Assembly (NCBI GenBank): GCA_934122395.1
Contig: CAKOWQ010000003.1
Coordinates: 186,299 to 250,298 of the forward strand
Length of the DNA stretch: 64,000 bases
Source: an uncultured Bacilli bacterium
GTDB taxonomy: Bacteria > Bacillota_I > Bacilli_A > RF39 > UBA660
Reading direction: 5' to 3'
Below, piece after piece: positions 1-64,000 of this stretch (positions within the stretch are counted from its first letter, which is position 1; each line of letters opens with the position of its first letter). The notes beneath the pieces were generated by a model. That model searched no databases. It was not told where the DNA came from and saw only the letters and a list, made by a program, of their open reading frames with translations. A program made the translations under genes and the position numbers.

Positions 1-680
1 TATCTGATATACATGATTTGTTAGCACTTAAAATAATGGTAGATGAAGTAGAAAATTGCTATAGAACATTATATTTAATACATAATGAGTATCATCCAAT
101 AAACGATAAATTTAAAGATTATATTTGTAATCCAAAAACAAATATGTATCAAAGCTTACATACAACAGTTTTTGGACCTGATGATAGGTTAGTACAAACA
201 CAAATTAGAACTTTTGATATGGATAAAGTGGCATCCTTTGGTTTGACTGCATACTGGGATGAACAAAAGGGAAAAGCAAGAGATGCAATGCAAGATGATT
301 TAAAACAAAAATTTCAATTTTTCAAATCATTAACAGAAATTAATTCCATGTTCGGAGATAATCAACAATTTGTAAATCAAGTAAAGACTGAATTATTTGC
401 GGACAAAGTTTATGTTTATACCACAAAGGGTGATATAATAGAATTGCCAAAAGGGGCTACACCAATAGATTTTGCATATAAAATACATACTGATATAGGA
501 AATACAATGGTAGGAGTATTTGTAAATGATGAGTTTGTACCAATAGATTATGCATTAAGAAACAAAGATAGAGTTAGAATTGTCACTGATGAATTATCTT
601 ATGGACCAAGAGAAGATTGGATAGATAAAGCTCAAACAAGTTTAGCAAAAAGAAAAATAAGAGAATTTAATAAAAAGTAG
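1..680 (+). CDS. rel: RelA/SpoT-family (p)ppGpp synthetase/hydrolase, 3' part (gene begins upstream of the window); ends just after the TGS domain
   Basis: Synthetase-domain motifs DYICNPKTNMYQSLHTTV and QTQIRTFDMD, then TGS-like VYVYTTKGDIIELPKGATPIDFAYKIHTDIGN; the reading frame is open from the window edge; stop at 678-680. Confidence 0.9.
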   Translation, partial: SDIHDLLALKIMVDEVENCYRTLYLIHNEYHPINDKFKDYICNPKTNMYQSLHTTVFGPDDRLVQTQIRTFDMDKVASFGLTAYWDEQKGKARDAMQDDLKQKFQFFKSLTEINSMFGDNQQFVNQVKTELFADKVYVYTTKGDIIELPKGATPIDFAYKIHTDIGNTMVGVFVNDEFVPIDYALRNKDRVRIVTDELSYGPREDWIDKAQTSLAKRKIREFNKK

Positions 681-690
681 ACTGGAAGTA

Positions 691-1230
691 ATGAATGTGA
701 AAAGAAAATTTTCTAAGATTACAGAAACTAAATTTGTAAAAAAAGATATTATTTATCAAGATACAAAAGGAACGGTTTTTTGCATAAAATTTGATTCTAA
801 TATAACCCCTTCATTTGTTGAAGATGAAATACCTAAAATATGTATAAAAGATAAAGATTATATTTGGTTTGAATTTTATCCGAATGAAAAATCTTATTTA
901 TTAACTATAATGTTTGATGATAAACTAAATATTATTCAATGGTATTTTGATGTTTCCAAATTTGTTGAGTGTAACAATTGCATACCATATCAAGATGATT
1001 TATATCTAGATTTAGTTATTAAACCAACTGGGAAATTTAAAATACTTGATGAAGATGAATTGTATGAAGCATTACAAAAAAAAGAAATTACAATTGATGA
1101 ATTTAATTATGCATATGAAATATTAAATCAACTGATGAAAAAATTTGCTAATAATTATAATTACTTACTAAATTTAACTAACCATATCTTGAAGATGTTT
1201 GAGGAGGAAATAAAGAATGGAAAAATATAA
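691..1230 (+). CDS. DUF402-family protein (Ntdp/FomD-like nucleoside di/triphosphatase fold)
   Basis: WYFDVS...DDLYLDLVIKPTGKFKILDEDELYEA pattern typical of DUF402; ATG lies 10 nt after the rel stop. Confidence 0.6.
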   Translation: MNVKRKFSKITETKFVKKDIIYQDTKGTVFCIKFDSNITPSFVEDEIPKICIKDKDYIWFEFYPNEKSYLLTIMFDDKLNIIQWYFDVSKFVECNNCIPYQDDLYLDLVIKPTGKFKILDEDELYEALQKKEITIDEFNYAYEILNQLMKKFANNYNYLLNLTNHILKMFEEEIKNGKI

Positions 1231-2092
1231 TGGAAAATATGTAACTATAATGTTATGTTCACAATGTAATAATAATTGTAAACATTGCTATATAAGTTAT
1301 TCAGGAAGATTTGCTGATGAAGAATTATCAAGAATAATTCCAAATTTAAATGAAAAATATACAATTTTATTAAATGGTACAGAACCGATTATGTATCCTG
1401 AATATTATAAATATTTTAAAATGGTAAACGAACATAGAATAATAACAAACGGAATAACAATTCTTGAAAATCCAAATGTTTTGGATCAATTATCGGAAAA
1501 TGGAATTAATGAAGTTTGGCTTTCATACCATTTTGGTATTCAAAACGAAATATCAAGAATTAATGAAAATCAGTTAAATAATGTTATTCAGATTCTTAAA
1601 AAGAACAATTTTTTAGTAAAATTGATGTGTTCTTTATCAAAACATAATTATCAAAATGTTTCTAAATTCTGTGAAAGAGCATTAGAAATTGGAGCTGACA
1701 AAATAAAATTTACTAATTTTATTAGTCAAGGAAGTGCAAAAAGCAACTTTGATAACTCAGAATTTTTAAATCAAGAACAAATAAATTTTGTTTTGGAAGA
1801 AATAGAAAAAATGAGATCAATTATACCAAAGGAAGATTTGAATATACAAAGATGTGGAACATTTGGACCAAATATTCATAAAAACAATTTTCGATGTTTG
1901 GCTGGACAAGATATGATAGTTCTTACTCCAGATAGAAAACTATACAATTGTGTATTTAACATATCAAGTGATGATTGCATTGGATATATGGATAATGACT
2001 ATAATTTAATTATAAATTCAGAAGTTGCACCAATAAATCAATCATATTGTAAGGTACTAAAAAAACACAACGGAGTTGGAGGAATAAATTGA
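1217..2092 (+). CDS. Radical SAM protein with Cys-rich C-terminal (SPASM/twitch-like) region
   Basis: CNNNCKHC (CX3CX2C) near the N-terminus, GTEP (GGEP-like), C-terminal CGTFGP..FRCLAG..LYNC; SD GAGGAGG; overlaps the upstream gene by 14 nt. Confidence 0.8.
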   Translation: MEKYNGKYVTIMLCSQCNNNCKHCYISYSGRFADEELSRIIPNLNEKYTILLNGTEPIMYPEYYKYFKMVNEHRIITNGITILENPNVLDQLSENGINEVWLSYHFGIQNEISRINENQLNNVIQILKKNNFLVKLMCSLSKHNYQNVSKFCERALEIGADKIKFTNFISQGSAKSNFDNSEFLNQEQINFVLEEIEKMRSIIPKEDLNIQRCGTFGPNIHKNNFRCLAGQDMIVLTPDRKLYNCVFNISSDDCIGYMDNDYNLIINSEVAPINQSYCKVLKKHNGVGGIN

Positions 2093-3126
2093 AAATTTGT
2101 GGAAGAATTATAAATGTAAAACTAAAAACAAATGTATTGTTTTTATTGATTGAAAACAATAAAATCACACAAATAGTCATAAAAAATAATATTGAATATT
2201 TCTTAAATAATTTGAATGCTGGTGATATAGTTGAATGTCTCGTCACTAAAGATAGAAATAACAACGGAAAATATAAGCCAAAATATGATTCTTTTTTACT
2301 TAGAAGTCTAAAGATAATTAGTAAAAATAAAAAAAATTACAAATTAACATTAAATAAAACAAATATTATAAAATATAGTGATGTTAAATATGAAATAAGA
2401 AAATATTTACACAAATTAGGATATTTAGAAGTTACGTTGCCTATTTTAACTAATGGAGAAGTATCTTCAAAGTCAGAATCATTTTGTACTTTATATTCTA
2501 AGAAAAATATTAAATTATATTTGCGAAAAACTATGGACATATTTTTAAGAATGTATTCTTGTAGTGATTTTAATAAAATTTATTGTATAGGAAATTGCTA
2601 TAGAAATGAATATCTTACAAGTAAATATAAGCCAGAATTCGAAATGCTTTCCATCTTTAGCAATTATCTAAGTAAAAATAATGCAATAAAATTAGCTATA
2701 AAAATAATAAAAATTATAACTTCCAAGGATATTGAATGCAGTTTTATAGATGAAAAATCATATAATGAAATCACCCCGAGTGATAATACTTTTTATGTGA
2801 TAAATAATTATGCCAATTCTACAAATAGTTACTGTGATGTGCTTGAAAATGACAAAACAGATGAATTTAAAGTTAAATACAAAGGTGTTACCATTGTTCA
2901 TGGTGTAAGTGAAATATGCAATTATGATGAATATGTAAAAAAAATAGAGCTTCAAGGGAAAAAAGATGATTATGGTGAATTGCAAATTATTGAGAATTTA
3001 ATTGATTCTGGTGCTCCACAATGTTATAATCTGGGTATTAGTATAGTCAGACTTTTAAGTTTATATAATAATCTAAAAATTAAAGATTATGATATATTTT
3101 CATTTGATAGATTAGGAGAAATTTAA
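2089..3126 (+). CDS. Shortened class IIb aminoacyl-tRNA-synthetase paralog (LysRS/EpmA-like core with N-terminal OB fold), 345 aa
   Basis: OB-like KICGRIINVKLKTNVLFLLIENNKITQIVI..GDIVECLV; motif-1-like IRKYLHKLGYLEVTLPILT; motif 2 YCIGNCYRNE..YKPEFEMLS; motif-3-like GAPQCYNLGISIVRL; TTG start 7 nt after GGAGG, 4-nt overlap with the upstream gene. Confidence 0.65.
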   Translation: MKICGRIINVKLKTNVLFLLIENNKITQIVIKNNIEYFLNNLNAGDIVECLVTKDRNNNGKYKPKYDSFLLRSLKIISKNKKNYKLTLNKTNIIKYSDVKYEIRKYLHKLGYLEVTLPILTNGEVSSKSESFCTLYSKKNIKLYLRKTMDIFLRMYSCSDFNKIYCIGNCYRNEYLTSKYKPEFEMLSIFSNYLSKNNAIKLAIKIIKIITSKDIECSFIDEKSYNEITPSDNTFYVINNYANSTNSYCDVLENDKTDEFKVKYKGVTIVHGVSEICNYDEYVKKIELQGKKDDYGELQIIENLIDSGAPQCYNLGISIVRLLSLYNNLKIKDYDIFSFDRLGEI

Positions 3127-4203
3127 ATGAAAGAAGAAATTGATTTAAAAAAACTAACAAAAGAATATTTAAAATCTTATTATTCTATTAATTCTTATAT
3201 AGGATGTACAATAAATTGTGGATACTGTTTTTTAGCACCAATTAAAATAGTTCCAATGCGTCCAATAAAAGTCATAGATGAAAAAGAATTGATACGTAAT
3301 ATGATTAATGACAATTATTTTGAAAAAGGTAAAACTGTTATATCTTTGAATAATAGAACAGACCCATTTATATCACAAGAAGTTAAAAATAGTACTTTTA
3401 AATTATTAGATATTATGGAAGAATTGAATCTTAAAAATATTGTTACAATAACATCAAAAGGTCTATTAACTGAAGAAGATGCAAAAAAATTAGATAGTTA
3501 TAATAATATTAAAATCGTTATTATTGTAACTTATAATGGAATCCCTTTAAAAATACAACCTATTAATAAAATAAATCAAGAAAATACTATGAAAAATGTT
3601 TCAAAATGTAAAAATGTTTATTTGTTGCATCAATTTAGGCCTATTATTCCTGGGGTAAATGATGATGAAAAAACAATTAGAGAAGTAGTTGATTTTGCTA
3701 AAAAGTATTGTGATGCAACGATTTTCCAAGGAATTAGAGTTAACGATTATATAAAAAATAGACTTGAAGAAAGAGAATACTTGTATAGTGGTACAGTTGG
3801 TGATTCACATAAACAAAAAAGTGCGAGTACGGACGCGATATTTGAACAACTAAGACTTGAAGATAAAAATTATCAAATTTTCGATCATACATCCTGTGCT
3901 TTAAGTTATATTTTTAAAACGGCAGATTATAACTTACATTATTCTAAAAATAATTGCTCTAAATTGTGTAAAAATTATGAATTATGTCATAACTTAAATT
4001 ATAAATTACCTGTAGACTTAGAAGGTAAACTAAGAAAAATTGGTGTTAATTCCAATTGGGAGCTAAGGGATAAAACTTTAATAATTGATGGTTCATTAAA
4101 TGATGAACAAAAATCTTATATTAAACATATATTGAATCTTAATGTGAAAGCTAAAATTAGGGAAAATACATATTCAGAAAAAATAATGGAGGGAAAAAAG
4201 TGA
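3127..4203 (+). CDS. Radical SAM protein, COG1533/SplB-like (photolyase-like) family
   Basis: GCTINCGYC (CX3CX2C); NNRTDPFISQE, VTITSKG and FRPIIPGVNDDE match the family pattern; ATG directly abuts the upstream stop. Confidence 0.75.
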   Translation: MKEEIDLKKLTKEYLKSYYSINSYIGCTINCGYCFLAPIKIVPMRPIKVIDEKELIRNMINDNYFEKGKTVISLNNRTDPFISQEVKNSTFKLLDIMEELNLKNIVTITSKGLLTEEDAKKLDSYNNIKIVIIVTYNGIPLKIQPINKINQENTMKNVSKCKNVYLLHQFRPIIPGVNDDEKTIREVVDFAKKYCDATIFQGIRVNDYIKNRLEEREYLYSGTVGDSHKQKSASTDAIFEQLRLEDKNYQIFDHTSCALSYIFKTADYNLHYSKNNCSKLCKNYELCHNLNYKLPVDLEGKLRKIGVNSNWELRDKTLIIDGSLNDEQKSYIKHILNLNVKAKIRENTYSEKIMEGKK

Positions 4204-5474
4204 ATATAAAAATATTTTTTGATTTTCACGATGTATTTGTTGATGCAAAAAGCGCGTGGATTAAAGCATTAAAAGAAAAAACTAAATCAAATAAGGCAGA
4301 AATTGACTACAATAGAGGGTTATCAAAAAAAATAATATGCGAAAAATATAAATTAAATTATGAACAACTAGAAAAACTTTACAGAGTATATTTAAATCCA
4401 ATTAATGATAATATTGATTTTGCTGAAAAATTGAGTCAATCATATAAAATAAATATTTTATCTATGTCTAGAAAAGACAGATTACTTAAAGATATGCAAA
4501 AATTCAAACTTATTAATTTGTTTGATACGATAATCTCTAAAGAAGATATAATAGAATATAAAACAAAAGATGAATATTTAGTTTCTATTTCTTCTGATTA
4601 TGATTGGATTATATATTTTAATCATGAAAGTAATACTATTATTCAGAAAGATAATATTATTTATTTACCAGTAAATTTAAAAGGAGATTTATCTAAATTT
4701 AAAAATATTAGTTTTACTGAACATGCTAAAAACAAATTGCTATATAATGACTTATCTAAATATTATATGTATGCGATTGCTAATGATACTTCTTTGGAAA
4801 CAAACTTTTTATCAGAAATATATAAAAGATATAATTTGCCAACCGATGGAAAAATCCTTGATTGCTGTTGTGGTGTAGGACGACATGACTATTTACTTGC
4901 AAATGCTGGCTATCAGGTCACTGGAATCGATATTTCTAAAGAACAAATAACTAATGCAAAAAGAATTCATAATCATAAGAACATTGATTATCATGTTATG
5001 GATGTAAGGCATATTGATTTATTAGAAAAAAATTATGATATGTCAATTTGTATGTGGACAACTTACAATTATCTTTCCCAGGATAGTGATTTTGTAAGCT
5101 TTATCAAGTCAAATTATCAGCACCAACATAAAGGATCATTGATAGTATTAGATTCAAAAAACATTCCTAGATTAAATAATAGACGAGTTTATAAAAGAAA
5201 TAGTTCAACTGATAACGGAATAGAAATAGAACTAATTGTAAACAAATATATTATTAACAACATACAAAATTCACAATACCTATACTTTATAAAAGATAAA
5301 GACGATAAGAAATTTTATTTTGATGATGAATTCGTAAGATTTTATACTCTTGATGAAATTACAAAATTGGTAAATGAGTATTACGAAGTGGTAGATGTAT
5401 TTGGAGATTTTGATTTTAGTTCCTATGATAAAAAAATGAGTAATAGATTTATTGTGGTATTAAGGAGAAAGTAA
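4200..5474 (+). CDS. Two-domain protein: degenerate HAD-like N-terminus fused to a class I SAM-dependent methyltransferase
   Basis: MTase motif I ILDCCCGVGRH and VTGIDIS; N-terminal IFFDFHDVFVD resembles HAD motif I, but the second Asp position is His; GTG start after GGAGGG; 4-nt overlap. Confidence 0.7.
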   Translation: MNIKIFFDFHDVFVDAKSAWIKALKEKTKSNKAEIDYNRGLSKKIICEKYKLNYEQLEKLYRVYLNPINDNIDFAEKLSQSYKINILSMSRKDRLLKDMQKFKLINLFDTIISKEDIIEYKTKDEYLVSISSDYDWIIYFNHESNTIIQKDNIIYLPVNLKGDLSKFKNISFTEHAKNKLLYNDLSKYYMYAIANDTSLETNFLSEIYKRYNLPTDGKILDCCCGVGRHDYLLANAGYQVTGIDISKEQITNAKRIHNHKNIDYHVMDVRHIDLLEKNYDMSICMWTTYNYLSQDSDFVSFIKSNYQHQHKGSLIVLDSKNIPRLNNRRVYKRNSSTDNGIEIELIVNKYIINNIQNSQYLYFIKDKDDKKFYFDDEFVRFYTLDEITKLVNEYYEVVDVFGDFDFSSYDKKMSNRFIVVLRRK

Positions 5475-5983
5475 TGAATAATGAATTAAAAAAATTAAAT
5501 TCATTATTTGATGGTAGTGATGAATCTGCTATGAATATTGCATATGACATTGCACATAAATATTCTTCTTGCAGATTATGTGGAGTTGGTAAAGGTGTTG
5601 GTGCAGTTATAATTAAAGATAATAAAATAATTTGTTATGGATATAATGGTATAATTGATAATATTAAACCATGCACTAAAGATAGTTGTCTAAGAATATC
5701 TAGAAATATTGAACATGGCACAAGAAGAGATGAATGTTATGGAGATTGTGCAGAAAAACGTGCATTCATTAATGCTTACCAAAATAATATAGACATAAAA
5801 AACTCAAAAATATATATTACAAAATCTCCTTGTGTATCATGCTGTAAATTACTAATTAATTTAGGAATAAAAGAAGTCATATATAATGAAATATATAGTA
5901 ATTCAGATTTTTCTTTTGAACTTTTAAATTTAGCTAGAATTAAATATAAAAAATTAGAAAATTTTTATAGAGATGATCATTAA
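5474..5983 (+). CDS. dCMP/cytidine-deaminase-superfamily zinc enzyme (ComEB/dCMP-deaminase-like)
   Basis: CAEKRAF ... SPCVSCCKLLINLGIKEVIY (C/H-A-E ... PCxxC); extra Cys/His cluster KPCTKDSCLR..H..C upstream as in dCMP deaminases; SD AAGGAG; 1-nt overlap. Confidence 0.8.
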   Translation: MNNELKKLNSLFDGSDESAMNIAYDIAHKYSSCRLCGVGKGVGAVIIKDNKIICYGYNGIIDNIKPCTKDSCLRISRNIEHGTRRDECYGDCAEKRAFINAYQNNIDIKNSKIYITKSPCVSCCKLLINLGIKEVIYNEIYSNSDFSFELLNLARIKYKKLENFYRDDH

Positions 5984-6015
5984 AATTTTAAATATATAAT
6001 TTTTTTTAAAAATAG

Positions 6016-6044
6016 TTGAAATTTTAAAAAAGAAATTGTAAAAT
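6016..6044 (+). promoter_or_regulatory. Sigma-A-type promoter for the thrS leader
   Basis: TTGAAA (6016-6021), 17-nt spacer, TAAAAT (6039-6044). Confidence 0.5.
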
Positions 6045-6049
6045 AATAA

Positions 6050-6265
6050 ATATGTTAAATGTATTGATTGGGACACGGCTAATAACAATTATTTACAAAG
6101 CGAATTGTGGAAGGTGAAAGGCAATTAAATAACTTATTAGTTACTACCCATAAACAGGACTCGAAAGATGTTCCCGGTAATAGCCGTTATTAGTAATTAA
6201 GTTAAACCAAGGATGGTACCGTGTAATTCACTCCTGTTAGAATTTCTAGCAGGAGTTTTTATTTT
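6050..6265 (+). promoter_or_regulatory. T-box leader (tRNA-Thr-responsive transcription attenuator) of thrS
   Basis: T-box core AACCAAGGATGGTACCGTG (6206-6224); intrinsic terminator CTCCTGTTAG/CTAGCAGGAG plus T-run (6231-6265); candidate Thr specifier ACU/ACC at 6143-6148; sits upstream of thrS. Confidence 0.85.
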
Positions 6266-6279
6266 TAGGGGGAAAATAA

Positions 6280-6465
6280 ATGAACGAAACAAAGAAAGAG
6301 TTAAAAAGACAATTATTTGAATTAAGATTAGCTCAAGCATTTTATATATCAGAACATAAAGAAGATAGTGAAGAAATAGTAAAAGATATTAAGGTATTGA
6401 AAAAGAAATATGCAAGAGTATTGCTTAATGAAAAAATGGGAGGAAAAGAAAATGATAAACATTAA
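6280..6465 (+). CDS. Small helical Lys/Glu-rich protein (61 aa), unknown function, between the T-box terminator and thrS
   Basis: ATG preceded by GGGGGA SD; 3' end overlaps the thrS start by 14 nt; no recognisable domain. Confidence 0.45.
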   Translation: MNETKKELKRQLFELRLAQAFYISEHKEDSEEIVKDIKVLKKKYARVLLNEKMGGKENDKH

Positions 6466-8197
6466 AGAAGATGAAAAATTAAGTGTTATGAATCACTCAT
6501 GTGCTCATTTACTAGCACAAGCAGTAAAACATTTATATCCAAAAGCATTATTTTGGGTAGGACCTGTTATAGAAGATGGATTCTATTATGATATAGATTT
6601 AGGTGATGAATCTATTAATGATGAAGATTTAGCAAGAATTGAAAAAGAAATGAAGAAAATTGCTAAAGATGGAAAGAGAATTGTAAGAGAAGAAATAAGT
6701 AAAGAAGAAGCTTTAGAAAGATTTAAAAATGATCCATATAAAATAGATTTAATTTCTAGGATGGATGAAAATGATACAGTTATTTCTTGCTATACTCAGG
6801 GAGATTTTACTGACCTTTGTAGAGGACCACATCTTGAAAGTGTTAAAGAATTAAAGTATTTTAAATTACTCAAAGTAAGTGGTGCTTATTGGAAAGGTGA
6901 TTCTAATAACAAAATGCTTCAAAGAATTTATGGCATTTGTTTTGATAATGAAAATTCTTTAAGTGAATATTTGGCTTTTTTAGAAGAAGCTAAGAAAAGG
7001 GATCATAAAAAACTAGGTAAGGAATTAGATTTATTTATGATGAGTGAATATGGTCCAGGATTTCCTTTCTTCTTAAATAATGGAATGATTTTAAGAAATC
7101 AATTAGAAAATTTTTGGTATGAAGAACATACTAAAGAAGGGTATGAATTTGTTAAAACTCCAATTATGTTAAATAAAGAACTTTGGGAATTATCTGGACA
7201 CTGGTTTAATTATAGAGAAAATATGTATACAAGTGAAATTGATGATAAAGTATTTGCAATTAAACCTATGAACTGTCCTGGTGGAATGCTTGTATATAAA
7301 AATTCTCTTCATTCTTATAAAGATTTACCATTAAGAATCGGAGAATTAGGTCAAGTACATAGACATGAAGCAAGCGGAGCATTAAACGGTCTATTTAGAG
7401 TTAGAACATTTACGCAAGATGATGCTCATATATTTATGAGAGAAGATCAAATAGAAGAAGAAGTTATAAGATTAATTAACTTTATAGATAGAATGTATTC
7501 TATATTTGGATTAACTTATGATATTGAATTATCGACTAGACCAGAAGAAAAATATATTGGAAGTATTGAAATTTGGAATAAATCTGAAAAAGCTTTAGAA
7601 GAAGCATGTCATAGAGCAGGACATGATTGTAAAATAAATCCTGGTGATGGTGCTTTCTATGGACCTAAATTAGACTTTCATATTAAAGATTCTTTGGGTA
7701 GAGTATGGCAATGTGGAACAATTCAACTTGATATGAATTTACCAGAAAGATTTGATTTAACATATATTAGTTCTGATGGAAGTAAGAAAAGACCAGTTAT
7801 GTTACATCGCGTAATATATGGCTCAATTGAAAGATTTATTGGTATTTTAATTGAACATTATGCTGGAGCATTTCCACTTTGGCTTAGTCCAGTACAAGTA
7901 AATATTATTCCAGTTAATAATGAACTACATATGAATTATTGTAATGAAATTAAGAATTTACTTGAAGAAAATAATATTAGGGTTAAAGTTGATGCTAGAG
8001 ATGAAAAATTAGGATATAAAATGCGTGAAAGTCAAATCAAAAAAATACCTATAACTTTAATTATTGGAGATAATGAAGTTAATAAAAAACAAATTAGTTA
8101 TCGTAAATATGGAAATCAAGAAACTTATACTTGTGAAATTGATGAATTTATTAGTGAAATTAGTAAATGCTTAAAAGATAAAAAATATAATATTTAA
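6452..8197 (+). CDS. thrS: Threonyl-tRNA synthetase (no N-terminal TGS domain)
   Basis: HSCAHLLAQAV editing-domain motif at the N-terminus, class II core (FRVRTFTQDDAHIF, GAFYGPKLDF), anticodon domain; start moved to ATG 6452 (GGAGG 8 nt upstream) from the ORF-track 6410. Confidence 0.95.
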   Translation: MINIKEDEKLSVMNHSCAHLLAQAVKHLYPKALFWVGPVIEDGFYYDIDLGDESINDEDLARIEKEMKKIAKDGKRIVREEISKEEALERFKNDPYKIDLISRMDENDTVISCYTQGDFTDLCRGPHLESVKELKYFKLLKVSGAYWKGDSNNKMLQRIYGICFDNENSLSEYLAFLEEAKKRDHKKLGKELDLFMMSEYGPGFPFFLNNGMILRNQLENFWYEEHTKEGYEFVKTPIMLNKELWELSGHWFNYRENMYTSEIDDKVFAIKPMNCPGGMLVYKNSLHSYKDLPLRIGELGQVHRHEASGALNGLFRVRTFTQDDAHIFMREDQIEEEVIRLINFIDRMYSIFGLTYDIELSTRPEEKYIGSIEIWNKSEKALEEACHRAGHDCKINPGDGAFYGPKLDFHIKDSLGRVWQCGTIQLDMNLPERFDLTYISSDGSKKRPVMLHRVIYGSIERFIGILIEHYAGAFPLWLSPVQVNIIPVNNELHMNYCNEIKNLLEENNIRVKVDARDEKLGYKMRESQIKKIPITLIIGDNEVNKKQISYRKYGNQETYTCEIDEFISEISKCLKDKKYNI

Positions 8198-8227
8198 AAT
8201 TAGAAATGTAAGATGTTATTGGTTATA

Positions 8228-8251
8228 AAGACGAGATTTCGTCTTTTTTTA
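8228..8251 (+). terminator. Intrinsic terminator after thrS
   Basis: AAGACGA-GATT-TCGTCTT followed by a T-run. Confidence 0.8.
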
Positions 8252-8293
8252 GTTTGTGGTATAATTTTGTTAGAAATATAGGTGTGATTAAAT

Positions 8294-8890
8294 ATGAAAA
8301 AAGATATTAAACATTATAAACAATCTGGAAACGCTTGTGCTATAGCATGTTTGTTAATGATTTTGGAGTATTATGATGTGATTACAAAAGCTAATTATGT
8401 TTATGAGAAAAAGTACTATAATTCATATTCTTCTCAATATTTATTAGGAGTTCCGTTATCAGCAGTATTTTGGCATTTAATAAAGAATAATATAAATGCT
8501 GAAATGTTTCATTCAGAAAAAAACTTGTTTTCTAATAATAAACAAATAATTGACAATAATATTTTTAATCTTGCAATTATTGAATATAAAGAGTATCTGG
8601 AATATGCAATTCTAAAAGGCGCCAAAGTATACAATGGTGTAAATATAAATATCGATTTAATACAAGAAAAGGTCAAAGACAATTTCATTATTCTTGCTGG
8701 GGTAATCAATCAGAATTTTCATACTATTTTAATTACTTCTTTTAAAAATGATTACTTTATAGTTAATAATCCTGCAGTTAATGTATCTACAAATATAGAA
8801 GGTGAAAAAGTTAATGAGTTTATGAATACTGATATTGGAAAATGGTTTATCGCAATACCAAAAGGAGAAGTCTATGAAAAAGAAATATGA
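8294..8890 (+). CDS. Stand-alone C39-like (papain-fold) cysteine peptidase domain protein
   Basis: N-terminal Q-x4-C motif YKQSGNACAIACLLMILEYY; later FHTILITSF and VNNP could supply the His and Asn/Asp. Confidence 0.55.
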   Translation: MKKDIKHYKQSGNACAIACLLMILEYYDVITKANYVYEKKYYNSYSSQYLLGVPLSAVFWHLIKNNINAEMFHSEKNLFSNNKQIIDNNIFNLAIIEYKEYLEYAILKGAKVYNGVNINIDLIQEKVKDNFIILAGVINQNFHTILITSFKNDYFIVNNPAVNVSTNIEGEKVNEFMNTDIGKWFIAIPKGEVYEKEI

Positions 8891-9569
8891 AGATGATAAT
8901 TATGTTATATATTATCCTGATGCTTTAGAGGAGTTTGTAAATGATATGATAATTTGTACTAAGGCACAGATAAATAATATATATACTTTCTTTAATGTAA
9001 AAAATCTTAGAAAAATTCAAGTTAATTTATTTGATAATATAGATGAATTTAGAAAATTTGTTATTGATTTGCGTAGTGGTGATGAAAAATCATTACCTCA
9101 GTATGCAAAGGGAACTTTTGATGATGGGATGATTAATGCTTATATTGAACCTAACTTCATTAAAACTTCTAGTCTTTATGAAAAAAGAAAACGCATGATG
9201 CTACATGAAACTGTTCATTTGATATATAATGAAATTCTTTTAATGAATAATTTTGATAATAGAGTAGTATGGCTTGATGAAGGCCTTGCTCAAAACTTAT
9301 CTTTAGAAGAAGAGAAAAATGATAAAAAAATTAAGCAAAGTATTATTTCTAACAATATAGCAATTGATATAAATGATTTGAGTCATGGGGATATTTTTAT
9401 TACTAGTGAATATAACGGTTATGATTTATCATATTTTGCAGTTAGATATTTATTAGATACTTTGAATAGTAAACAAATAATAGAAATTATAAAAGATAAA
9501 GATAAGGCAATTAAACTTGGTAAGACAATAATTATAGACGCAATTAATTTTTATAAAAGGAGAGTATAA
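8874..9569 (+). CDS. Putative zinc metallopeptidase (peptidase MA-like, HExxH)
   Basis: MLHETVHLIY (HExxH) followed by WLDEGLAQ; start set at ATG 8874 (AGGAGAAG SD); overlaps the upstream gene by 17 nt. Confidence 0.55.
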   Translation: MKKKYEDDNYVIYYPDALEEFVNDMIICTKAQINNIYTFFNVKNLRKIQVNLFDNIDEFRKFVIDLRSGDEKSLPQYAKGTFDDGMINAYIEPNFIKTSSLYEKRKRMMLHETVHLIYNEILLMNNFDNRVVWLDEGLAQNLSLEEEKNDKKIKQSIISNNIAIDINDLSHGDIFITSEYNGYDLSYFAVRYLLDTLNSKQIIEIIKDKDKAIKLGKTIIIDAINFYKRRV

Positions 9570-9570
9570 T

Positions 9571-10587
9571 ATGAAAGAATTTATAACTAATGATAATAAT
9601 TTAAAAGAAGAAGATGTAACTGAAATAGTAAAGAGAGTAAAAGTATTAATAATTAATTCAAGTAATGAAGTGTTACTAGGATATTCTCACAATGATTATC
9701 AATTCCCTGGGGGACATGTTGAAGATGGTGAAACTTTGTTAGATACTGTTAATAGAGAAGTTATGGAAGAAGTAGGGATTAACTTAAATGTTAAAGAACT
9801 AAAACCTTTTGCAAAGATGATAGGTTATTATAAAGATTGGCCAGCAATAGGGAAAAATAGAAAAATCGAAATATATTATTATGAAGTTAAAACTGATGAA
9901 AAACCTAACTTGGATAATTTGCAGTTAACTGAGTATGAAAAGGATGGGGGATTTTGTCTTAAATATATTCCTCTTGAAAATATAGAAGAAGAACTTATTA
10001 ATAATATCAATATATATAGTGATAAACATGGTATAACCAAAGAAATGTTAGAGGTGCTTGAGTATTATAAAAAAGAAAAAAGCAAACTAAAACTCGAAAA
10101 TTTGAAATGTGTAGATAATAATATTGATTTGGATAAATACATAAATTTTTATAATAAATTAAAAGCAACTATGGAAGATCCGTCATGGTTAGGAGATTTT
10201 ACTAAAACCGATATAGAATTTATACTAAATAATGGTGGTAAGATATGGATTTATTATTTAAATAATGATCCTGTTTGTTCTATGATGTATATTCCATCTT
10301 CTATAAAAAGTTGTCAAAAACTATTAGATGGTAAGTATGATTATAGAGAAGTTATAGATTATGGCCCTATGATGGTATGGTGCGATTATTTTGGTAATAG
10401 TCTTCAATATCAAATGTTAGAGGTATTAGATGAGTATTCAAGAAATAATGGCAAGAAATATGCTGTTAGCACAGTTCATCCTGATAATGTTTATTCTATT
10501 AATAATTTATTAAAAGATGATTTTAAACATATTGGTACTAAAACTTTTACTAGAGGAGAAAGAAATATATATTTCAAAGCACTTTAG
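9571..10587 (+). CDS. Nudix hydrolase fused to a GNAT-like C-terminal domain
   Basis: Nudix box GGHVEDGETLLDTVNREVMEEVGI; the C-terminal half has a GNAT-like pattern (..NSLQYQMLEVLDEYSRNNGKKYAVSTVHPDNVYSINNLLKDDF). Confidence 0.7.
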   Translation: MKEFITNDNNLKEEDVTEIVKRVKVLIINSSNEVLLGYSHNDYQFPGGHVEDGETLLDTVNREVMEEVGINLNVKELKPFAKMIGYYKDWPAIGKNRKIEIYYYEVKTDEKPNLDNLQLTEYEKDGGFCLKYIPLENIEEELINNINIYSDKHGITKEMLEVLEYYKKEKSKLKLENLKCVDNNIDLDKYINFYNKLKATMEDPSWLGDFTKTDIEFILNNGGKIWIYYLNNDPVCSMMYIPSSIKSCQKLLDGKYDYREVIDYGPMMVWCDYFGNSLQYQMLEVLDEYSRNNGKKYAVSTVHPDNVYSINNLLKDDFKHIGTKTFTRGERNIYFKAL

Positions 10588-10688
10588 ACAATTAATTTAC
10601 ACTTTTTTACTTTTCGCGTTTCTATAATCCGTTGCTTGTTTTTATAATCTATGTTAGGATCAAAGTATAAAATAAGGGAGGATATGTA

Positions 10689-12140
10689 ATGAAAAAGAAA
10701 AGCTTATTTATTTTTATATGTGCTGTTATATTTTCTTTAGGAATGGGTGTAGATGCTAAAGAAATAACAGTATGCTCTGATGCAGCAACTTGTGATTATA
10801 CAGTTTTAAGAGATGCTACTGATGCTTCAATTGCAGGGGATGTAGTAAAATTAAAAGAAAATACTACTATAACTAGAGGAGTGTTATTACATAGTGAAAC
10901 TACATTAGATTTAGGTGGATTTACATTAACAGCTGAACCTGGTACATTTATTGCGGTAATAAACGGTAATAAAGATGTTAAAATTGTTAATGGTACAATT
11001 GAATTAAACAATGCTGCTAATGCTACAGGGCAAAATGCTAATGTGGTAATGCAAGGTGTTACTACTAAAGATGGAGCTACTACTTCATTAACAATTGCTG
11101 AAGACGTTACTATTAATTCAAATTTAAATGGTATTGTTATTCAAGCAGAGGATAAAGAATCATACAACACAATTTTAAATCTTTATGGTAAAATTAATGC
11201 TAAAGAAGTAGGTATTACAATTAATGGTTTTATTAGTGTTGTTGATGCACTTCAACCGGTAGTTAATATTTATGAATCTGCATCAATTAAAACAACAGAA
11301 GGACCTGCAATATATGCTGCTGGTTACGGAAGCTGGAACATTTATGGAGGATACTTTGAAGGAACAGAAGCTGTAAGTGTCAAATCAGGTAATATTAATA
11401 TATCTGGTGGTACTTTTAAAGCAATTGGTGAATATAAGGAAACGCCAACAGTAAATAATCGTGGATGGGAAGATACAGGTGCCGCTTTATCAATTACTTC
11501 GAGTACGAATTCTTATGCTAAAAATGTTACATTAAAAATTACTGCAGGACAATTTATAAGTAAAAATGGTCACGCATTATATGAGGGAATAACTGATGCT
11601 AATACTTCTGCTATAGTAAATGCAAGTATTACTGGTGGTATATTTACTTCAGCTACAGGAAAAGATAGTGTTAAAATCACTTCTAATAGTGATACTTTAA
11701 ATGGAGTTATTACTGGAGGAACATTTAGTACTACTCCAAGAGAAGAATTAGTTAATTCTAATGTTTCATCTTCTACTTTGGATGATGGTACTGTATTAGT
11801 TGGTTCTAAACATGGAATTACTGTAGGAACAATTGAAAATGGTATTGTAACTTTAGATAAAAACGTTGGAATTAAAGGTGAATTAATCAAACTTACTATT
11901 ACCCCAAAAGAAGGGTATGAAATAGATAAGATTGAAGTCTTGTGTGATGGTGATGAAGTATTAAGAACTGATAACGGATTTATTATGCCAGACGGTGACG
12001 TTGAAGTAAAAGTTACATTTAAGAAAGTTATTACTAATCCTAATACTTTTGATAATAGCTTAAATACATTGATAATATTAGGGGTTTGTGCATTAGGCGG
12101 ATTTATAACTTATAGAAAACTTGAAAAAAGTGCTAAATAA
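10689..12140 (+). CDS. Cell-surface protein: signal peptide, parallel-beta-helix-like repeats, Ig-like repeat, C-terminal NPNTFDN + TM + basic tail
   Basis: Signal MKKKSLFIFICAVIFSLGMGVDA; recurrent GG[YTI]F turns (IYGGYFEG, ISGGTFKA, ITGGIFTS, ITGGTFST); ..GYEIDKIEV..MPDGDVEVKVTF module; C-terminus NPNTFDNSLNTLIILGVCALGGFITYRKLEKSAK. Confidence 0.7.
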   Translation: MKKKSLFIFICAVIFSLGMGVDAKEITVCSDAATCDYTVLRDATDASIAGDVVKLKENTTITRGVLLHSETTLDLGGFTLTAEPGTFIAVINGNKDVKIVNGTIELNNAANATGQNANVVMQGVTTKDGATTSLTIAEDVTINSNLNGIVIQAEDKESYNTILNLYGKINAKEVGITINGFISVVDALQPVVNIYESASIKTTEGPAIYAAGYGSWNIYGGYFEGTEAVSVKSGNINISGGTFKAIGEYKETPTVNNRGWEDTGAALSITSSTNSYAKNVTLKITAGQFISKNGHALYEGITDANTSAIVNASITGGIFTSATGKDSVKITSNSDTLNGVITGGTFSTTPREELVNSNVSSSTLDDGTVLVGSKHGITVGTIENGIVTLDKNVGIKGELIKLTITPKEGYEIDKIEVLCDGDEVLRTDNGFIMPDGDVEVKVTFKKVITNPNTFDNSLNTLIILGVCALGGFITYRKLEKSAK

Positions 12141-12152
12141 TGAACGATTTTA

Positions 12153-12178
12153 AAAGACTTAGTTATAAGTCTTTTTTG
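12153..12178 (+). terminator. Intrinsic terminator
   Basis: AAGACTTA-GTTA-TAAGTCTT followed by a T-run. Confidence 0.75.
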
Positions 12179-12194
12179 CTTGAAGAGATAAAAC

Positions 12195-12223
12195 TGGACA
12201 AAATTTAAAAAGTGTGGTATAAT
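12195..12223 (+). promoter_or_regulatory. Strong sigma-A-type promoter (extended -10)
   Basis: TGGACA, 17-nt spacer, TGgTATAAT. Confidence 0.55.
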
Positions 12224-12235
12224 CTGTCTCATTGA

Positions 12236-12283
12236 AGCGCTAGTATAGGCTTTTATAGTTTTTGTACTGCGCTTTTTATTTTT
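12236..12283 (+). terminator. Terminator-like hairpin plus T-run about 10 nt downstream of the predicted transcription start (attenuator or tiny RNA)
   Basis: AGCGCTAGTA ... TACTGCGCT (one bulge, 19-nt loop) followed by TTTTTATTTTT. Confidence 0.35.
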
Positions 12284-12308
12284 GGAAATGTCAATTTTTG
12301 TTAGATAT

Positions 12309-12336
12309 TTGCATTTTTAAAAAAATATGGTATATT
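12309..12336 (+). promoter_or_regulatory. Second promoter upstream of the AMP-ligase gene
   Basis: TTGCAT, 16-nt spacer, TGgTATATT. Confidence 0.45.
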
Positions 12337-12367
12337 TAGTATGTACTTACTAAATTAGGGGGTTAAT

Positions 12368-14323
12368 ATGGAAAACTTTAAAATTAATGAAAAAAAATTA
12401 GAAGAATTAGATAATACATCTATTTCTAAAAAACAATTAACAGGGTATGCATCTATTGATACACCTTGGATGAAGTGGTATAACGAATCATTAAAAGATG
12501 TTGATTTTAAACATACTAACTGTTACGATTACTTTTTTGAAGTAACAAAAGAATTTAATTGGCCATTATGGGAATATTATGGTCGTAAATATACTGTTAA
12601 GGACATAAAGAAAGAAACGGATAAAATTATTAAAAAGTTAACAGCTATGGGTATTAAAGAAGGGGATACAGTATCATTTATATTCTTAAATGTACCTGAA
12701 ACTTTATTCTTCCATTTGGCATTATCTAAAATGGGAGCAATTACTAATTTAATTAAATTTGATGAACCTGCTGAACGTATTAAGTTCATGTGTGATTTAG
12801 CAAAATCTAGATATTTATTTGCAACAGAGATTCCACCTATTATAGATAATGTATTAGAAGCCTTAGATTTAGGTTGTGGTGTTGACCAAGTTATTTCTGT
12901 ACCGCTTACTGAAGCTATGCCTAAAGTTGCAGTATTAAACATGTTACATGAACAAAGTAAAAATAACATTCTAGAAGGTAAATCTACTGCTAATATATTG
13001 GTTGAAATGTCAAATCAATATAAAAGAACTCTTGAAATGCAAAAAAAATTGCAATCAAAGATTCTTACAAATCCACGTTTTATGACATATGATGATTGGA
13101 AGAAGAAATATAATGGGAATGACATGAATGTTATTACAGGTGGTGCTGATAACGTATCAGTTATTGTATATACTGGAGGTACTACTGGTAGTCCTAAAGG
13201 TGTAGAATTAACTAATGATAATTTAAATGCAAGTTCTCATGCTTTTACTAGAAGTGATATGGACTTTGATCCAAAAAGAACTTCTATGAGTATATTACCA
13301 CCATCAATTGCTTATTACTTCAATGCTACATACCAATTAATGTGTTGCGGTGTTAGTGTTAATTTGATTTCTAACTTTACTGTTCCAGAATATCCAAAAT
13401 TAATCGCTAAACATAAGCCTAATATATTTATGGCTGGTCCAATATTATTAAAAGAAATAGCAAAAGCTGATATTATGGATGATGTATCATTTATGATTGC
13501 ACCAATATCAGGTGGAGATAAATTAGAAGTATCTTTAGAGGAAGCATTTAATAATTACTTAAAAGAACATAATGGAGACACTATAGTTCGTCAAGGTTAT
13601 GGTTCAAGTGAATGTACTGCTGCTGCTACTTATATTAATAGACATGCAGCTAAATCAGATTGCCTTGGAAGTATTGGTATACCATTAATAGATATGACAG
13701 TTGCTATATTTGATTATATTCCATATGATGAATTCGATATGAATAATTTGGAAGAAAAGAAATATGGAGAAATAGGTGAGATTTGTATAACTGGACCTAC
13801 AGTAATGAAAGGTTATAGAGACAATCCTGAAGCAACTAATCAAGTGTTAAGAACGCATAAAGATGGTAAAGTATGGTTACATACTGATGACCTTGGATTT
13901 ATGGATGAGGATGGTAGAGTATACCACCGTGGTAGAGCTAAACGTATGCTTACAAGATCTGGTTCTAAAGTATGGTTATCACCTATAGAAGATGAGATTT
14001 CTAAACATCCAATGGTTGATGCTTGCTGTTGTGTTAAACTAGCTGATGAAGAAGAAAGTGAAGTTCCAGTAGCTCATATCGTATTAAAAGATGGTGCTTC
14101 ATTTGAAGAAGTTGCAAATGAATTGGATACCATGGTATCTAAAAATAATCCAGAAGTATATGTTCCAAAATATTATGTTAAACGTGATGAATTGCCAGTT
14201 ACAGAAGTCAACAAAAAAGTTAACTTTAGAGCATTAGAAAGTGAAGATATCTTTGATACCAAAGATTATTCAGTAAATGGTAAATTAATTACTAAGAAAA
14301 ACAAAGTAAAAGTTATGAAATAA
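12368..14323 (+). CDS. AMP-dependent synthetase/ligase (acyl-CoA-synthetase-like adenylate-forming enzyme)
   Basis: AMP-binding motif YTGGTTGSPKGVELT; GYGSSECT; GEICITGPTVMKGY; DGRVYHRGRAKRM. Confidence 0.85.
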   Translation: MENFKINEKKLEELDNTSISKKQLTGYASIDTPWMKWYNESLKDVDFKHTNCYDYFFEVTKEFNWPLWEYYGRKYTVKDIKKETDKIIKKLTAMGIKEGDTVSFIFLNVPETLFFHLALSKMGAITNLIKFDEPAERIKFMCDLAKSRYLFATEIPPIIDNVLEALDLGCGVDQVISVPLTEAMPKVAVLNMLHEQSKNNILEGKSTANILVEMSNQYKRTLEMQKKLQSKILTNPRFMTYDDWKKKYNGNDMNVITGGADNVSVIVYTGGTTGSPKGVELTNDNLNASSHAFTRSDMDFDPKRTSMSILPPSIAYYFNATYQLMCCGVSVNLISNFTVPEYPKLIAKHKPNIFMAGPILLKEIAKADIMDDVSFMIAPISGGDKLEVSLEEAFNNYLKEHNGDTIVRQGYGSSECTAAATYINRHAAKSDCLGSIGIPLIDMTVAIFDYIPYDEFDMNNLEEKKYGEIGEICITGPTVMKGYRDNPEATNQVLRTHKDGKVWLHTDDLGFMDEDGRVYHRGRAKRMLTRSGSKVWLSPIEDEISKHPMVDACCCVKLADEEESEVPVAHIVLKDGASFEEVANELDTMVSKNNPEVYVPKYYVKRDELPVTEVNKKVNFRALESEDIFDTKDYSVNGKLITKKNKVKVMK

Positions 14324-14331
14324 AGTGTCAA

Positions 14332-14367
14332 AAAGATGATTTTTATATAGATAAATCATCTTTTTTT
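14332..14367 (+). terminator. Intrinsic terminator
   Basis: AAAGATGATTT ... AAATCATCTTT followed by a T-run. Confidence 0.75.
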
Positions 14368-14393
14368 GTTATAATAATAATAGAGGTGACGAT

Positions 14394-16190
14394 ATGAATA
14401 GTATAGCTTATACAATAATTTCATGTATATTTAGTATTATTCTATTAATTGTTTATTTTAGCAAAGAAAGAATCAATTATATAGAAAACAAAATTTACTC
14501 AATAATAGTAATTACAACATTTGTAAGTTGCTTTACTGAGATAGTTAGCTTTGTTTTAGTTAAGAGTGGAGTATCAGCTTCTTCACTACTATATCATTAT
14601 GTTATTAAGTTATTGTTTTTAGGCTTTTTAACATGGCTTTATTTGTTTACTCTTTATACGGTTGCGGTTGGTCGAAAACTAAGGGGTGTACTAAGAGACA
14701 ATGCTCTACCTGCAAGAAAACTTACGGCAGGTTTTGTTTTAATAGCTTTAATAGTTCTTCTTTTACCGCTTCAAATAATAGAAACTAATGGGCTATTATT
14801 ACCAGTTGGTACTAGTGTTATGTTAATCTATATTTTAGCAATGATGTGTATTATTGTAATGATTATATCGATGATTTTAGGAAGAAAAAACTTAAGAAGC
14901 AGAAAATATATTCCTTTATATTTGTTAATATTTTTCTTTTCTGTAGTTTTACTTGTTCAAAAATTATTACCAGAATTATTTTTAATAAATCCGGCTTTTG
15001 TAGTTATTACTTTCTCAATGTATTTTACTATTGAGAACCCTGATATGAATATGGTTGACGAATTAATTGAAAATAAAAAACTAATTGAGCGAGCAGCTGA
15101 AGAAAAATCTATTTTCTTATTTAAAATGAGTCAAGGATTAAAAGAACCAGTTAATGCAATCGACAAGCAAATTAAAATATTTGAATCTAATAATTTGACT
15201 AAAAAAGATGTAGCTATTCTTATGGAAAATATTAATCAAAATAATCAGAAGATGAGTTATCTAATTAACGATGTTATAGGACTTAACTCATTTAACAATA
15301 ATATTAAAAAAGTAGAGAATACGTATAATATTTATTCGTTATTGGAAGACGTAAGAGTTCGTTCTAAAGGATATATTGCTAAGAATATAGATTATAGTTT
15401 TACTTCAGTATCAAGTATGCCTAAAGAGTTATATGGAGATGCAATTAAATTAAAACAAGTACTAATGTCTGTTATAATTAATGCTAGTAAAAATACTAAG
15501 AGTGGTTATATTCATGTAGATGTTAATTCATATACTAAGTTTGATATATGTAGACTAGTAATTATGATTGATAGTTCTAGTGATATAAGTATTAAAAAGA
15601 TTAATGAAATTCTAAACCAAGATTTAGAAATTTCGGATAAGGATTATTTAAAAATAGAAAAACTAGATGTTGATTTACCACTTGCTTATAAGATTATCAA
15701 ATCAATTGGTGGTACAATGTTCATTAAGAGTGAAGATGACAAAGGAAGCCGTGTTACTATAACTATTGACCAATATATCGTTGATAATGGTGAGATGAAA
15801 TTAAATAGTAAAGTAGATGCATACTTAAAAGCTCGTTCTAATTTTAAAAGAGTTTTAGTTGTTGATGATGATGAACAAGAGTGTAGGAAAATTAAAACTG
15901 CATTAGAAAAGATGGGATATGAAGTATCAGTTTCTATGTTTGGTAATGATTGTATAGAACGTATTAAAAATGGTGAAAAATATGAGTTTCTTTTAATAGA
16001 TGATGAACTAGAAGAGATGAGTGCTTTAAGTGTTATTCAAGCGATTGATGGATTAAAAGATAAAAGTAAGCGAATAGTAATGCTTGAAGAAGATAAGTTG
16101 TTTATTGCTAAGCATTATTTAAAAGATGGATTCTATAATTACATAGATAAAACTAACTTAATAGAAGAGCTAAAAAATAAATGCCATTAA
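14394..16190 (+). CDS. Polytopic membrane hybrid histidine-kinase-like protein with C-terminal receiver; H-box His replaced by Gln
   Basis: About 6-7 N-terminal TM helices; H-box-like FKMSQGLKEPVNAI (SQGLKEPV versus the SHELRTPL consensus); N-box IINASKNT; G2-like GGTMFIKSEDDKGSRVTI; receiver VLVVDDDE ... FLLIDDELEEMS. Confidence 0.7.
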   Translation: MNSIAYTIISCIFSIILLIVYFSKERINYIENKIYSIIVITTFVSCFTEIVSFVLVKSGVSASSLLYHYVIKLLFLGFLTWLYLFTLYTVAVGRKLRGVLRDNALPARKLTAGFVLIALIVLLLPLQIIETNGLLLPVGTSVMLIYILAMMCIIVMIISMILGRKNLRSRKYIPLYLLIFFFSVVLLVQKLLPELFLINPAFVVITFSMYFTIENPDMNMVDELIENKKLIERAAEEKSIFLFKMSQGLKEPVNAIDKQIKIFESNNLTKKDVAILMENINQNNQKMSYLINDVIGLNSFNNNIKKVENTYNIYSLLEDVRVRSKGYIAKNIDYSFTSVSSMPKELYGDAIKLKQVLMSVIINASKNTKSGYIHVDVNSYTKFDICRLVIMIDSSSDISIKKINEILNQDLEISDKDYLKIEKLDVDLPLAYKIIKSIGGTMFIKSEDDKGSRVTITIDQYIVDNGEMKLNSKVDAYLKARSNFKRVLVVDDDEQECRKIKTALEKMGYEVSVSMFGNDCIERIKNGEKYEFLLIDDELEEMSALSVIQAIDGLKDKSKRIVMLEEDKLFIAKHYLKDGFYNYIDKTNLIEELKNKCH

Positions 16191-16218
16191 AGATGTCAAG
16201 TTGACATCTTTTTTTTAT
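16190..16218 (+). terminator. Intrinsic terminator
   Basis: AAGATGTCAA/TTGACATCTT palindrome followed by a long T-run. Confidence 0.8.
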
Positions 16219-16284
16219 TTTTTTTATAAAAATATTTTTTGGGTGTTTACAAAACTAAGTATTAATTATACTATAATAGTAGCA

Positions 16285-16309
16285 GTGGTTGATTGTGGTG
16301 AAAAGTGGG
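16285..16309 (+). promoter_or_regulatory. MraZ operator: three GTGG boxes with exact 10-nt period just upstream of mraZ
   Basis: GTGG at 16285, 16295 and 16305 (GTGGttgattGTGGtgaaaaGTGGggga); matches the known tripartite 10-bp-spaced MraZ box architecture. Confidence 0.7.
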
Positions 16310-16316
16310 GGATTTT

Positions 16317-16760
16317 ATGTTAATAGGTGAATATCATCATAATATTGATGAAAAAGGACGAATTATTTTACCTTCTAAGTTCCGTGAAGACTTAGGAGAC
16401 GAATTTTTTGTAACACGTGGTCTTGAAGAATGCCTATTTGTCTATCCAAAAAATGAATGGGAAAAAATCACCAAAAAACTAAAATCACTACCTTTTACGA
16501 AGAAGGACGCTCGTAGTTTTACGAGATTCTTCCTTTCAGGCGCTACTGCAACAGTATTTGACAAACAAGGTCGAATCAATATTACCTCTCCATTGACCTC
16601 TTACGCCGGCTTGAAAAAAGAATGTGTAGTTGTCGGCGTAGGGGATCGCCTTGAAATTTGGGCTGAAGACAAATGGAATGATTTTTATGAGACTAATAAA
16701 GAAGAAATGTCAAATATTGCTGAAGATCTATTTGATTCAAATTGGGAATCGGGTGAATAG
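16317..16760 (+). CDS. mraZ: Transcriptional regulator MraZ
   Basis: MLIGEYHHNIDEKGRIILPSKFRE and a second DKQGRINI SpoVT-AbrB repeat; start at ATG 16317 after GGGGGA. Confidence 0.95.
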   Translation: MLIGEYHHNIDEKGRIILPSKFREDLGDEFFVTRGLEECLFVYPKNEWEKITKKLKSLPFTKKDARSFTRFFLSGATATVFDKQGRINITSPLTSYAGLKKECVVVGVGDRLEIWAEDKWNDFYETNKEEMSNIAEDLFDSNWESGE

Positions 16761-16762
16761 TT

Positions 16763-17686
16763 ATGCATGTTAGTGTTTTACTTGAAGAAGCAATCCAAGG
16801 TCTTAATTTGAAAGATGACGGTATCTACGTTGATTGTACATTAGGATATGCTGGACATTCCAGCGAAATTTTAAAGCGAGTAAGAAGGGGTTGTCTTTTC
16901 GCCTTTGACCAAGATAGTGATGCTATTAAGTATAGTAGGGAAAAGCTATCAAAGATAGGAGACAATTTTACTATTATATATAGTAACTTTGTTAATATTA
17001 AAGAAGAATTATTAAAAAGAGATGTCACTAAAGTAGATGGTATTTTATTTGATTTAGGTGTTTCATCAGTCCAATTAGATGAAGCAGATAGAGGCTTTAG
17101 TTATCATCAAGATGCACACTTAGATATGCGTATGGATAGAAATCAAACGTTATCTGCATATGGAGTTGTAAATAATTATGAAGAAACTAAATTAAGAGAT
17201 ATATTCTTTAAATATGGAGAAGAGAAATATTCTTCAAGCATTGCAAGAGCAATAGTAAAATATCGTGAAAACAAAAAAATAGAGACGACACTTGAATTAG
17301 TAGAAATAATTAAAAGTGCTATGCCTATGAAAGCCAAAAGAGATAAACATCCGGCTAGAAAAGTTTTCCAAGCAATAAGAATAGAAGTTAATCATGAGTT
17401 AGATATTTTGGATAAAGCAATTCGTGATTCACTTAGTCTATTAGATATAAATGGACGTCTTGCAATAATTACTTTCCATTCATTAGAAGATAGAATAGTA
17501 AAAAATATATTTAAAGAAGTTACACATATAGATGAAAGAGTAAAAGGACTGCCAAATATTCCGGAAGAATATTTAAGCAATTTTAAATTAGTAAATAACA
17601 AAGCAATAATTCCTAGTGATGCGGAACTTGATAATAATAATAGATCAAGAAGTGCTAAATTAAGAATAATAGAAAGAATAAGATAG
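16763..17686 (+). CDS. rsmH: 16S rRNA m4C1402 methyltransferase RsmH
   Basis: HVSVLLEE..YVDCTLGYAGHS..DLGVSSVQLD..RGFSY family motifs; position after mraZ. Confidence 0.95.
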   Translation: MHVSVLLEEAIQGLNLKDDGIYVDCTLGYAGHSSEILKRVRRGCLFAFDQDSDAIKYSREKLSKIGDNFTIIYSNFVNIKEELLKRDVTKVDGILFDLGVSSVQLDEADRGFSYHQDAHLDMRMDRNQTLSAYGVVNNYEETKLRDIFFKYGEEKYSSSIARAIVKYRENKKIETTLELVEIIKSAMPMKAKRDKHPARKVFQAIRIEVNHELDILDKAIRDSLSLLDINGRLAIITFHSLEDRIVKNIFKEVTHIDERVKGLPNIPEEYLSNFKLVNNKAIIPSDAELDNNNRSRSAKLRIIERIR

Positions 17687-17696
17687 GGTTGATAAC

Positions 17697-18008
17697 ATGA
17701 AAAAGAAAAAACGTATGAAAAAGATAGTTAGAATGGGAAAGTTTGAGAGACTTTTATATACTTTTACTATTGTCTTATTAGTAATTACACCTTTTGCTGT
17801 CGTTTTTTCTCAAGCAACTTTATCTAAGGTAAACTTCGATGTTGAAAAAGTAAAAAAGCAAATATCAACTCAAGAGAAGAAGAATGAATCTCTTGCTATG
17901 AAAGTTAATGAACTTGCTTCTCTTGATAATATTAAGACTGTTGCTGAGCAACAGGGATTGAGTTATAATAATAATAATATTAAATCAATTATTTCAAGTG
18001 ATGAATGA
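17697..18008 (+). CDS. ftsL: Cell division protein FtsL-like (single TM plus coiled coil)
   Basis: 103 aa, basic N-terminus, one TM, coiled-coil tail; canonical position between rsmH and the PBP gene. Confidence 0.75.
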   Translation: MKKKKRMKKIVRMGKFERLLYTFTIVLLVITPFAVVFSQATLSKVNFDVEKVKKQISTQEKKNESLAMKVNELASLDNIKTVAEQQGLSYNNNNIKSIISSDE

Positions 18009-18021
18009 TAGGTGAAAAAGT

Positions 18022-20163
18022 ATGAAGAAAAAGCTAGAAAATAATAATGTTAGAATAAGTTTATTCTTAGTTGTTATTGCTCTAGTTTTTTTTGTTTTGA
18101 TTATTGCAAGAACTGCTCAACTTGCTTTATCTAAGAAGATAGATGGAATTGATATACAGGAATTTGCTAGTAGTAGAACTACTAAAAATGAAATATTAAA
18201 GGGTAAAAGAGGTACTATTTATGATAAGAATGGAACTGCTCTTGCACAAAATGTTTCATCTTATACTTTAATAGCTTATTTATCATCATCTAGAACTACT
18301 GATATAAAACATCCTAAACATGTAGTTGATAAAGAATATACAGCAGAAATGTTGTCAACAGTACTTGATTTAAGTAAAGAACAATTATTACAGTATTTAT
18401 CGAAAGAAAATGTATATCAGACAGAGTTTGGTAGTAAGGGAAGAGGGTTAACTGAACTTACTAAAGATGCTATTCTAGCTTTAGGACTTCCTGGAATTGA
18501 TTTTATTGAAACACAAAAAAGATATTATCCTTATGGAGATTTTGCATCATATACTTTAGGTTATGCTAAAACTGAAATAACTGAAAAAGATGATGGAAGT
18601 AGTTCTGAAGCAATAGTAGGTGAAATGGGAATTGAAAAACAATTTGATGAAGAGTTAAAAGGAGAAGATGGTTATACTTTCTATCAAAAAGATAGAGCTG
18701 GTTATAAAATTGCTGGCACTAAAGAAGTAACGGTACCGGCTAAAGATGGTAAAGATGTATATTTAACGATCGATTCAAATATTCAATTGTTCCTGGAACG
18801 TGCTCTTGATAAGGCTGATTGGTATAATTTTGAATGGTCTACTATTCTAGTGGCAGATGCTAAGTCTGGTGCTATTCTAGCTTCATCTTCTAATCCGTCA
18901 TTTGATCCTAATTTAAGAAATATGACTAATTATATTAACTATAATACTAGTTATGCATATGAGCCAGGATCTACTATGAAAATATTCTCTTATATGGCAA
19001 CTATGGAAAATGGAAACTATAATGGTAGTGATACATATAAATCAGGTGTTTATGTAACAAAAGATGGTACTGAAATAGGCGATCATAATCGTAATGGTTG
19101 GGGAGAAATAACTTTTGATTATGGATTTACTTTATCTAGTAACGTAGCAGTTATTAACCTTATTAATAGATACATTAGTGGTGCAATATTAAAAACATAT
19201 TATAATAAACTTGGTTTTGGTTCTAAAACAGGAATAGAGCTACCAAATGAAGTTACAGGAAAAGTAGCTTTTAAATATGAAACGGAAATACTTAATGCTG
19301 GTTTTGGACAAGGGATTACTACAACTCCTATTCAAAATATTAAGGCACTTACTTCACTTACTAATAATGGAGTATTAATGCAACCATATATTGTTGATAA
19401 GATAGTTGATCCTGATACTAATGAAGTAGTATATCAAGGTGGTAAAAAAGAGCTTGATAAAGTTGCTAGTAAAGAGACTGTTGCTAAAATGAAAAATTTA
19501 ATGCGAACCGTTATAGAAGATCCTATGGGAACAGGTCATGGTTATTATATGGAAGGTTATGATTTAATAGCTAAAACAGGTACTGCACAGGTTGCTGATA
19601 AAAGTGGTTATGGTGGTAGTGTTATTCGTGGCTTTGCAGGACTATATCCAGGAAATGACCCTAGTATCATAATATATTATGCATCTAAAGATAATGGTTT
19701 AGGTGGTTTATATGCTATGAGAACAGTTATCAAGGATCTAATTGCAAATGTCAGTAAATATTTAGAACTAGATGGTAATAGTGTAGATAATACTACAGCT
19801 TTAAAGAATTATACAATGCCTTCTTTTATAAATAAAAATACTGTTGATGTTACAAATAAATTAACTAGTGAAGGATTAACTTATATAGTTATTGGTAATG
19901 GTAATAAAATAGTTAAACAATATCCAAGTGTTGATACTAAAGTATCTGAATTAGATAAAATTTTCTTAGTTACTAATGATAGTAATCTTGTTATGCCAAA
20001 TGTAATAGGTTATAGTATAAATGATGCTAAAGTTTTATTAAATCTATTAGGTATTAATCATTCTATAACTGGAAACGGTTATATAACTTCTCAAAGTATT
20101 GCATCAGGTGTAATTATAAAAAAAGAAGATATAGTCTCTTTAGAAGCTAATCCTAAGTTTTAA
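18022..20163 (+). CDS. pbpB: Class B penicillin-binding protein (division transpeptidase, PBP2B/FtsI-type) with two C-terminal PASTA domains
   Basis: GSTMK (SxxK), LSSN (SxN), KTGTA (KTG); dimerisation domain; tandem PASTA-like C-terminus. Confidence 0.9.
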   Translation: MKKKLENNNVRISLFLVVIALVFFVLIIARTAQLALSKKIDGIDIQEFASSRTTKNEILKGKRGTIYDKNGTALAQNVSSYTLIAYLSSSRTTDIKHPKHVVDKEYTAEMLSTVLDLSKEQLLQYLSKENVYQTEFGSKGRGLTELTKDAILALGLPGIDFIETQKRYYPYGDFASYTLGYAKTEITEKDDGSSSEAIVGEMGIEKQFDEELKGEDGYTFYQKDRAGYKIAGTKEVTVPAKDGKDVYLTIDSNIQLFLERALDKADWYNFEWSTILVADAKSGAILASSSNPSFDPNLRNMTNYINYNTSYAYEPGSTMKIFSYMATMENGNYNGSDTYKSGVYVTKDGTEIGDHNRNGWGEITFDYGFTLSSNVAVINLINRYISGAILKTYYNKLGFGSKTGIELPNEVTGKVAFKYETEILNAGFGQGITTTPIQNIKALTSLTNNGVLMQPYIVDKIVDPDTNEVVYQGGKKELDKVASKETVAKMKNLMRTVIEDPMGTGHGYYMEGYDLIAKTGTAQVADKSGYGGSVIRGFAGLYPGNDPSIIIYYASKDNGLGGLYAMRTVIKDLIANVSKYLELDGNSVDNTTALKNYTMPSFINKNTVDVTNKLTSEGLTYIVIGNGNKIVKQYPSVDTKVSELDKIFLVTNDSNLVMPNVIGYSINDAKVLLNLLGINHSITGNGYITSQSIASGVIIKKEDIVSLEANPKF

Positions 20164-20174
20164 TTAATAAAATT

Positions 20175-20204
20175 ATACAAGACTTTAAGTCTTGTATTTT
20201 TATT
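20175..20204 (+). terminator. Intrinsic terminator ending the mraZ-PBP unit
   Basis: ATACAAGACTT/AAGTCTTGTAT hairpin followed by a T-run. Confidence 0.8.
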
Positions 20205-20246
20205 TTGTATTTTGTGATACAATATACCTATCAATTGAGGTGAATT

Positions 20247-21119
20247 ATGAAAATAGCAGTTGTTCCTAGTAGTAATAAAGAAATAGATAAATATACAAGT
20301 CCTTTAGTTAGTGCTATAATATTTGGACTAAAAGATTTTTCGGTTAATTATCCAGAATTAGGTCTAGAAGAAATAAAGAATTTTTCTCTTAAAAACAAAG
20401 ATATTGATATATTTGTAAGTATTAATAAAACTATTTTTAATGAAGACTTAGAAAGTGTTGAAAAGTATTTAATTGAATTAGATAAATTATCTATAAAAGG
20501 TGTTTTATTTTATGATTTAGGTATTTTAAATATTTATAAACGTCATAAATTTAAGTATTCTTTAGTTTGGCATCAAACTCATATGGTAACAAATTATAAT
20601 ACATGTAATTACTATTATAATGAAGGAGTTCAATATGGAGTGATTGCAGGAGAAATAACTAAGGATGAGATAATAGAAATAAAAAATAAAACTAAGATGA
20701 AGTTATTTGTTACTTTAATAGCTCGTCCTATTATGGCACATTCTAGAAGAAAACTGTTATCTAATTATTACAAGAGTATTGATAAGAATTATGATGGAGA
20801 GATTAAAACTATAAAAGAAGGCTTACATGATTATTTGATTAAAGAAGATAAGAATGGTACTTGTATATTAGAAGATAAAATAGTAAATGGTCTTACATAT
20901 ATAAACGAATTTAATGATAATAAAATAGAATATGGAATAATTAATGGCATGGAATTAGGAGACAAACTGCTATTAGAATTAATTCCACTAGTAAATGAAG
21001 TATTAAATAATAACGATAAAAAAAGTTTAGAAAAAATAATAAAGTTAATTGGTAATAATACTTTATTCTTTGATAAGAAAACGGTGTTTAAGGTGAAGAA
21101 AGATGAAAAAAAGAATTGA
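20247..21119 (+). CDS. Peptidase U32 family protein, YrrN/TrhP1-like
   Basis: 290-aa protein with no motif I could verify by eye; call rests on being paired with and overlapping the YrrO-like U32 gene downstream, as in B. subtilis yrrN-yrrO. Confidence 0.6.
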   Translation: MKIAVVPSSNKEIDKYTSPLVSAIIFGLKDFSVNYPELGLEEIKNFSLKNKDIDIFVSINKTIFNEDLESVEKYLIELDKLSIKGVLFYDLGILNIYKRHKFKYSLVWHQTHMVTNYNTCNYYYNEGVQYGVIAGEITKDEIIEIKNKTKMKLFVTLIARPIMAHSRRKLLSNYYKSIDKNYDGEIKTIKEGLHDYLIKEDKNGTCILEDKIVNGLTYINEFNDNKIEYGIINGMELGDKLLLELIPLVNEVLNNNDKKSLEKIIKLIGNNTLFFDKKTVFKVKKDEKKN

Positions 21120-22287
21120 GTTATTATCTCCAGCAGGAGATTTAGAAAGATTAAAAGTAACTTTATTATATGGAGCTGATGCTGTATATATCGGGGGACA
21201 ACATTATAGCCTAAGAGCTAATGCTAGTAATTTTTCGATTGATGAGATAAAAGAAGCATGTGATTTTGCACACTCTTTAGGTAAAAAAGTTTATTTAACT
21301 CTTAATATTGTTTTTCATAACGAAGATATTAAGGGCGTAGAAGATTATATTAAAGATGTAGCGAATGCTGGAATAGATGCCTTTATTGTAAGTGATCCTT
21401 TTATTATTAAATATATTAAAACAAATTTTCCTAGTGTTGAGGTTCATTTAAGTACACAAAATTCTACTTCTAATATAGAAGCAGTTAAATATTTTAAGGA
21501 TCAGGGAATAGATAGAGTAGTTTTAGCTCGTGAGTTATCTTTATGTGAAATAGAAAAAATAATTTTAGCAACAGGTATGGATATAGAAGTATTTATACAT
21601 GGCGCTATGTGTACTTTTTATAGTGGTAGATGTACTTTATCTAATTATTTGACTAATAGGGACTCTAATAGAGGAGGATGTAGTCAGGTATGTCGTTTTG
21701 CATTTAATATTGAAAATGAAGATAAAAAGTTTACTATGGCTACTAAAGATTTAAATGCAGTAAGATATATTAGTAAATTAATTGATATTGGAGTAGCATC
21801 TCTTAAAGTTGAAGGTAGAATGCGTTCGTTATATTATTTAGCTACTGTAATTGGATGTTATAGAAAAACTATTGATAGTTATTATGATGGCGTTTTAACT
21901 AACGAAGAATTAAATTATCAAGAACTCATTTTATCAAGAGTTGCTAATAGAGAAACTTCAGCACATTATTTGTACCATTTAGCAGATGATACTGATCAGT
22001 ATTACACTGGAAGACAAGAAATATCTAATCAAGATTTTTTAGGATTAGTATTGGATTATGATAAGAAAACTAAAATAGTAACTTTAACTGAACGAAATTA
22101 TTTTAGTAAAGGAGATTTGGTTCAATTATTTACTCCTAGTGGTAGTACATATTCTTTTGTGATTGATAAAATGTATAATGAAAAAATGGAAGAAATAGAT
22201 GTTGCAAGGCATCCTGAAGAAATTATTAAAATAGTAGTAGATGGTGATGACATTTGTCCTTATTCAATGTTAAGAAAGAAGGTTTAA
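21103..22287 (+). CDS. Peptidase U32 family protein, YrrO/TrhP2-like (prephenate-dependent tRNA ho5U34 pathway family)
   Basis: N-terminal IELLSPAGDLERLKVTLLYGADAVYIGG; Cys cluster CTFYSGRCTLS..GGCSQVC typical of U32. Confidence 0.8.
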   Translation: MKKRIELLSPAGDLERLKVTLLYGADAVYIGGQHYSLRANASNFSIDEIKEACDFAHSLGKKVYLTLNIVFHNEDIKGVEDYIKDVANAGIDAFIVSDPFIIKYIKTNFPSVEVHLSTQNSTSNIEAVKYFKDQGIDRVVLARELSLCEIEKIILATGMDIEVFIHGAMCTFYSGRCTLSNYLTNRDSNRGGCSQVCRFAFNIENEDKKFTMATKDLNAVRYISKLIDIGVASLKVEGRMRSLYYLATVIGCYRKTIDSYYDGVLTNEELNYQELILSRVANRETSAHYLYHLADDTDQYYTGRQEISNQDFLGLVLDYDKKTKIVTLTERNYFSKGDLVQLFTPSGSTYSFVIDKMYNEKMEEIDVARHPEEIIKIVVDGDDICPYSMLRKKV

Positions 22288-22289
22288 TA

Positions 22290-23423
22290 ATGGATTTAGA
22301 AAAAATTAAAAAGGAAATATTAAAAAGAGAAGATAATTTATCTAGTTATGCTACTCATAGTAGTAGTGCTATTAGACTAAAAGATGAAGAAGTAGATATT
22401 AGACCAGCTTTTTTTAGAGATGTCGATAGAATTATTCATAATATTTCTTATACAAGATATATTGATAAAACCCAAGTCTTTTCGTTCCGCGATAATGATC
22501 ACATATCTCATCGCGTTGTCCATGTACAATTAGTTAGTAAGATTGCCAGAACCATTGGTAGATGTTTAGGATTAAATGAAGACTTGATTGAAGCAATAGC
22601 ATTAGGTCATGATATTGGACATGTTCCTATCGGACATATTGGAGAATCTATCCTAAATGAGATTTCTAAAAAAGAGTTAAATGAATATTTTATGCATAAT
22701 GTTCAAAGTGTAAGAACATATATGAACATTGATAATAATGGAAATGGTGAGAATCTAACAGTTCAAGTGTTAGATGGAATATTATGTCATAATGGGGAAG
22801 TATTGAATAATATTTATGAACCTATTTTTACTAAAACTAAAGAGGATTTTTTAAAAGAATATAATGATTGTTATACAGTATTAGAAACATCTAAAAAAAT
22901 ACGTCCAATGACTCTTGAGGGGTGTGTTGTACGTATATCTGATGTTATCGCTTATATAGGAAGAGATGTTGAAGATGCTATTCAATTAGGAGTAATAAAT
23001 AGAAGTGATATTCCAGAAGATGTTACTAAAGTTTTAGGTAATAATAATAGAGAAATAGTTAATAATATTATTTTAGATATAATAGAAAACAGTTATGGTA
23101 AGCCTTATATTAAATTAAGTGAATCTATTTATGAAGCTATCGATAAATTAAAAGATTTTAACTATAAGAATATATATGCTAAAGCCAATGATGAGACTAC
23201 TTTAAAGTACTATAAAAAAGCTTTTAATATTTTATATAGTAAATATTTAAGTGATTTAGAATATACTAAAAAAGATAGTGAAATTTATACTTTATTTATT
23301 GATAATATGAGTGGTGATTATATTAGTAACACTTCAAATAAAAGAATAGTTATAGACTTTATTGCAGGTATGACAGATAATTTCTTTATTAAATGTTATG
23401 AAAATATAGAAAAGGCGTGTTAA
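22290..23423 (+). CDS. HD-domain dNTP triphosphohydrolase-like protein (dGTPase family)
   Basis: HRVVHVQLVS...ALGHDIGHVPIGHIGE; start set at ATG 22290 (AAGAAGG SD). Confidence 0.8.
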   Translation: MDLEKIKKEILKREDNLSSYATHSSSAIRLKDEEVDIRPAFFRDVDRIIHNISYTRYIDKTQVFSFRDNDHISHRVVHVQLVSKIARTIGRCLGLNEDLIEAIALGHDIGHVPIGHIGESILNEISKKELNEYFMHNVQSVRTYMNIDNNGNGENLTVQVLDGILCHNGEVLNNIYEPIFTKTKEDFLKEYNDCYTVLETSKKIRPMTLEGCVVRISDVIAYIGRDVEDAIQLGVINRSDIPEDVTKVLGNNNREIVNNIILDIIENSYGKPYIKLSESIYEAIDKLKDFNYKNIYAKANDETTLKYYKKAFNILYSKYLSDLEYTKKDSEIYTLFIDNMSGDYISNTSNKRIVIDFIAGMTDNFFIKCYENIEKAC

Positions 23424-23433
23424 CAAAAAGAAC

Positions 23434-23462
23434 TTGACAAATATCAAAGCTTGTAGTATCAT
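23434..23462 (+). promoter_or_regulatory. greA promoter
   Basis: TTGACA, 17-nt spacer, TATCAT. Confidence 0.5.
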
Positions 23463-23490
23463 TTTAAAGTATATAAAAAGAGGTGATATT

Positions 23491-23961
23491 ATGAGCGAAA
23501 AGAAAATATATTTGACTGAAGAAGGTTACCGCGATTTAAAGAAAGAATTAGATGAATTGATAAATGTTAAACGACCTGAAAATATTCAAGCTATAAAAGA
23601 AGCAAGAGCATTAGGTGATTTATCTGAAAATGCTGACTATGATGCAGCTAAAAACGATCAAGCTGAAATTGAAGGACGTATTAAAAGAATAGAAAAAATG
23701 TTAGAAAACGTTGAAATAATTGAGAAAAAGAGTAGCGATGTAGTAGCACTTGGTTCAACAGTAAGCATTAAATATTGTGATGATGAAGATGAAACTGATG
23801 AATATGAAATAGTTGGAAGTCAAGAAGCAGATCCATTTGTAAGTAAGATTTCTAATGAGAGCCCTATTGCTAAAGCTATCATGAATAAAAAAGTAGGGGA
23901 CGTTGTTGAGGTTGAAAGCCCAAATGGCGTTTATAAAATAGAAATTACTGCTATAAAATAG
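23491..23961 (+). CDS. greA: Transcription elongation factor GreA
   Basis: LTEEGYRDLKKELDEL...ARALGDLSENADYDAAK; start at ATG 23491 after AGAGGTGA. Confidence 0.95.
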   Translation: MSEKKIYLTEEGYRDLKKELDELINVKRPENIQAIKEARALGDLSENADYDAAKNDQAEIEGRIKRIEKMLENVEIIEKKSSDVVALGSTVSIKYCDDEDETDEYEIVGSQEADPFVSKISNESPIAKAIMNKKVGDVVEVESPNGVYKIEITAIK

Positions 23962-23968
23962 TGTAAAC

Positions 23969-23996
23969 AAAAGTGTCATTTTGACACTTTTTTATT
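23969..23996 (+). terminator. Intrinsic terminator
   Basis: AAAGTGTCA-TTT-TGACACTTT followed by a T-run. Confidence 0.8.
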
Positions 23997-24056
23997 TTTG
24001 ATATCTTTACATTTTGCCTATATATGTTATGCTTTATATATAATAAGGAGGATGAA

Positions 24057-24719
24057 ATGAAGAAGTTTAAATTAATTAGTATTGTATTAGCATTTATAGT
24101 ATTTGTTACTATGCCAGTTGTATATGCTCATGAAGTTGAATTAAGTAGTGATATTATTACTATTCCTACTACTAGCGAGTCTGCAATATGGAAAGGTACT
24201 AAAGTTCAAATTGCCAGTAGTTATGGAGAATATAATTTTTATTATCAATATGTAGTAATAACGGACGAACAATATAAAAATTATATAGGAATAAAAGAAG
24301 AACAAAAGAAATATGAAGCGGAGCATAAACCAGTAGCAGGTGCAACTAAAGAAGAACAAAATGCATATGAAGAAGAAATGAAAAACTATGAAAAATCAAA
24401 AGAAGGTATTTTACCATCATATGATGATAAAAAATGGATTGCATCTAGTGATAATACTGTACCAATAGATGAAGAAAAAAATACAGAACCTGCTAAATAT
24501 GTTTTATGGGTAAAAGTTGAAAGTAAAACAGGAACAGATAAAAATGCTAAATACAACGATTTAGTAGTTGTATATAACCCTACTACTAAGAGTGATGATA
24601 ATAGTAAAAGTGAAGAGGAAGCTAATCCAAGTACTAGTGATAATATAATACTATTTGCAGCAGGTGCAGCATTAATTGCTGGTGTTATGGTTGTAAGTTT
24701 TAAAAAATCAAGAGCTTAA
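24057..24719 (+). CDS. Secreted Lys/Glu-rich surface protein with C-terminal NPSTSDN + TM + basic tail
   Basis: Signal MKKFKLISIVLAFIVFVTMPVVYA; C-terminus EEANPSTSDNIILFAAGAALIAGVMVVSFKKSRA; start at ATG 24057 after AAGGAGG. Confidence 0.7.
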   Translation: MKKFKLISIVLAFIVFVTMPVVYAHEVELSSDIITIPTTSESAIWKGTKVQIASSYGEYNFYYQYVVITDEQYKNYIGIKEEQKKYEAEHKPVAGATKEEQNAYEEEMKNYEKSKEGILPSYDDKKWIASSDNTVPIDEEKNTEPAKYVLWVKVESKTGTDKNAKYNDLVVVYNPTTKSDDNSKSEEEANPSTSDNIILFAAGAALIAGVMVVSFKKSRA

Positions 24720-24725
24720 AATAAA

Positions 24726-24756
24726 ATAAAGTAGCAAAAGCTACTTTATTTTTTTG
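24726..24756. terminator. Hairpin plus T-run between convergent genes
   Basis: ATAAAGTAGC-AAAA-GCTACTTTAT followed by T-run. Confidence 0.7.
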
Positions 24757-24865
24757 TATAAAACATGATACCAGTTAACAGGATAAGGATTAATAATATT
24801 AAAAACATAATTAACAAATTAAATGTATCAGGAGTAATTGCTCCTGGATTTAATGCTACAAACAT
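24746..24865 (-). CDS. 39-aa mini-ORF (not in the ORF track): short polar head + PxTF motif + TM helix + KK tail
   Basis: Hand translation gives MFVALNPGAITPDTFNLLIMFLILLILILLTGIMFYTKK; its ATG directly abuts the CPBP stop (TAAATG); no SD of its own. Confidence 0.4.
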   Translation of the reverse strand: MFVALNPGAITPDTFNLLIMFLILLILILLTGIMFYTKK

Positions 24866-25534
24866 TTATAGTACTACTAATGCTAGTAAAATTAAATTAT
24901 AAATAACTCGTGCTATTATGTTTAATATAATATTATTGGTTTTGCTATATAGAAAAGATAAAAATAGTCCCACTAAATAGTAAGAAATAAAGAAAATATT
25001 TAGATTATTATATATCAAGTAAAATATTCCAATTAATATACTAGACACTAATATAAAGACTATATCATTGTTAAATGCTTTTCTTAAATTTTGTCTAAAT
25101 ATTAATTCTTCTATTATTGGTGAATATAGTATTAAGTAAAAACAAGATATAATAAAATTTTTACTGATACTATGTGTGATCGTTAAATCATTATTAGGAA
25201 TATTTATTTTTCTAGTAATTATAAAACTTAATATATTTACTGATAACATAATAAAGAATATTGCAAGGATAGATATTAGTATAATAATACTAGATTTTTT
25301 CTTATCTTTTATAGTTCTATCGATGCTTTTATCAATATCTTTTTTATAAACTAAATATATAATAAAAATATACAATGAATTTAGTATTATCTCATATACT
25401 GATATTAATTTATTATTATGAATACTTAATAGATTAAGAGGAACCTGTATAAAAGTAGACCATAATAAGTAACTAATAATAATTCCTAATGAAATAATAA
25501 ATTCTTTTCCATTTTTTTTATTTTTTAGTATCAC
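24866..25534 (-). CDS. CPBP-family (CAAX/Abi) intramembrane protease homolog lacking both conserved His residues
   Basis: Motif 1 SPIIEELIFRQNL present; the FxxxH position reads GIFYLIY and the HxxxN position reads ARVIYN; polytopic; GTG start without a clear SD. Confidence 0.75.
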   Translation of the reverse strand: MILKNKKNGKEFIISLGIIISYLLWSTFIQVPLNLLSIHNNKLISVYEIILNSLYIFIIYLVYKKDIDKSIDRTIKDKKKSSIIILISILAIFFIMLSVNILSFIITRKINIPNNDLTITHSISKNFIISCFYLILYSPIIEELIFRQNLRKAFNNDIVFILVSSILIGIFYLIYNNLNIFFISYYLVGLFLSFLYSKTNNIILNIIARVIYNLILLALVVL

Positions 25535-25757
25535 TTTTATACCTAGATTCTAATAGAAATATAGAAATTGTTTTAACCATTTTAAAAAACTTTTCATTAG
25601 GCCTCCTTTATCCTTATAGAAAGTTAACAAACAAGTAACTTTCTATTTTTAATTTTACCATAGAAAAGGTAAAAGTCAACATTTTGTTAACTTCGGCGTT
25701 GCTTATTGCAAGTAATCGAATAAAGTGTTATTATATAGGAACAAATCGGGGGATTTT

Positions 25758-26927
25758 ATGAGTGAAGTAACTTTAAAAGATAAGAAAGAAGTTCTTGTTA
25801 TGGCAAGTAAAGAAGAAAGGAAAGCTAAAATTTGTAAGGCTCTTATGGAAGCTAATTTTAGTCTTGTGTTTGATATCGCAAATATTCATAATTATTATGA
25901 TCAAGATGAATTAATTTCGGTAGGAACTCAAGGGCTTGTGAAAGCTGCTAATAGTTATGATACTACTAGAAATACACTGTTTAGGAATTATGCTTCAAAA
26001 TGCATTAGTAATGAGATTAATAATTTTTTAAAAAAGGCAAGTATAAGAAATGAAAATGTAAGTTTAGAAACACCAGTACAAACTAGTTATGGTAGTAAAA
26101 GATTAAAAGATATTATAATAGATGATGATCCATTTCGTAAAATATTCGATGAAGATGTTCATGCTTCTATTAGAAGTGCAATTACTTTATTACCATCACC
26201 TGAACGTGAAATAGTACAAATGCGATTTGGTTTTATTGATAATAAAATATTTAGTTTAAGAGATATTGCTAGTAAACTTCATTTATCATATGGTTATGTA
26301 AGTGAACTCTTAAATAATGGCGTAGAACTTGCTGCTATAATACTATCTAAAAAAGGAATAATAGATTTGAATAAGGACGAATATACTCTAGTTCACGATA
26401 AAAAAGGAAAAGTAAGAGCAATAAAAAAAGATAAGTTGTCAATATATAAGTATTTTAGCGATTATAGTGAAGATGAAATTAATTATGCATTATCAACTTT
26501 GACTCAAAGTGAAAGAGGATTGTTACCAAGTGCTTGTGGTGAAGCAATTCCTAATGAAATGTCTGAATTTATATATATTAGTCGAAAATTAAAAAAACGA
26601 CTTGATGCTTTTAGAGAAAATAAAGGTGCTGGTGCTGATAGGTTAACTACTGATGACTATAAAGAAATAGTTGATATATTAAATGGTGATAATATGCCAA
26701 AAAGAATTCAGGCGTTGGAAGAAAGCGAAAAAATTGTGGCATTATTAAGTTTGGGGTATGTAAATGGGAAGTATTTTTCAAGTGAATTTGTTTCAGATAC
26801 TTTAGGTATTCCACAAGAACGCGTTTTGGAAATAATTGATAAAACTGAAGAATTTGCTAGACAAGAGAGAAAAGAAGAAATGGAAAAATATCTAACCGGA
26901 ATAAAAACCAAAAGCAAAAGACCTTGA
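25758..26927 (+). CDS. Sigma-70-family factor with about 190-aa C-terminal extension carrying extra region-4-like HTH modules
   Basis: Region 2-like FSLVFDIANIH..DELISVGTQGLVKAANSYD..FRNYASKCISNEINNFL; region 4-like LPSPEREIVQMRFG..SLRDIASKLHLSYGYVSELL; then LTQSERGLL and EKIVALLSLGYVNGKYFSSEFVSDTLGIPQERVLEII. Confidence 0.65.
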   Translation: MSEVTLKDKKEVLVMASKEERKAKICKALMEANFSLVFDIANIHNYYDQDELISVGTQGLVKAANSYDTTRNTLFRNYASKCISNEINNFLKKASIRNENVSLETPVQTSYGSKRLKDIIIDDDPFRKIFDEDVHASIRSAITLLPSPEREIVQMRFGFIDNKIFSLRDIASKLHLSYGYVSELLNNGVELAAIILSKKGIIDLNKDEYTLVHDKKGKVRAIKKDKLSIYKYFSDYSEDEINYALSTLTQSERGLLPSACGEAIPNEMSEFIYISRKLKKRLDAFRENKGAGADRLTTDDYKEIVDILNGDNMPKRIQALEESEKIVALLSLGYVNGKYFSSEFVSDTLGIPQERVLEIIDKTEEFARQERKEEMEKYLTGIKTKSKRP

Positions 26928-26976
26928 ATTAAAACGCTAATTCATATATAATATAATAAGTATTGGAGGAAATATT

Positions 26977-28239
26977 ATGTCAAAAAAAGATAATAAACAT
27001 GAAATTACAGTTAAAATAGAAGGTGAATCTTGGAAAAATGCCTTAGACAAAGCATTTAACGAAGAAGTAAAAAAAGTAAATGTTGATGGATTTAGAAAAG
27101 GTAAAGTACCAAGAGAAATATTTGAAAAGAAGTTTGGTAAGGAACGTTTATATATTCCTGCTGTTGATAACGTTATTGAAGAAGGATATGTTAAAGCATT
27201 AGAAGAATCTAAATTAATACCAGTAGTACAACCAAAACTTGATATTAAAAGTATTGATGAAAATGGTGTTGAATTAATGTTTACTATTATTACTAAACCT
27301 GAAGTTAAAATTAAAAAATATAAAGGATTAAATGTTAAACCAGAAAAAATTAAAGTAACTAAAGAAGAAATCGAACATGAACTTCATCATGTATTAGAAA
27401 GATACAGTGAAGAACGTGTTAAAGAAAATGGTGAAGTTGCTATGGGTGACGTTGCTATTATCGATTTTGAAGGATTTAAAGATGGTGTAGCATTCGAAGG
27501 TGGAAAAGGTGAAAACTATGAATTAGAAATTGGTAGTCATTCATTTATTCCGGGATTTGAAGAACAATTAGTAGGGATGAAAACAGGTAGCAAAAAAGAA
27601 ATAGAAGTAACTTTCCCAGAAGAATATCCAGCTAAAGATTTACAAGGACAAAAAGCTACATTTAAAGTAAAAGTAAATGAAGTAAAAGAAAAAGTTCAAA
27701 GAGAATTCGATAAAGAACTATTTGATGATTTAGGAATTGAAGGCGTTGATTCTAAAGAAAAACTAGAAAAAGAAATAGAAGAAAACCTTAAAGCTCATAA
27801 AGAAGTTGATGCTGAAAATAATTATGTAGATAAATTACTAGAAACAGTTGGAAAAGAAACTGAAGTTGATATTCCTGAAGAAATGGTTAATGAAGAAGTA
27901 GATAGATTATTACATAGATTTGAGGATCAAATTAAAATGCAAGGTATCTCACTAGACTTATATTACCAATTTACTAATACTAAAGAAGAAGATTTAAGAG
28001 CACAATTAGAAAAAGAAGCATACAGTCATGTATTATATCGTTTAATGCTTGAAGAAGTTGCTAAACAAGAAAAAGTTGAAATTACTGATGAAGAAGCAGA
28101 AAAAGAAGCTGATAGTTTATCTAGTAAGTACCAAATGGAAAAAGAAGAATTCTTAAAAATGTTTGGTGGACTAGATATGATTAAATATGACTTAGAAATG
28201 CGTAAAGTAATTGAACTATTAAAAGAATTTAATAAATAA
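26977..28239 (+). CDS. tig: Trigger factor
   Basis: GFRKGKVPREIFEKKFG, FKBP-type PPIase core (IDFEGFKDGVAFEGGKGENYELEIGSHSFIPGFEEQLVG). Confidence 0.95.
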   Translation: MSKKDNKHEITVKIEGESWKNALDKAFNEEVKKVNVDGFRKGKVPREIFEKKFGKERLYIPAVDNVIEEGYVKALEESKLIPVVQPKLDIKSIDENGVELMFTIITKPEVKIKKYKGLNVKPEKIKVTKEEIEHELHHVLERYSEERVKENGEVAMGDVAIIDFEGFKDGVAFEGGKGENYELEIGSHSFIPGFEEQLVGMKTGSKKEIEVTFPEEYPAKDLQGQKATFKVKVNEVKEKVQREFDKELFDDLGIEGVDSKEKLEKEIEENLKAHKEVDAENNYVDKLLETVGKETEVDIPEEMVNEEVDRLLHRFEDQIKMQGISLDLYYQFTNTKEEDLRAQLEKEAYSHVLYRLMLEEVAKQEKVEITDEEAEKEADSLSSKYQMEKEEFLKMFGGLDMIKYDLEMRKVIELLKEFNK

Positions 28240-28262
28240 GCCAGATCTTGGCTTTTTTTTTA
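28238..28262 (+). terminator. Intrinsic terminator
   Basis: AAGCCA-GATCT-TGGCTT followed by T9. Confidence 0.8.
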
Positions 28263-28303
28263 TGTTGTTTTGTGGTAGACTAATTGTAGAATAGGGTGAT
28301 TAT

Positions 28304-28795
28304 ATGACAGATAACAATGGTTCAATTAAAATGGTAGGATATTTAGGTATTTTTATCTTATTATTATTTATTATACTTCCTCCATTATTTAGAGTACTTT
28401 TTCCGGAAGATGAAAATAAAGATGTAGAAAAAGAAAAGTTAGTGATGAATTTAACTTGTACTAAAGATGAAGACTTCGTTGAATATAAACTTAAAACTAT
28501 TATTAGTACTAATTATGTAGATAGTAAAATAAGTGACTCTACTTTTACTTATGAAATTTCAGCAAGTGATTCTTATTTTTCTAGTGGTATTAGTATAGAA
28601 GAATATGAAAGCTTAAAGAAAGTATCTAATGTTGACTTTACTGAAAATAATAATAAATACATATTAAAAATTGATTATGATAAATTTGATTATAGTAATG
28701 AAGAATTATTAAAGAATCATAGTAAAGTTATATCAGAACAAATGGCAATATATAGTGATGATTCTTTTGAATGCACAACTACTAGGAAAAATTAG
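28304..28795 (+). CDS. Membrane-anchored hypothetical protein
   Basis: N-terminal TM VGYLGIFILLLFIILPPLF; SD GGGTGA; no recognisable domain. Confidence 0.5.
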   Translation: MTDNNGSIKMVGYLGIFILLLFIILPPLFRVLFPEDENKDVEKEKLVMNLTCTKDEDFVEYKLKTIISTNYVDSKISDSTFTYEISASDSYFSSGISIEEYESLKKVSNVDFTENNNKYILKIDYDKFDYSNEELLKNHSKVISEQMAIYSDDSFECTTTRKN

Positions 28796-28803
28796 GAGGA
28801 GTT

Positions 28804-30165
28804 ATGAATATTAATAAATATATATTTAGAGGATATGATATAAGAGGAGTATATCCTAAAGATTTAAATAGTGATGTTGCATATATCATTGGTAGAAGTT
28901 TTGGTACATATGTTAATAAGATGGGTAAAAAAACTTGTATAGTAGGAAGAGATAATAGATATTCATCTTTAGAGTTAGCATCATTCTTAATTGAAGGTAT
29001 TTTATCAACTGGTGTTGACGTTATTGATTTAGGACTTGTTACTACACCTATGTATTATTATGCATGTATATTAAAGAATAATCCTACTGGTATCATGGTA
29101 ACAGCTAGTCATAATCCTAAAGATGATAATGGATTTAAATTTGCATTTGATGAACGTGGTAATGCAAGAGGAGAGATGATTGAAGAGTTCCGTGATTTTA
29201 CTTTTAAGGGTGAGTTTATTAATGGTAAAGGAAAATTATCTAAGTATGATGTAAGAGATGAATACATTAAATTAATGATTGATAATATTTCATTAGGAAA
29301 ACGTCCACTTAAAGTAATATTAGATTTAGGAAATGGTACTACTACTTGTATAGCAAAAGATATATATTATAGATTACCAATAGATATTGAAACATTATTT
29401 GGAGAAAGTGATCCTAATTTTCCTAATCATCATCCAGATCCTTGCGTTGAAGAGAATTTGAATTTTTTGAAAAAAGAAGTTTTAGATAAAAAAGCAGACA
29501 TTGGTATTGCATTTGATGGTGATGGTGATCGTGTAGGTATAGTGGATGAAAAAGGAAACTATATTCCTACTGATAAATATATGATTATAATTATTAGAGA
29601 CATAATTGATAAAGTTAAGAAAAAAACATTCTTATATGATGTTAAATGTTCTAAAGCACTTGATGACGAAATAATAAAATTAGGTGGTAAAAGCATTTGT
29701 TATAGAACAGGTAACTCTTATACTAAAGCTAAAGTAAGAGATGAAGACTTGCCTTTTGGTGGAGAATTATCAGGGCATGTTTATTTTAGGGATAGATGGC
29801 CAGGATTTGATTCAGGAATATATGCTGGACTTAGATTAGTAGAAATATTATCTCATACTAATAAGCCACTTAGTGCATTATTAGATGGTATATCACATTA
29901 TGAATCAACACCAGAATTAAAATTTCCATCGCCTGATGATAAAAAATTCATAGTAGTTGATAAAATAATTAATTACTGTAGAAGTAAGGGATATGATACT
30001 TTAACAATAGATGGAGCAAGAGTAACATTTAATGATGGATGGGCTTTAGTAAGAGCAAGTAATACCGGTCCTAATATTACAACAAGATTTGAAGCAACCA
30101 CTAAAGAAAGATTAGAAGAAATACAAAAAGAATTTACTGATTTAATAAATGAATATAATAAATAA
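28804..30165 (+). CDS. Phosphohexomutase (phosphomannomutase/phosphoglucomutase family)
   Basis: FRGYDIRG N-terminus, active-site TASHNPKDDNGFK, metal loop FDGDGDR. Confidence 0.85.
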   Translation: MNINKYIFRGYDIRGVYPKDLNSDVAYIIGRSFGTYVNKMGKKTCIVGRDNRYSSLELASFLIEGILSTGVDVIDLGLVTTPMYYYACILKNNPTGIMVTASHNPKDDNGFKFAFDERGNARGEMIEEFRDFTFKGEFINGKGKLSKYDVRDEYIKLMIDNISLGKRPLKVILDLGNGTTTCIAKDIYYRLPIDIETLFGESDPNFPNHHPDPCVEENLNFLKKEVLDKKADIGIAFDGDGDRVGIVDEKGNYIPTDKYMIIIIRDIIDKVKKKTFLYDVKCSKALDDEIIKLGGKSICYRTGNSYTKAKVRDEDLPFGGELSGHVYFRDRWPGFDSGIYAGLRLVEILSHTNKPLSALLDGISHYESTPELKFPSPDDKKFIVVDKIINYCRSKGYDTLTIDGARVTFNDGWALVRASNTGPNITTRFEATTKERLEEIQKEFTDLINEYNK

Positions 30166-30187
30166 GGAACTTTGGTTCCTTTTTTTG
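30165..30187 (+). terminator. Intrinsic terminator
   Basis: AGGAAC-TTTG-GTTCCT followed by a T-run. Confidence 0.8.
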
Positions 30188-30263
30188 TGAAAAAATAGTG
30201 AAGTTGATTGACTTTATGACAAGGTGTCATATATAATGAAAAAGTACGTTTGGTGGTGATATT

Positions 30264-30869
30264 GTGGCTAAGGATAAATTCTTTGAATTAGATAAAGATA
30301 AACAAGAAAAATTGTTAAAAGCAGCTAAAGTGGAATTTTCAACTAAAAGTTATGAAGAAGCATCTATTAATAAGATAATTAAAAGTATTAATTTAGCGAG
30401 AGGTAGTTTTTACTTGTATTTTGATAATAAAGAGGATTTATATTTATATATACTTAAAAGTTATATAGAGAAATTTAGAGAAAAACTTTTAGTTATTCTA
30501 AATAATAATGACAGAGATATATTTAAAAGTTTAATTATCTTTTACGATGAAATAGTAAAGACTAAAGATAGTGACTATAATTTAGTTCATAATTTATTTA
30601 TTAATATGAATTCTAAACAATTAGATATTGCTTTTCCTAAAGTAATTGAAAGTGAAATTAATGGCTCTATTCTAAATACTATAGACTTTTCAAAGTATGA
30701 TATTTCTTTTGAAGAAAGAAAAATCTTACTTAGTATATTAATGCCTATACTATTTCATTCGATTGCAATATCATTTGATGATTTTCACCAAATTAGTGAT
30801 GTACGTGCACATTATATTGCACAACTTAATATAATTAAAAGAGGCTTAGAAAGGAAGACGTTATGTTAA
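30264..30869 (+). CDS. TetR/AcrR-family transcriptional regulator
   Basis: HTH SYEEASINKIIKSINLARGSFYLYFDNKEDLY; GTG start after GGTGGTGA; overlaps the ABC gene by 7 nt. Confidence 0.85.
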   Translation: MAKDKFFELDKDKQEKLLKAAKVEFSTKSYEEASINKIIKSINLARGSFYLYFDNKEDLYLYILKSYIEKFREKLLVILNNNDRDIFKSLIIFYDEIVKTKDSDYNLVHNLFINMNSKQLDIAFPKVIESEINGSILNTIDFSKYDISFEERKILLSILMPILFHSIAISFDDFHQISDVRAHYIAQLNIIKRGLERKTLC

Positions 30870-33052
30870 AATTATTTAAATATTTAAAAACATCAATATT
30901 TTCTATACTTATAATTATTGCTTTATTAGTATGTCAGGCTGAGCTTGATTTAGCATTACCAGATTATACTTCTAAAATAATAAACGTTGGTATTCAACAA
31001 AATGGTATAGAAGATGCAGTACCTAGTGTTATGACAGTTGATACATATAATAATTTAATGTTATTAATGAATGATCATGAAAAAGATACTGTTAGTACAC
31101 ATTACAAATTAGTAAATAAAAATGATAAAGATTATGTAGCTAAATATCCAATTTTAAAAAGTGAAGATATTTATGTATATAACGGTAAGGATAGAAAAGA
31201 TGTAAATGATTCATTGGAGCATGCTTTTGCTATATCTTATATTGCTACTATGATTGACAAGAATCCATCTAGTTTTGATATTAATTTACCTAATGGAACA
31301 TCTTTTTCCGATATGCTTAAAATGATGGATGATAATACAAGAAGTGAAATTATTAAGCGTATTGATGAAAAACTAGAAGATATGCCAGGAACCATTTTAA
31401 GTAGCGCAGCAATCGAAAGTATAAAATCAGAATATGAAAAAGTAGGTCTTGATTTAGGAAAAATTCAAACTAATTATATTTTAATTAGTGGTGCTAAAAT
31501 GCTAGGAATAGCATTATTAATAATGGCTATTGCTGTATTAATTATTTTCTTTGGATCACGTCTTGCAGCAAGACTTGCTAAAACATTAAGAGAGAAAGTG
31601 TTTGACCGAGTAATACATTTTTCTAAGAGCGAAATGAAAGAGTTTGGTACTTCATCATTAATTACTAGAACTACTAATGATATTCAACAAATACAGCAAG
31701 TAGTAGTTATGCTTATGAGAGTAGTATTCTATGCACCAATTATTGCTATAGGAGGAATACTTAAAACTACTAGTGCTGAAAACTCAATGCTTTGGATAAT
31801 TATTATTGCTGTAGCTGCACTTTTGATAATAGTTGGTACGTTATTTATTGTAGTAATGCCTAAATTTAAAATATTCCAAAGTTTAGTAGATAAATTAAAT
31901 TTAGTATCACGTGAAATATTAGAAGGAATTCCAGTTATAAGAGCTTTTAGTAATGAACGACATGAAGAAAAAAGATTTGATGATGCGAATAAAAACTTAA
32001 CTAAAGTAGATTTATTTGTTAATAGAACTATGTCTCTTATGATGCCTTTAATGATGCTACTTATGAATGTAGTATGTATTGCTATTGTATGGTTTGGTTC
32101 TAAAGGAATAGATGCTGGTACTATCCAAGTTGGAGATATGATGGCATATATTCAATATACAATGCAAATAATTATGGCTTTCTTAATGATATCTATGATT
32201 TCGATTATGTTACCAAGAGCATCTATTTCAGCTAAGAGAATTATTGAAGTAATTGATACTCCATCTAGTATAAATAATCCTTTAGAAGAAAAGAAATTTG
32301 ATAAGGATAAGACTGGTATTATAGAATTTAAAAATGTATGTTTTAGATATCCTGATGCTAATGAGGATGTAATAACTGATGTCAATTTTACAGCTAAAAA
32401 GGGTGAAGTTATAGCGTTTATTGGTTCTACTGGAAGTGGTAAATCAACTTTAATTAATTTGATTCCTAGATTCTATGATGTTACAGAAGGCTCTATTACA
32501 GTAGATGGTGTTGATATTAGAGATATAAATATTGATACATTAAGAAAAAGAATTGGTTATGTTCCTCAAAAAGGAATACTATTTAGTGGAACAATAGAAA
32601 GTAATATTAAGTATGGTAATGATAAAATTACTGATGATAAAATGATATCTTCGGCTGAAATTGCTCAAGCAACAGAATTTATTGATGCAAAAGAAGATAA
32701 GTATTTATCTCCTATAGCACAAGGTGGTACTAATGTATCTGGTGGTCAACGTCAAAGATTATCTATAGCAAGAGCAATTGCAGTTAATCCGGATATTTAT
32801 ATCTTTGATGATAGTTTCTCAGCACTTGACTTTAAAACTGATGCTAAACTTAGAAAAGAATTAAAGAAAGTTACAAAAGATAGTACTGTATTTATAGTAG
32901 CTCAAAGAATTTCTACTATTATGAATGCTGATAAAATAATTGTGTTAGATGAAGGTAAGGTAGTAGGAATAGGCACTCATAAGGAACTCATAGATACTTG
33001 TGAAGTATATAAAGAAATCGCACTATCACAGTTAAGTAAGGAGGAGATATAA
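30863..33052 (+). CDS. ABC exporter half-transporter (TMD-NBD) with about 160-aa extracytoplasmic insert and a degenerate ATPase site
   Basis: Walker A GSTGSGKST, signature VSGGQRQR, Walker B IYIFDDSFSALD (Glu to Asp), H-loop VAQRIST (His to Gln); long loop between TM1 and TM2. Confidence 0.85.
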   Translation: MLKLFKYLKTSIFSILIIIALLVCQAELDLALPDYTSKIINVGIQQNGIEDAVPSVMTVDTYNNLMLLMNDHEKDTVSTHYKLVNKNDKDYVAKYPILKSEDIYVYNGKDRKDVNDSLEHAFAISYIATMIDKNPSSFDINLPNGTSFSDMLKMMDDNTRSEIIKRIDEKLEDMPGTILSSAAIESIKSEYEKVGLDLGKIQTNYILISGAKMLGIALLIMAIAVLIIFFGSRLAARLAKTLREKVFDRVIHFSKSEMKEFGTSSLITRTTNDIQQIQQVVVMLMRVVFYAPIIAIGGILKTTSAENSMLWIIIIAVAALLIIVGTLFIVVMPKFKIFQSLVDKLNLVSREILEGIPVIRAFSNERHEEKRFDDANKNLTKVDLFVNRTMSLMMPLMMLLMNVVCIAIVWFGSKGIDAGTIQVGDMMAYIQYTMQIIMAFLMISMISIMLPRASISAKRIIEVIDTPSSINNPLEEKKFDKDKTGIIEFKNVCFRYPDANEDVITDVNFTAKKGEVIAFIGSTGSGKSTLINLIPRFYDVTEGSITVDGVDIRDINIDTLRKRIGYVPQKGILFSGTIESNIKYGNDKITDDKMISSAEIAQATEFIDAKEDKYLSPIAQGGTNVSGGQRQRLSIARAIAVNPDIYIFDDSFSALDFKTDAKLRKELKKVTKDSTVFIVAQRISTIMNADKIIVLDEGKVVGIGTHKELIDTCEVYKEIALSQLSKEEI

Positions 33053-34861
33053 ATGGCTAATGGACCAATGCATGGATCTAAAGGTCCTGATAAAGCAAAG
33101 GACTTTAAAGGTACTTTAAAGAAAATATTAAATTATACTAAAAAGTATCGTATTGCTATTATTATAGTAATGATATTTGCTATATTAAGTACAATCTTCT
33201 CTATAATAGGACCTAATATTTTAGGAGATGTTACTACTGAAATATTTAATGGATTAGTAAGAAAAATTACAAGACAAGGCGGAATGGACTTTGACTTTAT
33301 CAAAAAAACTTTATTACTTTTATTAGGCTTATATGCTTTCAGTGCTTTTTGTTCTTTTATCCAAAGTTTTATAATGAATTCAGTAGCATGTAAAATATCT
33401 TATAATTTAAGAGATCAAATAAGTAAGAAATTACATAAATTACCATTATCTTATTTTGAGACTAGAACTCATGGTGAAATATTATCTAGAATTACTAATG
33501 ATGTAGATACTTTTTCTCAGAATTTAAGTCAAACACTAAGTCAATTAGTATCATCATTTGCAACTTTAGTTGGTACTATAATAATGATGATTAGTATTAG
33601 TGGTAAAATGACTATTGCATCTATTATAATTCTTCCTATATCAGTAATGGGAATGGGATTTATTATGAAAAAATCGCAAAAGTACTTTACTAGACAACAA
33701 CATAATTTAGGTAATATGAACGGCCTTGTTGAGGAAGTGTATGGAGGACATGATGTAGTAAGTGTTTTCTGTGCTGAAGATAAAGAATTAGCTCGTTTTA
33801 AAGAGTTAAATGATAAATTATATGATTCAGGTTGGAAAAGTCAATTTGCATCAACATCAATGCATCCATTGATGAACTTTGTAGGTAATATCAATTATGT
33901 TTTAGTATCTATTTATGGTGGTTATTTAACTATAAAGAATCAAATGAAAGTAGGGGGAATATTATCTTTCTCACAATATGTTAGAAACTTAAATAGTTCT
34001 GCTGCTACACTTGCTCAAATATTTTCAATGTTACAACCTACAGTGGCATCAGCTGAACGTATTTTTGAATTTTTAGATGCTAAGGAAGAAGTGTCTGATG
34101 TTAAAAATCCAGTATCAGTTGCCAATATTCGTGGTAATGTTGAGTTTAAAGACGTTAAATTTGGATATGACGAAGATAAAGTTGTAATTCATGACTTTAA
34201 TGCCAAAGTAAAACAAGGTCAAAAAATTGCGATAGTAGGGCCAACCGGGGCTGGGAAAACCACTATGGTGAAATTATTAATGCGTTTTTATGATGTTAAT
34301 AGTGGAAAAATACTAATAGATGGACATAATATTAAGAACTTTAAGCGAAGTGATTTAAGAAGTTTATTTGGTATGGTACTACAAGATACTTGGTTATTTA
34401 ATGGTACTATTGCTGATAATATTAGATATGGTAAGTTAGATGCTGATATAGAAGAAGTTAAGAATGCTGCTAGAAGTGCTAGTGTTCATCACTTTATTAA
34501 AACATTACCAGATAACTATAATATGGTTTTAAATGAAGAAAGTGATAATATATCAGGTGGTCAAAAACAACTACTTACTATTGCTAGAGTTATTTTAGCA
34601 GACCCTAAAATATTAATACTAGATGAAGCAACCAGTAGTGTTGATACTAGAACTGAAATACTTATTCAACAAGCAATGGATAAACTTATGGAAGGTAGAA
34701 CGAGTTTTATTATCGCACATAGATTATCTACTATTAAAAATGCTGATTTAATATTGGTTATGGATAATGGTGATATTGTTGAACAAGGTAGTCATAAAGA
34801 ATTATTAAAGAAAAATGGCTTTTATGCTAAACTATATAATTCACAATTTGATAATGTATAG
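33053..34861 (+). CDS. ABC exporter half-transporter (TMD-NBD), consensus ATPase site; partner of the preceding gene
   Basis: GPTGAGKTT, ISGGQKQ, ILILDEATSSVD, IAHRLST. Confidence 0.9.
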   Translation: MANGPMHGSKGPDKAKDFKGTLKKILNYTKKYRIAIIIVMIFAILSTIFSIIGPNILGDVTTEIFNGLVRKITRQGGMDFDFIKKTLLLLLGLYAFSAFCSFIQSFIMNSVACKISYNLRDQISKKLHKLPLSYFETRTHGEILSRITNDVDTFSQNLSQTLSQLVSSFATLVGTIIMMISISGKMTIASIIILPISVMGMGFIMKKSQKYFTRQQHNLGNMNGLVEEVYGGHDVVSVFCAEDKELARFKELNDKLYDSGWKSQFASTSMHPLMNFVGNINYVLVSIYGGYLTIKNQMKVGGILSFSQYVRNLNSSAATLAQIFSMLQPTVASAERIFEFLDAKEEVSDVKNPVSVANIRGNVEFKDVKFGYDEDKVVIHDFNAKVKQGQKIAIVGPTGAGKTTMVKLLMRFYDVNSGKILIDGHNIKNFKRSDLRSLFGMVLQDTWLFNGTIADNIRYGKLDADIEEVKNAARSASVHHFIKTLPDNYNMVLNEESDNISGGQKQLLTIARVILADPKILILDEATSSVDTRTEILIQQAMDKLMEGRTSFIIAHRLSTIKNADLILVMDNGDIVEQGSHKELLKKNGFYAKLYNSQFDNV

Positions 34862-34888
34862 AATTCTTGAAAAAGAATTCTTTTTTTA
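34860..34888 (+). terminator. Intrinsic terminator
   Basis: AGAATTCTT-GAAA-AAGAATTCT followed by a T-run. Confidence 0.8.
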
Positions 34889-34938
34889 GGAATTTAATAT
34901 AGATAAGGATAATAATATAATTAGGAATATGTATATTA

Positions 34939-34967
34939 TTGACAAAATTCTTTTTAACTAGTATAAG
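34939..34967 (+). promoter_or_regulatory. topA promoter
   Basis: TTGACA, 17-nt spacer, TATAAG. Confidence 0.5.
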
Positions 34968-34991
34968 TATAAAGAGTGAAGGAGTGGTTTC

Positions 34992-37013
34992 ATGCCTAAG
35001 AATTTAGTAATTGTGGAGTCTCCAAGTAAAAGTAAAACAATTGAAAAATATTTGGGAAAAGATTATAAAGTAGTGTCTAGTAAAGGACATATTAGAGATT
35101 TATCTACTACTGGTAAATTTGGATTAGGAGTAGATGTAGATAATGATTTTAAACCTAATTATATTCCTATTGCAGGAAAGAAAAAGGTTATTAGTGAATT
35201 AAAAAAATATATAAAAGAATCAGATAAAATTTATCTTGCAACTGACCCAGACCGTGAAGGGGAAGCTATATCATGGCATTTAAAAGATGCATTAGGTATT
35301 AAAGATAAAGATTATGAACGTGTATTATTTCATGAAATTACTAAAGATAAGGTTATTGAAGCATTTAAAAGCCCACGTAAAATAGATGATAATTTAGTTC
35401 ATAGTCAAGAAACTAGAAGAATTTTAGATAGAATTATAGGATTTAGATTAAGTAGATTAATGCAATCTAAAACAGGGGGAAAGAGTGCCGGACGTGTACA
35501 AAGTGTAGCGCTTAAACTTGTTGTTGATAGAGAACGTGAAATAGAGAACTTTGTTAAAGAAGAGTACTGGACTATTACTGGTATTTTTGATGAGTTAACA
35601 AGTGAGTTATTTAACTATAATCATAAAGATATTGAAATAAAGAGTGAAGAAGCAGCAGATAAGATATTAAAAGAATTAAGTGATAAATTTACAGTAGAAA
35701 GTATTGAATCTAAAAAGAAAAATAAGAAAGCTAAACCTCCTTTTATTACAAGTACATTACAACAAGAAGCTTCTACTAAATTAGGATTTACTGCTAAAAA
35801 AACTATGTCTATTGCCCAAAAGCTTTATGAAGGAATAGATTTGGAAAATGAAACAGTAGGTTTAATTACTTATATGAGAACTGATTCTATTAGATTAAGT
35901 GATGAATTTATTAAAAGTGGATATGCTTATATAAATAAAGAATATGGTAAGGATTATGTTGGGTATGTTAAAACTACTAAGAAAAAAGAAAATGTTCAAG
36001 ATGCTCATGAAGCTATAAGACCTACTAGTGTTAATAGAGATCCGTTAAGTGTTAAAAAGTATTTAACAAATGATGAATATAAACTTTATTCAATTATTTA
36101 TTATAGAGCACTAGCAAGTATTATGGCTGATGCTAAGGTTGATGCTACTACTATTATTTTTGATAATAATAATTATCAATTTAAAACAACGGGGCAAGTA
36201 CTTATCTATGATGGGTATTTAAAAGTATATAAGGATTATGAGAAAAGTGAAGATAGAGTTCTACCATCTATAAAAGAGGGTGAAGTTTTAACATCAAAAG
36301 AGATAAAGAAGGAACAACACTTTACTCAACCGCCTGCAAGATATACTGAAGCTAAATTAATTAAAGAGATGGAAGATTTAGGAATAGGTAGACCATCTAC
36401 TTATGCTAAGACAATTGATACTATAAAAGAACGTGACTATGTAACACTTGAAGATAAGAAGTTTAAACCAACAGAAATAGGAATTGAAACTACTGATAAG
36501 TTACAAGAGTTCTTTTCTGACTTGATAAATGTTGAATATACGGCTGCAATGGAAGAGGATTTAGATAAAGTTGCAGAAGGTAATAAGGATTCTATAAAAA
36601 TATTGAGGGATTTCTATAATCAATTTGAACCAGAAGTAGAAGCAGCATTTAAAAATATGGAAAAGAAAAAAGCAGAAGAGACTGGAGAAGTTTGTCCAGA
36701 ATGTGGAAGTCCTTTAGTGATTAGAAAGGGTAGATATGGAGAGTTTGTTGCATGTTCTAACTATCCGGTTTGTAAATATATAAAAAAAGAAGAAAAAGAG
36801 ATAAAGGTAGTTTGCAAGTGTCCTAAGTGTGGAAACGATATGGTAGAAAAGAAAACTAGAAAAGGTAAGATTTTCTATGGATGCTCTAATTATCCAAAAT
36901 GTAGGGTGGCAGTTTGGGATCTTCCAACTGGAGAAACATGTCCAGAATGTGGTGAACTTCTAGTAGAAAAGAATAAGAAAATTAAATGTAGCAGTTGTAA
37001 TTATGAAAAGTAA
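34992..37013 (+). CDS. topA: DNA topoisomerase I
   Basis: Toprim LVIVESPSKSKTIEKYLG, DPDREGEAISWH, active-site region ITYMRTDS, three C-terminal CxxC..CxxC zinc ribbons. Confidence 0.95.
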   Translation: MPKNLVIVESPSKSKTIEKYLGKDYKVVSSKGHIRDLSTTGKFGLGVDVDNDFKPNYIPIAGKKKVISELKKYIKESDKIYLATDPDREGEAISWHLKDALGIKDKDYERVLFHEITKDKVIEAFKSPRKIDDNLVHSQETRRILDRIIGFRLSRLMQSKTGGKSAGRVQSVALKLVVDREREIENFVKEEYWTITGIFDELTSELFNYNHKDIEIKSEEAADKILKELSDKFTVESIESKKKNKKAKPPFITSTLQQEASTKLGFTAKKTMSIAQKLYEGIDLENETVGLITYMRTDSIRLSDEFIKSGYAYINKEYGKDYVGYVKTTKKKENVQDAHEAIRPTSVNRDPLSVKKYLTNDEYKLYSIIYYRALASIMADAKVDATTIIFDNNNYQFKTTGQVLIYDGYLKVYKDYEKSEDRVLPSIKEGEVLTSKEIKKEQHFTQPPARYTEAKLIKEMEDLGIGRPSTYAKTIDTIKERDYVTLEDKKFKPTEIGIETTDKLQEFFSDLINVEYTAAMEEDLDKVAEGNKDSIKILRDFYNQFEPEVEAAFKNMEKKKAEETGEVCPECGSPLVIRKGRYGEFVACSNYPVCKYIKKEEKEIKVVCKCPKCGNDMVEKKTRKGKIFYGCSNYPKCRVAVWDLPTGETCPECGELLVEKNKKIKCSSCNYEK

Positions 37014-37018
37014 TTAAG

Positions 37019-37046
37019 CACTAACAATTTTGTTAGTGTTTTTTAT
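37019..37046 (+). terminator. Intrinsic terminator
   Basis: CACTAACA-ATTT-TGTTAGTG followed by a T-run. Confidence 0.8.
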
Positions 37047-37119
37047 TTATTTTTGGTTGCTTAATATTAAAAAATAAACTATAATTATCTTAGAATAGAA
37101 GATAGTTGGTGATTAGGTA

Positions 37120-38400
37120 ATGAATAAGAAGATACTATTGATGTTTACTTTTTTATTTTCATTTTTCATGTTTAAAGATAATGTTTTCGCTGGTACCGTT
37201 CTAAAAGAGACTGATTATACTTTAGAATGTTTATATAGTGATGGAGGCCTTTATACCAATGAGTGGTCTAATGGAAGGGGAGCATATATAGTAAATCGTA
37301 CATCATATAATTTAACTGATGCTTCACAATCAGATACTAATAAAGGTGGAGATATGGTTTTTGTAAATACACCCGCTATTAGAGGTAGGACTAATCAACA
37401 ATACACAACATGTGCTTTAAAACTGTATTCTGCTGTGGTTCAAGGAAGTAATGATGCAGCAATGTCATATTTTAAATTCAATACCTCTTTTACTTGCAAT
37501 ACTTCTGATAATTCATGTCCTGAATTTGGCGTTGAAAAAAGTGGATGGTCAAAATTTTGGGGAACTGCTGGAGCTTTAAAAGAATATGCATCAGCTGCAG
37601 AAGCTGCTAATAATTCTCCTTATAATTTGATTTCTGAACGTTATTTATTTAGCAATAATATTCCGGAACCCAACAAGACTTTATATTATGTATTACCGGC
37701 TACTCAAAAAATAGGAACTAATATGTATGTAAAAATATATATTTACGACAATATCACTTTGTTAGATAAAGATGGGCGCATTACTAGATTAGATGGTGAT
37801 ACTAGTCTATTTTCTCAAACAACTTTGCCAGAAAAAATATATTTAAATTCCCCAGAGCCTATTCCAGTTACAGGAACTAATTCTGTTGTTTCTTATAAAT
37901 ATAATGCAGATCAAATAATTTATTCTTTTACAACTGCTTCAGATCCTACTCACACTATAGGATTTACAAATTCAACTGATAATCCACCTGATGATAGTGA
38001 TACAAGTAGTAGTTTATGTACTGAAAAATTAAAAAACACATCTCCTGTGTTGAAAAGTATCATTCAATTTGGTCAAATTTTACTTCCTGCGCTTGTTATT
38101 ATTTTAACAGGATTGGATATTGGAAAAATAGTTGTAACAGGTAATATCGAAGAAGAGTTACCTAAACGTAAGAAAACAATAATTAATAGAGCTATAGTAT
38201 TGTTAATTTTATTATTCTTACCTTTACTTGTTAAAGTTATGTTGAAGATAGTTAAGGATACTGGTAGTGATATTGCAAATAACATTGAATATATTGATTG
38301 TTTATTTGATTCTAGTGCTAAAGCAGGAACAGCTAAAAAAGGTTCAACAACAAAAAAATCAAATAATTCAAAAAATGAAAATGTTGCCGTAGAAAAGTAA
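37120..38400 (+). CDS. Secreted protein with C-terminal two-helix membrane hairpin (VirB2/TrbC-pilin-like topology) and Lys-rich tail
   Basis: Signal MNKKILLMFTFLFSFFMFKDNVFA; about 290-aa Cys-containing ectodomain; SIIQFGQILLPALVIILTGLDIGKIVV - charged loop KRKK - AIVLLILLFLPLLVKVML. Confidence 0.5.
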   Translation: MNKKILLMFTFLFSFFMFKDNVFAGTVLKETDYTLECLYSDGGLYTNEWSNGRGAYIVNRTSYNLTDASQSDTNKGGDMVFVNTPAIRGRTNQQYTTCALKLYSAVVQGSNDAAMSYFKFNTSFTCNTSDNSCPEFGVEKSGWSKFWGTAGALKEYASAAEAANNSPYNLISERYLFSNNIPEPNKTLYYVLPATQKIGTNMYVKIYIYDNITLLDKDGRITRLDGDTSLFSQTTLPEKIYLNSPEPIPVTGTNSVVSYKYNADQIIYSFTTASDPTHTIGFTNSTDNPPDDSDTSSSLCTEKLKNTSPVLKSIIQFGQILLPALVIILTGLDIGKIVVTGNIEEELPKRKKTIINRAIVLLILLFLPLLVKVMLKIVKDTGSDIANNIEYIDCLFDSSAKAGTAKKGSTTKKSNNSKNENVAVEK

Positions 38401-38442
38401 TACGGCAAAGAAAAGTAAGAAATTTAATATTGAGGTGATAGC

Positions 38443-40458
38443 ATGGTAGACTTTTTTGCGGCGGCTCAAAGAGTTATTTCAATGATTATGACTGGTACTG
38501 AGTTAGTGTTTATTGTATGGCTTACTTCTGGTGGCGTTATTTTTGTACTAAGAGGAATAAGCTTTTGGATAGATTGTACTATAGTAAAGTGCATTGGTGC
38601 AATTTATAGTTACTTTATGACATTATTAAATGGTACTATGTTTAACAAAACACTGGTTAATGCAGTTATGAAAAATGTATATATATTTATTGGAGTGTTT
38701 ATATTCTTTAGAGTAGCCATGCTTCTTATTAAATATATAATGAATCCGGAAATGGTTGCCGATCAGAAAGCCGGTGCTAATGCATTAATTAAAAGAGTAA
38801 TAATTGGTATGATGGGAATAATTTTTATACCAACTATATTTGATTATGGTTTAAAACTTCAATCTGCTGTAATTGAGGATCAACTGATTCAACAGTTATT
38901 TATTCCAAGTGATATGATAAAAGAGGTTGAAAAACAAACAACAAATGGAGGAAATGGAATAGGTACCACAATTTTTTCTGGTTTTATTAATCCTAGCTCC
39001 AAGGCGCCGGATAAAATTAAGAATGAATACAAGAAGGCCTTGGAACAGAAGGATTTATCATCTATAAATTTTAATAGCGGGGGATTCCTGGGAATAGGAT
39101 ACTCGAGTTATGATTATAGTTATTTTTACTTAATTTCGACCTTTGTTCTTGGATATGTATTGTATCTTATGCTTAAATATTGTTTAGATATAGTTGTCCG
39201 TTTCTTTAAGCTTTTTCTATTTCAATTAATTGCGCCAATTGCTATGGTGGAATATATGGCGAATGGTGCAGACGATGGCGTTTTCAAAAATTGGAAAAAT
39301 GCTGTTCTTGGTAGCTATTTGATGCTATTTACTAGAATTATGTCTATTTGGTTTGTCTTGTTTGTTATGACTTTGTTAAACGGCAATTTTCCTAATTATA
39401 GCAATGGGTCATTATTAGCTGAAAATGATTACTTATTAAAAGCCTTAATAATGATAGGATTGCTAGCATTTATGATGGATCTGCCTAAAATCATTGGTAG
39501 TATATTTGGCCTTGATCTAGAACAGGATTCATCTGCTACAGGTTTATTAAAATCATTTGGTGGTATGATCAAAGGTGTCGGATTAGGCGCTGTTTCTTTA
39601 GGCGGCGCAGCAGCAGCAGGTGGATTTAAAAGAATTCAGAATGCCGGTGGTGCTGCTAGTAAAATGCATGCCTTAAATCAACAAAAGAAGAGTGATATGG
39701 CAGCAGGAACATTTGATGCTGCTAAATATAATCAAAATAAGGCTGCTATAATGAAAGATTTCAAGACTGGAAAATCAAATGCTATGAGAGCTACAGGTGT
39801 TGGAATGCTTAAATCATTAGCTGGTAATAGTAAGATTGTTGGCGCTGCTTATAGTGGTGCTACTGGTGTTACAGAAGATATTAAAAAGAAAGAGGGTAAA
39901 GCTGAAGCTAAGGCACAAGCTGAGGAAGAAAGAGCTTATAGACAGCATCAAATAGAAGTTACTGATGAAATTAATACTAATACACATGTAATAGTTGGTC
40001 AGCAAGCTGTTGCTAATGTTAAACTTGATAATTTAGTAGACAATTCTGAACAAACATTGACTCAAACCGTTAATATTGATCATAAATTAGGCAATGTTAG
40101 TAATAATGTTGAAGCGATTGCTAAAAATACTGAAACTACAGCTCAACAAACAGTTAACATTGATCAGAAACTAGGAACAGTTAGTGGCAACGTTGAAGCA
40201 ATTGCTCAAAATACTGAGACTGCGGCTCAACATACTGTTAATGTTGATCAAAAATTAGGAAAAATTAGTGGTAAGATTGATACGATTGCAGATAATACAG
40301 AAATTTCTGCTGAACAATCAATTGATATAAATCAAAAAGTTGGTAACATTAGTGGCGATGTAAGTAATATTTCTGATAATACAGAATTAATAGGGGATGC
40401 TACTTTAAACATTGAACATAGCACTAGAGATGATGATAAAGAATCATTAAATAGTTAA
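38443..40458 (+). CDS. Polytopic membrane protein (TrbL/VirB6-like organisation) with Gly/Ala-rich linker and C-terminal 28-aa tandem repeats
   Basis: At least 6 TM helices in the first about 370 aa; GLGAVSLGGAAAAGGFKRIQNAGGAAS; repeats QTVNIDxKLGxVSGNVEAIAxNTETxAQ; SD GAGGTGA 42 nt after the upstream gene. Confidence 0.5.
   Translation: MVDFFAAAQRVISMIMTGTELVFIVWLTSGGVIFVLRGISFWIDCTIVKCIGAIYSYFMTLLNGTMFNKTLVNAVMKNVYIFIGVFIFFRVAMLLIKYIMNPEMVADQKAGANALIKRVIIGMMGIIFIPTIFDYGLKLQSAVIEDQLIQQLFIPSDMIKEVEKQTTNGGNGIGTTIFSGFINPSSKAPDKIKNEYKKALEQKDLSSINFNSGGFLGIGYSSYDYSYFYLISTFVLGYVLYLMLKYCLDIVVRFFKLFLFQLIAPIAMVEYMANGADDGVFKNWKNAVLGSYLMLFTRIMSIWFVLFVMTLLNGNFPNYSNGSLLAENDYLLKALIMIGLLAFMMDLPKIIGSIFGLDLEQDSSATGLLKSFGGMIKGVGLGAVSLGGAAAAGGFKRIQNAGGAASKMHALNQQKKSDMAAGTFDAAKYNQNKAAIMKDFKTGKSNAMRATGVGMLKSLAGNSKIVGAAYSGATGVTEDIKKKEGKAEAKAQAEEERAYRQHQIEVTDEINTNTHVIVGQQAVANVKLDNLVDNSEQTLTQTVNIDHKLGNVSNNVEAIAKNTETTAQQTVNIDQKLGTVSGNVEAIAQNTETAAQHTVNVDQKLGKISGKIDTIADNTEISAEQSIDINQKVGNISGDVSNISDNTELIGDATLNIEHSTRDDDKESLNS
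40063..40422 (+). repeat. In-frame tandem repeat, 84-nt unit x 4.3
   Basis: Units start at 40063, 40147, 40231, 40315 (partial at 40399); each begins CAA/CAT-ACx-GTT-AAx-ATT-GAT. Confidence 0.9.
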
Positions 40459-40487
40459 GAGGAATTAGTGATAATTCTTCTTTTTTT
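40458..40487 (+). terminator. Intrinsic terminator
   Basis: AGAGGAATTA-GTGA-TAATTCTTCT (one G-U) followed by T7. Confidence 0.75.
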
Positions 40488-40523
40488 GTGTCTAAAATGT
40501 TATAATATTTATAGGTGATTATA

Positions 40524-43136
40524 ATGAAAAGAGTAATATTAATAGATGGTAACAATCTTTTATTTAGAAGTTTTTATGCTACAGCATATACTGGTGCAAT
40601 TATGAAAAATTCTAAAGGATTTCCTACTAATGCTTTATATGGTTTTATTAATATGATTAATAAAATAATTAATGAAGAACGTCCTGAATATGTAATGATA
40701 GCATTTGATAAAGGTAAGACTTTTAGACATGATAAATATCAAGTATATAAAGATGGAAGAAAAGAGACACCTCCTGAGTTAAAGGAACAATTTCCGGTTG
40801 CTAAAAAATTAGTAGAAGCTATGGGAATTGCATGTTACGAAATAGATAACTATGAAGCTGATGATATAATTGGTACATTTGCTAAGAAGGTTGATGAAGA
40901 TCCAGAATATAATGCCACTATAGTAAGTAGTGATAAGGATTTATTACAATTAATTAGTGATGAGGTGGAGGTTAAGTTATTAAAACAAACTGGCTTTATC
41001 AGAATGGATAAAAATGAGTTCATTAATACCTATGGAGTTGAACCTCCTAGAATGGTTGATTTGAAAGCTTTGATGGGTGACCAATCAGATAATATCCCAG
41101 GAGTTAAAGGAATAGGTGAAAAGACTGCTATTAATTTATTAAAGGAATATGGTACTCTTGAAAGCTTATACAATAATATTGATAAAGTTAAGGGTAAAGT
41201 AAAAGATAAACTTATAGAAGATAGAGACAATGCTTTCATGAGTTATGATCTTGCTACTATTTGTAAAGAAGTTCCTATTGATACTAGCTTTGATAAAATT
41301 AAATATCAAGGAATAGACGCTTTAAAATATATCGAAATATTAGAAGAATTAGAATTCTATTCTTTATTAAAAAAAGTAAATATAGATAAAGATATGATTA
41401 GAGATAATGTTGAACATGACATAGAATATGAGGTTCTTAATAATTTGGATAATGTTACTTTTAGCAATAACTATGCAATATATTTAGAAACGTTTGGTTA
41501 TAATTATCATAAAGATACTCCTATAGGAGTTAGTATTTATGATGGGGTTAAATCATATTATATTCCTTTTGAAATATTAGAAAAATATCCTAACTTTTTA
41601 GAATCAAATGTAGAAAAATATACTTACGACTTAAAAAAATTAATTGTAGTATTATCAAGATATAATATTAAAATTAATAATTTAGTATATGATGCGATGA
41701 TTGCAGGTTACATATTAAATTTAAATGTTAAAGATGATATTGGTTACTTAATGAATAATAAAGGTTATAAAGTAGATTTCTATTTAGATTCGTTTGGTAA
41801 TCCTAATAAATTGAAAATGCCTAGCGAAGATATATATATTAAAAATATTGTTAAGAAAGCTAAATTTTTATATGAAACTAAAGATGAAATGATTTCTTCA
41901 TTAAAGAGTGAAGAAGCATATAGTTTATATAATGATATAGAAATACCTCTAGCATTTGTTCTTGCTGACATGGAAATGACAGGTATTAGAATAGACTGTG
42001 AATTCTTAAAAGAAATGGGAAAAGAATTAGATGCTAAAATAGAAATACTTGAAGATACTATTCATGAATATGCAGGAATAGATTTTAATATTTCTTCACC
42101 TAGACAACTTGCTGAAGTATTATTTATTCATTTAGGAATTCCTTATCCTAAAAAGGTAAAGGGAGATGATTATTCAACTAGTAAAGATATATTAGATAAA
42201 ATAGTTGATGTACATCCAATTATACCTGCTATTATGGAACATAGATTATTATCTAAACTAAATAATAACTATGTAACAGGACTTTTAAACGAAGTCCATA
42301 GTGATGGAAAGATTCATACGATATTTAATCAAACTTTAACTAGAACAGGTAGATTATCTTCGTCTAGTCCTAATCTTCAAAATATTCCTATTCGTCAAGA
42401 ATATGGTAAATGGATTAGAAAGGCTTTTGTTCCAGAAGAAGATTCAGTACTGTTATCAAGTGATTACTCACAGATTGAACTTAGAATTTTTGCTCATATG
42501 GCTAAAGCTAAGAACTTAATAGATGCTTTTAAACATGGTAAAGATATTCATACTAAGACTGCAAGTGATATATTTGGGGTGCCTGAATCTATGGTCACTA
42601 AAGAAATGCGTCATCAAGCTAAAGCGGTTAACTTTGGAATTTTATATGGTATAAGTAGTTTTGGGCTTGGGGAAGACTTAAATATTGATTATGTTACTGC
42701 TAAAAAGTTCATTGAAAACTATTTAGCAAGTTATCCTGAAATTAAAGAATACATGGATGCAGTTATTAAGGATGCATATGACAAAGGATATGTTAAAACT
42801 ATTATGAATCGTAAACGTAGTATTGAAGAGTTAAATAGTAAAAACTATATGGTTCGAAATAGTGGAGAAAGAATTGCATTAAATACTCCAGTTCAAGGCA
42901 GTAGTGCGGATATATTAAAGAAAGCTATGGTAGAAATATATAATGAATTTAATAAAAGAAATTTAAAGAGTAAAATGCTTATTCAAGTACACGATGAACT
43001 TGTAATAAATACTTTAAATAATGAAAAAGATGAAGTTGAAGAAATAGTAAAAGATATTATGGAAAATACTTATAAATTAGATGTTCCGTTAAAAGTAGAA
43101 ATTAGTACAGGTTCTAATTTATATGATGCAAAGTAG
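40524..43136 (+). CDS. polA: DNA polymerase I
   Basis: 5' nuclease LIDGNNLLFRSFYA, GDQSDNIPGVKGIGEKTA; polymerase motifs DYSQIELR, QVHDE; start at ATG 40524 after AGGTGA. Confidence 0.95.
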   Translation: MKRVILIDGNNLLFRSFYATAYTGAIMKNSKGFPTNALYGFINMINKIINEERPEYVMIAFDKGKTFRHDKYQVYKDGRKETPPELKEQFPVAKKLVEAMGIACYEIDNYEADDIIGTFAKKVDEDPEYNATIVSSDKDLLQLISDEVEVKLLKQTGFIRMDKNEFINTYGVEPPRMVDLKALMGDQSDNIPGVKGIGEKTAINLLKEYGTLESLYNNIDKVKGKVKDKLIEDRDNAFMSYDLATICKEVPIDTSFDKIKYQGIDALKYIEILEELEFYSLLKKVNIDKDMIRDNVEHDIEYEVLNNLDNVTFSNNYAIYLETFGYNYHKDTPIGVSIYDGVKSYYIPFEILEKYPNFLESNVEKYTYDLKKLIVVLSRYNIKINNLVYDAMIAGYILNLNVKDDIGYLMNNKGYKVDFYLDSFGNPNKLKMPSEDIYIKNIVKKAKFLYETKDEMISSLKSEEAYSLYNDIEIPLAFVLADMEMTGIRIDCEFLKEMGKELDAKIEILEDTIHEYAGIDFNISSPRQLAEVLFIHLGIPYPKKVKGDDYSTSKDILDKIVDVHPIIPAIMEHRLLSKLNNNYVTGLLNEVHSDGKIHTIFNQTLTRTGRLSSSSPNLQNIPIRQEYGKWIRKAFVPEEDSVLLSSDYSQIELRIFAHMAKAKNLIDAFKHGKDIHTKTASDIFGVPESMVTKEMRHQAKAVNFGILYGISSFGLGEDLNIDYVTAKKFIENYLASYPEIKEYMDAVIKDAYDKGYVKTIMNRKRSIEELNSKNYMVRNSGERIALNTPVQGSSADILKKAMVEIYNEFNKRNLKSKMLIQVHDELVINTLNNEKDEVEEIVKDIMENTYKLDVPLKVEISTGSNLYDAK

Positions 43137-43144
43137 GTGATGTT

Positions 43145-43966
43145 ATGCCCGAATTACCAGAGGTCGAAACAGTTAAGGAAACTTTAAAAAGAAAAATATT
43201 AAATAAAACTATAGATAATGTTATTGTACGTTATTCCGGTATTATTGAAGGAACTAGCATTGATAATTTTGTATCTAAGTTAAAAGGTCAAACTTTTAGA
43301 GATATTACAAGAAGAGGTAAGTGGTTAATATTTCATTTAGATGATTACTATTTATTGTCACATTTACGTATGGAAGGTAAGTATTTCTTAAAAGATGAAA
43401 GTATGGAATTCGGTAAACATGAACATGTTATATTTAAGTTTACCGATCATACTGATTTAAGATATCAAGATACTAGAAAGTTTGGTAGAATGATTTTGGT
43501 TGATAAGGACAAATTAAATAGTTCTAGACCAATGTTAGAACTAGGATTAGAACCATGGGATAAAAGTTTAACAATTGATTATCTTAAAGATAAATATAAA
43601 AATAAAAAACTGCCAATTAAAACAGTTATATTAGATCAAAGTATAATTACAGGAATTGGAAATATATATGCTGATGAAATATTATTTTTAAGTAACATTA
43701 ATCCATTAGTTAGTGCTTCTTCATTAAAAGATAAAGATTTGAAAAAAATTATTTCTAATACTAAAACAGTATTAGAAAAAGCTATTCTAGAAGGTGGTAC
43801 TACTATTAGAAGTTATACATCTGATTTAGGAGTTACTGGAAGATTTCAAAATGAACTTTTTGTACATTGCCGTGAAAATGAAAAATGCCAGAAGTGTGGT
43901 AGTACTATTTTAAAAACTAGAGTAGGTGGAAGAGGGACTTATTATTGTCCTAAGTGCCAAAAGTAA
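43145..43966 (+). CDS. mutM: Formamidopyrimidine-DNA glycosylase
   Basis: MPELPEVE N-terminus, H2TH, C-terminal zinc finger CQKCG...YYCPKCQ. Confidence 0.95.
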   Translation: MPELPEVETVKETLKRKILNKTIDNVIVRYSGIIEGTSIDNFVSKLKGQTFRDITRRGKWLIFHLDDYYLLSHLRMEGKYFLKDESMEFGKHEHVIFKFTDHTDLRYQDTRKFGRMILVDKDKLNSSRPMLELGLEPWDKSLTIDYLKDKYKNKKLPIKTVILDQSIITGIGNIYADEILFLSNINPLVSASSLKDKDLKKIISNTKTVLEKAILEGGTTIRSYTSDLGVTGRFQNELFVHCRENEKCQKCGSTILKTRVGGRGTYYCPKCQK

Positions 43967-43978
43967 AAGCATAGATAT

Positions 43979-43999
43979 TATATCTATGCCTTTTTTTCA
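43979..43999. terminator. Bidirectional hairpin between convergent mutM and the 43984 gene
   Basis: GCATAGATA-TTA-TATCTATGC, followed by T-run on the plus strand. Confidence 0.7.
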
Positions 44000-44490
44000 T
44001 ATAATCCTTCTATACTATATTCTTTTATTTTGCTAGATCTTCTAACTTTACTACTTTGATAGAAGTCTTGCATACTTGTTAGAGTTTTATTTATATTATC
44101 ATAACTTGTAGTGGATAGTTTTTTAACTACCAAGGTATGTGGGTCAGTATCCATTGTATTAAGATACAATTGAAGTAAAAATACTCTAGTTTGGTAACTA
44201 TCAAAAATACTATTTTGGGCTTTAGCAAAATCTAGACTAGCTACATTAGTACTTAATACTCTATTATCTACATTTAGTAAATAAAACTGTTTTAGTAAAA
44301 AGAAATAAATATTATTTTCGCTTATTAGGTTATTAGCAAAAAGAAGCTTAAATGCACCTTCATTTTTTAAAGCAAGTAATAATCTTTCTTCCCCATGAAG
44401 TTCTACTAAATTTCTGCATTTATCTTTGAAGCGACGTTCTTGTTCTGTTTCAACTTCCCACTTTATTATATCATTATTGAAATAAGACAT
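43984..44490 (-). CDS. Hypothetical protein (168 aa)
   Basis: Start at ATG 44490 after AAGGTGG; own promoter TTGCTT-17-TACAAT upstream; no recognisable motif. Confidence 0.5.
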   Translation of the reverse strand: MSYFNNDIIKWEVETEQERRFKDKCRNLVELHGEERLLLALKNEGAFKLLFANNLISENNIYFFLLKQFYLLNVDNRVLSTNVASLDFAKAQNSIFDSYQTRVFLLQLYLNTMDTDPHTLVVKKLSTTSYDNINKTLTSMQDFYQSSKVRRSSKIKEYSIEGLYEKKA

Positions 44491-44551
44491 TCCTATTACC
44501 ACCTTTGCGAAGTGTTATTGTATCACAAAAGTATATATAAAGCAAAAAAAA

Positions 44552-45913
44552 TTAGTTATTTTCTCTAACTAATTTTTTAAAAGCATTACCTTTTTCTTCA
44601 AAATTTTTAAAATATTCATAGCTGGCAGCAGCTGGTGACATTAAGCATATCATGCCTTTCTTAGTAACTAGTTTTGCCTTATCAACAGCTTCTTCCAACG
44701 TATCAACTAAGTAAATATTTTTGTTTGCTTTGGCATTGATTAAGATATTGGCAATTTTATGACCGGTACTAGGCATACATATTAAATTCTCAATGTCTGC
44801 TGTTTTTAAGTAATCAATAAATTCATTATAATTTATTCCACGATCAAGTCCCCCAAATATTAAAGTATTTACTTTTTTTAGTGCTTTAATTCCATTAACA
44901 GTTGCATCAGGTATTGTTGCTATAGCATCATTATAGTAAGTTACATCATTAAATGTTCCAACTAATTCTAATCGGTGTTCTAAAGGGGTAAAGTTGTTAA
45001 TAGCAGTTGTTGTTTTTGATAAGTCTAAATTTAATATTTCACTTAGGGTAAAGCACATCATAATATTGATTAAATTATGATCCCCAATAAGGTTTCTTTC
45101 TTCTTTTACATCATATATCTTTTTACTATTAACATAGATGAATTTATGATCACAATATGTTTCTATATCTTTAGTATCAAAATTAACCCTAAAAATATTG
45201 GAACATGGGTTTAATTTTTTTATTCGTGTATCTAATGCTTCACATCCATTATAGTATATCAATACGTCATCGCTAGTTTGATATCTTGTAATATTAAGTT
45301 TAGCGTGATAATAATCTTCTAATCCGTTAGTGTGATCTAAGTGATCTTCATAAAAATTTGTAATAAGAGAAATATGAGGAGAATTAGTTATAAACTCTAA
45401 TTGATGTGATGACATTTCTACTACTAGTAATGTATCACTTTCAATTTTATCAATATAATCGAAAATAGGCGTTCCTATATTTCCAAGTAAAAAACATTTC
45501 TTATTATTAGCTTTTAATATTTCATAAATTAATGATGAGGTAGTACTTTTTCCTTTAGTACCAGTAATACCTATAATATTTTTTCTGAAGTATTTTATCA
45601 ATATTTCAAGTTCAGATGAGATTTTATTTTTAATTTTTGATGTATCAATATCTCTAAAAGATATTCCTGGTGCTTTCATAATCAAGTCATATTCGTCTAG
45701 ATTGTCTAGATAATTTTCACCAGTTATAATAGTTGCATTCTTATCATCTTTTAATAATGATTCGTCTTTTATTTTGTCGTTTTTATCTTTTATTGTTAGA
45801 TTAATGTTTCCCAAATATTTTCTTATAAAAGAATAGGTTGATTTTCCCTCTTTACCAAATCCTAAAATAACTATTTTTTTATCTTTAAATTCATTAATTA
45901 TATCATTAATCAT
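44552..45913 (-). CDS. murD: UDP-N-acetylmuramoyl-L-alanine--glutamate ligase (MurD family), located outside the dcw cluster
   Basis: Rossmann VILGFGKEGKS, P-loop ITGTKGKSTTS, Mur ligase middle and C-terminal domains; ATG abuts the upstream stop. Confidence 0.85.
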   Translation of the reverse strand: MINDIINEFKDKKIVILGFGKEGKSTYSFIRKYLGNINLTIKDKNDKIKDESLLKDDKNATIITGENYLDNLDEYDLIMKAPGISFRDIDTSKIKNKISSELEILIKYFRKNIIGITGTKGKSTTSSLIYEILKANNKKCFLLGNIGTPIFDYIDKIESDTLLVVEMSSHQLEFITNSPHISLITNFYEDHLDHTNGLEDYYHAKLNITRYQTSDDVLIYYNGCEALDTRIKKLNPCSNIFRVNFDTKDIETYCDHKFIYVNSKKIYDVKEERNLIGDHNLINIMMCFTLSEILNLDLSKTTTAINNFTPLEHRLELVGTFNDVTYYNDAIATIPDATVNGIKALKKVNTLIFGGLDRGINYNEFIDYLKTADIENLICMPSTGHKIANILINAKANKNIYLVDTLEEAVDKAKLVTKKGMICLMSPAAASYEYFKNFEEKGNAFKKLVRENN

Positions 45914-47278
45914 TTAAATCATCTCCTTGTGTAATAGGTCAATATACTTAGTAGGAATATTATTTTCTATATTAAAGTGTTCTTCTAAATTATTGGTATA
46001 GAGTTTATAGTTATCTTTATAAAACTTTAATAAATAAGGAAGCTTTTCGCTTTTTTCTTCTAATCTAAGAATTGTCTTACTACAAGCAAATCTTACCTCA
46101 TCATATGTTCCTACACATTCAAATGGTTTATTTTTAGCATCTCCTAAGAGTTCTTTAAATGTTTCTAACATATCTTCTTTGTCTAATAAATTAGTTGAAA
46201 ATATATTTTGTAACGTATTAGTATCAATATATGGGCTTAGTATAATATATATAAATAAACACTTAGAACAATTACAACACCAGTTAGTTCCCGTTTTTTT
46301 ACTACTTAAATTACAACTTCTAAAAATGTTATAGTATTTAGGATATTTACTAAATATTTTTGCTATTTCAATTTCTAAAAGAGGTCTTAACAAACTAAAG
46401 TATTCTGTTTCTTTATTGAAATATTTATTGGTATAAATTCTAAAATCATTTTCAAATTCTAAGCTTTTAGAGTATTGATGGTTAACATTTGTTCCTTTGA
46501 CATTTCCTTCATTACTACTGTCTTCATTTGATACAATAATATATTTTTTGTTATTAAGATAAGCCATTATATATGCTGCAAAAGCTAATTGTGATGATAA
46601 TGGAACATGGCCATTTAAAAATCCTTCTTTATTTAGTTTAAGTAGGGTACTATCAATTTCAGATGTCAATATAACGATATCATCATCAGTATATCCTGCT
46701 TGATATATGGAATTATATGATGGCATGTTTTTTGGATAAATATTTCTTTCAAAAAGGAAACATAAATTATCATCTTTTTCTTCTTTTAAAATCTCCATTG
46801 AGACAATAGAATCTTTTCCACCACCAACTAGTATTAAATTGCCGCTAGGATTTAATTTAGGTATATTATGTTCTTTTTTATTACTCTTAACTATAAAGTT
46901 AGTAAACTCATCATAAGATAGGTCAATTTCATTACGATAAAAATATTCGCTTAATCCATTAAAGATCAATTTTTTAAAGAAAGATATTTGATCTTCATTT
47001 ATGTAATCTGCCTCGATAATAATTTCCTTTGGACAACTTAATTTGAAGTAATTAATAATATTTACTAATCCAAAATTAAAGAATAAATAATTTAAATAGT
47101 CTTCATCAATATCTTTGGTCTTAATATGTTCTTTATCAATATAAATACTAGGAGTAAAAGTATATTCACCAAGCATATATGTATATTTTACTTGGATGTT
47201 GGTATCATTATTTATAACTTCGTAACTTTTATATATTAACTTATTATATTTTTCTCTTAGTTCTTTGTAATTTGTCAT
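45914..47278 (-). CDS. PP-loop ATP-pyrophosphatase-like protein, candidate MurL-type partner of MurD
   Basis: LILVGGGKDSIVS (SGGxDS-like PP-loop), C-terminal Cys cluster WCCNCSKC; translationally coupled to murD; SD AGGAGG. Confidence 0.4.
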   Translation of the reverse strand: MTNYKELREKYNKLIYKSYEVINNDTNIQVKYTYMLGEYTFTPSIYIDKEHIKTKDIDEDYLNYLFFNFGLVNIINYFKLSCPKEIIIEADYINEDQISFFKKLIFNGLSEYFYRNEIDLSYDEFTNFIVKSNKKEHNIPKLNPSGNLILVGGGKDSIVSMEILKEEKDDNLCFLFERNIYPKNMPSYNSIYQAGYTDDDIVILTSEIDSTLLKLNKEGFLNGHVPLSSQLAFAAYIMAYLNNKKYIIVSNEDSSNEGNVKGTNVNHQYSKSLEFENDFRIYTNKYFNKETEYFSLLRPLLEIEIAKIFSKYPKYYNIFRSCNLSSKKTGTNWCCNCSKCLFIYIILSPYIDTNTLQNIFSTNLLDKEDMLETFKELLGDAKNKPFECVGTYDEVRFACSKTILRLEEKSEKLPYLLKFYKDNYKLYTNNLEEHFNIENNIPTKYIDLLHKEMI

Positions 47279-47410
47279 AATTCCTCCTAATAAAAGGTAT
47301 TCATTTATATATCTAATTATATCACGAATGTAAACTTATATTAACTGAAATGACAAATAGTTGACATATTATTTAAAATGATAGTAAAATAATCTTATGA
47401 TAAGGGGTCG

Positions 47411-47917
47411 ATGAACATGGGTGATAAGAATACCAAAAATGTAGTAATTGTTATGTTGCTTACCATTATTGTGGTAATGGTAACAGCTGTAGTGGTTTTA
47501 GCTCATAACAATGATATTTATAAACCAAAGCCAGAACATGGTAGATGGAATGTAGTATTTACAAGTATTGCTGAAGGTGAAAAAACTGGTAATGCTAAGA
47601 GCTTGTACTATCCTTATTACACAGCAACTTATGCTTCATTTTATGCAACTTTTGTAGCACCTGGTGACTCAATAGAGTATGATGTTCAAATATCTAATTT
47701 AGGGAATATTGATTCTAGATTAAGTAATATTGTCTATGTGACTAACCCGTATAAGGATGCTATCAAATATGAGATCGAAGGCATTAATAGAGGCGATATA
47801 TTAAAGGCGGGAGAAGTACGCAATATTAAAATAAAAATATCCTATGAGTTAACATCTACTGTAGCATATACTTTTGATAAGCCTATAGCTATATTATTTG
47901 ATTTTGTCCAAGCTTAG
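47411..47917 (+). CDS. Membrane-anchored protein with Ig-like module paralogous to the N-terminus of the 59857 gene product
   Basis: N-terminal TM; W-x-V-x-F..I, PGD-x-x-x-[FY]-x-V-x-x-x-N-x-G shared with the 59857 protein; the start could instead be ATG 47417. Confidence 0.6.
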   Translation: MNMGDKNTKNVVIVMLLTIIVVMVTAVVVLAHNNDIYKPKPEHGRWNVVFTSIAEGEKTGNAKSLYYPYYTATYASFYATFVAPGDSIEYDVQISNLGNIDSRLSNIVYVTNPYKDAIKYEIEGINRGDILKAGEVRNIKIKISYELTSTVAYTFDKPIAILFDFVQA

Positions 47918-47943
47918 ACAACCAGATGGTTGTCTTTTTTTAT
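47916..47943 (+). terminator. Intrinsic terminator
   Basis: AGACAACC-AGAT-GGTTGTCT followed by a T-run. Confidence 0.8.
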
Positions 47944-48146
47944 GATTTTTATTGACAGTTTTTTACCTGATTATAAGATATTATAAAATAGTGAAAAGTA
48001 GTGTCTAGTTTTGAAAAAATATTTCTTAAGTCTTTTGAATTGGTAGAATAATATTGTATACTGATATAGTGATAAAGTTTGAAGTGCAATAAATATGATA
48101 GCAAAAAATAAACTATATGTTATAAAAACCAATTAATGCATTAAAA

Positions 48147-48181
48147 AAGATTAAACTATTAAATGTTGATAGTTTAATCTT
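48147..48181 (-). terminator. Terminator of the lipoprotein gene (palindromic, with T-rich sequence on both sides)
   Basis: AAGATTAAACTAT ... ATAGTTTAATCTT, 13-bp stem. Confidence 0.75.
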
Positions 48182-48186
48182 TCTTT

Positions 48187-48648
48187 TTATTTACAAGTAT
48201 ACATTTCTCCTTCTTCATAATCTTTTGCAATACTTTCTTTAGTCATTGTACTAGCTTCTTCTTTGTTGTTTTCATGATTTAAATCAGCTTCTTTACTTAC
48301 AGTAAGTACATTGTCTTTTACTGATGCTTTACAATTGATATATCCATATTCTTTACCGTTTTCACAACCTTCTAGATATTTACTTTTTTCTTCGTTCATA
48401 TCTACATCTTTAGTATAAGTATAAGTTGCAATTTCATAGTATCCTAGTAATTTGTCTCCTTCTTTGTTAAAGTCATAAATTTTAGTTATTGTAACTTCAC
48501 CATTACCATTATACATTTTTTCTGTTCTTGTACATTCAAACTTATTAGTATAATCTTTCTTTATAATATCTTCATCTTTTGTTAGCTCTTTACCACCACA
48601 TCCAGTTAGTAGTAGAGCTACACCCATTAATAATAAACCTTTTTTCAT
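48187..48648 (-). CDS. Lipoprotein, unknown function
   Basis: Lipobox LLLTGC in MKKGLLLMGVALLLTGCGG. Confidence 0.75.
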   Translation of the reverse strand: MKKGLLLMGVALLLTGCGGKELTKDEDIIKKDYTNKFECTRTEKMYNGNGEVTITKIYDFNKEGDKLLGYYEIATYTYTKDVDMNEEKSKYLEGCENGKEYGYINCKASVKDNVLTVSKEADLNHENNKEEASTMTKESIAKDYEEGEMYTCK

Positions 48649-48763
48649 TATATTCTCCTTATATTTATTTAACTAAATTATATTATTATTAATGCATTTT
48701 TACAAGGAAATGTTGAATACAAAAATGATTTTTAGTATAATAGTGATCAGTTTGGAGGTATAT

Positions 48764-50488
48764 ATGAATAATCAAAATATTTTCAATGAAATAAGAGAAA
48801 AAATTGATATAGTTGATTTAATCGGTGAATATGTACCTCTTGTTCAAAAAGGTCGTAATTACTTTGGAGTGTGTCCATTTCATAATGATACTAATCCATC
48901 AATGAGTGTTTCTCGTGAAAAACAAATATACAAGTGCTTTTCTTGTGGTGCTAGTGGTAATATCTTTACGTTTGTAAAAGATTATGAACATGTAGATATG
49001 AGAGATGCTTTAGAGATACTTGCAAATAAAGCAGGAGTAACACTAAGGAACAATAATATAGCTAGAAAAACTACTAAATATGATAAATTTTATGAAATAT
49101 ATGACCTTGCTAATAAGTTTTATCAAAATAATATAAATACTAAGGAAGGTATTAATGCTAAAGAGTATTTAAAAAATAGAAATATTAATGAAGATATTAT
49201 TAAAGAATTTGAAATAGGTCTATCTCTTGATAGTATGGATTCACTTACTAAATTATTAACTAAAAAGGGATATGATGACTTAACTTTAGATAAACTAGGA
49301 CTTTCTAGTAATAATCATGACTTATTTATTAATCGAATAATGGTTCCTATCCAAGATATGAATGGTAGAGTAGTAGCGTTTTCTGGACGTGTTTATAATA
49401 AGAAGAGTGACCATAAATATGTAAATACTAAAGAAACTGAAATATTTAAAAAAGGTACTATCCTTTATAATTATCATAGAGCTAAGGAAGAAGCACGTCG
49501 TAATAAATATGTAATTATAATGGAAGGCTATATGGACGTATTTAGAGCATCATCGGTGGGATTTAAAAACGTTGTAGCAATAATGGGAACAGCTTTAACG
49601 ATAGATCAAACTAATTTGGTTAAAAAATTATCTAATAATGTCTATTTATGTTTAGATGGTGATAATCCCGGCCAAAAGGCTATGTTATCAGTTGGTGCTG
49701 AGCTTGAAAAAGCAGGAGTTAATGTAAAAATAGTACTTCTTACGAATGATGAGGATCCTGATACATATATATTAAAGTATGGAAAAGAAAAATTTAGTAA
49801 TTTAATTGATAGTGCTATTAGTTTCAGTGACTTTAAGTTACAAGCATTAAAAAAGGGGGTTAACTTTAATAGTGATTTGGAATTATCACATTATGTTAAC
49901 TCTGTAATTAAGGAAGCTAGTTTAATTGATGACGAGATAAGAAGGGAAATAATACTAAAAAAACTTGCATTAGAAGTGAATTTGAGTTATAATACCCTAG
50001 AAAAAAGGTTGAATGAGTATTTAGAAAAAAGAAAGCCAAAAGATGTAATCATAAAAGAAGTTGTGCCAACTAATAAATTATCTAGATATGATAAAGCAGT
50101 TTATGGAATGATTTATGCTACTTTGATGGATAAGAAATATTTAAAAAGATTTGAAGATGAATCACTATATTTTGTTAATCAAAAAGCTAGATACTTATTG
50201 ATGGAAATTGAATATTATTATAAGAAATTTGGTAACATACAAATAGCGGACTTTTATACTTATTTAATGGACAAAGAAGAACTCTTAGAACTATATAATA
50301 ATATTATTAACTATGTTGATAGTAATAGTATTAGCGATGAAGCAGTTACTGATTTTATGAATGTCATTAGGTCATATAATATGAGGCTAGAGATTAAACG
50401 CCTAACTGATAAATTGAGAAACGAGACGGATGAGTTGGAAAAATCAAAAATTGCTGAGGAGATTAGGTTACTAAGAATAGGGGAGTGA
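48764..50488 (+). CDS. dnaG: DNA primase
   Basis: Zinc finger [23 protein letters not shown], Toprim EGYMDV; start at ATG 48764 after GGAGG. Confidence 0.95.
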
Positions 50489-51582
50489 ATACAGTGGTCG
50501 GAGAAATAAAAACAATAGAAGATAGAAAAAAATCTTTATTAAAGTTTGGAAAAGAAAACGGATATGTCACTTATGAAAAATTAGCAGAAGAATTAAAAGG
50601 ATTAGATGTTGATAGTGATACACTAGATGATATCTATAATATGTTAGTAGAAAATAATATTGAGATTATGTCTGATACAACAGATAATAGTGAAGAAGAT
50701 GAAGATCCTTCTAATTTAGTAGTAGAAGATTTGACCTTAACTAAAGATATTAAAATTAATGATCCAGTACGTATGTACTTAAAAGAAATCGGTCGTATTA
50801 ACTTACTTACAACTGATGAGGAATTTGAATATGCTCGTCTTGCTGAACAAGGCGATGAATACGCTAAAAAGATGCTAGCAGAATCTAACTTACGTTTAGT
50901 AGTATCTATTGCTAAAAGGTATGTAGGTCGTGGTATGTTATTTTTAGACTTGATTCAAGAAGGTAATATTGGACTTATGAAAGCTGTAGATAAATATGAT
51001 CCTGATAAAGGATTCAAGTTTTCTACTTATGCAACATGGTGGATACGTCAAGCAATAACAAGAGCTATAGCAGACCAAGCAAGAACAATACGTGTTCCTG
51101 TTCATATGGTTGAAACTATTAATAAACTTGCAAGGGCACAACGTCAATTAACTCAAGAATTGAATCGTGAACCAACCGAAGAAGAACTTGCAAAAAAATT
51201 AAATATAACAGTAGATAAAGTAAGAGAAGTATATAAAATATCTCAAGATCCTGTATCTCTTGAAACACCTATTGGTGAAGAGGATGATTCTCATTTAGGA
51301 GATTTCATTAAGGATGAGAGAACAATGTCTCCAGAAGAGTATGCAACTGTAGAAATGTTAAAAGAAGAATTAGCAAATGTTTTATTAACTTTAACAGATA
51401 GAGAAGAAAAAGTATTACGTCTTCGTTTTGGACTTGATGATGGACAATGCAGAACACTTGAAGAAGTTGGACAGATTTTTGGTGTAACTAGAGAAAGAAT
51501 TCGTCAAATTGAAGCTAAAGCGCTAAGAAAATTAAGACATCCATCAAGATCTAGAAAATTAAAAGACTTCTTAATAGATTAA
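50485..51582 (+). CDS. sigA: Primary sigma factor SigA/RpoD
   Basis: [64 protein letters not shown]; the start may be GTG 50494 (GGGGAG 9 nt upstream). Confidence 0.95.
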
Positions 51583-52244
51583 TGAAATTAAGTAAAAGAC
51601 TTATATCTATAAGTAATTTTATAGATGATAATAGTAAAGTAATAGATGTCGGGTGTGATCATGCACTTTTAGACATCTATTTATTTAAGAATAAAAAAAA
51701 CATTTCGCTAATAGCATCGGATGTTAGAAGTGGTCCTTTAAAACAAGCTAAACGTAATATTGATAAGTATAATTGTGATATTAAAGTAAAATTAGGATAT
51801 GGCATTTCTACTATTGAAAGTGATGTTGATACTGTAGTTATTGCTGGTATGGGTGGAGATACTATTGTTGATATCTTAAATAATGATAGTAATTTATTAG
51901 TTAATGTAGAAAAAATGGTTCTTTCTCCTCAAAGTGAATGGATGAAAGTTAGAAAAGTTATTTCTTCTTTAGGTTTTTATATTAGTAATGAAATACTAGT
52001 TGAAGATGGTACTAAGTATTATTTAATAATTGAAGCTAAAAAGGGGTATAAGGATTATAATGATTTAGAATTAGAATATGGTCCTCTTCTATTAAAAAAT
52101 AAATCTTTAGAATTTTTATCTTACTACAAAAAAGTTTTAGCTGAAGAGAAAAAGGTATTAGAAAAGATTCCTAAAGAAAAAATAGAAGAATATAAGAATA
52201 AAGAAAAAGAAATAAATATATTAAAAAACATGATTAATGAGTAA
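51582..52244 (+). CDS. trmK: tRNA (adenine22-N1)-methyltransferase TrmK-like
   Basis: LSKRL..IDVGCDHALLDIYL N-terminus; conserved position after sigA. Confidence 0.8.
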   Translation: MKLSKRLISISNFIDDNSKVIDVGCDHALLDIYLFKNKKNISLIASDVRSGPLKQAKRNIDKYNCDIKVKLGYGISTIESDVDTVVIAGMGGDTIVDILNNDSNLLVNVEKMVLSPQSEWMKVRKVISSLGFYISNEILVEDGTKYYLIIEAKKGYKDYNDLELEYGPLLLKNKSLEFLSYYKKVLAEEKKVLEKIPKEKIEEYKNKEKEINILKNMINE

Positions 52245-52304
52245 TAGTCATGCTTTTTTATTGAATAGAAAATAATTTAATGATATATTTTTATCGGTGA
52301 TATA

Positions 52305-52835
52305 ATGCAAGTAAAAAGAGTAGTTACTGGTGATTTATTAGAGAATTGTTATATTTTAATTAATAATAACAAATGCTTAGTAATTGATCCAGGAGATGAT
52401 TATTTTAAAATAAAAAAAGAGTTGGGCTCTTTAAAAATAGAAGGAGTTCTTTTAACGCATAAACATTTTGATCATATAGGGGCATTAAATGAATTGTTGC
52501 AAGACTATAATACTTTGGTTTATTCTAAAGATAATTTAAAAGAAGGTGTAATTAATATAGACTCTTTTAAATTTGAAGTTATATATACTCCTGGACATAC
52601 TATGGACTCTGTAACTTATTATTTTGAAAGTGATAAAACAATGTTTACTGGTGACTTTTTATTTAAGAATAACATTGGTAGATGTGATTTACCAACTGGG
52701 GATTTTGATATGATGAAGAAGTCTTTGTCTAAGATTAAAAAATATCCTTGTGATACAATTATTTATCCTGGACATAAAGAGAGTTCTACTTTAGATTATG
52801 AATTTAATAACAATTATTATTTATTTACGAACTAG
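52305..52835 (+). CDS. MBL-fold metallo-hydrolase
   Basis: THKHFDHIG (HxHxDH), TPGHT. Confidence 0.8.
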   Translation: MQVKRVVTGDLLENCYILINNNKCLVIDPGDDYFKIKKELGSLKIEGVLLTHKHFDHIGALNELLQDYNTLVYSKDNLKEGVINIDSFKFEVIYTPGHTMDSVTYYFESDKTMFTGDFLFKNNIGRCDLPTGDFDMMKKSLSKIKKYPCDTIIYPGHKESSTLDYEFNNNYYLFTN

Positions 52836-52878
52836 AAAAATTATGATATAGTTATCTATATGATAAAGAGGTGTTAAG

Positions 52879-53187
52879 ATGTATATTGATGTGATAGTAT
52901 TATTAGTTTTATTAGGTGTAGTTATATTCTTGTTTAGAAAGTTTTCTAGTTTTGTTTATGCTGTTGCAATAATAGATATATTTTTAAGAATTTTAACTTT
53001 TATTAGAGATAATAGTGTTCCGGAATTAAAAAGTTTAATTGGTAAATATTTTCCAGAGTCTATTGCAGGTATTATAGGACATTATTCTAGTGGAATATTT
53101 TATACATTATTAATGTGGGCATATGTAATAATATTTGCAATATTCTTAGGATATATAACTAAATACTTTATAAAGAAAAGAAAATAA
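52879..53187 (+). CDS. Small integral membrane protein (3 TM)
   Basis: Hydrophobic 102-aa ORF with SD AGAGGTG. Confidence 0.5.
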   Translation: MYIDVIVLLVLLGVVIFLFRKFSSFVYAVAIIDIFLRILTFIRDNSVPELKSLIGKYFPESIAGIIGHYSSGIFYTLLMWAYVIIFAIFLGYITKYFIKKRK

Positions 53188-53210
53188 TAGCAGTTGCTAT
53201 TATTTTTTTG
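53183..53210. terminator. Bidirectional hairpin between convergent genes
   Basis: AATAATAGCA/TGCTATTATT; T-run follows on the plus strand, and revcomp of upstream GAAAAGAAAA gives TTTTCTTTTC after the hairpin on the minus strand. Confidence 0.65.
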
Positions 53211-53682
53211 TACTTTTTTCTAAATATGGATTGTATAATCCGTAATAATCATCTCTTATCCATTTATAGCCACAGCTAGCGGCAGTTCTAATACTAGGTG
53301 TATTATCGTGAGCAATTTTTACTTTTATACATTCTATTTTATTATAATTTTGAAATAAATAATCACTTACATCTTCTAAAGTTCTTTTTCCATAATGTTG
53401 TCCTCTTAAATCTTTATCGATTGCAGCTCTTAAATATACACATTTTTCTTCAGTACTAAATTGACCTATTTCTACAAAGCCTACTAATGTATCTTCATCT
53501 GAAATGAAAAAACCTTTTCCTAGTATTCCATCTTCACTATCTTTTGTTAATTGAGGAAGCATTCCGTTAAATCTGTTAGTAATAGAAGTATCACTAACCA
53601 GTTTTTTTAAAAATAATAAATGCTTTTTATTTTCTTTATCAAATGTCCTTAAAGATAAAGTATTTAATTTTATATCTTCCAT
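53200..53682 (-). CDS. GNAT-family N-acetyltransferase (RimJ/RimL-like)
   Basis: RGQHYGKRTLEDV..IAHDNTPSIRTAASCGYKW. Confidence 0.75.
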   Translation of the reverse strand: MEDIKLNTLSLRTFDKENKKHLLFLKKLVSDTSITNRFNGMLPQLTKDSEDGILGKGFFISDEDTLVGFVEIGQFSTEEKCVYLRAAIDKDLRGQHYGKRTLEDVSDYLFQNYNKIECIKVKIAHDNTPSIRTAASCGYKWIRDDYYGLYNPYLEKSTKK

Positions 53683-53786
53683 AATATCACCACAAATATA
53701 TTAACATATTCTTTTATTAATATAAAGAATAATGTTATTGTACATTTGTTTGCAATGTGTTATAATCTTATGTGAGGGTGAAGAGA

Positions 53787-54344
53787 ATGTACGATTATAT
53801 TATAGGTAAAATTACAGGTGTTTATAGTACACACATAGTTCTTGAATGTTATGGGATAGGTTATGCTATTAATACTCCTAATCCTTATTCATTTCAAGAA
53901 GGTAATGAATATAAAGTTTATTTATATCAACAAGTAAAAGAAGACGAGTTATCATTATATGGATTTAAAACAGTAGAAGAAAAAGAAATGTTTTTAAAAC
54001 TTATTAGTGTTAAGGGATTAGGTCCTAAAATGACACTTCCTATTTTAGCAACAGGATCAGTTGCTGGTGTATGTGATGCTATAGAAAGAGAAAATCTATT
54101 GTATTTAAGAAAGTTTCCAAAAATTGGTGATAAACTTGCTAAACAAATAATTCTTGACTTAAAAGGTAAGCTAGGTAATGTATCAACATTAGAGTTAAAA
54201 GATAATAGTTATGAAGAATTAATTGAAGTATTAAAAGGCTTAGGTTATAAAGAAAAAGAATTTAAAGCTATTATACCTAAAGTTAATAGTGAATTATCAA
54301 TAGAAGAACAAGTAAAAGAGGCTTTAAAATTGTTACTTAAATAA
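53787..54344 (+). CDS. ruvA: Holliday junction helicase subunit RuvA
   Basis: MYDYIIGKI.., Hh[11 protein letters not shown]; start at ATG 53787. Confidence 0.9.
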
Positions 54345-54355
54345 GAGGTGATAGT

Positions 54356-55375
54356 ATGATTGAAAATAAAATATTAACTGGGGAAGAGCTTAAAGAAGAT
54401 GTATATGAAGAAAGTATTCGCCCTAGCTTATTTAAAGATTATATAGGACAAAGTGATGTCAAAGAAAATATTAAAGTTTTTGTAGAAGCTGCTAAAATGC
54501 GTGAGGAAAGTTTAGATCATGTTTTATTATATGGACCTCCTGGATTAGGTAAAACAACCCTTGCTTATATAATTGCTAATGAACTTGGTACCAATATTAA
54601 AACGGCCAGTGGACCTTCCATTGAAAAAGCAGGAGATTTAGCAGCAATATTATCTTCGCTTGAACCAGGGGACGTATTATTTATTGACGAAATACATAGA
54701 ATGCCATCATATATAGAAGAAATATTATATCCTGCTATGGAAGACTTTACACTAGATATTATAGTTGGTGGAGAAGGGAATAGTAGGAATATTAAAATTA
54801 ATCTACCGCCATTTACTTTAGTTGGAGCAACTACAAGAGCAGGCGATCTAACAAGCCCTTTAAGAGATCGTTTTGGGATTATTTCAAAACTTCAATATTA
54901 TACTGATGATGAACTATTTAGTATTATTAAAAGAACAGCTAAAGTTTTAGGAGTTGAAATAGAAGATGATGCAGCATTAGAACTTGCTAGTAGAAGTAGG
55001 GGAACTCCTAGAATTGCTAATAGACTTTTAAAACGTGTACGTGATTTTTCACTAGTAAAAGGTAACGGAGTTATTGACTTAGAAATTACTAAGATGGCTT
55101 TGGATAAGTTAAAAGTTGATAAGATTGGTCTTGATGAAACTGACTATTTACTACTTAAAACCATCGCATTAAAATTTAATGGAGGTCCAGTTGGAATTGA
55201 ATCCCTTGCTAGTATAATAGGTGAAGAAGTATCAACTCTTGAAGATGTTTGTGAACCATTCCTATTACAAAGAGGACTACTTAAGAGAACACCTAGAGGA
55301 AGAATGCTTACTGATTTAGGATATAAACATCTTAATATGAATAAACAAGGTACTTTGTTTGATTGGAGTGAATAA
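54356..55375 (+). CDS. ruvB: Holliday junction helicase RuvB
   Basis: Walker [10 protein letters not shown], Walker B LFIDEIHR, sensor [10 protein letters not shown]. Confidence 0.95.
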
Positions 55376-55376
55376 A

Positions 55377-56009
55377 ATGGCAAGAAAGTTTTTATTTTCT
55401 AATCCTAATATGAGCTATGGTGATTATTTAGAAACTGTTAAAGAAAATTCTAAAGATGGCAGTATTATTTTTGCTTCAAAAGAGTGTGCTGAATTAGGAC
55501 TTTTATCTCTTGCTAAATTGGATGATGAAGAAAAGATTAAGAGAATTATGGATTTTTCTTTATTTGTAGATAGAGAATATAATAGTCCTCCTGGGAATAA
55601 TGCTAGTCACAAATTGGCTTATATTTTTAGTGGTGTTAATATGATTTGTAATTATTCTAGTTATGTTGAGGGACTAAATAATAATGAATTGAGTTTACTT
55701 ACATTTTTCTCTTATGTTGTAGATGATTGCTATATGAAGGATCACTTAATGCTTTTTGCGTCACCCGATCTATTAGATTCTGTGTTAGAAAAAACACCAA
55801 AAAGAAGTGAGCAAGCATCTATTTTAGGCATAATAGAAGATAAATATTTTGAATTTGATATTGACACACATAACGAATCTGAGTTTAATAGGTTTAAGCA
55901 AACAAGTATAGATTTTGTTAGAAATAATTCTACCGAAGAACTTTTAAGTCACGTTCAAACTTATAATGATAGAATAGATAAATTAGCAAGCGAAGGAATA
56001 TATTTCTAG
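55377..56009 (+). CDS. Hypothetical protein inserted between ruvB and queA
   Basis: ATG 55377 after GGAGTG, 1 nt after the ruvB stop; no recognisable motif. Confidence 0.5.
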   Translation: MARKFLFSNPNMSYGDYLETVKENSKDGSIIFASKECAELGLLSLAKLDDEEKIKRIMDFSLFVDREYNSPPGNNASHKLAYIFSGVNMICNYSSYVEGLNNNELSLLTFFSYVVDDCYMKDHLMLFASPDLLDSVLEKTPKRSEQASILGIIEDKYFEFDIDTHNESEFNRFKQTSIDFVRNNSTEELLSHVQTYNDRIDKLASEGIYF

Positions 56010-56021
56010 TTAGGAGTTATT

Positions 56022-57059
56022 ATGAAATTAGAAGATTTTGATTATGATTTACCAGAAGAGTTGATTGCACAAACCCCATTAAAGGAAAGAGATTCTTCTA
56101 AATTATTAGTTTTAGATAAAGATACAGGTGAAGTGAGTCATTATCATTTTAAAGATATAATTAATTATTTGGATCGTGGTGATGCATTAGTTATTAATGA
56201 TACAAAAGTAATACCTGCAAGAATTATTGGTGAAAAAGAAGATACTAAGGCAGTTATTGAATTACTTTTATTAAAAAATATAGAAGGCGATACTTGGGAA
56301 TGTTTAGCACGACCTGCTAAAAGAGTAAAAGAAGGAACTATTATTAGTTTTGGTAATGGAAAGTTAAGAGCTAAATGTACTTTTATTGGTGAGGATGGAA
56401 TAAGACATGTTAACCTTATTTATGATGGTATTTTATATGAATTATTAGATGAATTAGGAACTATGCCACTACCGCCTTACATTCACGAACAACTAGAAGA
56501 TCAAAGTAGATATCAGACAGTGTATGCAAGATTAGAAGGAAGTGCAGCAGCTCCTACCGCAGGGCTTCATTTTACTAAAGAATTATTAGATGAAATTAAA
56601 GCTAAGGGCGTAAATATTGTTCCAGTAACACTACATGTTGGATTAGGTACTTTTAGACCTGTTAATGTTACTGATGTAGAAAAACATAAAATGCACAGTG
56701 AATTTTATTCTTTAAGTCAAAGTACAGTTGATATATTGAATAAAACTAAAGAAAATAACAAGAAAATAGTAGTAGTTGGTACTACTTCAGTAAGAGTATT
56801 AGAAACTGTTATGACAAAGTATGGCGAATTAAGAGAATGTAGTGGTTGGACAGATATTTTTATCTATCCAGGATATAAATTCAAAATAGTAGATAACTTA
56901 ATTACAAACTTCCATTTACCAAAGTCTACTTTGATTATGCTAATTAGCGCTTTAGCTGGACGTGATCATGTTTTAAGAGCATACAATGAAGCAGTAAAAA
57001 ACAAATATCGTTTTTTCTCTTTTGGAGATAGTATGTTTATTAAAAGTAGTAACAAATAA
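56022..57059 (+). CDS. queA: S-adenosylmethionine:tRNA ribosyltransferase-isomerase
   Basis: [37 protein letters not shown]. Confidence 0.95.
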
Positions 57060-57104
57060 TATTAATATATTTTAATTTTCTTCATATTATTTACTGGTGA
57101 TATT

Positions 57105-58304
57105 ATGAAGAAATTAATAGTAGTAATGATTATATTTGTAGTTATTACTTTTTTTATTATTGAAAATAAAAAAGAATCATCAAAAGATGAAGCAACGCTT
57201 TCATATAATTTAAAAGATGAAAAAAGGGCAATCTTTATCTCTTACATAGAACTTCAAGAATATTTAAAAGAAAAAGATATCGAAGAAGGAAAAAACGCTA
57301 TCAAAGAGATGGTAAATAATCTTTATAACGATAACTTTAACATGATAATTTTGCATGTTAGACCTTTTTCGGATGCAGTATATAAATCAAGTATTTTTCC
57401 TTATAGTAAAGTAATTTCTAAAGCTGAAGGAAAAGATCCAGGGTACGACGTATTAGAAGTCTTTATAAATGAGGCACACAAAAAGAATATGCAACTACAT
57501 GCTTGGGTAAACCCTTATAGAATAAGAAATACCACAGATACTAGTGATATTTCAAAAGATAATCCTGCTTATAAATATTTAGATACTAATAATGTTAAGG
57601 TAATTGAAAATAAAGGAATTTTTTATAATCCAGCAAGTGATGTTGTGACTGAACTTATAATAGATGGAATAAAAGAGATAGTAAGTAATTATAATGTTGA
57701 TGGAATTCATTTTGATGATTATTTTTATCCGGATGATACAATCGATTTAGAAAATTATCAAGAATATATTGATAATGGTGGAATGTTATCCTTAAGTGAT
57801 TATAGGCTTAATAATACTTCTAATATGATAAAGAAAGTATATGAAACAATTAAAAAAGTTAATAAGAATATTACATTTGGAATATCTCCTGAAGGAAATA
57901 TTAATAATAATTATGATAGTAATTATATAGATACTAAAAAAATATTAAGCGAAGAAGGTTATATTGATTATATAATGCCACAAATATATTTTGGATTTTC
58001 TAATGAATTAATGCCATTTATGGATGTTATTAATATGTGGAACTCTTTGATTAAAGTAAAAAGTGTTAAATTAATGCCTGCTTTAGCTTTTTATAAAGCT
58101 GGTATTAGTGATACTTTTGCTAAAAGTGGTGAAGATGAATGGATTTGTAATAATGATATTATAAAAAAGCAAGTATTAACTAGTAGAAATGTGAGTAATT
58201 ATTCTGGTTATTCTTTATTTAGATATAGTTACTTATATAATGATAATTATAAAACTGATGCAGTTTCTAATGAATATAATAACTATCTTTCAATTGTAAA
58301 ATAA
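57105..58304 (+). CDS. Membrane-anchored glycoside-hydrolase-like protein (GHL10/YngK-type, DUF187)
   Basis: N-terminal TM; ..MQLHAWVNPYRI.., DGIHFDDYFYP pattern of the family. Confidence 0.6.
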   Translation: MKKLIVVMIIFVVITFFIIENKKESSKDEATLSYNLKDEKRAIFISYIELQEYLKEKDIEEGKNAIKEMVNNLYNDNFNMIILHVRPFSDAVYKSSIFPYSKVISKAEGKDPGYDVLEVFINEAHKKNMQLHAWVNPYRIRNTTDTSDISKDNPAYKYLDTNNVKVIENKGIFYNPASDVVTELIIDGIKEIVSNYNVDGIHFDDYFYPDDTIDLENYQEYIDNGGMLSLSDYRLNNTSNMIKKVYETIKKVNKNITFGISPEGNINNNYDSNYIDTKKILSEEGYIDYIMPQIYFGFSNELMPFMDVINMWNSLIKVKSVKLMPALAFYKAGISDTFAKSGEDEWICNNDIIKKQVLTSRNVSNYSGYSLFRYSYLYNDNYKTDAVSNEYNNYLSIVK

Positions 58305-58305
58305 A

Positions 58306-58337
58306 AAAGCTTTGCAAAAATATTTGCAAGGCTTTTT
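58306..58337. terminator. Bidirectional hairpin between convergent genes
   Basis: AAAGCTTTGCAAA-AATA-TTTGCAAGGCTTT (one G-U), T-run. Confidence 0.7.
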
Positions 58338-58596
58338 AGTAGTAATAATAGTTTTCAGTATATGATGGATAATTATTAGGGGCATAATAAGGCATTGGCA
58401 GAGGGTAAGGATATGGTGCAGGATAATTAGGTCCAAATCCACCTGGCCTTGATAAAATTCCTCCAGTAATTCCACCTAAAATAAAAGGCACAGCAAATCC
58501 ACCACCAAAGAATCTATCACCGTTATTTCTAATATTTCTAAAGCCACCTCTAGGCATATTCATACGATATTGGGGCATAATATTATTTGAATACAT
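58336..58596 (-). CDS. Small Gly/Pro/Tyr/Asn-rich low-complexity protein (86 aa)
   Basis: GGGFAVPFILGGITGGIL core flanked by PNYPAPYPYPLPMPYYAPNNYPSYTENYYYY; GGAGG lies 12 nt upstream of the ATG. Confidence 0.5.
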   Translation of the reverse strand: MYSNNIMPQYRMNMPRGGFRNIRNNGDRFFGGGFAVPFILGGITGGILSRPGGFGPNYPAPYPYPLPMPYYAPNNYPSYTENYYYY

Positions 58597-58654
58597 AAAA
58601 CACTTATTCCTCCTTCAGAGTATTTTATGTGTAAAATAAGATAAGGGTGATAAT

Positions 58655-59779
58655 ATGGAAGAAAAACAAGAAAAATTAGCAGATACAATAGTTAATTATT
58701 CATTACATGTAAATGAAAACGATAAAGTACTAATAACGTATCAAAGTATTGAATCAAAAAGCTTTGTTGAAAAATTAATTAAAAAAATATTTTTAAGAGG
58801 AGGTATACCTTTTACTAATTATGTAGATCCTTTTATTAGTAATTTATTAAAAGAAAACTCTACATCAAATAGAATTGATTTAATAAAAGAATATCAAAAA
58901 TTTGAACTTGATCATTTTGATTCATTTATAAATATAAAATATAATTTAAATGATTATGAATCTGGTAGTATCCCTAAAAAGATAAGAGATGAGATTAGTT
59001 TTAAAACTTATGAAATACATAATAAATTAGTTAATGAAAGAAAATGGGTATTATTAAATTATCCAAGTTATGTAGATAGTTATAAGGCTAAAATGAAATA
59101 TGAAGACTTTTTAAATTATAGTTTTGATGTTATGAATGTTGACTATAGTAAAATGAGCAAGGATATTGAACCATTAAAAAAACTAATGGATAAGACTAAG
59201 AAGGTTAGAATAATAGGTAAGGGAACTGATATTACTTTTTCTATTAAAGGAATGAAAAGTATTCCTTGTACCGGTGAATCTAATATTCCAGATGGTGAAA
59301 TATTTACTTGCCCTGTAAGAGATAGTGTTAATGGAGTAATAAAGTATAATACTACTAGTACTTATAATGGGGAAGTATTTAGTAACATTAGACTTGAATT
59401 TATAAATGGTAAAATAATAGATGCAACGTGTGATGATGAGTCTAAGAATGAAAAATTAAATAAAATATTTGATACTGATGAAGGTAGTAGATATGTTGGT
59501 GAGTTTTCTTTAGGATTAAATCCTAAGATTTTAATACCTATGGGTGATATTTTATTTGATGAAAAAATCTTCGGAAGTATTCATTTTACTCCTGGTGCGG
59601 CATATAAAGAATGCTATAACGGAAATGATTCTAATATTCATTGGGATTTAGTTTTGATTCAAAGAACGGAATACGGTGGGGGAGAAATATATTTTGACGA
59701 TGTATTAATAAGAAAAGATGGATTGTTTGTTCTACCAGAACTACGTCATTTAAATTATTATTTAGATACTGTAAAGTAA
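58655..59779 (+). CDS. Aminopeptidase, peptidase M29 (AmpS/PepS-like)
   Basis: NIPDGEIFTCP, GEFSLGLNP, HFTPG, IHWDLV motifs. Confidence 0.75.
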   Translation: MEEKQEKLADTIVNYSLHVNENDKVLITYQSIESKSFVEKLIKKIFLRGGIPFTNYVDPFISNLLKENSTSNRIDLIKEYQKFELDHFDSFINIKYNLNDYESGSIPKKIRDEISFKTYEIHNKLVNERKWVLLNYPSYVDSYKAKMKYEDFLNYSFDVMNVDYSKMSKDIEPLKKLMDKTKKVRIIGKGTDITFSIKGMKSIPCTGESNIPDGEIFTCPVRDSVNGVIKYNTTSTYNGEVFSNIRLEFINGKIIDATCDDESKNEKLNKIFDTDEGSRYVGEFSLGLNPKILIPMGDILFDEKIFGSIHFTPGAAYKECYNGNDSNIHWDLVLIQRTEYGGGEIYFDDVLIRKDGLFVLPELRHLNYYLDTVK

Positions 59780-59799
59780 GTTTTTAACTTACTTTTTTT
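59774..59799 (+). terminator. Intrinsic terminator
   Basis: AAGTAAGTT-TTT-AACTTACTT followed by a T-run. Confidence 0.8.
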
Positions 59800-59856
59800 C
59801 TTGATGAAATAGAAATTTAATAGTATACTATACTTGTATAATAATGGAGGCCTGTT

Positions 59857-61638
59857 ATGTATAGTAGCAAGAAAAAAGTTGTAATAATAGTAATGTGCGT
59901 TATGATGATATTTATGGCTATTGGATATGCTGTACTATCAACAAATTTAAATATAAAAGGTACAAGTAATCTTACAGGTACTTGGGGTATTAGAATTGAT
60001 TCAATTACTAGTACTGCTACAGGTAGAGCTTATAATATTACCGATCCTACATATACTGATACTAATATGACATTTAATGTAGGAGTAAAGGAACCGGGAG
60101 ATAAGATGACTTTTGAGGTTGTACTTAAGAACTATGGTTCTATCGGAGCAATATTAGATGATATTGAAGCTAGTAGTAGTGGTAGTCCTTCAATTAATTA
60201 TAGTATTAGTGGCATTAAAAAAGGTGATAAATTAAGTGGGTATGCTAGTACTACTCTTACTATAGTGACAGAGTTTGATATTAATGCAACAGAACTACCT
60301 ACAGCAACTAATAAAACATTAAATATTAAATTATCATTTATTCAAGATGATGGTCAAACTATAACAGGAGATGATCCAACAATTGATGAGAAAGTTGTTA
60401 AAGTTTATGGAAAACCTGATACTATAGGAACTGAAATGCAAATAGGCAATGAAAAATTCTATGTAATATCAAGTAATTCTACTAAAGTTGTAGCTTTAGC
60501 TAAATATGGTTTGGATATAGTTACAGCTGATCCTAATGCGACTTACAAAGGAACTGGAAGGCAGGATAAAAAAATATTAACTTATTCAGAAGATGGGGTA
60601 TTATATGGTACACTTGCATTTACGAGTGATGATTTTTCGGCTTGTTCTAGTTATTGCACAAGTTATCCGTGTGATGCTTTTAATAGTTGTTCTGCTACAT
60701 ACACACCAGTTATGAATTATAAGACTTATTTAGAAAGTTTAGGTGCTCAAATATCAAAAGCTAGATTAATAACTTATGATGAATTAATTAATTTAGGTTG
60801 TACTGGCGATGTTGATAATAGTGGTAATTGTTCAAACGCACCATTTTGGACTCATGATATTTCATATTGGACAGGTACTTCTGGTAGTGAATATAGAGTA
60901 TGGGCAGTAAGTGCTCCATATAACATGTTTGTTAATGATGATTATGATGATAATCCTAGTGCACCTGGTACAACTTATGGAATTCGTCCAGTAATAGAAG
61001 TATTGAAGTCAAATATTGACTATATAGACTTGAAACCTAAAGCAAATGGAAATATTACAAAAGTTGGTACTGATATTCAAATAGGTGATGAACATTTCTA
61101 TGTAATATCTAGTGACTCATCTAAAGTAGTGGCTTTAGCTAAATATAATCTGGATATAAATAATGCACTTCATGTGTATAAAGGCACTGGAATACAAGAC
61201 GAACACGTAAGAGGTGCCGATTCTGATTCTACTACTACTGATTATGGCACTATAGCTTTTTCAACTACTAATTATTGGACTAGTACTTGTTCAAGTTATC
61301 CTTGTTATGTGTATAATAATAATTCTAACTTATATACACATGTTGAAGCATATAAGTCATATTTAAAAAATTTAGGTGTTTCAGTCACTAATGCTAGATT
61401 AATAAAAGCGGAAGAATTAACTGCATTGGGTTGTACAATTACTGGTGGATATATGAATTGTCAAAACAGTTCATACAATTGGATATATGAAACAGCTTAT
61501 TGGGCAGGTACGGCAGCAGAAAGTACTTTGTTAATAAATTCTAATCGCATTGGAAATTCTATCGTAGGAAGCTATACACATACTAATTATCTCGGCGTTC
61601 GTCCAATAATAGAAATACCTAGATCTGAATTTTCATAG
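59857..61638 (+). CDS. Membrane-anchored surface protein: Ig-like N-module plus two tandem about 210-aa Cys-containing lectin-like (DUF1566-like pattern) domains
   Basis: N-terminal TM; internal duplication (IG[NTD]E.FYVISS..KVVALAKY.LDI ... YKGTG.QD ... ARLI..EL..LGCT ... YW.GT ... G[IV]RP[VI]IE[VI]). Confidence 0.65.
   Translation: MYSSKKKVVIIVMCVMMIFMAIGYAVLSTNLNIKGTSNLTGTWGIRIDSITSTATGRAYNITDPTYTDTNMTFNVGVKEPGDKMTFEVVLKNYGSIGAILDDIEASSSGSPSINYSISGIKKGDKLSGYASTTLTIVTEFDINATELPTATNKTLNIKLSFIQDDGQTITGDDPTIDEKVVKVYGKPDTIGTEMQIGNEKFYVISSNSTKVVALAKYGLDIVTADPNATYKGTGRQDKKILTYSEDGVLYGTLAFTSDDFSACSSYCTSYPCDAFNSCSATYTPVMNYKTYLESLGAQISKARLITYDELINLGCTGDVDNSGNCSNAPFWTHDISYWTGTSGSEYRVWAVSAPYNMFVNDDYDDNPSAPGTTYGIRPVIEVLKSNIDYIDLKPKANGNITKVGTDIQIGDEHFYVISSDSSKVVALAKYNLDINNALHVYKGTGIQDEHVRGADSDSTTTDYGTIAFSTTNYWTSTCSSYPCYVYNNNSNLYTHVEAYKSYLKNLGVSVTNARLIKAEELTALGCTITGGYMNCQNSSYNWIYETAYWAGTAAESTLLINSNRIGNSIVGSYTHTNYLGVRPIIEIPRSEFS
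60400..61638 (+). repeat. Intragenic tandem duplication (two copies, offset about 615-639 nt)
   Basis: GGAACTGAAATGCAAATAGGC at 60427 versus GGTACTGATATTCAAATAGGT at 61066; CGTCCAGTAATAGAAGTA at 60985 versus CGTCCAATAATAGAAATA at 61600. Confidence 0.85.
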
Positions 61639-61643
61639 AATAT

Positions 61644-61670
61644 AGGATATAGAAATATATCCTTTTTATT
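61644..61670 (+). terminator. Intrinsic terminator
   Basis: AGGATATA-GAAA-TATATCCT followed by a T-run. Confidence 0.8.
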
Positions 61671-61698
61671 TTGTATATCGAAATATTGTGTGGTATAA
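61671..61698 (+). promoter_or_regulatory. ftsW promoter (extended -10)
   Basis: TTGTAT, 16-nt spacer, TGgTATAAT. Confidence 0.5.
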
Positions 61699-61723
61699 TT
61701 AATTTACAATAGGAAGTGATACT

Positions 61724-62869
61724 ATGAAGATACTTAGATATATTGATAAGTGGTTATTATTAATTACTACTATTTTATTTGTAATAGGACTAGTTATGGT
61801 ATTTTCTGCATCTAACGTAGCTTCCTTTATGAGATATAAGGCGAGTCCTTATCATTTTATAATAAGACAATCTATCTTTTTGCTAGTGGGAATTATTATC
61901 TCGTTAATTGCTATTAGATTTTCTACTAAAGTATATGGGTTTGTTTCTTGGCCGGGACTTATTGCTATTACAATAGTTTTAGCTTTAGTTTTAGCTTATG
62001 GTAAAATAGCTGGTGGTGCTTCTTCTTGGATTCAATTAGGTCCTTTTAGATTCCAACCTAGTGAATTTGCTAAAGTCATTATGATAGCATGGATGGCAAG
62101 TTTTTATGATATAAATAAAAATAGTTTAAATAGATATTCAACAGCTTTGTTTCCATTACTTATATGTGGTATTATTGTGGTTTTATTAATGCTAGAACCG
62201 GACTTGGGTACTGCTATAATATTTGCGGGAATTGTAACTTTTATATTTATGATTGTACCGATAGATTTAAAAATAAAAGTGCGAACTGTTTTGATTGTAT
62301 TAGTAATTGGTCTTTTAGGCGTTGCTATTTTAATTGGTAATGGTAAGAATTTATTTTTCCATCACCAAATTCAAAGGTTAGATTTTTCAAACCCTTGTAG
62401 TGAATCTAAATTCTATAAAGAAGGTAACCAGGTTTGTAATGGGTATATTGCTATAAACAATGGAGGACTTTTTGGAAAAGGACTTGGTAATAGTACTCAA
62501 AAATATTTGTATTTACCTGATTCACACACAGACTTCATTTTCCCAATTGTTGTTGAAGAATTAGGATTGTTATTTGGAGCCTTTGTAATTTTATTATATA
62601 TATTCTTGTTAGCTCGTATTTTTATAATAGCTCATAATAGTACTAATAATAGAAATGCTATCATGTGTTATGGTGTTGCTTTTTATATTTTCTTACATGT
62701 TGTAGTTAACTTAATGGGTGTTCTTGGAATGATGCCAATGACAGGAGTACCGCTTCCATTCTTAAGTTATGGAGGAAGTTTTACTATATGTTTGATTGTA
62801 GCTCTTACTATGGTTCAAAGAGTAGCAATAGAAAATAATACAAAAAATCTTTCAAAAAATAAAGGATAA
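61724..62869 (+). CDS. ftsW: SEDS-family peptidoglycan polymerase (FtsW/RodA/SpoVE)
   Basis: 10-TM protein with FQPSEFAK, PDSHTDFIF, GVPLPFLSYGGS. Confidence 0.9.
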   Translation: MKILRYIDKWLLLITTILFVIGLVMVFSASNVASFMRYKASPYHFIIRQSIFLLVGIIISLIAIRFSTKVYGFVSWPGLIAITIVLALVLAYGKIAGGASSWIQLGPFRFQPSEFAKVIMIAWMASFYDINKNSLNRYSTALFPLLICGIIVVLLMLEPDLGTAIIFAGIVTFIFMIVPIDLKIKVRTVLIVLVIGLLGVAILIGNGKNLFFHHQIQRLDFSNPCSESKFYKEGNQVCNGYIAINNGGLFGKGLGNSTQKYLYLPDSHTDFIFPIVVEELGLLFGAFVILLYIFLLARIFIIAHNSTNNRNAIMCYGVAFYIFLHVVVNLMGVLGMMPMTGVPLPFLSYGGSFTICLIVALTMVQRVAIENNTKNLSKNKG

Positions 62870-62911
62870 TTTAAAGAAAAAGATAATAATCTCCTTAGGG
62901 AGGTTTTTTTT

Positions 62912-63622
62912 ATGATTTTAGATAAAGTAAAAGATTTTGTTTATGAGCACAAAATTAATATAGCTTTGTGGGGAGTATTGCTTTTAATAATAATATTATC
63001 CAATGCTGGTATTTATTATTGCTTAGCGGAAGAAATTAAAAATATTGATGTTTCTAGTAAAGTTGAAGTTGATACCGAAAAGACGGTGAAAGATTCTAAT
63101 AATGAAATAAAATATTATAAGTTTGATATTAAAGGAGCAGTTGCTAATCCAGGTGTTTATAAGATAGAAGAATCAGCTAGAATAATTGATGCTATTAATA
63201 TGGCAGGAGGACTATTAGAAAATGCTGATACAAGTGTAAATAATTTAAGCAAATTCATCAAGGATGAAATGGTTATTATTATATATACCAAAGATGAAGT
63301 ATTAAATTTTAGTGAGGTTATAGAAAAAGAAATTAAAGAAAATGATACTTGCAAGAAAAATAACGATGTAATACTTAATGATAGCTGTATTAATAATGAC
63401 CAAGAAAAAGAAAGTAATAATGATATAGATAAGAAAATATCTATAAATACAGCAGATTTGGATTTAATGATAACTTTACCAGGAATAGGTGAAGAAAAAG
63501 CTAAAACTATTATTGCGTATCGTAATGAGCATGGTTTATTTGAAAAAATAGAAGATATTATGAATGTTTCTGGTATTGGAGAGAAACTATTTGAAAAACT
63601 TAAAGATTATATTACAGTATAA
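62912..63622 (+). CDS. comEA: Competence protein ComEA (SLBB plus tandem helix-hairpin-helix DNA-binding)
   Basis: IKGAVANPGVYKIEESARIIDAINMAGG; ININTADLDLMITLPGIGEEKAKTIIAYRNEHGLFEKIEDIMNVSGIGEKLFEKLK. Confidence 0.9.
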   Translation: MILDKVKDFVYEHKINIALWGVLLLIIILSNAGIYYCLAEEIKNIDVSSKVEVDTEKTVKDSNNEIKYYKFDIKGAVANPGVYKIEESARIIDAINMAGGLLENADTSVNNLSKFIKDEMVIIIYTKDEVLNFSEVIEKEIKENDTCKKNNDVILNDSCINNDQEKESNNDIDKKISINTADLDLMITLPGIGEEKAKTIIAYRNEHGLFEKIEDIMNVSGIGEKLFEKLKDYITV

Positions 63623-64000
63623 TTGGATTTTTTATATTATTTTTATTAGTGCTATTATTTACTGTGTTATTTATAACTTAGTACCACATTCAAGTAAGTA
63701 TAATGTTAATGATAATAGTTTTAAAATTGTTATTATTGATATTAATATTTCTGGTAATTATCTAAAAATAATAGGTAGAGGTAAGGAAAAGATACAAGGA
63801 ACTTACTTTTTTGAAAATTATACTGAGAAAATTAACTTTATTAATGAATATAAAATAGGGGATATAGTAGAACTTTATGGCAACTTAGAAATACCTAGTA
63901 ATAATACTAACTTTAATTTATTTAATTATAAAAAATATTTGTATTATGAAGGGATTAATTTTAATTTGAAGATAGATTCTTATAAGAAAAATGTTAGTTG
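63591..64000 (+). CDS. comEC: ComEC/Rec2 DNA internalisation channel, 5' part (runs off the window)
   Basis: Hand translation gives ..NWIFYIIFISAIIYCVIY..FKIVIIDINISGNYLKIIGRGKEKIQGTYFF..GDIVELYGNLEIPSNNTNFNLFNYKKYLYYEGINF, the typical ComEC N-terminal domain; TTG 63591 lies 7 nt after GGAGAG (alternative ATG 63564); absent from the ORF track because it has no stop. Confidence 0.7.
   Translation, partial: MKNLKIILQYNWIFYIIFISAIIYCVIYNLVPHSSKYNVNDNSFKIVIIDINISGNYLKIIGRGKEKIQGTYFFENYTEKINFINEYKIGDIVELYGNLEIPSNNTNFNLFNYKKYLYYEGINFNLKIDSYKKNVS

What the first reader, a model, noticed from the sequence alone, without database searches (positions are those of the whole stretch)
24746..25534. His-less CPBP protease followed at a TAAATG junction by a 39-aa 'sorting-signal-only' ORF, convergent to an NPSTSDN-tailed surface protein
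The CPBP homolog keeps the EExxxR motif (IIEELIFRQ). The two conserved His positions read Tyr and Arg (GIFYLIY, ARVIYN), so it is either an atypical catalyst or a non-catalytic binder. Immediately after its stop codon is an unannotated ORF, MFVALNPGAITPDTFNLLIMFLILLILILLTGIMFYTKK. That peptide consists of a PxTF motif (TPDTFN, compare NPNTFDN at 12040-12060), one TM helix and a KK tail, which is the same tripartite layout as the two surface-protein C-termini. The locus faces the 24057 surface-protein gene tail to tail. As far as I recall, CPBP-family intramembrane proteases have been proposed from comparative genomics as sorting enzymes for some C-terminal signals (myxosortase-type systems). 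By analogy this could be a new CPBP-linked sorting, processing or immunity module. This is inference from layout and motif similarity only.
Basis: inference. Interest (0 to 1): 0.65.

Follow-up and report, generated by a model that had tools for sequence, protein, structure and literature searches.

The report
His-less CPBP with coupled mini-anchor partner
The 39-codon ORF is a real, conserved gene: it encodes a tiny membrane-anchor protein that always sits directly behind a protease-like membrane protein lacking its two catalytic histidines, and this pair (plus a third, even smaller peptide gene upstream) is an undescribed module of low-GC gut Firmicutes with no detectable link to the neighbouring surface protein.

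Summary
Window 24866-25534(-) encodes a 222-aa CPBP/Rce1-like protein that keeps EExxxR (E142, E143, R147). Tyr172 replaces the FxxxH histidine and Arg209 replaces the HxxxN histidine. The 39-aa ORF at 24746-24865(-) abuts it at TAAATG. It recurs in stop/start contact or a few bases behind every related CPBP I could fetch, in several genomic contexts, with pN/pS of 0.18-0.40.

The "sorting-signal-only" idea is half right. An HMM built from the mini-proteins matches the extreme C-termini of one family of 208-235-aa secreted proteins, which occupy the same slot behind other His-less CPBPs. It does not match the NPxTxDN tails. Next to a CPBP, such a surface-protein gene is seen only in the window's own lineage. 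Its orthologues read N[PA]xTGDN, which looks sortase-type.

The CPBP belongs to a sizeable His-less subfamily with relaxed motifs. Its model's best structural matches are SpdC, a non-catalytic scaffold that binds a single-pass partner, and Rce1.

My best reading is a non-proteolytic CPBP scaffold bound 1:1 to this tail anchor. A dedicated processing pair of the MrtJ/JDVT-CTERM kind is the main rival.

A conserved aromatic/basic micro-ORF (MKSFLKWLKQFLYFY, 25550-25597) precedes the CPBP gene in all loci.

The parts
25652..25679 (-). Promoter-like site TTGACT-16-TAAAAT with an extended -10 TG, upstream of the operon
   Evidence: Consensus scan, 10 of 12 matches. The same sequence is present in L002 and L003. 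It is a pattern match only.
25616..25646 (-). 5' leader hairpin (AUAGAAAGUUAC...UAACUUUCUAU) between the promoter-like site and the Shine-Dalgarno sequence
   Evidence: RNA fold gives -11.5 kcal/mol with a weak z-score of -1.8. The sequence is largely conserved in L003, L006 and L010. Its function is unknown.
25550..25597 (-). Micro-ORF of 15 codons, MKSFLKWLKQFLYFY, with a strong Shine-Dalgarno sequence (AAGGAGG, 25603-25609). It ends 15 nt before the CPBP start codon.
   Evidence: Translation. The peptide is identical in L002, L003, L006 and L010, and all DNA differences within the coding codons are synonymous. Analogous aromatic/basic micro-ORFs precede every His-less CPBP locus. A generic filter returned 12 hits in 404 kb, and 11 of them were at this position.
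24866..25534 (-). His-less CPBP / Rce1-like membrane protein, 222 aa, GTG start. Residue codons: E142 and E143 at 25106-25111, R147 at 25094-25096, Y172 at 25019-25021, R209 at 24908-24910, N213 at 24896-24898.
24746..24865 (-). Mini-protein gene, 39 aa, MFVALNPGAITPDTFNLLIMFLILLILILLTGIMFYTKK. It has a short outside segment, one TM helix and a KK tail, and is translationally coupled to the CPBP gene (TAAATG).
   Evidence: Conserved directly behind the CPBP gene. pN/pS is 0.18-0.40. Homologous to the C-termini of larger secreted proteins. The N-out orientation is inferred from the signal-peptide-bearing homologue in L027.
24723..24752 (.). Bidirectional terminator hairpin shared by the CPBP operon and the convergent surface-protein gene. 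It overlaps the mini-ORF stop codon.
   Evidence: Terminator scan. The minus-strand RNA fold gives -15 kcal/mol, z -4.2, followed by a U-rich tract.
24024..24719 (+). Convergent neighbour: a 231-aa surface protein ending NPSTSDN-TM-KKSRA. I judge it not to be part of the module.
   Evidence: It is a neighbour of the CPBP pair only in the window's lineage. It is absent next to the pair elsewhere. Its tail is not matched by the mini-protein HMM. Orthologues read N[PA]xTGDN.

Best explanation
The locus is a small conserved operon with three genes:
(i) a 15-aa aromatic/basic micro-peptide;
(ii) a CPBP-fold polytopic membrane protein whose canonical catalytic site has been remodelled. The first Glu is kept, both His are replaced, and a Lys or Arg sits where the oxyanion-hole His would be;
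(iii) a 39-aa single-pass protein (N-out, C-in), translated in tandem with the CPBP.

I propose that the CPBP no longer acts as a protease. It would serve as a membrane scaffold or receptor that binds the TM helix and juxtamembrane motif of the mini-protein in a 1:1 complex. This is how the degenerate CPBP homologues SpdC and SpbR hold the single-pass proteins SagB and SpsB.

The mini-protein would be the retained anchor of a partner that in some lineages still carries an ectodomain of roughly 150-190 aa. The apparent series is signal peptide + ectodomain + tail, then signal peptide + tail (L027), then tail only (the window).

Shown: the fold, the motif states, the conservation, the translational coupling and the tail homology. 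Inferred: the physical complex, the loss of proteolysis, the direction of the reductive evolution and any role of the micro-peptide.
For: Pairing:
- The CPBP and the mini-protein are encoded in stop/start contact or a few bases apart in every locus that has a mini-ORF, across several genomic contexts.

Motifs:
- Among the 154 best cluster representatives, the 74 canonical CPBPs keep all seven motif positions at 72-74 of 74.
- The 73 members that lack both His show relaxed motifs: second Glu 58 of 73; Arg 34 versus Lys 30; motif-2 His replaced by Asn 49, Tyr 8, Gln 5 or Thr 5; motif-3 His replaced by Lys 47 or Arg 18.
- Active CAAX-type proteases are defined by EExxxR, FxxxH and HxxxB. The degenerate homologues SpdC, LnsB and SpbR act non-catalytically (PMC12260438).
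- SpdC binds the TM helix of SagB 1:1 (bioRxiv 10.1101/2020.05.21.109470).

Structure:

Mini-protein:
- In the window's clade it begins exactly at the conserved motif, so cleavage would release essentially no cargo. Yet it is under purifying selection.
- The tail domain is found only on mini-proteins and on one orthologous family of larger proteins, not on diverse cargo.
Against: - No interaction was tested.
- The first Glu is almost invariant (71 of 73). The residues that replace the histidines are themselves conserved (Asn, and Lys or Arg). An altered but still catalytic or ligand-binding site therefore cannot be excluded.
- A tripartite tail with a conserved juxtamembrane motif next to a dedicated CPBP is also what a processing system looks like.
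- The physiological role of such a complex remains unknown.
- The role of the micro-ORF is not explained.
Confidence: 0.5

Rival explanations
1. Dedicated processing or sorting pair. The CPBP is an atypical glutamic-type intramembrane protease, with Glu plus Asn/Tyr plus Lys/Arg replacing the Glu-His-His site. It would cleave the tripartite tail of its single, co-operonic client, as proposed for MrtJ and JDVT-CTERM.
For: - The tail has a tripartite architecture and is adjacent to the CPBP gene in all loci.
- There are conserved positions in the juxtamembrane motif (a Pro, and an Asn just before the TM helix) and in the TM helix.
- The catalytic-equivalent first Glu is kept in 71 of 73 members, and the substitutions are conserved.
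- There is a precedent for dedicated, adjacent CPBP/target pairs.
Against: - Both His residues that define active CAAX-type proteases are missing in the whole subfamily. The second Glu and the Arg are relaxed.
- Most clients have 0-10 residues of 'cargo'.
- There is no invariant Cys as in the known myxosortase-type signals.
- The NCBIfam MrtJ model scores 27 bits against a cut-off of 75.
- The tail occurs on only one cargo family.
Confidence: 0.2
2. The CPBP and the mini-ORF form a sorting, processing or immunity module for the NPxTxDN-tailed surface proteins (the 24024 and 10689 products).
For: - The CPBP operon and the surface-protein gene are arranged tail to tail in the window and in its close relatives.
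- TPDTFN and NPNTFDN look superficially alike.
- From my own knowledge, ABI/CPBP proteins influence surface-protein display in S. aureus (Frankel et al. 2010). I did not check this here.
Against: - The adjacency is confined to one lineage. Even there it is broken by inserted LemA and DUF3137 genes (L006 and L010).
- The pair occurs without such a neighbour in the other contexts.
- The PDT motif is not conserved.
- The HMM finds no similarity to the surface-protein tails.
- Orthologous tails read N[PA]xTGDN, which is sortase-like.
Confidence: 0.05
3. Peptide-centred system. The micro-ORF peptide (aromatic/basic, 9-18 aa) is the active product, for example a membrane-active peptide, a signal or a toxin. 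The CPBP and its anchor would be its receptor, processing or immunity partner, by analogy with Abi/CAAX genes in bacteriocin and quorum-sensing loci.
For: - The micro-ORF is conserved next to every His-less CPBP locus. It has a strong Shine-Dalgarno sequence and, in several loci, its own promoter and terminator.
- The peptide sequence is preserved through synonymous changes.
- CAAX/Abi proteins are recurrent in bacteriocin and pheromone loci (PMC9298176).
Against: - There is no leader peptide, exporter, modification enzyme or sensor gene nearby.
- The module is a single-copy locus embedded among housekeeping genes (rpmA, obg, tig, greA) across deeply diverged lineages. Bacteriocin islands are usually strain-variable.
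- The CPBP motifs are degenerate. From my own knowledge (not checked here), Abi immunity depends on intact motifs.
Confidence: 0.15
4. The mini-ORF is a chance hydrophobic ORF in AT-rich (27% GC) intergenic DNA. Its KK tail would merely be the reverse complement of the neighbouring terminator's T-run.
For: - The AAA AAA codons do coincide with the plus-strand T-run at 24748-24755.
- AT-rich DNA readily encodes runs of Ile, Leu and Phe.
Against: - The protein-level conservation extends to loci with unrelated downstream sequence, for example obg instead of a terminator.
- pN/pS is 0.18-0.40.
- The translational coupling is conserved.
- HMM E-values for the true homologues are 1e-17 to 1e-22, against 5e-3 for the best background ORF.
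Confidence: 0.01

Closest known systems
SpdC (LyrA)-SagB complex of Staphylococcus aureus (PDB 6U0O)
   Different: SagB is an N-terminally anchored glucosaminidase encoded elsewhere in the genome. Here the partner is C-terminally anchored, co-operonic and, in this window, has no ectodomain at all. Sequence identity to SpdC is only 12%. No interaction has been shown here.
SpbR-SpsB (S. aureus degenerate CAAX homologue that inhibits signal peptidase)
   Same: A CPBP homologue with degenerate motifs that binds and regulates a single-pass membrane protein.
   Different: SpbR's motifs degenerated differently (HELYMR, FIYLD, QIVAI). Its partner is an essential enzyme rather than a mini-protein, and the two genes are not translationally coupled.
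MrtJ / JDVT-CTERM dedicated myxosortase-type system (NCBIfam NF033192; Haft preprint)
   Same: A CPBP-family protein with a single client that carries a tripartite C-terminal domain. The client gene is immediately adjacent and co-operonic. MrtJ is the top, though weak, NCBIfam hit of the window CPBP.
   Different: The score is 27 bits against a cut-off of 75. MrtJ belongs to the glutamic-type CPBP endopeptidases, whereas this subfamily lacks both histidines of the active-protease motifs. JDVT-CTERM has an invariant Cys and a DP motif; this tail has neither. JDVT occurs in Pseudomonadota on real cargo proteins, whereas here most clients are cargo-less.
Rce1 / MmRce1 type II CAAX protease (PDB 4CAD)
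   Different: The FxxxH and HxxxN histidines are replaced by Tyr and Arg. There are no prenylated CAAX substrates in bacteria.
Abi/CAAX proteins of bacteriocin and pheromone loci (e.g. SilX)
   Same: A CPBP gene next to very small peptide genes.
   Different: Those loci carry leader-bearing peptides, ABC exporters and regulators, and they are accessory. This module is a core, syntenic locus without such genes, and its CPBP motifs are degenerate.

Membership tests
CPBP / Rce1-like superfamily (Pfam PF02517) | Significant match to the family profile above the curated cut-off | tested here: met
   47.5 bits against a cut-off of 22.4, E 2.3e-12, residues 126-215.
CPBP / Rce1-like superfamily (Pfam PF02517) | Rce1-type helical-bundle fold | tested here: met
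Catalytically competent type II CAAX/CPBP proteases | Motif 1, EExxxR | tested here: met
   E142, E143 and R147 (IIEELIFRQ).
Catalytically competent type II CAAX/CPBP proteases | Motif 2, FxxxH | tested here: not met
   It reads I168...Y172 (IGIFY). The 74 canonical representatives have F and H at 74 of 74. The motif definition is taken from PMC12260438.
Catalytically competent type II CAAX/CPBP proteases | Motif 3, HxxxN/D | tested here: not met
   It reads R209...N213 (RVIYN). The His is absent and the Asn is retained.
Myxosortase-type CPBP sorting systems (MrtJ/JDVT-CTERM, MrtX/MYXO-CTERM, etc.) | The enzyme matches the curated sorting-enzyme model | tested here: not met
   NF033192 MrtJ scores 27.2 bits against a cut-off of 75. 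TIGR03008 scores 11.9 against 81.
Myxosortase-type CPBP sorting systems (MrtJ/JDVT-CTERM, MrtX/MYXO-CTERM, etc.) | Client with a tripartite C-terminal domain (signature motif, TM helix, basic cluster) | tested here: met
   A motif of the form LA[VI]VQKP...NxN (ALNPG...N in the window), then a TM helix, then KK or KR. It is found in the mini-proteins and at the C-termini of the L019-L026 proteins.
Myxosortase-type CPBP sorting systems (MrtJ/JDVT-CTERM, MrtX/MYXO-CTERM, etc.) | Invariant Cys in the signature motif | tested here: not met
   No Cys in the motif of any of the 19 tails.
Myxosortase-type CPBP sorting systems (MrtJ/JDVT-CTERM, MrtX/MYXO-CTERM, etc.) | Co-occurrence or adjacency of the enzyme and client genes | tested here: met
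   They are adjacent in all fetched His-less CPBP loci, about 14 distinct types. No genome-wide profile was possible.
Myxosortase-type CPBP sorting systems (MrtJ/JDVT-CTERM, MrtX/MYXO-CTERM, etc.) | Proteolytic removal of the tail by the CPBP | not testable with these tools
   Needs proteomics or genetics.
Degenerate, non-catalytic CPBP scaffolds (SpdC, SpbR type) | Degenerate catalytic motifs | tested here: met
   Both His are lost. The subfamily-wide relaxation of the second Glu and the Arg is shown.
Degenerate, non-catalytic CPBP scaffolds (SpdC, SpbR type) | Stable complex with the TM helix of a single-pass partner | not testable with these tools
   It is only inferred from the operon coupling and the conservation.
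Sortase (LPXTG-type) sorting signal - for the neighbouring 24024 and 10689 proteins | Match to the LPXTG/NPXTG anchor models | tested here: inconclusive
   TIGR01167 scores 14.0 against 15.9. Rumino_NPXTG scores 10.1 against 23.5. Pfam Gram_pos_anchor scores 11.9 against 20. Orthologues carry xTGDN. No sortase-like TLxTC motif occurs in window ORFs of 80 aa or more.

The most novel reading that the evidence does not exclude
A previously undescribed three-gene membrane module is conserved in low-GC gut Firmicutes, some of which carry sporulation and germination genes. It would comprise:
- a 9-18-aa aromatic/basic micro-peptide;
- a CPBP whose Glu-His-His site has been rebuilt as Glu-Asn/Tyr-Lys/Arg;
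- a dedicated tail-anchor client.

The three would work together. One possibility is a new kind of glutamic intramembrane enzyme or receptor whose cytoplasm-facing cavity binds the micro-peptide and whose membrane face holds or processes the tail.
Probability: 0.25. Interest if true: 0.75.

Novelty: new variant of a known kind. Interest (0 to 1): 0.55.

Why it matters
Bacterial CPBP/CAAX homologues are abundant and mostly unexplained. The few that have been solved turned out to be either proteases (MroQ, myxosortases) or non-catalytic scaffolds (SpdC, SpbR, LnsB).

This locus defines a sizeable His-less subfamily: 73 of the 154 best 50%-identity cluster representatives. It has an obligate, genetically coupled partner reduced to a bare membrane anchor, plus a conserved micro-peptide gene. 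That makes it a minimal, genetically tidy system for asking what a CPBP fold recognises in a TM helix.

The module sits among housekeeping genes and often occupies the rpmA-obg interval. That placement suggests a core envelope or developmental function in poorly studied gut Firmicutes.

The locus also adds two conserved small-protein genes (39 aa and 15 aa). The 15-aa gene is missing from the gene calls of all fetched loci, and the 39-aa gene from some of them (L001, L003-L006).

Tried and rejected
- The exact look-up of the window CPBP was not on record.
- phmmer against PDB sequences gave no hit.
- The genome-contig scan found only one locus, L009. It is a canonical His-bearing CPBP with no mini-ORF, so the window's species was not identified.
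- The 39-aa query was too short for the homology search, so I re-ran it with a 42-aa homologue placed first.
A narrower one worked.
- AF2 of the CPBP-mini complex could not be run.
- Foldseek against the PDB gave only noise. The afdb50 library was unavailable.
- Pfam and NCBIfam have no model for the mini-proteins, the tail or the larger L019-type proteins.
- Rfam finds nothing in the window. In the related loci it finds only L21 leaders upstream of rplU.
- The listing of cluster members returned no names or organisms.
- The L015 versus L034 pN/pS value of 1.18 is an alignment-register artefact and was discarded.
- I considered a Trp-leader attenuator for the micro-ORF and set it aside. In L019 and L034 a good promoter lies between the micro-ORF terminator and the CPBP gene. 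In the window there is no terminator between them.
- I considered the mini-ORF as a split-off last helix of the CPBP and rejected it. Canonical and His-less CPBPs all end at the same position.
Full report
**1. What is in the sequence**

The window is very AT-rich, at 27.3% GC. On the minus strand, 24866-25534 is a 222-codon ORF with a GTG start, and 24746-24865 is a 39-codon ORF. They meet as TAA ATG with no spacer.

The larger product matches Pfam PF02517 (Rce1-like / CPBP) at 47.5 bits against a cut-off of 22.4. It reaches no curated NCBIfam cut-off. The best NCBIfam hit is MrtJ at 27 bits against 75.

The convergent plus-strand gene at 24024-24719 encodes a signal-peptide protein ending ...EEANPSTSDN-TM-KKSRA. 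A second such protein (10689-12140) ends NPNTFDN-TM-RKLEKSAK.

A hairpin at 24723-24752 is followed by T-runs on both strands. It serves as a shared terminator and overlaps the mini-ORF stop codon.

**2. The histidines**

I aligned the protein with canonical CPBPs and with the 154 best representatives from an HMM search of 1.84 billion cluster representatives.

- Motif 1 is intact: E142, E143, R147.
- The FxxxH histidine is Tyr172.
- The HxxxN histidine is Arg209.
- Asn213 is kept.

This is a property of a large subfamily, not of this gene alone. Of the 154 representatives, 73 lack both histidines. In the 74 canonical ones all seven motif positions are essentially invariant (72-74 of 74). In the His-less set the pattern is as follows:

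| Position | State in the 73 His-less representatives |
|---|---|
| First Glu | kept in 71 |
| Second Glu | kept in 58 |
| Motif-1 Arg | Arg 34, Lys 30 |
| Motif-2 His | Asn 49, Tyr 8, Gln 5, Thr 5 |
| Motif-3 His | Lys 47, Arg 18 |

Active CAAX-type proteases are defined by EExxxR, FxxxH and HxxxB. Homologues with degenerate motifs (SpdC, LnsB, SpbR) act non-catalytically (PMC12260438).

**3. The mini-ORF is a real gene tied to the CPBP**

Close and distant relatives of the CPBP (99%, 87%, 57%, 38% and 33% identity) all carry a homologous small ORF in stop/start contact with the CPBP gene, through TAAATG, TAATG or ATGA overlaps.

A profile of these peptides retrieved further 40-63-aa proteins. 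Wherever I could look, they lie directly after an Rce1-like gene.

More distant His-less CPBPs show the same arrangement:

- L022, L023 and L025, from a metagenome scan;
- L027, L030, L032 and L034, from look-ups.

The genomic contexts differ:

- tig/sigma, then CPBP-mini, then surface protein, then greA (the window's lineage);
- mreC, mreD, M23, M50, rplU, prp, rpmA, then CPBP-mini, then obg (L032, L034);
- two unknown genes, then CPBP-mini, then obg (L008, L015);
- next to PASTA/infC (L027);
- next to GTP cyclohydrolase (L030).

pN/pS for the mini-ORF is 0.18-0.40 in six informative pairs. The chance-ORF reading is excluded.

**4. What the mini-protein is**

Five His-less CPBP loci (L019, L020, L021, L024, L026) have no mini-ORF. 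In these loci the next gene encodes a 208-235-aa signal-peptide protein. Its last 40 or so residues read, for example...FLTGAVVNDAVNNPKSLN-YVIVGLVGLVIALVGYTLF-KRR.

I built an HMM from the 14 mini-proteins alone and ran it against 3,625 ORF segments from all loci and the window.

- It matches these five C-termini end to end, with E from 4e-10 to 6.5e-6.
- The best unrelated segment scores E 5.5e-3.
- The window's NPxTxDN proteins score E 6.6 (10689 product) or nothing (24024 product).

tblastn independently links the tails to the L027 and L030 mini-proteins. The five larger proteins are mutual orthologues at 38-70% identity and have no Pfam or NCBIfam family.

The L027 homologue is a signal peptide fused directly to the tail. 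This fixes the topology as N-out, C-in. It also suggests a reductive series: ectodomain + tail, then signal peptide + tail, then tail only.

Across the family the conserved features are a Pro, an Asn just before the TM helix, small residues near the cytoplasmic end of the helix, and the [FL]xx[KR][KR] end. The window's PDT is clade-specific.

**5. The link to the surface protein**

The CPBP operon is close to the surface-protein gene only in the window's lineage. Even there, LemA and DUF3137 genes are inserted between them in L006 and L010.

Orthologous tails read NPSTGDN, NASTGDN, NARTGDN and NAKTGDN. This is an LPXTG-like signal. The window's own tails score just below the LPXTG model cut-off.

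I found no sequence or phyletic support for a CPBP/NPxTxDN system.

**6. A third component**

Fifteen nucleotides upstream of the CPBP start lies a 15-codon ORF, MKSFLKWLKQFLYFY (25550-25597). It follows a strong Shine-Dalgarno sequence, a leader hairpin and a promoter-like site.

The peptide is identical in L002, L003, L006 and L010, although the coding DNA differs at four synonymous sites.

Every other His-less CPBP locus has an analogous aromatic/basic micro-ORF upstream. Examples are MWKWLRRWF, MWRWLTRFF, MWNWFWRAMLKWY, MLGWFRNSGLWRSLVRWF and MPWWIKRLFGIC. In most loci a terminator-like hairpin follows it. In L019 and L034 the CPBP then has its own promoter.

A generic filter (SD-like sequence, 8-20 codons, at least 4 aromatic and 2 basic residues, no acidic residue, at least one Trp) found 12 such ORFs in 404 kb. 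Eleven of them were at this position. Rfam finds nothing there. The role of the micro-ORF is unexplained.

**7. Interpretation**

The firm result is a conserved module: micro-peptide, remodelled CPBP and tail-anchor protein. Two mechanisms compete for the CPBP-tail pair.

I favour a non-catalytic scaffold complex (about 0.5), for these reasons:

- both defining histidines are gone and the remaining motif positions are relaxed;
- the nearest structural relative, SpdC, is a scaffold that grips a partner's TM helix 1:1;
- most clients carry no cargo, yet they are under selection;
- the tail occurs on only one cargo family.

The rival (about 0.2) is a dedicated processing pair like MrtJ/JDVT-CTERM. 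It is supported by the tripartite tail, the strict adjacency, the near-invariant first Glu and the conserved nature of the substitutions.

A peptide-centred reading of the micro-ORF (about 0.15) cannot be excluded.

**8. Novelty**

Neither Pfam nor NCBIfam holds a model for the tail, the mini-protein or this CPBP clade. My literature searches turned up no description of this pairing. Those searches targeted CPBP sorting systems, catalytic motifs, SpdC-SagB and Abi immunity; none queried this pairing directly.

The module falls within two known themes: degenerate CPBP scaffolds, and dedicated CPBP/C-terminal-domain pairs. I therefore rate it a new variant of a known kind, of moderate interest.

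Noticed in passing
window 25550-25597 (-), SD 25603-25609; also L019 ~3849, L022 ~3730, L032 ~4836, L034 ~4853: A conserved aromatic/basic micro-ORF (9-18 codons) with a strong Shine-Dalgarno sequence lies upstream of every His-less CPBP gene. In the window's clade the peptide is identical across loci whose coding DNA differs only at synonymous sites. In other clades it forms its own mini transcription unit, with a promoter and a terminator.
   Followed up: partly
L008, L015, L032, L034, L021, L023 between the micro-ORF and the CPBP gene: A short conserved sequence, (T)ATGTAGGG or ATGTAG, lies immediately before the terminator-like hairpin that follows the micro-ORF. There is no Rfam match and its meaning is unknown.
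   Followed up: no
L007 5001-5626 and its upstream region: This relative looks partly decayed. The CPBP is 166 aa and lacks the EExxxR region. The micro-ORF has a premature stop (VKSLLKWLK*). The 42-aa mini-protein, however, is intact.
   Followed up: no
window 25725-26927 (+): A divergently transcribed sigma-70-family gene. Its N-terminal half resembles the sporulation sigma factors SigE and SigK, at about 100 bits, far below the curated cut-offs. It has a C-terminal extension of about 200 aa with no family match. It is present next to the CPBP in L004 and L005 and absent in L007 and L010.
   Followed up: no
window 24024-24719 (+) and 10689-12140 (+); orthologues in L003, L006, L007, L010: The window's surface-protein tails have Ser or Phe where orthologues have the Gly of an xTG sortase-like motif (NPSTSDN and NPNTFDN versus NPSTGDN, NASTGDN, NARTGDN and NAKTGDN). 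No sortase-like TLxTC motif occurs in any window ORF of 80 aa or more.
   Followed up: partly
L032 and L034 (whole loci): The order mreC, mreD, M23 peptidase, M50 peptidase, rplU, prp, rpmA, [CPBP-mini], obg resembles, from my memory of the Bacillus subtilis map (spoIVFA, spoIVFB, rplU, ysxB, rpmA, spo0B, obg; not checked here), that region, with the CPBP module in the interval where B. subtilis has spo0B. L027 also carries gerA-type germination genes. At least some hosts are therefore probably spore-formers.
   Followed up: no
L006 1632-3126, L010 10179-10770: LemA and DUF3137 genes, fragmented in L010-L013, are inserted between the CPBP operon and the surface-protein gene in one sub-lineage. 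The tail-to-tail arrangement is therefore not fixed.
   Followed up: no
whole window: A scan of GTDB species-representative genomes with a peptide pattern that the window's own CPBP satisfies did not recover the window's species. Close copies (99% identity) occur in Hadza and other human-gut metagenome assemblies. A cluster member lies on an 839-kb contig, and some members are also held by NCBI.
   Followed up: partly

What the first reader, a model, noticed from the sequence alone, without database searches (positions are those of the whole stretch)
37120..40458. Orphan two-gene membrane module between topA and polA resembling T4SS VirB2/TrbC-like and VirB6/TrbL-like components
Gene 1 encodes a signal peptide and a Cys-containing ectodomain of about 290 aa. 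It then has a C-terminal hydrophobic hairpin (two TM helices split by a charged KRKK loop) like VirB2/TrbC-type pilins, and a Lys-rich tail. Gene 2 starts 42 nt downstream with its own SD. It encodes a protein with at least 6 TM helices, then a Gly/Ala-rich stretch (GGAAAAGG..GGAAS) typical of TrbL/VirB6 C-termini, then coiled-coil and repeat regions. There is no VirB4 or VirD4 ATPase, relaxase, integrase or att-like repeat nearby, and both flanks are core genes with their own terminators. It could be a remnant of a conjugative element, or a domesticated envelope or secretion device.
Basis: inference. Interest (0 to 1): 0.6.

Follow-up and report, generated by a model that had tools for sequence, protein, structure and literature searches.

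The report
Orphan T4SS pilin–VirB6 gene pair
Two neighbouring membrane-protein genes between topA and polA are kept, working descendants of a conjugation-type (type IV) secretion machine: a pilin-like hairpin fused to a new surface domain, and a VirB6-like platform protein. They matter because they sit in an uncultured gut Bacilli lineage with no secretion ATPase nearby.

Summary

**Gene 2 (671 aa)**
- Its closest curated families are the mycoplasma ICE and pLS20 VirB6-like membrane proteins, below their cut-offs.

**Gene 1 (426 aa)**
- It has a signal peptide and a 270-aa β-rich ectodomain with no detectable relatives.
- Its C-terminal two-helix hairpin is homologous to the VirB2-like pilin-array genes of complete Gram-positive T4SS clusters (HMM E 8e-18; hhalign 98.3%).

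**Context**
- Distant homologues of gene 2 lie inside full T4SS clusters in other gut Bacilli MAGs, where a fused pilin usually precedes the VirB6-like gene.
- The orphan pair is fixed between topA and polA in at least 13 relatives and is sometimes tandemly duplicated.
- dN/dS is 0.04 for the VirB6 domain and 0.09 for the hairpin, against 0.05 for topA and polA.
- It is therefore domesticated, not a decaying remnant.

**Open question**
- The 64-kb window holds no VirB4, VirD4, VirB3-like, TraC-like or hydrolase gene.
- I could not test whether a VirB4 lies elsewhere in the genome.

Verdict: a new variant of a known kind, of moderately high interest.

The parts
37016..37041 (+). Intrinsic terminator of topA (11-bp stem plus T-run). 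It separates the pair from topA.
   Evidence: sequence
37067..37096 (+). Promoter-like site (TTAAAA-18-TAGAAT) upstream of gene 1. This is a weak consensus match only.
   Evidence: The scan found no more such sites than in shuffled sequence, so this is a candidate only.
37120..38400 (+). Gene 1 (426 aa): signal peptide, lineage-specific ectodomain, VirB2-like hairpin and Lys-rich tail.
37120..37191 (+). Gene 1 signal peptide (aa 1-24, ...NVFA|G).
   Evidence: the hydrophobic N-terminus is conserved across the family
37192..38004 (+). Gene 1 ectodomain (aa 25-295). It is β-rich, has invariant C37 and C98, evolves fast, and has no relatives outside this family.
   Evidence: Model pLDDT is mostly above 85. 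No PDB or BFVD match. The ectodomain HMM finds nothing in the T4SS clusters. dN/dS is 0.32.
38005..38307 (+). Gene 1 VirB2-like hairpin (aa 296-396): C300, helix 1, loop GNIEEELPKRKK, helix 2, then ...IEYIDC394LF.
   Evidence: An HMM built only from class-B pilins gives E 8e-18 over aa 300-380. hhalign gives 98.3% and E 1.3e-14. 12 of the 16 invariant family positions lie here. dN/dS is 0.089.
38308..38397 (+). Gene 1 Lys-rich tail (aa 397-426), present only in the closest relatives.
38432..38438 (+). Shine-Dalgarno sequence GAGGTGA of gene 2, in the 42-nt intergenic spacer.
38443..40458 (+). Gene 2 (671 aa): extended VirB6-like protein.
38443..39522 (+). Gene 2 VirB6-like polytopic domain (aa 1-360), with about 7 hydrophobic helices and a 96-aa loop at aa 130-225.
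39523..39648 (+). Gly/Ala-rich low-confidence linker (aa 361-402, including GGAAAAGG...GGAAS).
39649..40041 (+). Helical or coiled-coil C-terminal region (aa 403-533). It is variable among relatives.
   Evidence: dN/dS 0.23-0.30
40042..40401 (+). Four to five tandem 28-aa (84-nt) repeats, TVNIDxKLGxVSxNVEAIAxNTExxAQx.
40460..40488 (+). AT-rich hairpin (AGGAATTA-gtga-TAATTCTT) plus T-run after gene 2. It is a weak terminator candidate.
   Evidence: Read from the sequence; not reported by the scanner.

Best explanation
The pair is a domesticated two-gene derivative of the pilus-base part of a Gram-positive-type T4SS.

Shown:
- Gene 2 is an extended VirB6-like membrane protein.
- Gene 1 carries a VirB2-like pilin hairpin at the C-terminus of a secreted, lineage-specific ectodomain.
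- The gene order, fused pilin then VirB6-like, copies the junction found in 13 of 15 complete T4SS clusters of related gut Bacilli.
- The pair was captured once, has been inherited vertically between topA and polA, was duplicated in some genomes, and is under purifying selection as strong as that on its housekeeping neighbours.
- It looks like its own bicistronic unit.

Inferred mechanism:
- As modelled for TrwI/VirB6 in R388 and for PrgH/PrgF in pCF10, the VirB6-like protein would form an oligomeric (probably pentameric) platform in the membrane.
- The hairpins of gene 1 would dock onto it, with the conserved EELPKRKK loop facing the central cavity.
- Gene 1's termini would face outwards, so a ring of fast-evolving ectodomains is displayed through the wall. 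That would make a cap or stalk-like surface structure, functionally like the VirB5-VirB6 stalk, used for contact or recognition rather than DNA export.
- A bulky 30-kDa domain on every subunit, and the absence of any small 'major' pilin gene, argue for a short capped assembly rather than a long homopolymeric pilus.

Not settled: whether this works without an ATPase or with a VirB4 encoded elsewhere.
For: Identity of gene 2:
- Full-length sub-threshold matches to NF045848, NF045889 and NF045890 occur in 18, 16 and 6 of 31 family members.

Identity of gene 1's hairpin:
- A profile built only from 74 pilin-like ORFs of T4SS clusters hits gene 1 at E 8e-18, and hits every orphan-locus homologue.
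- hhalign gives 98.3% probability.
- PF18895 is the top Pfam family for 23 of 34 cluster pilins and 9 of 30 gene-1 relatives.

T4SS ancestry:
- Distant gene-2 homologues sit in the order pilin array, VirB6-like, VirB3-like, TraC-like, VirB4, hydrolase, VirD4.

Domestication:
- The synteny topA-gene1-gene2-polA holds in L001, L009-L017, L028, L031 and L032-34.
- A neighbour-joining tree places all orphan copies, including tandem paralogues, in one clade.
- dN/dS is 0.042 (VirB6 domain) and 0.089 (hairpin), against 0.051 (topA) and 0.049 (polA); the ectodomain is 0.32.
- No mobile-element genes or flanking repeats were found, and there are no plasmid or viral relatives.

Mechanistic analogy:
- VirB2-like PrgF is modelled to assemble on a PrgH/VirB6 pentamer with its charged loop lining the lumen, and its charged loop residues were shown to be needed for conjugation (bioRxiv 10.64898/2025.12.18.695078).
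- In gene 1 the loop holds invariant E345, P348 and K349, with R357 just after it.
Against: - No assembly, stoichiometry or topology was tested; no multimer modelling was possible.
- Pilin extraction and polymerisation in known T4SSs depend on VirB4, which is absent from the window. A stand-alone function therefore has no precedent.
- I could not examine the rest of the genome, so a VirB4 or VirD4 locus elsewhere is not excluded. Separated pilin, VirB6 and VirB4 loci are common in Patescibacteria (PMC12102498).
- All profile matches to curated families are below their cut-offs, and the window's own gene 1 gives no Pfam hit at E≤0.1.
- The ectodomain's function is unknown.
- The steric argument against a long pilus is a rough estimate, not a computation.
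Confidence: 0.5

Rival explanations
1. The pair is a satellite locus of a dispersed but complete T4SS. VirB4, VirB3-like, VirB8-like, hydrolase and possibly VirD4 genes lie elsewhere in the same genome, and the pair supplies that machine's only VirB6 platform and (tip) pilin. The system would then export or import DNA or proteins, or build a real pilus.
For: - In known T4SSs, VirB2 and VirB6 work with VirB4.
- In Patescibacteria many VirB6 and pilin genes lie away from virB4 (PMC12102498). In the archaeal Ted system the ATPase gene is separated from the pilin and VirB6-like genes by a few genes (PMC9905601).
- In the genome scan no orphan-pair MAG showed a second VirB6-like gene. If a VirB4 locus exists, it would need this VirB6.
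- Strong constraint on the VirB6 domain and the hairpin loop fits an active machine.
Against: - No T4SS partner gene is in the 64-kb window, nor within about 10 kb either side of the pair in 13 related loci.
- In all 19 T4SS clusters seen, the VirB6-like gene directly precedes the VirB3-like gene wherever the contig extends that far, and pilin-like genes sit upstream in every locus whose upstream region was captured.
- None of the 120 best VirB4 homologues shares a contig length with a known orphan-pair contig. This test is weak, because only homologues at 78% identity or more were listed.
Confidence: 0.3
2. The pair protects against, or acts as a receptor or decoy for, the T4SS pili of neighbouring bacteria. 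This would be exclusion-like: a chromosomal VirB6 and pilin mimic that interferes with incoming machines of the abundant gut Bacilli T4SS.
For: - The related complete T4SS is extremely abundant in the same gut habitats, with 7,407 VirB4 hits at E≤1e-30.
- No MAG carried both the orphan pair and the complete T4SS cluster.
- Fast-evolving exposed parts (ectodomain, C-terminal repeats) fit an arms race.
- From general knowledge, not checked here: exclusion systems are known to act through VirB6-type proteins.
Against: - There is no direct evidence.
- Known exclusion proteins are small and unrelated to VirB6 and VirB2.
- Constraint on the VirB6 core as strong as on topA and polA is more than a decoy would seem to need.
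Confidence: 0.07
3. The pair is a decaying remnant of an integrated conjugative element.
For: - T4SS ancestry.
- The other T4SS genes are absent.
Against: - The ORFs are intact in every full-length locus examined.
- The position is the same in at least 13 diverged relatives, whose topA is only 75-92% identical.
- dN/dS is 0.04-0.09 in the core parts.
- Tandem duplication has been retained.
- There is no integrase, relaxase or att repeat.
Confidence: 0.03
4. The two are generic membrane proteins unrelated to T4SS, and the resemblances are due to hydrophobic composition.
For: - All curated-family matches are below their cut-offs.
- The weak GPCR and Frizzled hits show there is composition-driven noise.
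Against: - Profile hits align conserved Cys, Pro, Arg and FxP positions, not just hydrophobic stretches.
- Homologues are physically embedded in T4SS operons.
Confidence: 0.02

Closest known systems
PrgF (VirB2-like) and PrgH (VirB6-like) of the Enterococcus faecalis plasmid pCF10 (bioRxiv 10.64898/2025.12.18.695078)
   Same: A two-helix membrane protein with a short charged loop is encoded close to an extended VirB6-like protein in a monoderm bacterium. The proposed docking of the hairpin on a VirB6 pentamer is the model I borrow.
   Different: - PrgF is small (candidates were screened at 50-150 aa) and has no ectodomain.
- It sits in a full conjugation operon with VirB4, VirD4 and a relaxase on a plasmid.
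- No sequence similarity to PrgF or PrgH was tested directly here. tblastn of gene 2's first 400 aa found no PLSDB plasmid relative.
Mycoplasma ICE membrane proteins: MMCAP2_0566 / Mbov_0396 (CDS16, VirB6-like) with the adjacent 'pilin-like' Mbov_0395 (NCBIfam NF045848, NF045889, NF045849)
   Same: - These are the best curated sequence matches to gene 2: E 2e-16, covering profile positions 8-321 of 322.
- The locus-tag order suggests pilin-like, then TM protein, then VirB4 (Mbov_0397).
- CDS16 is regarded as the VirB6-like part of the ICE (PMC12857230).
   Different: - Scores are below the curated cut-offs (60 against 90 bits; 33 against 70).
- The mycoplasma genes are on mobile ICEs with VirB4 and VirD4.
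- Their pilin-like protein is about 80 aa (the profile length), not a 426-aa fusion.
Complete T4SS clusters of uncultured gut Bacilli (L003-L008, L018-L027, L029-L030)
   Same: - They are the direct homologues: VirB6-like proteins at 19-24% identity in the full-length alignment, with 13 positions invariant across the aligned orphan and T4SS-embedded copies.
- Their pilin arrays share the hairpin family.
- 13 of 15 loci have an ectodomain-pilin fusion immediately before the VirB6-like gene.
   Different: - They also carry small pilins, VirB3-like, TraC-like, VirB4 and hydrolase genes, and VirD4 wherever the contig extends that far.
- Their fused ectodomains are unrelated to gene 1's.
- They sit at other chromosomal sites.
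Patescibacteria chromosomal T4SS with VirB2 arrays (PMC12102498; PMC12857230)
   Same: A monoderm-type T4SS that lost its relaxase and was co-opted for a cellular function. It uses PF18895-type pilins, often with pilin or VirB6 genes away from virB4.
   Different: It still has VirB4 and usually a coupling protein. No two-gene orphan module and no ectodomain-fused pilin is described in the passages I read.
TrwI/VirB6-TrwJ/VirB5 stalk of R388 (PDB 7O3V) and the DotA-IcmX protochannel (PDB 9NGY)
   Same: These are the best structural matches to gene 2. A pentameric VirB6 platform capped by a second, exposed protein is the architecture I propose for gene 2 plus gene 1.
   Different: - They come from diderm systems, and sequence identity is only 10-12%.
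- The cap (VirB5 or IcmX) is not a pilin-hairpin fusion.
- They are part of ATPase-driven machines.
Archaeal Ced/Ted DNA-import systems (PMC9905601)
   Same: They are domesticated, chromosomal T4SS derivatives built around VirB2-like (CedA1/TedC) and VirB6-like (CedA/TedA) proteins. That paper also notes VirB2-VirB6 N-terminal homology, which I saw weakly here.
   Different: Ced and Ted keep a VirB4-like ATPase (CedB/TedB). Their pilins are small and form long pili. No sequence relation to this pair has been shown.

Membership tests
VirB6/TrbL-type T4SS platform proteins | Polytopic protein with 5 or more hydrophobic helices and a large extracytoplasmic loop | tested here: met
   About 7 hydrophobic segments in aa 11-352 and a 96-aa loop at 130-225.
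VirB6/TrbL-type T4SS platform proteins | Fold similarity to a solved VirB6 | tested here: met
VirB6/TrbL-type T4SS platform proteins | Match to a curated VirB6-like sequence model at its own cut-off | tested here: not met
   - NF045848: 60.1 bits against a cut-off of 90.
- NF045889: 33.4 against 70.
- No Pfam family at E≤0.001.
- E-values are nevertheless significant and coverage is end to end.
VirB6/TrbL-type T4SS platform proteins | Encoded together with a VirB4 ATPase | tested here: not met
   There is no VirB4 in the 64-kb window, nor within about 10 kb either side in 13 related loci. The feature is met only by the distant homologues P0074-P0085. The rest of the genome could not be tested.
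VirB6/TrbL-type T4SS platform proteins | Pentameric assembly that recruits pilin | not testable with these tools
   No multimer prediction or experiment was available.
VirB2/TrbC-type conjugative pilins (PF04956, PF18895) | Two hydrophobic helices joined by a short charged loop | tested here: met
   Helices at aa 307-340 and 343-380 in the model. The loop GNIEEELPKRKK holds invariant E345, P348 and K349, with R357 just after it.
VirB2/TrbC-type conjugative pilins (PF04956, PF18895) | Small mature protein consisting essentially of the hairpin | tested here: not met
   The protein is 426 aa. The hairpin is the C-terminal quarter, behind a 270-aa ectodomain.
VirB2/TrbC-type conjugative pilins (PF04956, PF18895) | Match to the Pfam pilin models at the gathering score | tested here: not met
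   - The window protein has no PF18895 hit at E≤0.1.
- 9 of 30 relatives hit it (best E 0.0023).
- 23 of 34 T4SS-cluster pilins hit it (best E 1.9e-5). The scores shown individually were 23.5, 23.4 and 21.6 bits, against a cut-off of 26.6.
VirB2/TrbC-type conjugative pilins (PF04956, PF18895) | Homology to pilin genes of bona fide T4SS operons, and a position next to virB6 | tested here: met
   The class-B-only HMM gives E 8e-18 and hhalign gives 98.3% with E 1.3e-14. Gene 1 lies 42 nt upstream of the VirB6-like gene.
VirB2/TrbC-type conjugative pilins (PF04956, PF18895) | Polymerises into a pilus | not testable with these tools
   Needs imaging or multimer modelling.
Integrative conjugative element or conjugative plasmid | Relaxase, coupling protein, integrase, and att or terminal repeats | tested here: not met
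   - No VirD4.
- Annotated neighbours are ordinary chromosomal genes or have no Pfam match; none is an integrase or relaxase.
- No bracketing repeats.
- No plasmid or viral relatives.
- Relaxase and integrase profiles were not run over all 55 ORFs of the window.

The most novel reading that the evidence does not exclude
The pair is a self-sufficient, ATPase-independent surface structure derived from a T4SS: a VirB6-like ring capped by a crown of ectodomain-bearing pilin hairpins. An uncultured gut Bacilli lineage would use it for cell-cell or host contact. By extension, the ectodomain-pilin fusions that sit directly before VirB6 in related complete systems would be the missing VirB5-like pilus tip of Gram-positive T4SSs.
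Probability: 0.25. Interest if true: 0.8.

Novelty: new variant of a known kind. Interest (0 to 1): 0.6.

Why it matters
T4SS components are normally studied as parts of ATPase-driven machines on mobile elements. Here the VirB2-like and VirB6-like parts alone are fixed in a core chromosomal locus, are as constrained as topA and polA, and have been duplicated in some genomes.

- If they act without a VirB4, that would show the pilin-platform sub-assembly has a function of its own.
- If a VirB4 lies elsewhere, this lineage has a split, relaxase-less T4SS co-opted for cell biology, as in Patescibacteria, but in ordinary gut Firmicutes.
- In either case, the fusion of a pilin hairpin to a variable ectodomain, also found next to VirB6 in related complete systems, gives a concrete candidate for how Gram-positive T4SS pili carry a tip or adhesin. 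The PrgF preprint left that point open.
- None of the homologues found here carries a functional name from its source, so this also gives those sequences a testable annotation.

Tried and rejected
- Pfam, PHROGs and PDB sequence searches of both proteins gave only noise or coiled-coil hits.
- tblastn of gene 2's first 400 aa against PLSDB plasmids found no match. Viral-contig scans with both family alignments found no relatives.
- Rfam found nothing in the window, and there are no tRNAs.
- Exact look-ups of the window's own gene 1 and topA products found no record, so the source genome could not be named. Cluster look-up gave no names.
- To test for a VirB4 elsewhere in the genome, I searched VirB4 homologues and compared contig lengths with orphan-pair contigs. 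There was no match, but only the 120 best of 7,407 hits were listed, so this is inconclusive.
- Genes flanking the T4SS insertion sites of the class-B loci (rimM-trmD, yunB) are not in the window, so those sites could not be inspected.
- A literature search for RF39 plus type IV secretion found nothing relevant.
- The extra genes beside the pair in some relatives have no Pfam assignment.
- The topology of gene 2's C-terminal region (inside or outside) could not be settled from hydropathy alone.

Full report
**Observation**

- Gene 1 has a hydrophobic signal-like N-terminus, a 290-aa hydrophilic region with conserved cysteines, two hydrophobic helices (314-332 and 359-377) separated by ...GNIEEELPKRKK..., and a Lys-rich tail.
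- Gene 2 starts 42 nt later behind GAGGTGA. It has about seven hydrophobic helices within aa 11-352, a GGAAAAGG...GGAAS stretch, a helical region, and four to five 28-aa repeats with an 84-nt period.
- topA ends in a clear terminator at 37016-37041.
- After gene 2 there is only an AT-rich hairpin plus T-run, which I read by eye, followed by an extended -10 for polA.

So the pair looks like a separate bicistronic unit, although the promoter scan is no better than shuffled sequence.

**Absences**

- tblastn and phmmer with VirB4, VirD4, VirB3-like, TraC-like, hydrolase and accessory proteins from related T4SS clusters found nothing else in the 64-kb window. Gene 1 is the only pilin-like ORF in six frames.
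- The neighbours I annotated are trigger factor, GlmM, a TetR regulator, MurD, an Rce1-like protease, a sigma-like protein and four proteins with no Pfam match. Two ABC exporters lie upstream and fpg downstream.
- No direct repeats bracket the pair. There are no tRNAs and no Rfam hits.
- GC content is about 28-32% across the region and its flanks, rising to 38% only over the repeat-rich end of gene 2.

**What gene 2 is**

- Pfam gave only coiled-coil noise.
- NCBIfam aligned aa 35-364 end to end with the MMCAP2_0566 conjugal-transfer family (E 2e-16, 60 bits, cut-off 90) and the Mbov_0396 ICE transmembrane family (E 3e-8).
- Across 31 family members, 18, 16 and 6 hit those two families and pLS20_p028 respectively.
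- An AlphaFold model built on the family alignment has pLDDT of about 70-88 over aa 1-360 and is poor beyond.
- A recent review describes mycoplasma ICE CDS16 as the likely VirB6-like subunit. It also says monoderm MPF_FA VirB6 proteins are 700-900 residues long with unstructured extensions (PMC12857230), which fits gene 2's architecture.

**What gene 1 is**

- Its model is confident for a β-rich ectodomain and a long helical hairpin (mean pLDDT 78.5).
- The ectodomain has no PDB or BFVD match and no Pfam match.
- An HMM of the ectodomain finds nothing in the T4SS clusters.
- The hairpin is different. tblastn first linked aa 310-394 to a 114-aa protein of a T4SS cluster (E 7e-9).
- A profile built only from 74 such ORFs in 15 T4SS loci then hit gene 1 at E 8e-18 over aa 300-380, and hit every gene-1 homologue in the orphan loci.
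- hhalign between the two family alignments gave 98.3% probability and E 1.3e-14, aligning the Cys before helix 1, the Pro in helix 1, the charged loop, an Arg, and the FFxP motif of helix 2.
- Those cluster proteins have PF18895 T4SS_pilin as their commonest Pfam match (23 of 34, best E 1.9e-5, below the 26.6-bit cut-off where scores were shown), with single hits to TrbC/VirB2 and CagC.
- 9 of 30 gene-1 relatives also touch PF18895.
- Twelve of the 16 invariant positions of the gene-1 family lie in aa 300-396. They include E345, P348 and K349 in the loop, R357 just after it, and C300 and C394 on either side of the hairpin.
- The small cluster pilins also keep a Cys before helix 1 and one after helix 2. 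A disulfide staple across the two ends of the hairpin is my inference; it was not tested.

**Context elsewhere**

Homologue searches returned 85 proteins for gene 2 and 35 for gene 1. None carries a name, and many share contigs. Contexts fall into two clean classes.

*Class A (orphan pair)*
- The order is topA, gene 1, gene 2, then polA and fpg.
- It is found in L001, L009-L017, L028, L031 and L032-34. The NCBI genome records among them are titled as uncultured gut 'Bacilli' or 'Erysipelotrichaceae' MAGs from rabbit, goat, sheep and other animals; the remaining contigs come from metagenome assemblies.
- Their topA is 75-92% and their polA 64-96% identical to the window's.
- Four loci carry two tandem pairs. 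Some carry an extra coiled-coil gene or a bitopic membrane gene, neither of which has a Pfam assignment.

*Class B (inside a complete T4SS)*
- It contains the distant gene-2 homologues: 19-24% identity in the full-length alignment and 24-31% in local alignments.
- The order is an array of pilin-like genes, VirB6-like, a roughly 105-aa VirB3-like gene, TraC-like, VirB4, a SpoIID/M23 or CHAP hydrolase, one or two roughly 240-aa genes, and VirD4.
- In 13 of 15 class-B loci the gene immediately before the VirB6-like gene is an ectodomain-pilin fusion of 261-396 aa. That is exactly the architecture of the orphan pair.

No MAG appeared in both classes. However, the genome scan used a single peptide pattern, and MAGs are incomplete.

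**Evolution**

- A neighbour-joining tree of the VirB6-like domains, without bootstrap, puts all class-A copies, including the tandem paralogues, in one clade apart from the three class-B sequences that passed the filter.
- Against the close relative L031, Nei-Gojobori dN/dS is 0.042 for the VirB6 domain and 0.089 for the hairpin, compared with 0.051 for topA and 0.049 for polA.
- The ectodomain (0.32, with dS saturated) and gene 2's C-terminus (0.23-0.30) evolve much faster.
- The full gene-1 architecture has about 99 representative clusters at E≤1e-30 among 1.84 billion proteins. The hairpin alone reaches 2,685 at E≤0.001.
- There are no relatives on PLSDB plasmids or IMG/VR contigs.

Together these results reject a decaying ICE remnant. 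They support one capture of the 'last pilin plus VirB6' junction followed by vertical inheritance under selection.

**Mechanism**

Shown: the identities, the adjacency, the constraint, and the lack of nearby partners.

Inferred: by analogy with R388, where a VirB6 pentamer is the platform on which VirB5 and then VirB2 dock (PMC12857230), and with pCF10, where PrgF is modelled on a PrgH pentamer with its charged loop lining the lumen and its charged loop residues were shown to be needed for conjugation (bioRxiv 10.64898/2025.12.18.695078). On that basis I propose:
- gene 2 forms an oligomeric platform;
- gene 1 hairpins dock on it with the EELPKRKK loop inwards;
- the variable ectodomains are displayed outwards as a cap.

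A bulky domain on every subunit, and the absence of a small pilin gene in the window, argue for a short capped structure rather than a long pilus. This is a rough steric argument, not a computation.

The main rival is that VirB4 and other parts lie elsewhere in the genome. Split loci are common in Patescibacteria (PMC12102498), and in Ted the ATPase gene is a few genes away (PMC9905601). I could not test this: the source genome could not be retrieved, and the VirB4 search was too saturated to be informative.

My estimates:
- about 0.9 that the pair is a domesticated VirB2-like/VirB6-like module;
- about 0.45 that it acts without a dedicated VirB4, and about 0.3 that it is part of a dispersed T4SS;
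- smaller weights for an exclusion or decoy role, a remnant, or no T4SS relation.

**Comparison and novelty**

The pair works like, and descends from, the VirB2-VirB6 sub-assembly. It does not meet curated thresholds for any named family. Gene 1 fails the 'small pilin' criterion, and the VirB4 association is not met locally.

The nearest described things are PrgF/PrgH, the mycoplasma ICE CDS15/16 pair, the Patescibacteria co-opted T4SS and the archaeal Ced/Ted systems. All of these keep a VirB4. The reviews and papers I read do not describe an orphan, core-locus pair with an ectodomain-fused pilin (PMC12857230, PMC12102498, PMC9905601; the word 'orphan' does not occur in the first two).

I therefore rate it a new variant of a known kind, with interest 0.6. 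It would rate higher if whole-genome scans show no VirB4.

Noticed in passing
L003-L008, L018-L027, L029-L030 (for example L003:6000-22000): - This is a very abundant T4SS in uncultured gut Bacilli: 7,407 VirB4 homologues at E≤1e-30, one of them labelled Candidatus Coprovivens.
- It looks chromosomal. Core genes flank it (rimM-trmD on one side and rhodanese on the other in some loci, yunB in others), and no relaxase or integrase was noticed among the listed flanking genes.
- It carries arrays of about 5 sequence-divergent pilin-like genes per locus.
- This closely parallels the co-opted, pilin-array T4SS described for Patescibacteria. My one literature search for it (RF39 plus type IV secretion) found nothing.
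   Followed up: partly
L003:9200-9985, L006:8876-9988, L008:8971-9990, L022:8922-9911 and others: In 13 of 15 complete T4SS clusters, the gene directly upstream of the VirB6-like gene is a 261-396-aa protein with an N-terminal ectodomain and a C-terminal pilin hairpin. Larger fusions of up to 819 aa occur further upstream. They are candidate tip or minor pilins for Gram-positive T4SS pili.
   Followed up: partly
L009:3532-7408 and 8581-11986; L010:2648-5939 and 7878-11231; L013:5218-8696 and 8796-12211; L014:2657-6329 and 8640-12148: Four relatives carry two tandem, old paralogous copies of the gene1-gene2 pair between topA and polA. Their VirB6 domains are 34-44% and 43-67% identical to the window's. 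The window has only one copy.
   Followed up: partly
L001:12097-13086, L017:11396-12463, L032:13568-14647; L009:7418-8425, L010:11266-12297, L013:4275-5213, L014:7617-8627: Two unassigned accessory gene families accompany the pair in some relatives and are absent from the window. One is a coiled-coil protein of 329-567 aa after gene 2. The other is a roughly 335-aa bitopic membrane protein (short charged N-terminus, one TM, about 250-aa outer domain) that occurs only in the four loci with two pairs. Neither has a Pfam match.
   Followed up: partly
window:40042-40401: Gene 2 ends in four to five 28-aa (84-nt) repeats. The motif is found in only a few relatives (2-5 copies in six homologues), while the C-terminal half of the family varies in length from about 600 to 880 aa.
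   Followed up: partly
window:38650-38870 (gene 2 aa about 75-143): The pilin-hairpin profile weakly matches the second and third hydrophobic helices of the VirB6-like proteins (E about 1e-5). Conversely, gene 1's hairpin hits positions 60-129 of the pLS20_p028 VirB6-like model. This echoes the VirB2-VirB6 N-terminal homology reported for CedA1/CedA and for Agrobacterium VirB2/VirB6 (PMC9905601).
   Followed up: no
window:40515-40526: The mechanical ORF for polA starts at GTG 40515. The relative in L031 starts at the equivalent of ATG 40524 (MKKVILID...), which follows TAGGTGA. The true polA start is therefore probably 40524.
   Followed up: no
window:45914-47278 (-) and 25725-26927 (+): By synteny with L032, the 454-aa ORF next to murD corresponds to a MurL-type epimerase (it had no Pfam hit at 1e-5 here). 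A 400-aa protein with sigma-70 regions 2 and 4 lies upstream of trigger factor. Having MurD and MurL means this low-GC (about 28%) organism makes peptidoglycan.
   Followed up: no

Follow-up and report, generated by a model that had tools for sequence, protein, structure and literature searches.

Our analysis of a two-gene operon from an uncultured gut Bacilli lineage (27% GC) suggests that the pair very probably constitutes the MurD2/MurL alternative route, which places D-glutamate in the peptidoglycan stem peptide, an assignment drawn from the sequences. The initial annotation of the 64-kb stretch of DNA analysed here (the window) had proposed that the pair may be a Bacillota version of this route, and that proposal is supported at the level of sequence and structure by homology to MurL, by MurD2-type residues in the ligase and by a 298-bit preference of the ligase for MurL-linked over canonical MurDs. 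Directly observed here are the homology and fold, the residue conservation and signatures, and the linkage of the two genes. Reviews of the original work in Xanthomonas oryzae name XOO_1319 as MurL and XOO_1320 as MurD2 (Feng et al. 2017, reviewed in PMC8788868, PMC5808125), and describe assayed orthologues from Micromonospora and Salinispora (PMC8788868, PMC5808125). The route known from Xanthomonas probably extends to far more bacterial lineages than have been described.

A translationally coupled gene pair

Both genes lie on the minus strand, with the MurL-like gene upstream, and the following features define the locus.

45914-47278, minus strand: upstream ORF, MurL-like, 454 aa
44552-45913, minus strand: downstream ORF, MurD, 453 aa, a complete MurD-type ligase
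45911-45916, minus strand: TAA/ATG junction of murL and murD, with the murL TAA at 45916-45914 and the murD ATG at 45913-45911
45928-45923, minus strand: AAGGAG Shine-Dalgarno sequence, within the 3' end of murL
47283-47288, minus strand: AGGAGG Shine-Dalgarno sequence 5' of murL
47316-47344, minus strand: candidate promoter TTAATA-17-TGnTATAAT, 5' of the pair

The murL stop codon directly abuts the murD start codon, as first noted by eye. The promoter-like match is a candidate only, because it does not rise above shuffle expectation in AT-rich DNA. The description of murD as lying out of cluster also holds within the window, where a partial dcw cluster (mraZ-rsmH-ftsL-PBP, 16305-20163) contains no mur ligase and is followed by unrelated genes; murI, dat and a second murD are likewise absent from the 64-kb window. 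The PBP2x-like protein, FtsL and SEDS protein encoded in the window indicate that the organism makes peptidoglycan.

The upstream product belongs to the MurL family

Homology of the upstream product to MurL had been left unchecked, with a BLAST or HMM comparison suggested as the way to settle it, and both comparisons prove significant. The NCBIfam model NF041275 (MurL_Xanthmoales) matches the window MurL with E = 8.7e-64 and 215.6 bits, aligning residues 71-405 with profile positions 66-396 of 447. This score is far below the equivalog cutoff of 700 bits of a model built on Xanthomonadales only, so that the protein is not a Xanthomonadales-type equivalog, which is no proof of its lying outside the MurL family. 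By BLASTP, the window MurL shares 29% identity over 336 residues (E = 8e-50) with the PGAP-annotated MurL of Xanthomonas sacchari. The Pfam domains MurL_N (PF26299) and MurL_epimerase_C (PF26298) are precomputed for proteins 100% (P0001) and 98% (P0002) identical to it, and both are also found on the corresponding gene in close relatives (L001-L007). Homology is further borne out at the residue level: an alignment of 36 diverse homologues has 31 invariant columns, and X. sacchari MurL holds the same residue in 29 of them, including those of GGKDS, NGH-P, NHQ-SK, SCN, W-C-C-K-C and C388.

The AF2 model of the window MurL (pLDDT 95.2) matches the fold of PP-loop enzymes, with QueC as the closest fold match, and four features stand out in the sequence.

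46808-46825, minus strand: PP-loop motif GGGKDS, residues 152-157, predicted to bind the ATP pyrophosphate for substrate adenylation
46466-46483, minus strand: NHQYSK motif, residues 266-271, candidate substrate-binding or acid-base residues
46259-46315, minus strand: Cys cluster C322-x11-C334-x2-C337-x2-C340, including CCNCSKC (334-340), predicted QueC-type Zn site
46109-46123, minus strand: FECVG motif with Cys388, candidate catalytic thiol for alpha-proton removal and return

The GGGKDS and CCNCSKC motifs picked out in the 454-aa product by the initial annotation are thereby located at residues 152-157 and 334-340. With its SGGxDS-type loop on a Rossmann-like alpha/beta core, the window MurL falls, at the level of fold, within the PP-loop ATP pyrophosphatase superfamily, nearest its QueC-like branch. 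Within the loop, G153-S157 are invariant in the 36 homologues and G152 nearly so (90% or more); X. sacchari MurL has the same six residues, and the motif aligns with SGGQDS of E. coli QueC (hhalign). N266, H267, Q268, Y269 and K271 of the NHQYSK motif are invariant in alignment A1, S270 is nearly so (90% or more), and the X. sacchari counterpart reads NHQWSK, making the motif a candidate for a catalytic role. The four cysteines C322, C334, C337 and C340 are all invariant among homologues, kept in X. sacchari MurL and colinear with C-x8-C-x2-C-x2-C of E. coli QueC in a weak hhalign alignment (probability 6%, E = 0.006); by analogy with QueC, they probably hold a structural zinc. Cys388, invariant in alignment A1 and kept in X. 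sacchari MurL, is a candidate catalytic thiol. While MurL has been described in the literature as having no recognisable domains, our analysis brings out a PP-loop core resembling that of QueC, a putative Cys4 site and a few invariant candidate acid-base residues (Cys388, His224, His267, Lys271). The PP-loop fold is consistent with adenylation and with the published findings that MurL requires one ATP and yields AMP (PMC8788868, PMC5808125).

The coupled ligase carries a MurD2-type signature

That the downstream gene encodes a MurD, as initially annotated, is confirmed by a full-length match to TIGR01087 murD (334 bits, cutoff 212) and by the Pfam domains MurD-like_N, Mur_ligase_M and Mur_ligase_C. 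This model is blind to the distinction between MurD and MurD2, since the murL-adjacent Xanthomonas MurD2 is also named MurD by PGAP. The ATP, Mg and carbamyl-Lys residues are all kept (K115, N138, E157, H183 and K198 in E. coli numbering, which is used below for position numbers), and three sites bear on the specificity for glutamate.

44915-44932, minus strand: NDAIAT(I) replacing canonical NDSK[AGS]T(N), with E. coli Lys319 becoming Ile331 and Asn322 becoming Ile
45341-45349, minus strand: EDH, with Asp190 at E. coli position 182 (Glu197 in X. oryzae MurD2)
44837-44854, minus strand: GGLDRG, with Arg358 at E. coli position 348, equivalent to Arg358 in X. oryzae MurD2

Position 319 is Ile or Leu in 108 of 109 MurL-linked or MurL-fused MurDs, and X. 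sacchari MurD2 has Ile there within the motif NDSISTT. Conversely, Lys319 and DSK[AGS]TN are present in 16 of 17 canonical MurDs taken as controls from about 9 phyla; the canonical D-S-K-[AGS]-T-N motif is not found in the window MurD, which has D-A-I-A-T-I in its place. The exchange K319T makes E. coli MurD accept L-Glu, as does K330T in the S. mutans enzyme (PMC8788868). The Lys319 to Ile/Leu signature was derived in this analysis and does not come from a published definition of the family.

At position 182, by contrast, the window MurD shares the Asp of E. coli MurD and departs from X. oryzae MurD2, in which Glu197 and Arg358 are specificity determinants by mutagenesis and E197D altered stereospecificity. 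Of 109 linked MurDs, 94 have Glu here and 14, including those of the window's Bacilli relatives, have Asp. Position 182 is the only specificity determinant at which the window MurD departs from MurD2, so that the enzyme may be able to use D-Glu, or either isomer. Arg at 348 is found in 110 of 110 linked MurDs but does not discriminate alone, because canonical Gram-positive MurDs also carry Arg. At positions 414 and 416 the window MurD has Ala and Tyr, so that the aromatic is kept and the Pro is absent; the corresponding Pro433 and Phe435 of X. oryzae MurD2 (E. coli Ala414 and Leu416) are not determinants by mutagenesis. Ile319, Arg348 and the aromatic at 416 are as in Xanthomonas MurD2, and Asp at 182 and Ala at 414 are not.

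Comparison of whole sequences places the window MurD with the MurL-linked ligases. An HMM of MurL-linked MurDs gives it 623.6 bits and one of canonical MurDs 326.1 (+298), while held-out canonical MurDs deviate in the opposite direction by -119 to -212 bits and X. sacchari MurD2 leans toward the linked HMM by only +23. Matches to MurL-linked MurDs of Saccharibacteria and Bacteroidales reach 237-393 bits, against only 175 bits for the canonical paralogue in L027, a different genome from the Bacilli. A neighbour-joining tree sets the window MurD within the MurL-linked MurDs (58% bootstrap), clearly apart from canonical Bacilli MurD; the clade uniting all linked MurDs with X. sacchari MurD2 has only 31% bootstrap. 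Overall sequence does not firmly join the window MurD to Xanthomonas MurD2, and their common signature could be convergent.

Linkage of murL and murD across phyla

Among 80 species loci examined (L008-L087), from Bacilli, Clostridia, Bacteroidales and Saccharibacteria, about 74 have MurL followed by MurD with the genes abutting or overlapping, and the close relatives (L001-L007) share this arrangement. X. sacchari has murL and murD2 in the same order with a 20-nt overlap. Single-chain MurL-MurD fusions make up 33 of the top 150 representative clusters, among whose representatives is also a MurL fused to a MurC/E-type ligase (P0185). This recurrence, together with the fusions, argues that the adjacency is not due to chance. 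MurL-like proteins with no adjoining Mur ligase occur in four loci (L030, L072, L079, L087) and on Pseudonocardia plasmids. At least one relative, L027, has a canonical MurD alongside its MurL/MurD pair, so that D-Glu may have other sources besides this route.

The published distribution covers Xanthomonadales, a few Alphaproteobacteria and Micromonosporaceae, summarised as "relatively few genera". We find MurD2/MurL in at least 590 species genomes and at least 2,513 clusters at 50% identity, from gut and rumen Bacilli, Clostridia, Bacteroidales and Saccharibacteria/Patescibacteria. On balance we favour the view that the route is a major cross-phylum source of peptidoglycan D-Glu, often fused, whose ligase is recognisable by the Lys319 to Ile/Leu exchange.

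Comparison with known systems

The window pair shares gene content and order with the Xanthomonas pair, and its MurL conserves the GGGKDS, NGH, NHQxSK, SCN, WCxxCxKC and FECVG motifs, while its MurD shares Ile319, Arg348 and the aromatic at 416. It differs in its low identity (29% for MurL, about 23% for MurD), in Asp for Glu at 182 and Ala for Pro at 414 of the ligase, and in a host outside the published distribution. Judged by overall sequence, the window MurD falls in a large MurL-linked group spanning several phyla, with Xanthomonas MurD2 only loosely associated. Like canonical MurD, which is fed by MurI or by D-amino-acid aminotransferase, the window MurD has the three-domain architecture and all ATP/Mg residues and passes the TIGR01087 cutoff, D-glutamate ligase being the PGAP name for such proteins. 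Unlike canonical MurD, it has DAIATI for DSK[AGS]TN, is encoded outside the dcw cluster in a gene coupled to murL, and scores 298 bits lower on the canonical than on the linked HMM.

QueC, the 7-cyano-7-deazaguanine synthase, and the QueC-like Cap9 and QatC are PP-loop ATP pyrophosphatases with a Cys4 zinc site. The window MurL resembles all three in its SGGxDS-type PP-loop and colinear C...CxxCxxC cluster, and QueC also in carboxylate adenylation, which is known for QueC from the literature and indicated for MurL by the published AMP formation. MurL departs from QueC in possessing an additional domain at the N-terminus (Pfam MurL_N, about 140 residues) and a helical region at the C-terminus; none of the QueC family models matches the window protein, and the hhalign alignment is weak. 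From the literature, the MurL adenylate would labilise the alpha-proton and then be hydrolysed, rather than being passed to ammonia as in QueC.

A further parallel is MurT/GatD, the lipid II isoglutaminyl synthase of Gram-positives, which amidates D-iGlu on lipid II with a glutaminase partner. It too consists of two proteins including a Mur-ligase-like subunit and acts on the same alpha-carboxylate of the stem-peptide Glu, and MurT is among the weak PDB sequence matches of the window MurD (E ~3.5e-5). The window pair, however, has no glutaminase; its ligase is a full MurD orthologue and its partner a PP-loop MurL homologue.

Proposed mechanism and alternatives

We infer from these observations that both enzyme activities operate in the host, and propose the following sequence of events. 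By the usual chemistry of Mur ligases, the ligase would convert the L-Ala carboxylate of UDP-MurNAc-L-Ala to an acyl phosphate and then join free L-glutamate, not D-glutamate, to it. The QueC-like PP-loop domain of MurL would then adenylate the alpha-carboxylate of the terminal Glu, converting ATP to acyl-AMP and pyrophosphate. Adenylation would acidify the alpha-proton of Glu, allowing it to be taken off and put back on the opposite face; the conserved Cys388, His224, His267 and Lys271 are candidate acid-base residues, their individual roles being suggested by conservation. The epimerised product would then be open to extension by MurE. Translational coupling here, and gene fusion in other lineages, would hold both activities at equal amounts, so that an otherwise dead-end L-Glu intermediate may be converted at once.

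A coincidental pairing of an ordinary murD with a gene for an unrelated PP-loop enzyme, QueC-like or other, might seem favoured by searches in which the window MurL found no match in a local Pfam copy and none in the PDB by sequence. That Pfam copy, however, apparently lacks MurL models, because it returned a MurL-family match to none of 8 MurL-domain proteins, which include six MurL-MurD fusions and one MurC/E-type ligase-MurL fusion. With significant matches to NF041275, to the precomputed Pfam MurL domains and to Xanthomonas MurL by BLASTP, no match to any QueC family model, and linkage kept across phyla with fusion in many lineages, coincidence is effectively refuted and scarcely credible. 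It is also improbable, if somewhat less so, that a true MurL homologue adenylates the same precursor for another outcome, for example amidation of the Glu alpha-carboxylate to give iso-glutamine, or acts on another amino acid added by a variant ligase. QueC, NAD synthetase and asparagine synthetase hand an adenylate to ammonia, and most carboxylate-adenylating PP-loop enzymes do transfer it to a nitrogen nucleophile; QueC is the closest fold match, identity to characterised MurL clades is only about 29%, and some MurL-like proteins have no neighbouring Mur ligase. Against this, the 29 of 31 invariant residues identical in Xanthomonas MurL include all candidate catalytic ones, the operon has no glutaminase or amidotransferase partner, and the partner ligase carries the Ile319, Arg348 and aromatic-416 signature of Xanthomonas MurD2.

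Of the alternatives, the one with most in its favour, though still unlikely, is that the ligase uses D-Glu or both isomers in a genome with a glutamate racemase, MurL serving as a back-up or proofreading enzyme that rescues precursor wrongly bearing L-Glu and not as the chief supplier of D-Glu. The Asp kept at position 182 is in line with this, given the stereospecificity shift of X. oryzae MurD2 E197D, as are the canonical MurD that coexists with the pair in L027 and the MurI of some Saccharibacteria, for which PMC11974145 cites a reference giving experimental support. Yet the window MurD has lost canonical DSKxTN and, like Xanthomonas MurD2, carries Ile in place of Lys319; it is typical of the MurL-linked family in the HMM comparison (+298 bits), and the 64-kb window contains neither murI nor a second MurD. 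The close coupling of the two genes and their many fusions speak instead for an obligatory two-step pathway.

Implications

If addition of L-Glu followed by epimerisation is indeed the route in use, the window lineage and hundreds of uncultured Bacillota, Bacteroidota and Saccharibacteria build the D-Glu of their walls without free D-glutamate. These organisms may then need neither free D-Glu nor MurI, so that independence from glutamate racemase would follow and an absent murI in such genomes would be no gap, while many database "D-glutamate ligases" would be mis-annotated L-Glu ligases. Predicted sensitivity to inhibitors of glutamate racemase or MurD would likewise be affected. Inhibitors of MurD2/MurL have been put forward as narrow-spectrum agents specific to Xanthomonas and Stenotrophomonas, an idea that would be undercut because gut commensals would also be struck. 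The Ile319 signature offers a simple, testable marker of L-Glu-type MurD.

Results

Two open reading frames called on the minus strand of the window encode a MurL homologue and, directly after it, a MurD-type ligase. The abutting stop and start codons and the GGGKDS and CCNCSKC motifs all lie where the initial annotation had placed them.

Features of the gene pair
44552–45913, minus strand: 453-aa ORF, the window MurD
45914–47278, minus strand: 454-aa ORF, the MurL homologue
45916–45914 and 45913–45911, minus strand: TAA stop of the MurL-homologue gene touching the murD ATG
8 nt upstream of murD, minus strand: AAGGAG Shine–Dalgarno sequence of murD, within the MurL-homologue gene
Upstream of the MurL-homologue gene, minus strand: its own AGGAGG Shine–Dalgarno sequence
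Upstream of the MurL-homologue gene, minus strand: candidate promoter-like TTAATA-17-TGnTATAAT
Residues 152–157 of the MurL homologue: GGGKDS
Residues 334–340 of the MurL homologue: CCNCSKC

Promoter and terminator scans around the pair gave nothing above shuffle expectation in this AT-rich, 27%-GC DNA. A 168–172-aa ORF (43984–44502, same strand) lies 49 nt downstream of murD, with its own AGGTGG Shine–Dalgarno sequence, no terminator detected between the two and no family match; it is kept in the closest relatives only and so falls outside the widely conserved pair.

The 454-aa protein is a MurL homologue. It matches the NCBIfam profile NF041275 ('MurL_Xanthmoales', UDP-N-acetyl-alpha-D-muramoyl-L-alanyl-L-glutamate epimerase) at E = 8.7e-64, residues 71–405 aligning with profile positions 66–396 of 447 at 215.6 bits, well under the clade-specific equivalog cutoff of 700 bits. 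The Pfam domains PF26299 (MurL_N) and PF26298 (MurL_epimerase_C) are precomputed on P0001, a 100%-identical protein, and on all close homologues. Our local Pfam scan returned no match, a null that we discount as evidence against homology because eight other MurL-domain proteins likewise lacked a MurL-family match and the MurL models were apparently absent. A PDB sequence search gave nothing at E ≤ 10, the PDB copy being without a solved MurL, and structural information came from fold comparison alone. By tblastn against PLSDB we reached a 508-kb replicon of Xanthomonas sacchari, listed as a plasmid, where PGAP annotates murL beside 'murD' in the same gene order as in the window and with a 20-nt overlap. 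The window protein and X. sacchari MurL share 29% identity over 336 residues (BLASTP, E = 8e-50), and the latter is identical at 29 of the 31 columns that are invariant among 36 diverse, aligned MurL homologues; residues kept in both include GGKDS, N222-G-H224, N266-H-Q-x-x-K271, S321-C322-N, W333-C334-x2-C337-x-K-C340 and C388 in FECVG.

A highly confident AlphaFold2 model built from the 36-homologue alignment (pLDDT 95.2, pTM 0.94) was searched against the PDB with Foldseek, which ranked QueC (2pg3) at the top with probability 1.0, followed by QatC, Cap9, NMN/NAD synthetase, TtuA and LarE. An hhalign comparison of the MurL profile with E. coli QueC, statistically weak but colinear and used solely for motif colinearity, sets GGGKDS against SGGQDS and the four invariant MurL cysteines against QueC C-x8-C-x2-C-x2-C. 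By analogy with QueC, the Cys4 cluster probably binds a structural zinc ion. Published biochemistry shows that MurL uses one ATP, makes AMP and runs a one-way L-to-D reaction; its authors proposed alpha-carboxylate adenylation and described the protein as lacking 'known conserved domains' (PMC8788868, PMC5808125). The QueC-like PP-loop fold predicted by our model is newly derived here, and such a core would offer a structural basis for the proposed adenylation.

The window MurD is a full-length MurD-type ligase (TIGR01087, 334 bits versus a cutoff of 212; Pfam MurD-like_N, Mur_ligase_M and Mur_ligase_C) that keeps all of the ATP, Mg and carbamyl-Lys residues K115, N138, E157, H183 and K198 (E. 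coli numbering). To classify it we built two HMMs with test sequences held out, one from linked MurDs, encoded beside or fused with MurL, and one from canonical, D-Glu-adding MurDs. It scored 623.6 bits with the linked and 326.1 bits with the canonical model, a difference of +298 bits, as against −119 to −212 bits for held-out canonical MurDs; X. sacchari MurD2 (+23 bits) and a Pusillibacter murD paralogue (−25 bits) were ambiguous. We regard this profile comparison as decisive for placing the window MurD in the linked group. Pairwise, it scores 237–393 bits with linked MurDs of Saccharibacteria and Bacteroidales versus 175 bits with a canonical MurD from a different Bacilli genome. A neighbour-joining tree nests it in the linked MurDs, separate from the canonical Bacilli MurD, with bootstrap for the linked grouping of 58% without and 31% with Xanthomonas; because the deep branches are this weak (31–58%), the tree leaves orthology between the window MurD and Xanthomonas MurD2 unsettled.

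Previous mutagenesis identifies positions that bear on substrate chirality. X. oryzae MurD2 has Glu197, Arg358, Pro433 and Phe435 where E. coli MurD has Asp182, Lys348, Ala414 and Leu416; E197D and R358K alter stereospecificity, and the double mutant is a D-Glu ligase. L-Glu becomes acceptable to E. coli MurD through K319T and to S. mutans MurD through K330T (PMC8788868).

Specificity positions (E. coli numbering): residue in E. coli MurD, then in the window MurD
182: Asp, Asp
318: Ser, Ala
319: Lys, Ile
322: Asn, Ile
348: Lys, Arg
414: Ala, Ala
416: Leu, Tyr

Across 109 MurDs adjacent to or fused with MurL, position 319 is Ile in 99, Leu in nine, Ala in one and Lys in none; position 348 is Arg throughout, 416 is Tyr or Phe, and Asn is almost absent from 322. 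Glu fills position 182 in 94 of them; 14 have Asp there, among them the window MurD and its Bacilli relatives. X. sacchari MurD2 has NDSISTT (Ile319), Glu182, Arg348, Pro414 and Phe416. The motif D-S-K-[AGS]-T-N occurs in 16 of 17 canonical controls (those of E. coli, S. agalactiae and T. maritima, 13 more on chromosomes that PLSDB records as plasmids, and the paralogue at locus L027), the exception being a non-dcw murD on a secondary replicon of Pusillibacter faecalis. Judged by its residues, the window MurD matches the MurD2 type at most of the diagnostic positions, and the Ile/Leu319 sequence signature, carried by 108 of the 109 linked MurDs and by Xanthomonas MurD2, is newly derived here.

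The annotated Pusillibacter murD (274518–275894 of the 504-kb replicon pMM59_01, L101), outside any dcw context, carries DSIASS (Ile at position 319 of the E. coli numbering) yet has Lys at 348; the replicon yielded no MurL homologue.

The closest relatives, 98% and 68% identical and drawn from human-gut and ruminant metagenomes ('Bacilli bacterium' MAG), share the dnaG-rpoD-trmK ... fpg-polA surroundings of the pair. When one genome per GTDB species was scanned by pattern, at least 590 stretches were confirmed as relatives; among the matches listed in the genome-contig scan, the best are at most 49% identical. The best 80 of these loci come from uncultured Bacilli, Mycoplasmatota/'Tenericutes', Erysipelotrichaceae, Bacteroidales, Saccharibacteria and many Clostridia, including Oscillospiraceae, Lachnospiraceae and Ruminococcus. 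A same-strand MurD ORF follows MurL, usually overlapping it, in about 74 of the 80, a count that takes in one locus with MurD 1.1 kb downstream (L017) and one fusion (L074); four others have MurL beside unrelated genes, and at two the contig ends before this can be judged.

HMMER run in full against 1.84 billion cluster representatives yielded 2,513 clusters at E ≤ 1e-3. MurL and MurD domains share a single polypeptide in 33 of the 150 best representatives, mostly with MurL first and in a few with MurD first; such widespread natural fusions are newly derived here. The 923-aa Bacteroidota protein P0133 is one natural fusion, and P0169 (1247 aa), one of the 33, adds a C-terminal M20 peptidase domain; outside the 33, P0185 (932 aa) joins a MurC/E-type ligase (PF01225 N-terminal domain) to MurL. 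PGAP gives the D-glutamate ligase name 'UDP-N-acetylmuramoyl-L-alanine--D-glutamate ligase' to MurD2-type ligases, both the MurL–MurD fusions of Patescibacteria and Bacteroidota (P0188, P0222, P0278 and others) and the X. sacchari ligase overlapping annotated murL (L089, 6136–7572), probably a systematic mis-annotation of substrate chirality.

Three Pseudonocardia plasmids, among them P. alni pPaSha1 (L090), encode MurL-like 'hypothetical proteins' 28–29% identical to the window MurL homologue (E = 1e-44 to 2e-38). On pPaSha1, the one plasmid of the three whose annotated neighbourhood was inspected, the gene has ParA, WD40-repeat and HTH neighbours and no adjacent Mur ligase; these proteins may form a branch of the MurL family whose function differs.

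Elsewhere the window holds a shortened dcw-type region.

16305–20163: mraZ-rsmH-ftsL-PBP2x-like partial dcw-type cluster

Over 16305–24719, mraZ, rsmH, ftsL and a PBP2x/SpoVD-like transpeptidase gene are followed by two U32-peptidase/TrhP-like genes, a dGTPase gene and greA, with murE, mraY, murD, ftsW and murG absent after the dcw-type genes. The description of murD as out of cluster is true within the window, and this organism's mur genes are scattered. That the organism builds peptidoglycan is shown by a SEDS protein (FtsW/RodA) at 61724–62869.

Two further genes were recorded. A 671-aa predicted membrane protein (38443–40458) has C-terminal tandem repeats of about 22 residues (TVNIDQKLG.VSGNVEAIAQNTE); gene content here varies between near-identical contigs (359-aa and 710-aa genes in L001, the 671-aa gene in L002), and it may be a variable surface or secretion protein. 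A 400-aa sigma-70-family protein (25725–26927) resembles sporulation SigE/SigK over its N-terminal ~200 residues, under both cutoffs, and bears a 200-residue C-terminal extension.

Discussion

Sequence homology, the predicted fold, residue conservation, gene linkage and the diagnostic residues, all shown here for this pair, support the earlier proposal that it is a Bacillota version of the MurL/MurD2 route, and we consider it probable that the pathway operates here by the mechanism set out below. Its lineage and breadth are not described in the accessible literature: we found no report of MurL/MurD2 for Bacillota, Bacteroidota or Patescibacteria, only two Dairi-group reviews of the pathway. 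An unrelated PP-loop gene lying beside murD by chance is excluded by the NF041275 match, the MurL–MurD fusions, the conserved linkage and the BLASTP match to Xanthomonas MurL.

Two alternatives to this reading were weighed. One 5-kb stretch of an uncultured Bacilli bacterium (MGBC103251; L027, 3497–8686) encodes both a canonical MurD (DSKSTN; TIGR01087, 392 bits) and a MurL–MurD2-type pair (DTIATI), which shows that one genome can carry both ligase types. This coexistence, the genome-level status of murI and Asp182, which could relax or reverse the stereospecificity of the window MurD, leave a small chance that MurL serves as a back-up or proofreading enzyme; against such a role, neither murI nor dat is among the 230–300-aa ORFs of the 64-kb window. 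That the adenylate meets a different fate, such as amidation, is more improbable still, given the near-complete identity of the invariant residues with Xanthomonas MurL.

We favour the MurL/MurD2 pathway, in which both enzyme activities, the parts played by individual residues and independence from MurI are inferred. MurL would bind ATP via its PP-loop and adenylate the Glu alpha-carboxylate, after which conserved acid–base residues, with Cys388, His224, His267 and Lys271 as candidates, would invert C-alpha. Coupling or fusion of the two genes would keep the amounts of ligase and epimerase equal, so that the L-Glu intermediate would not build up.
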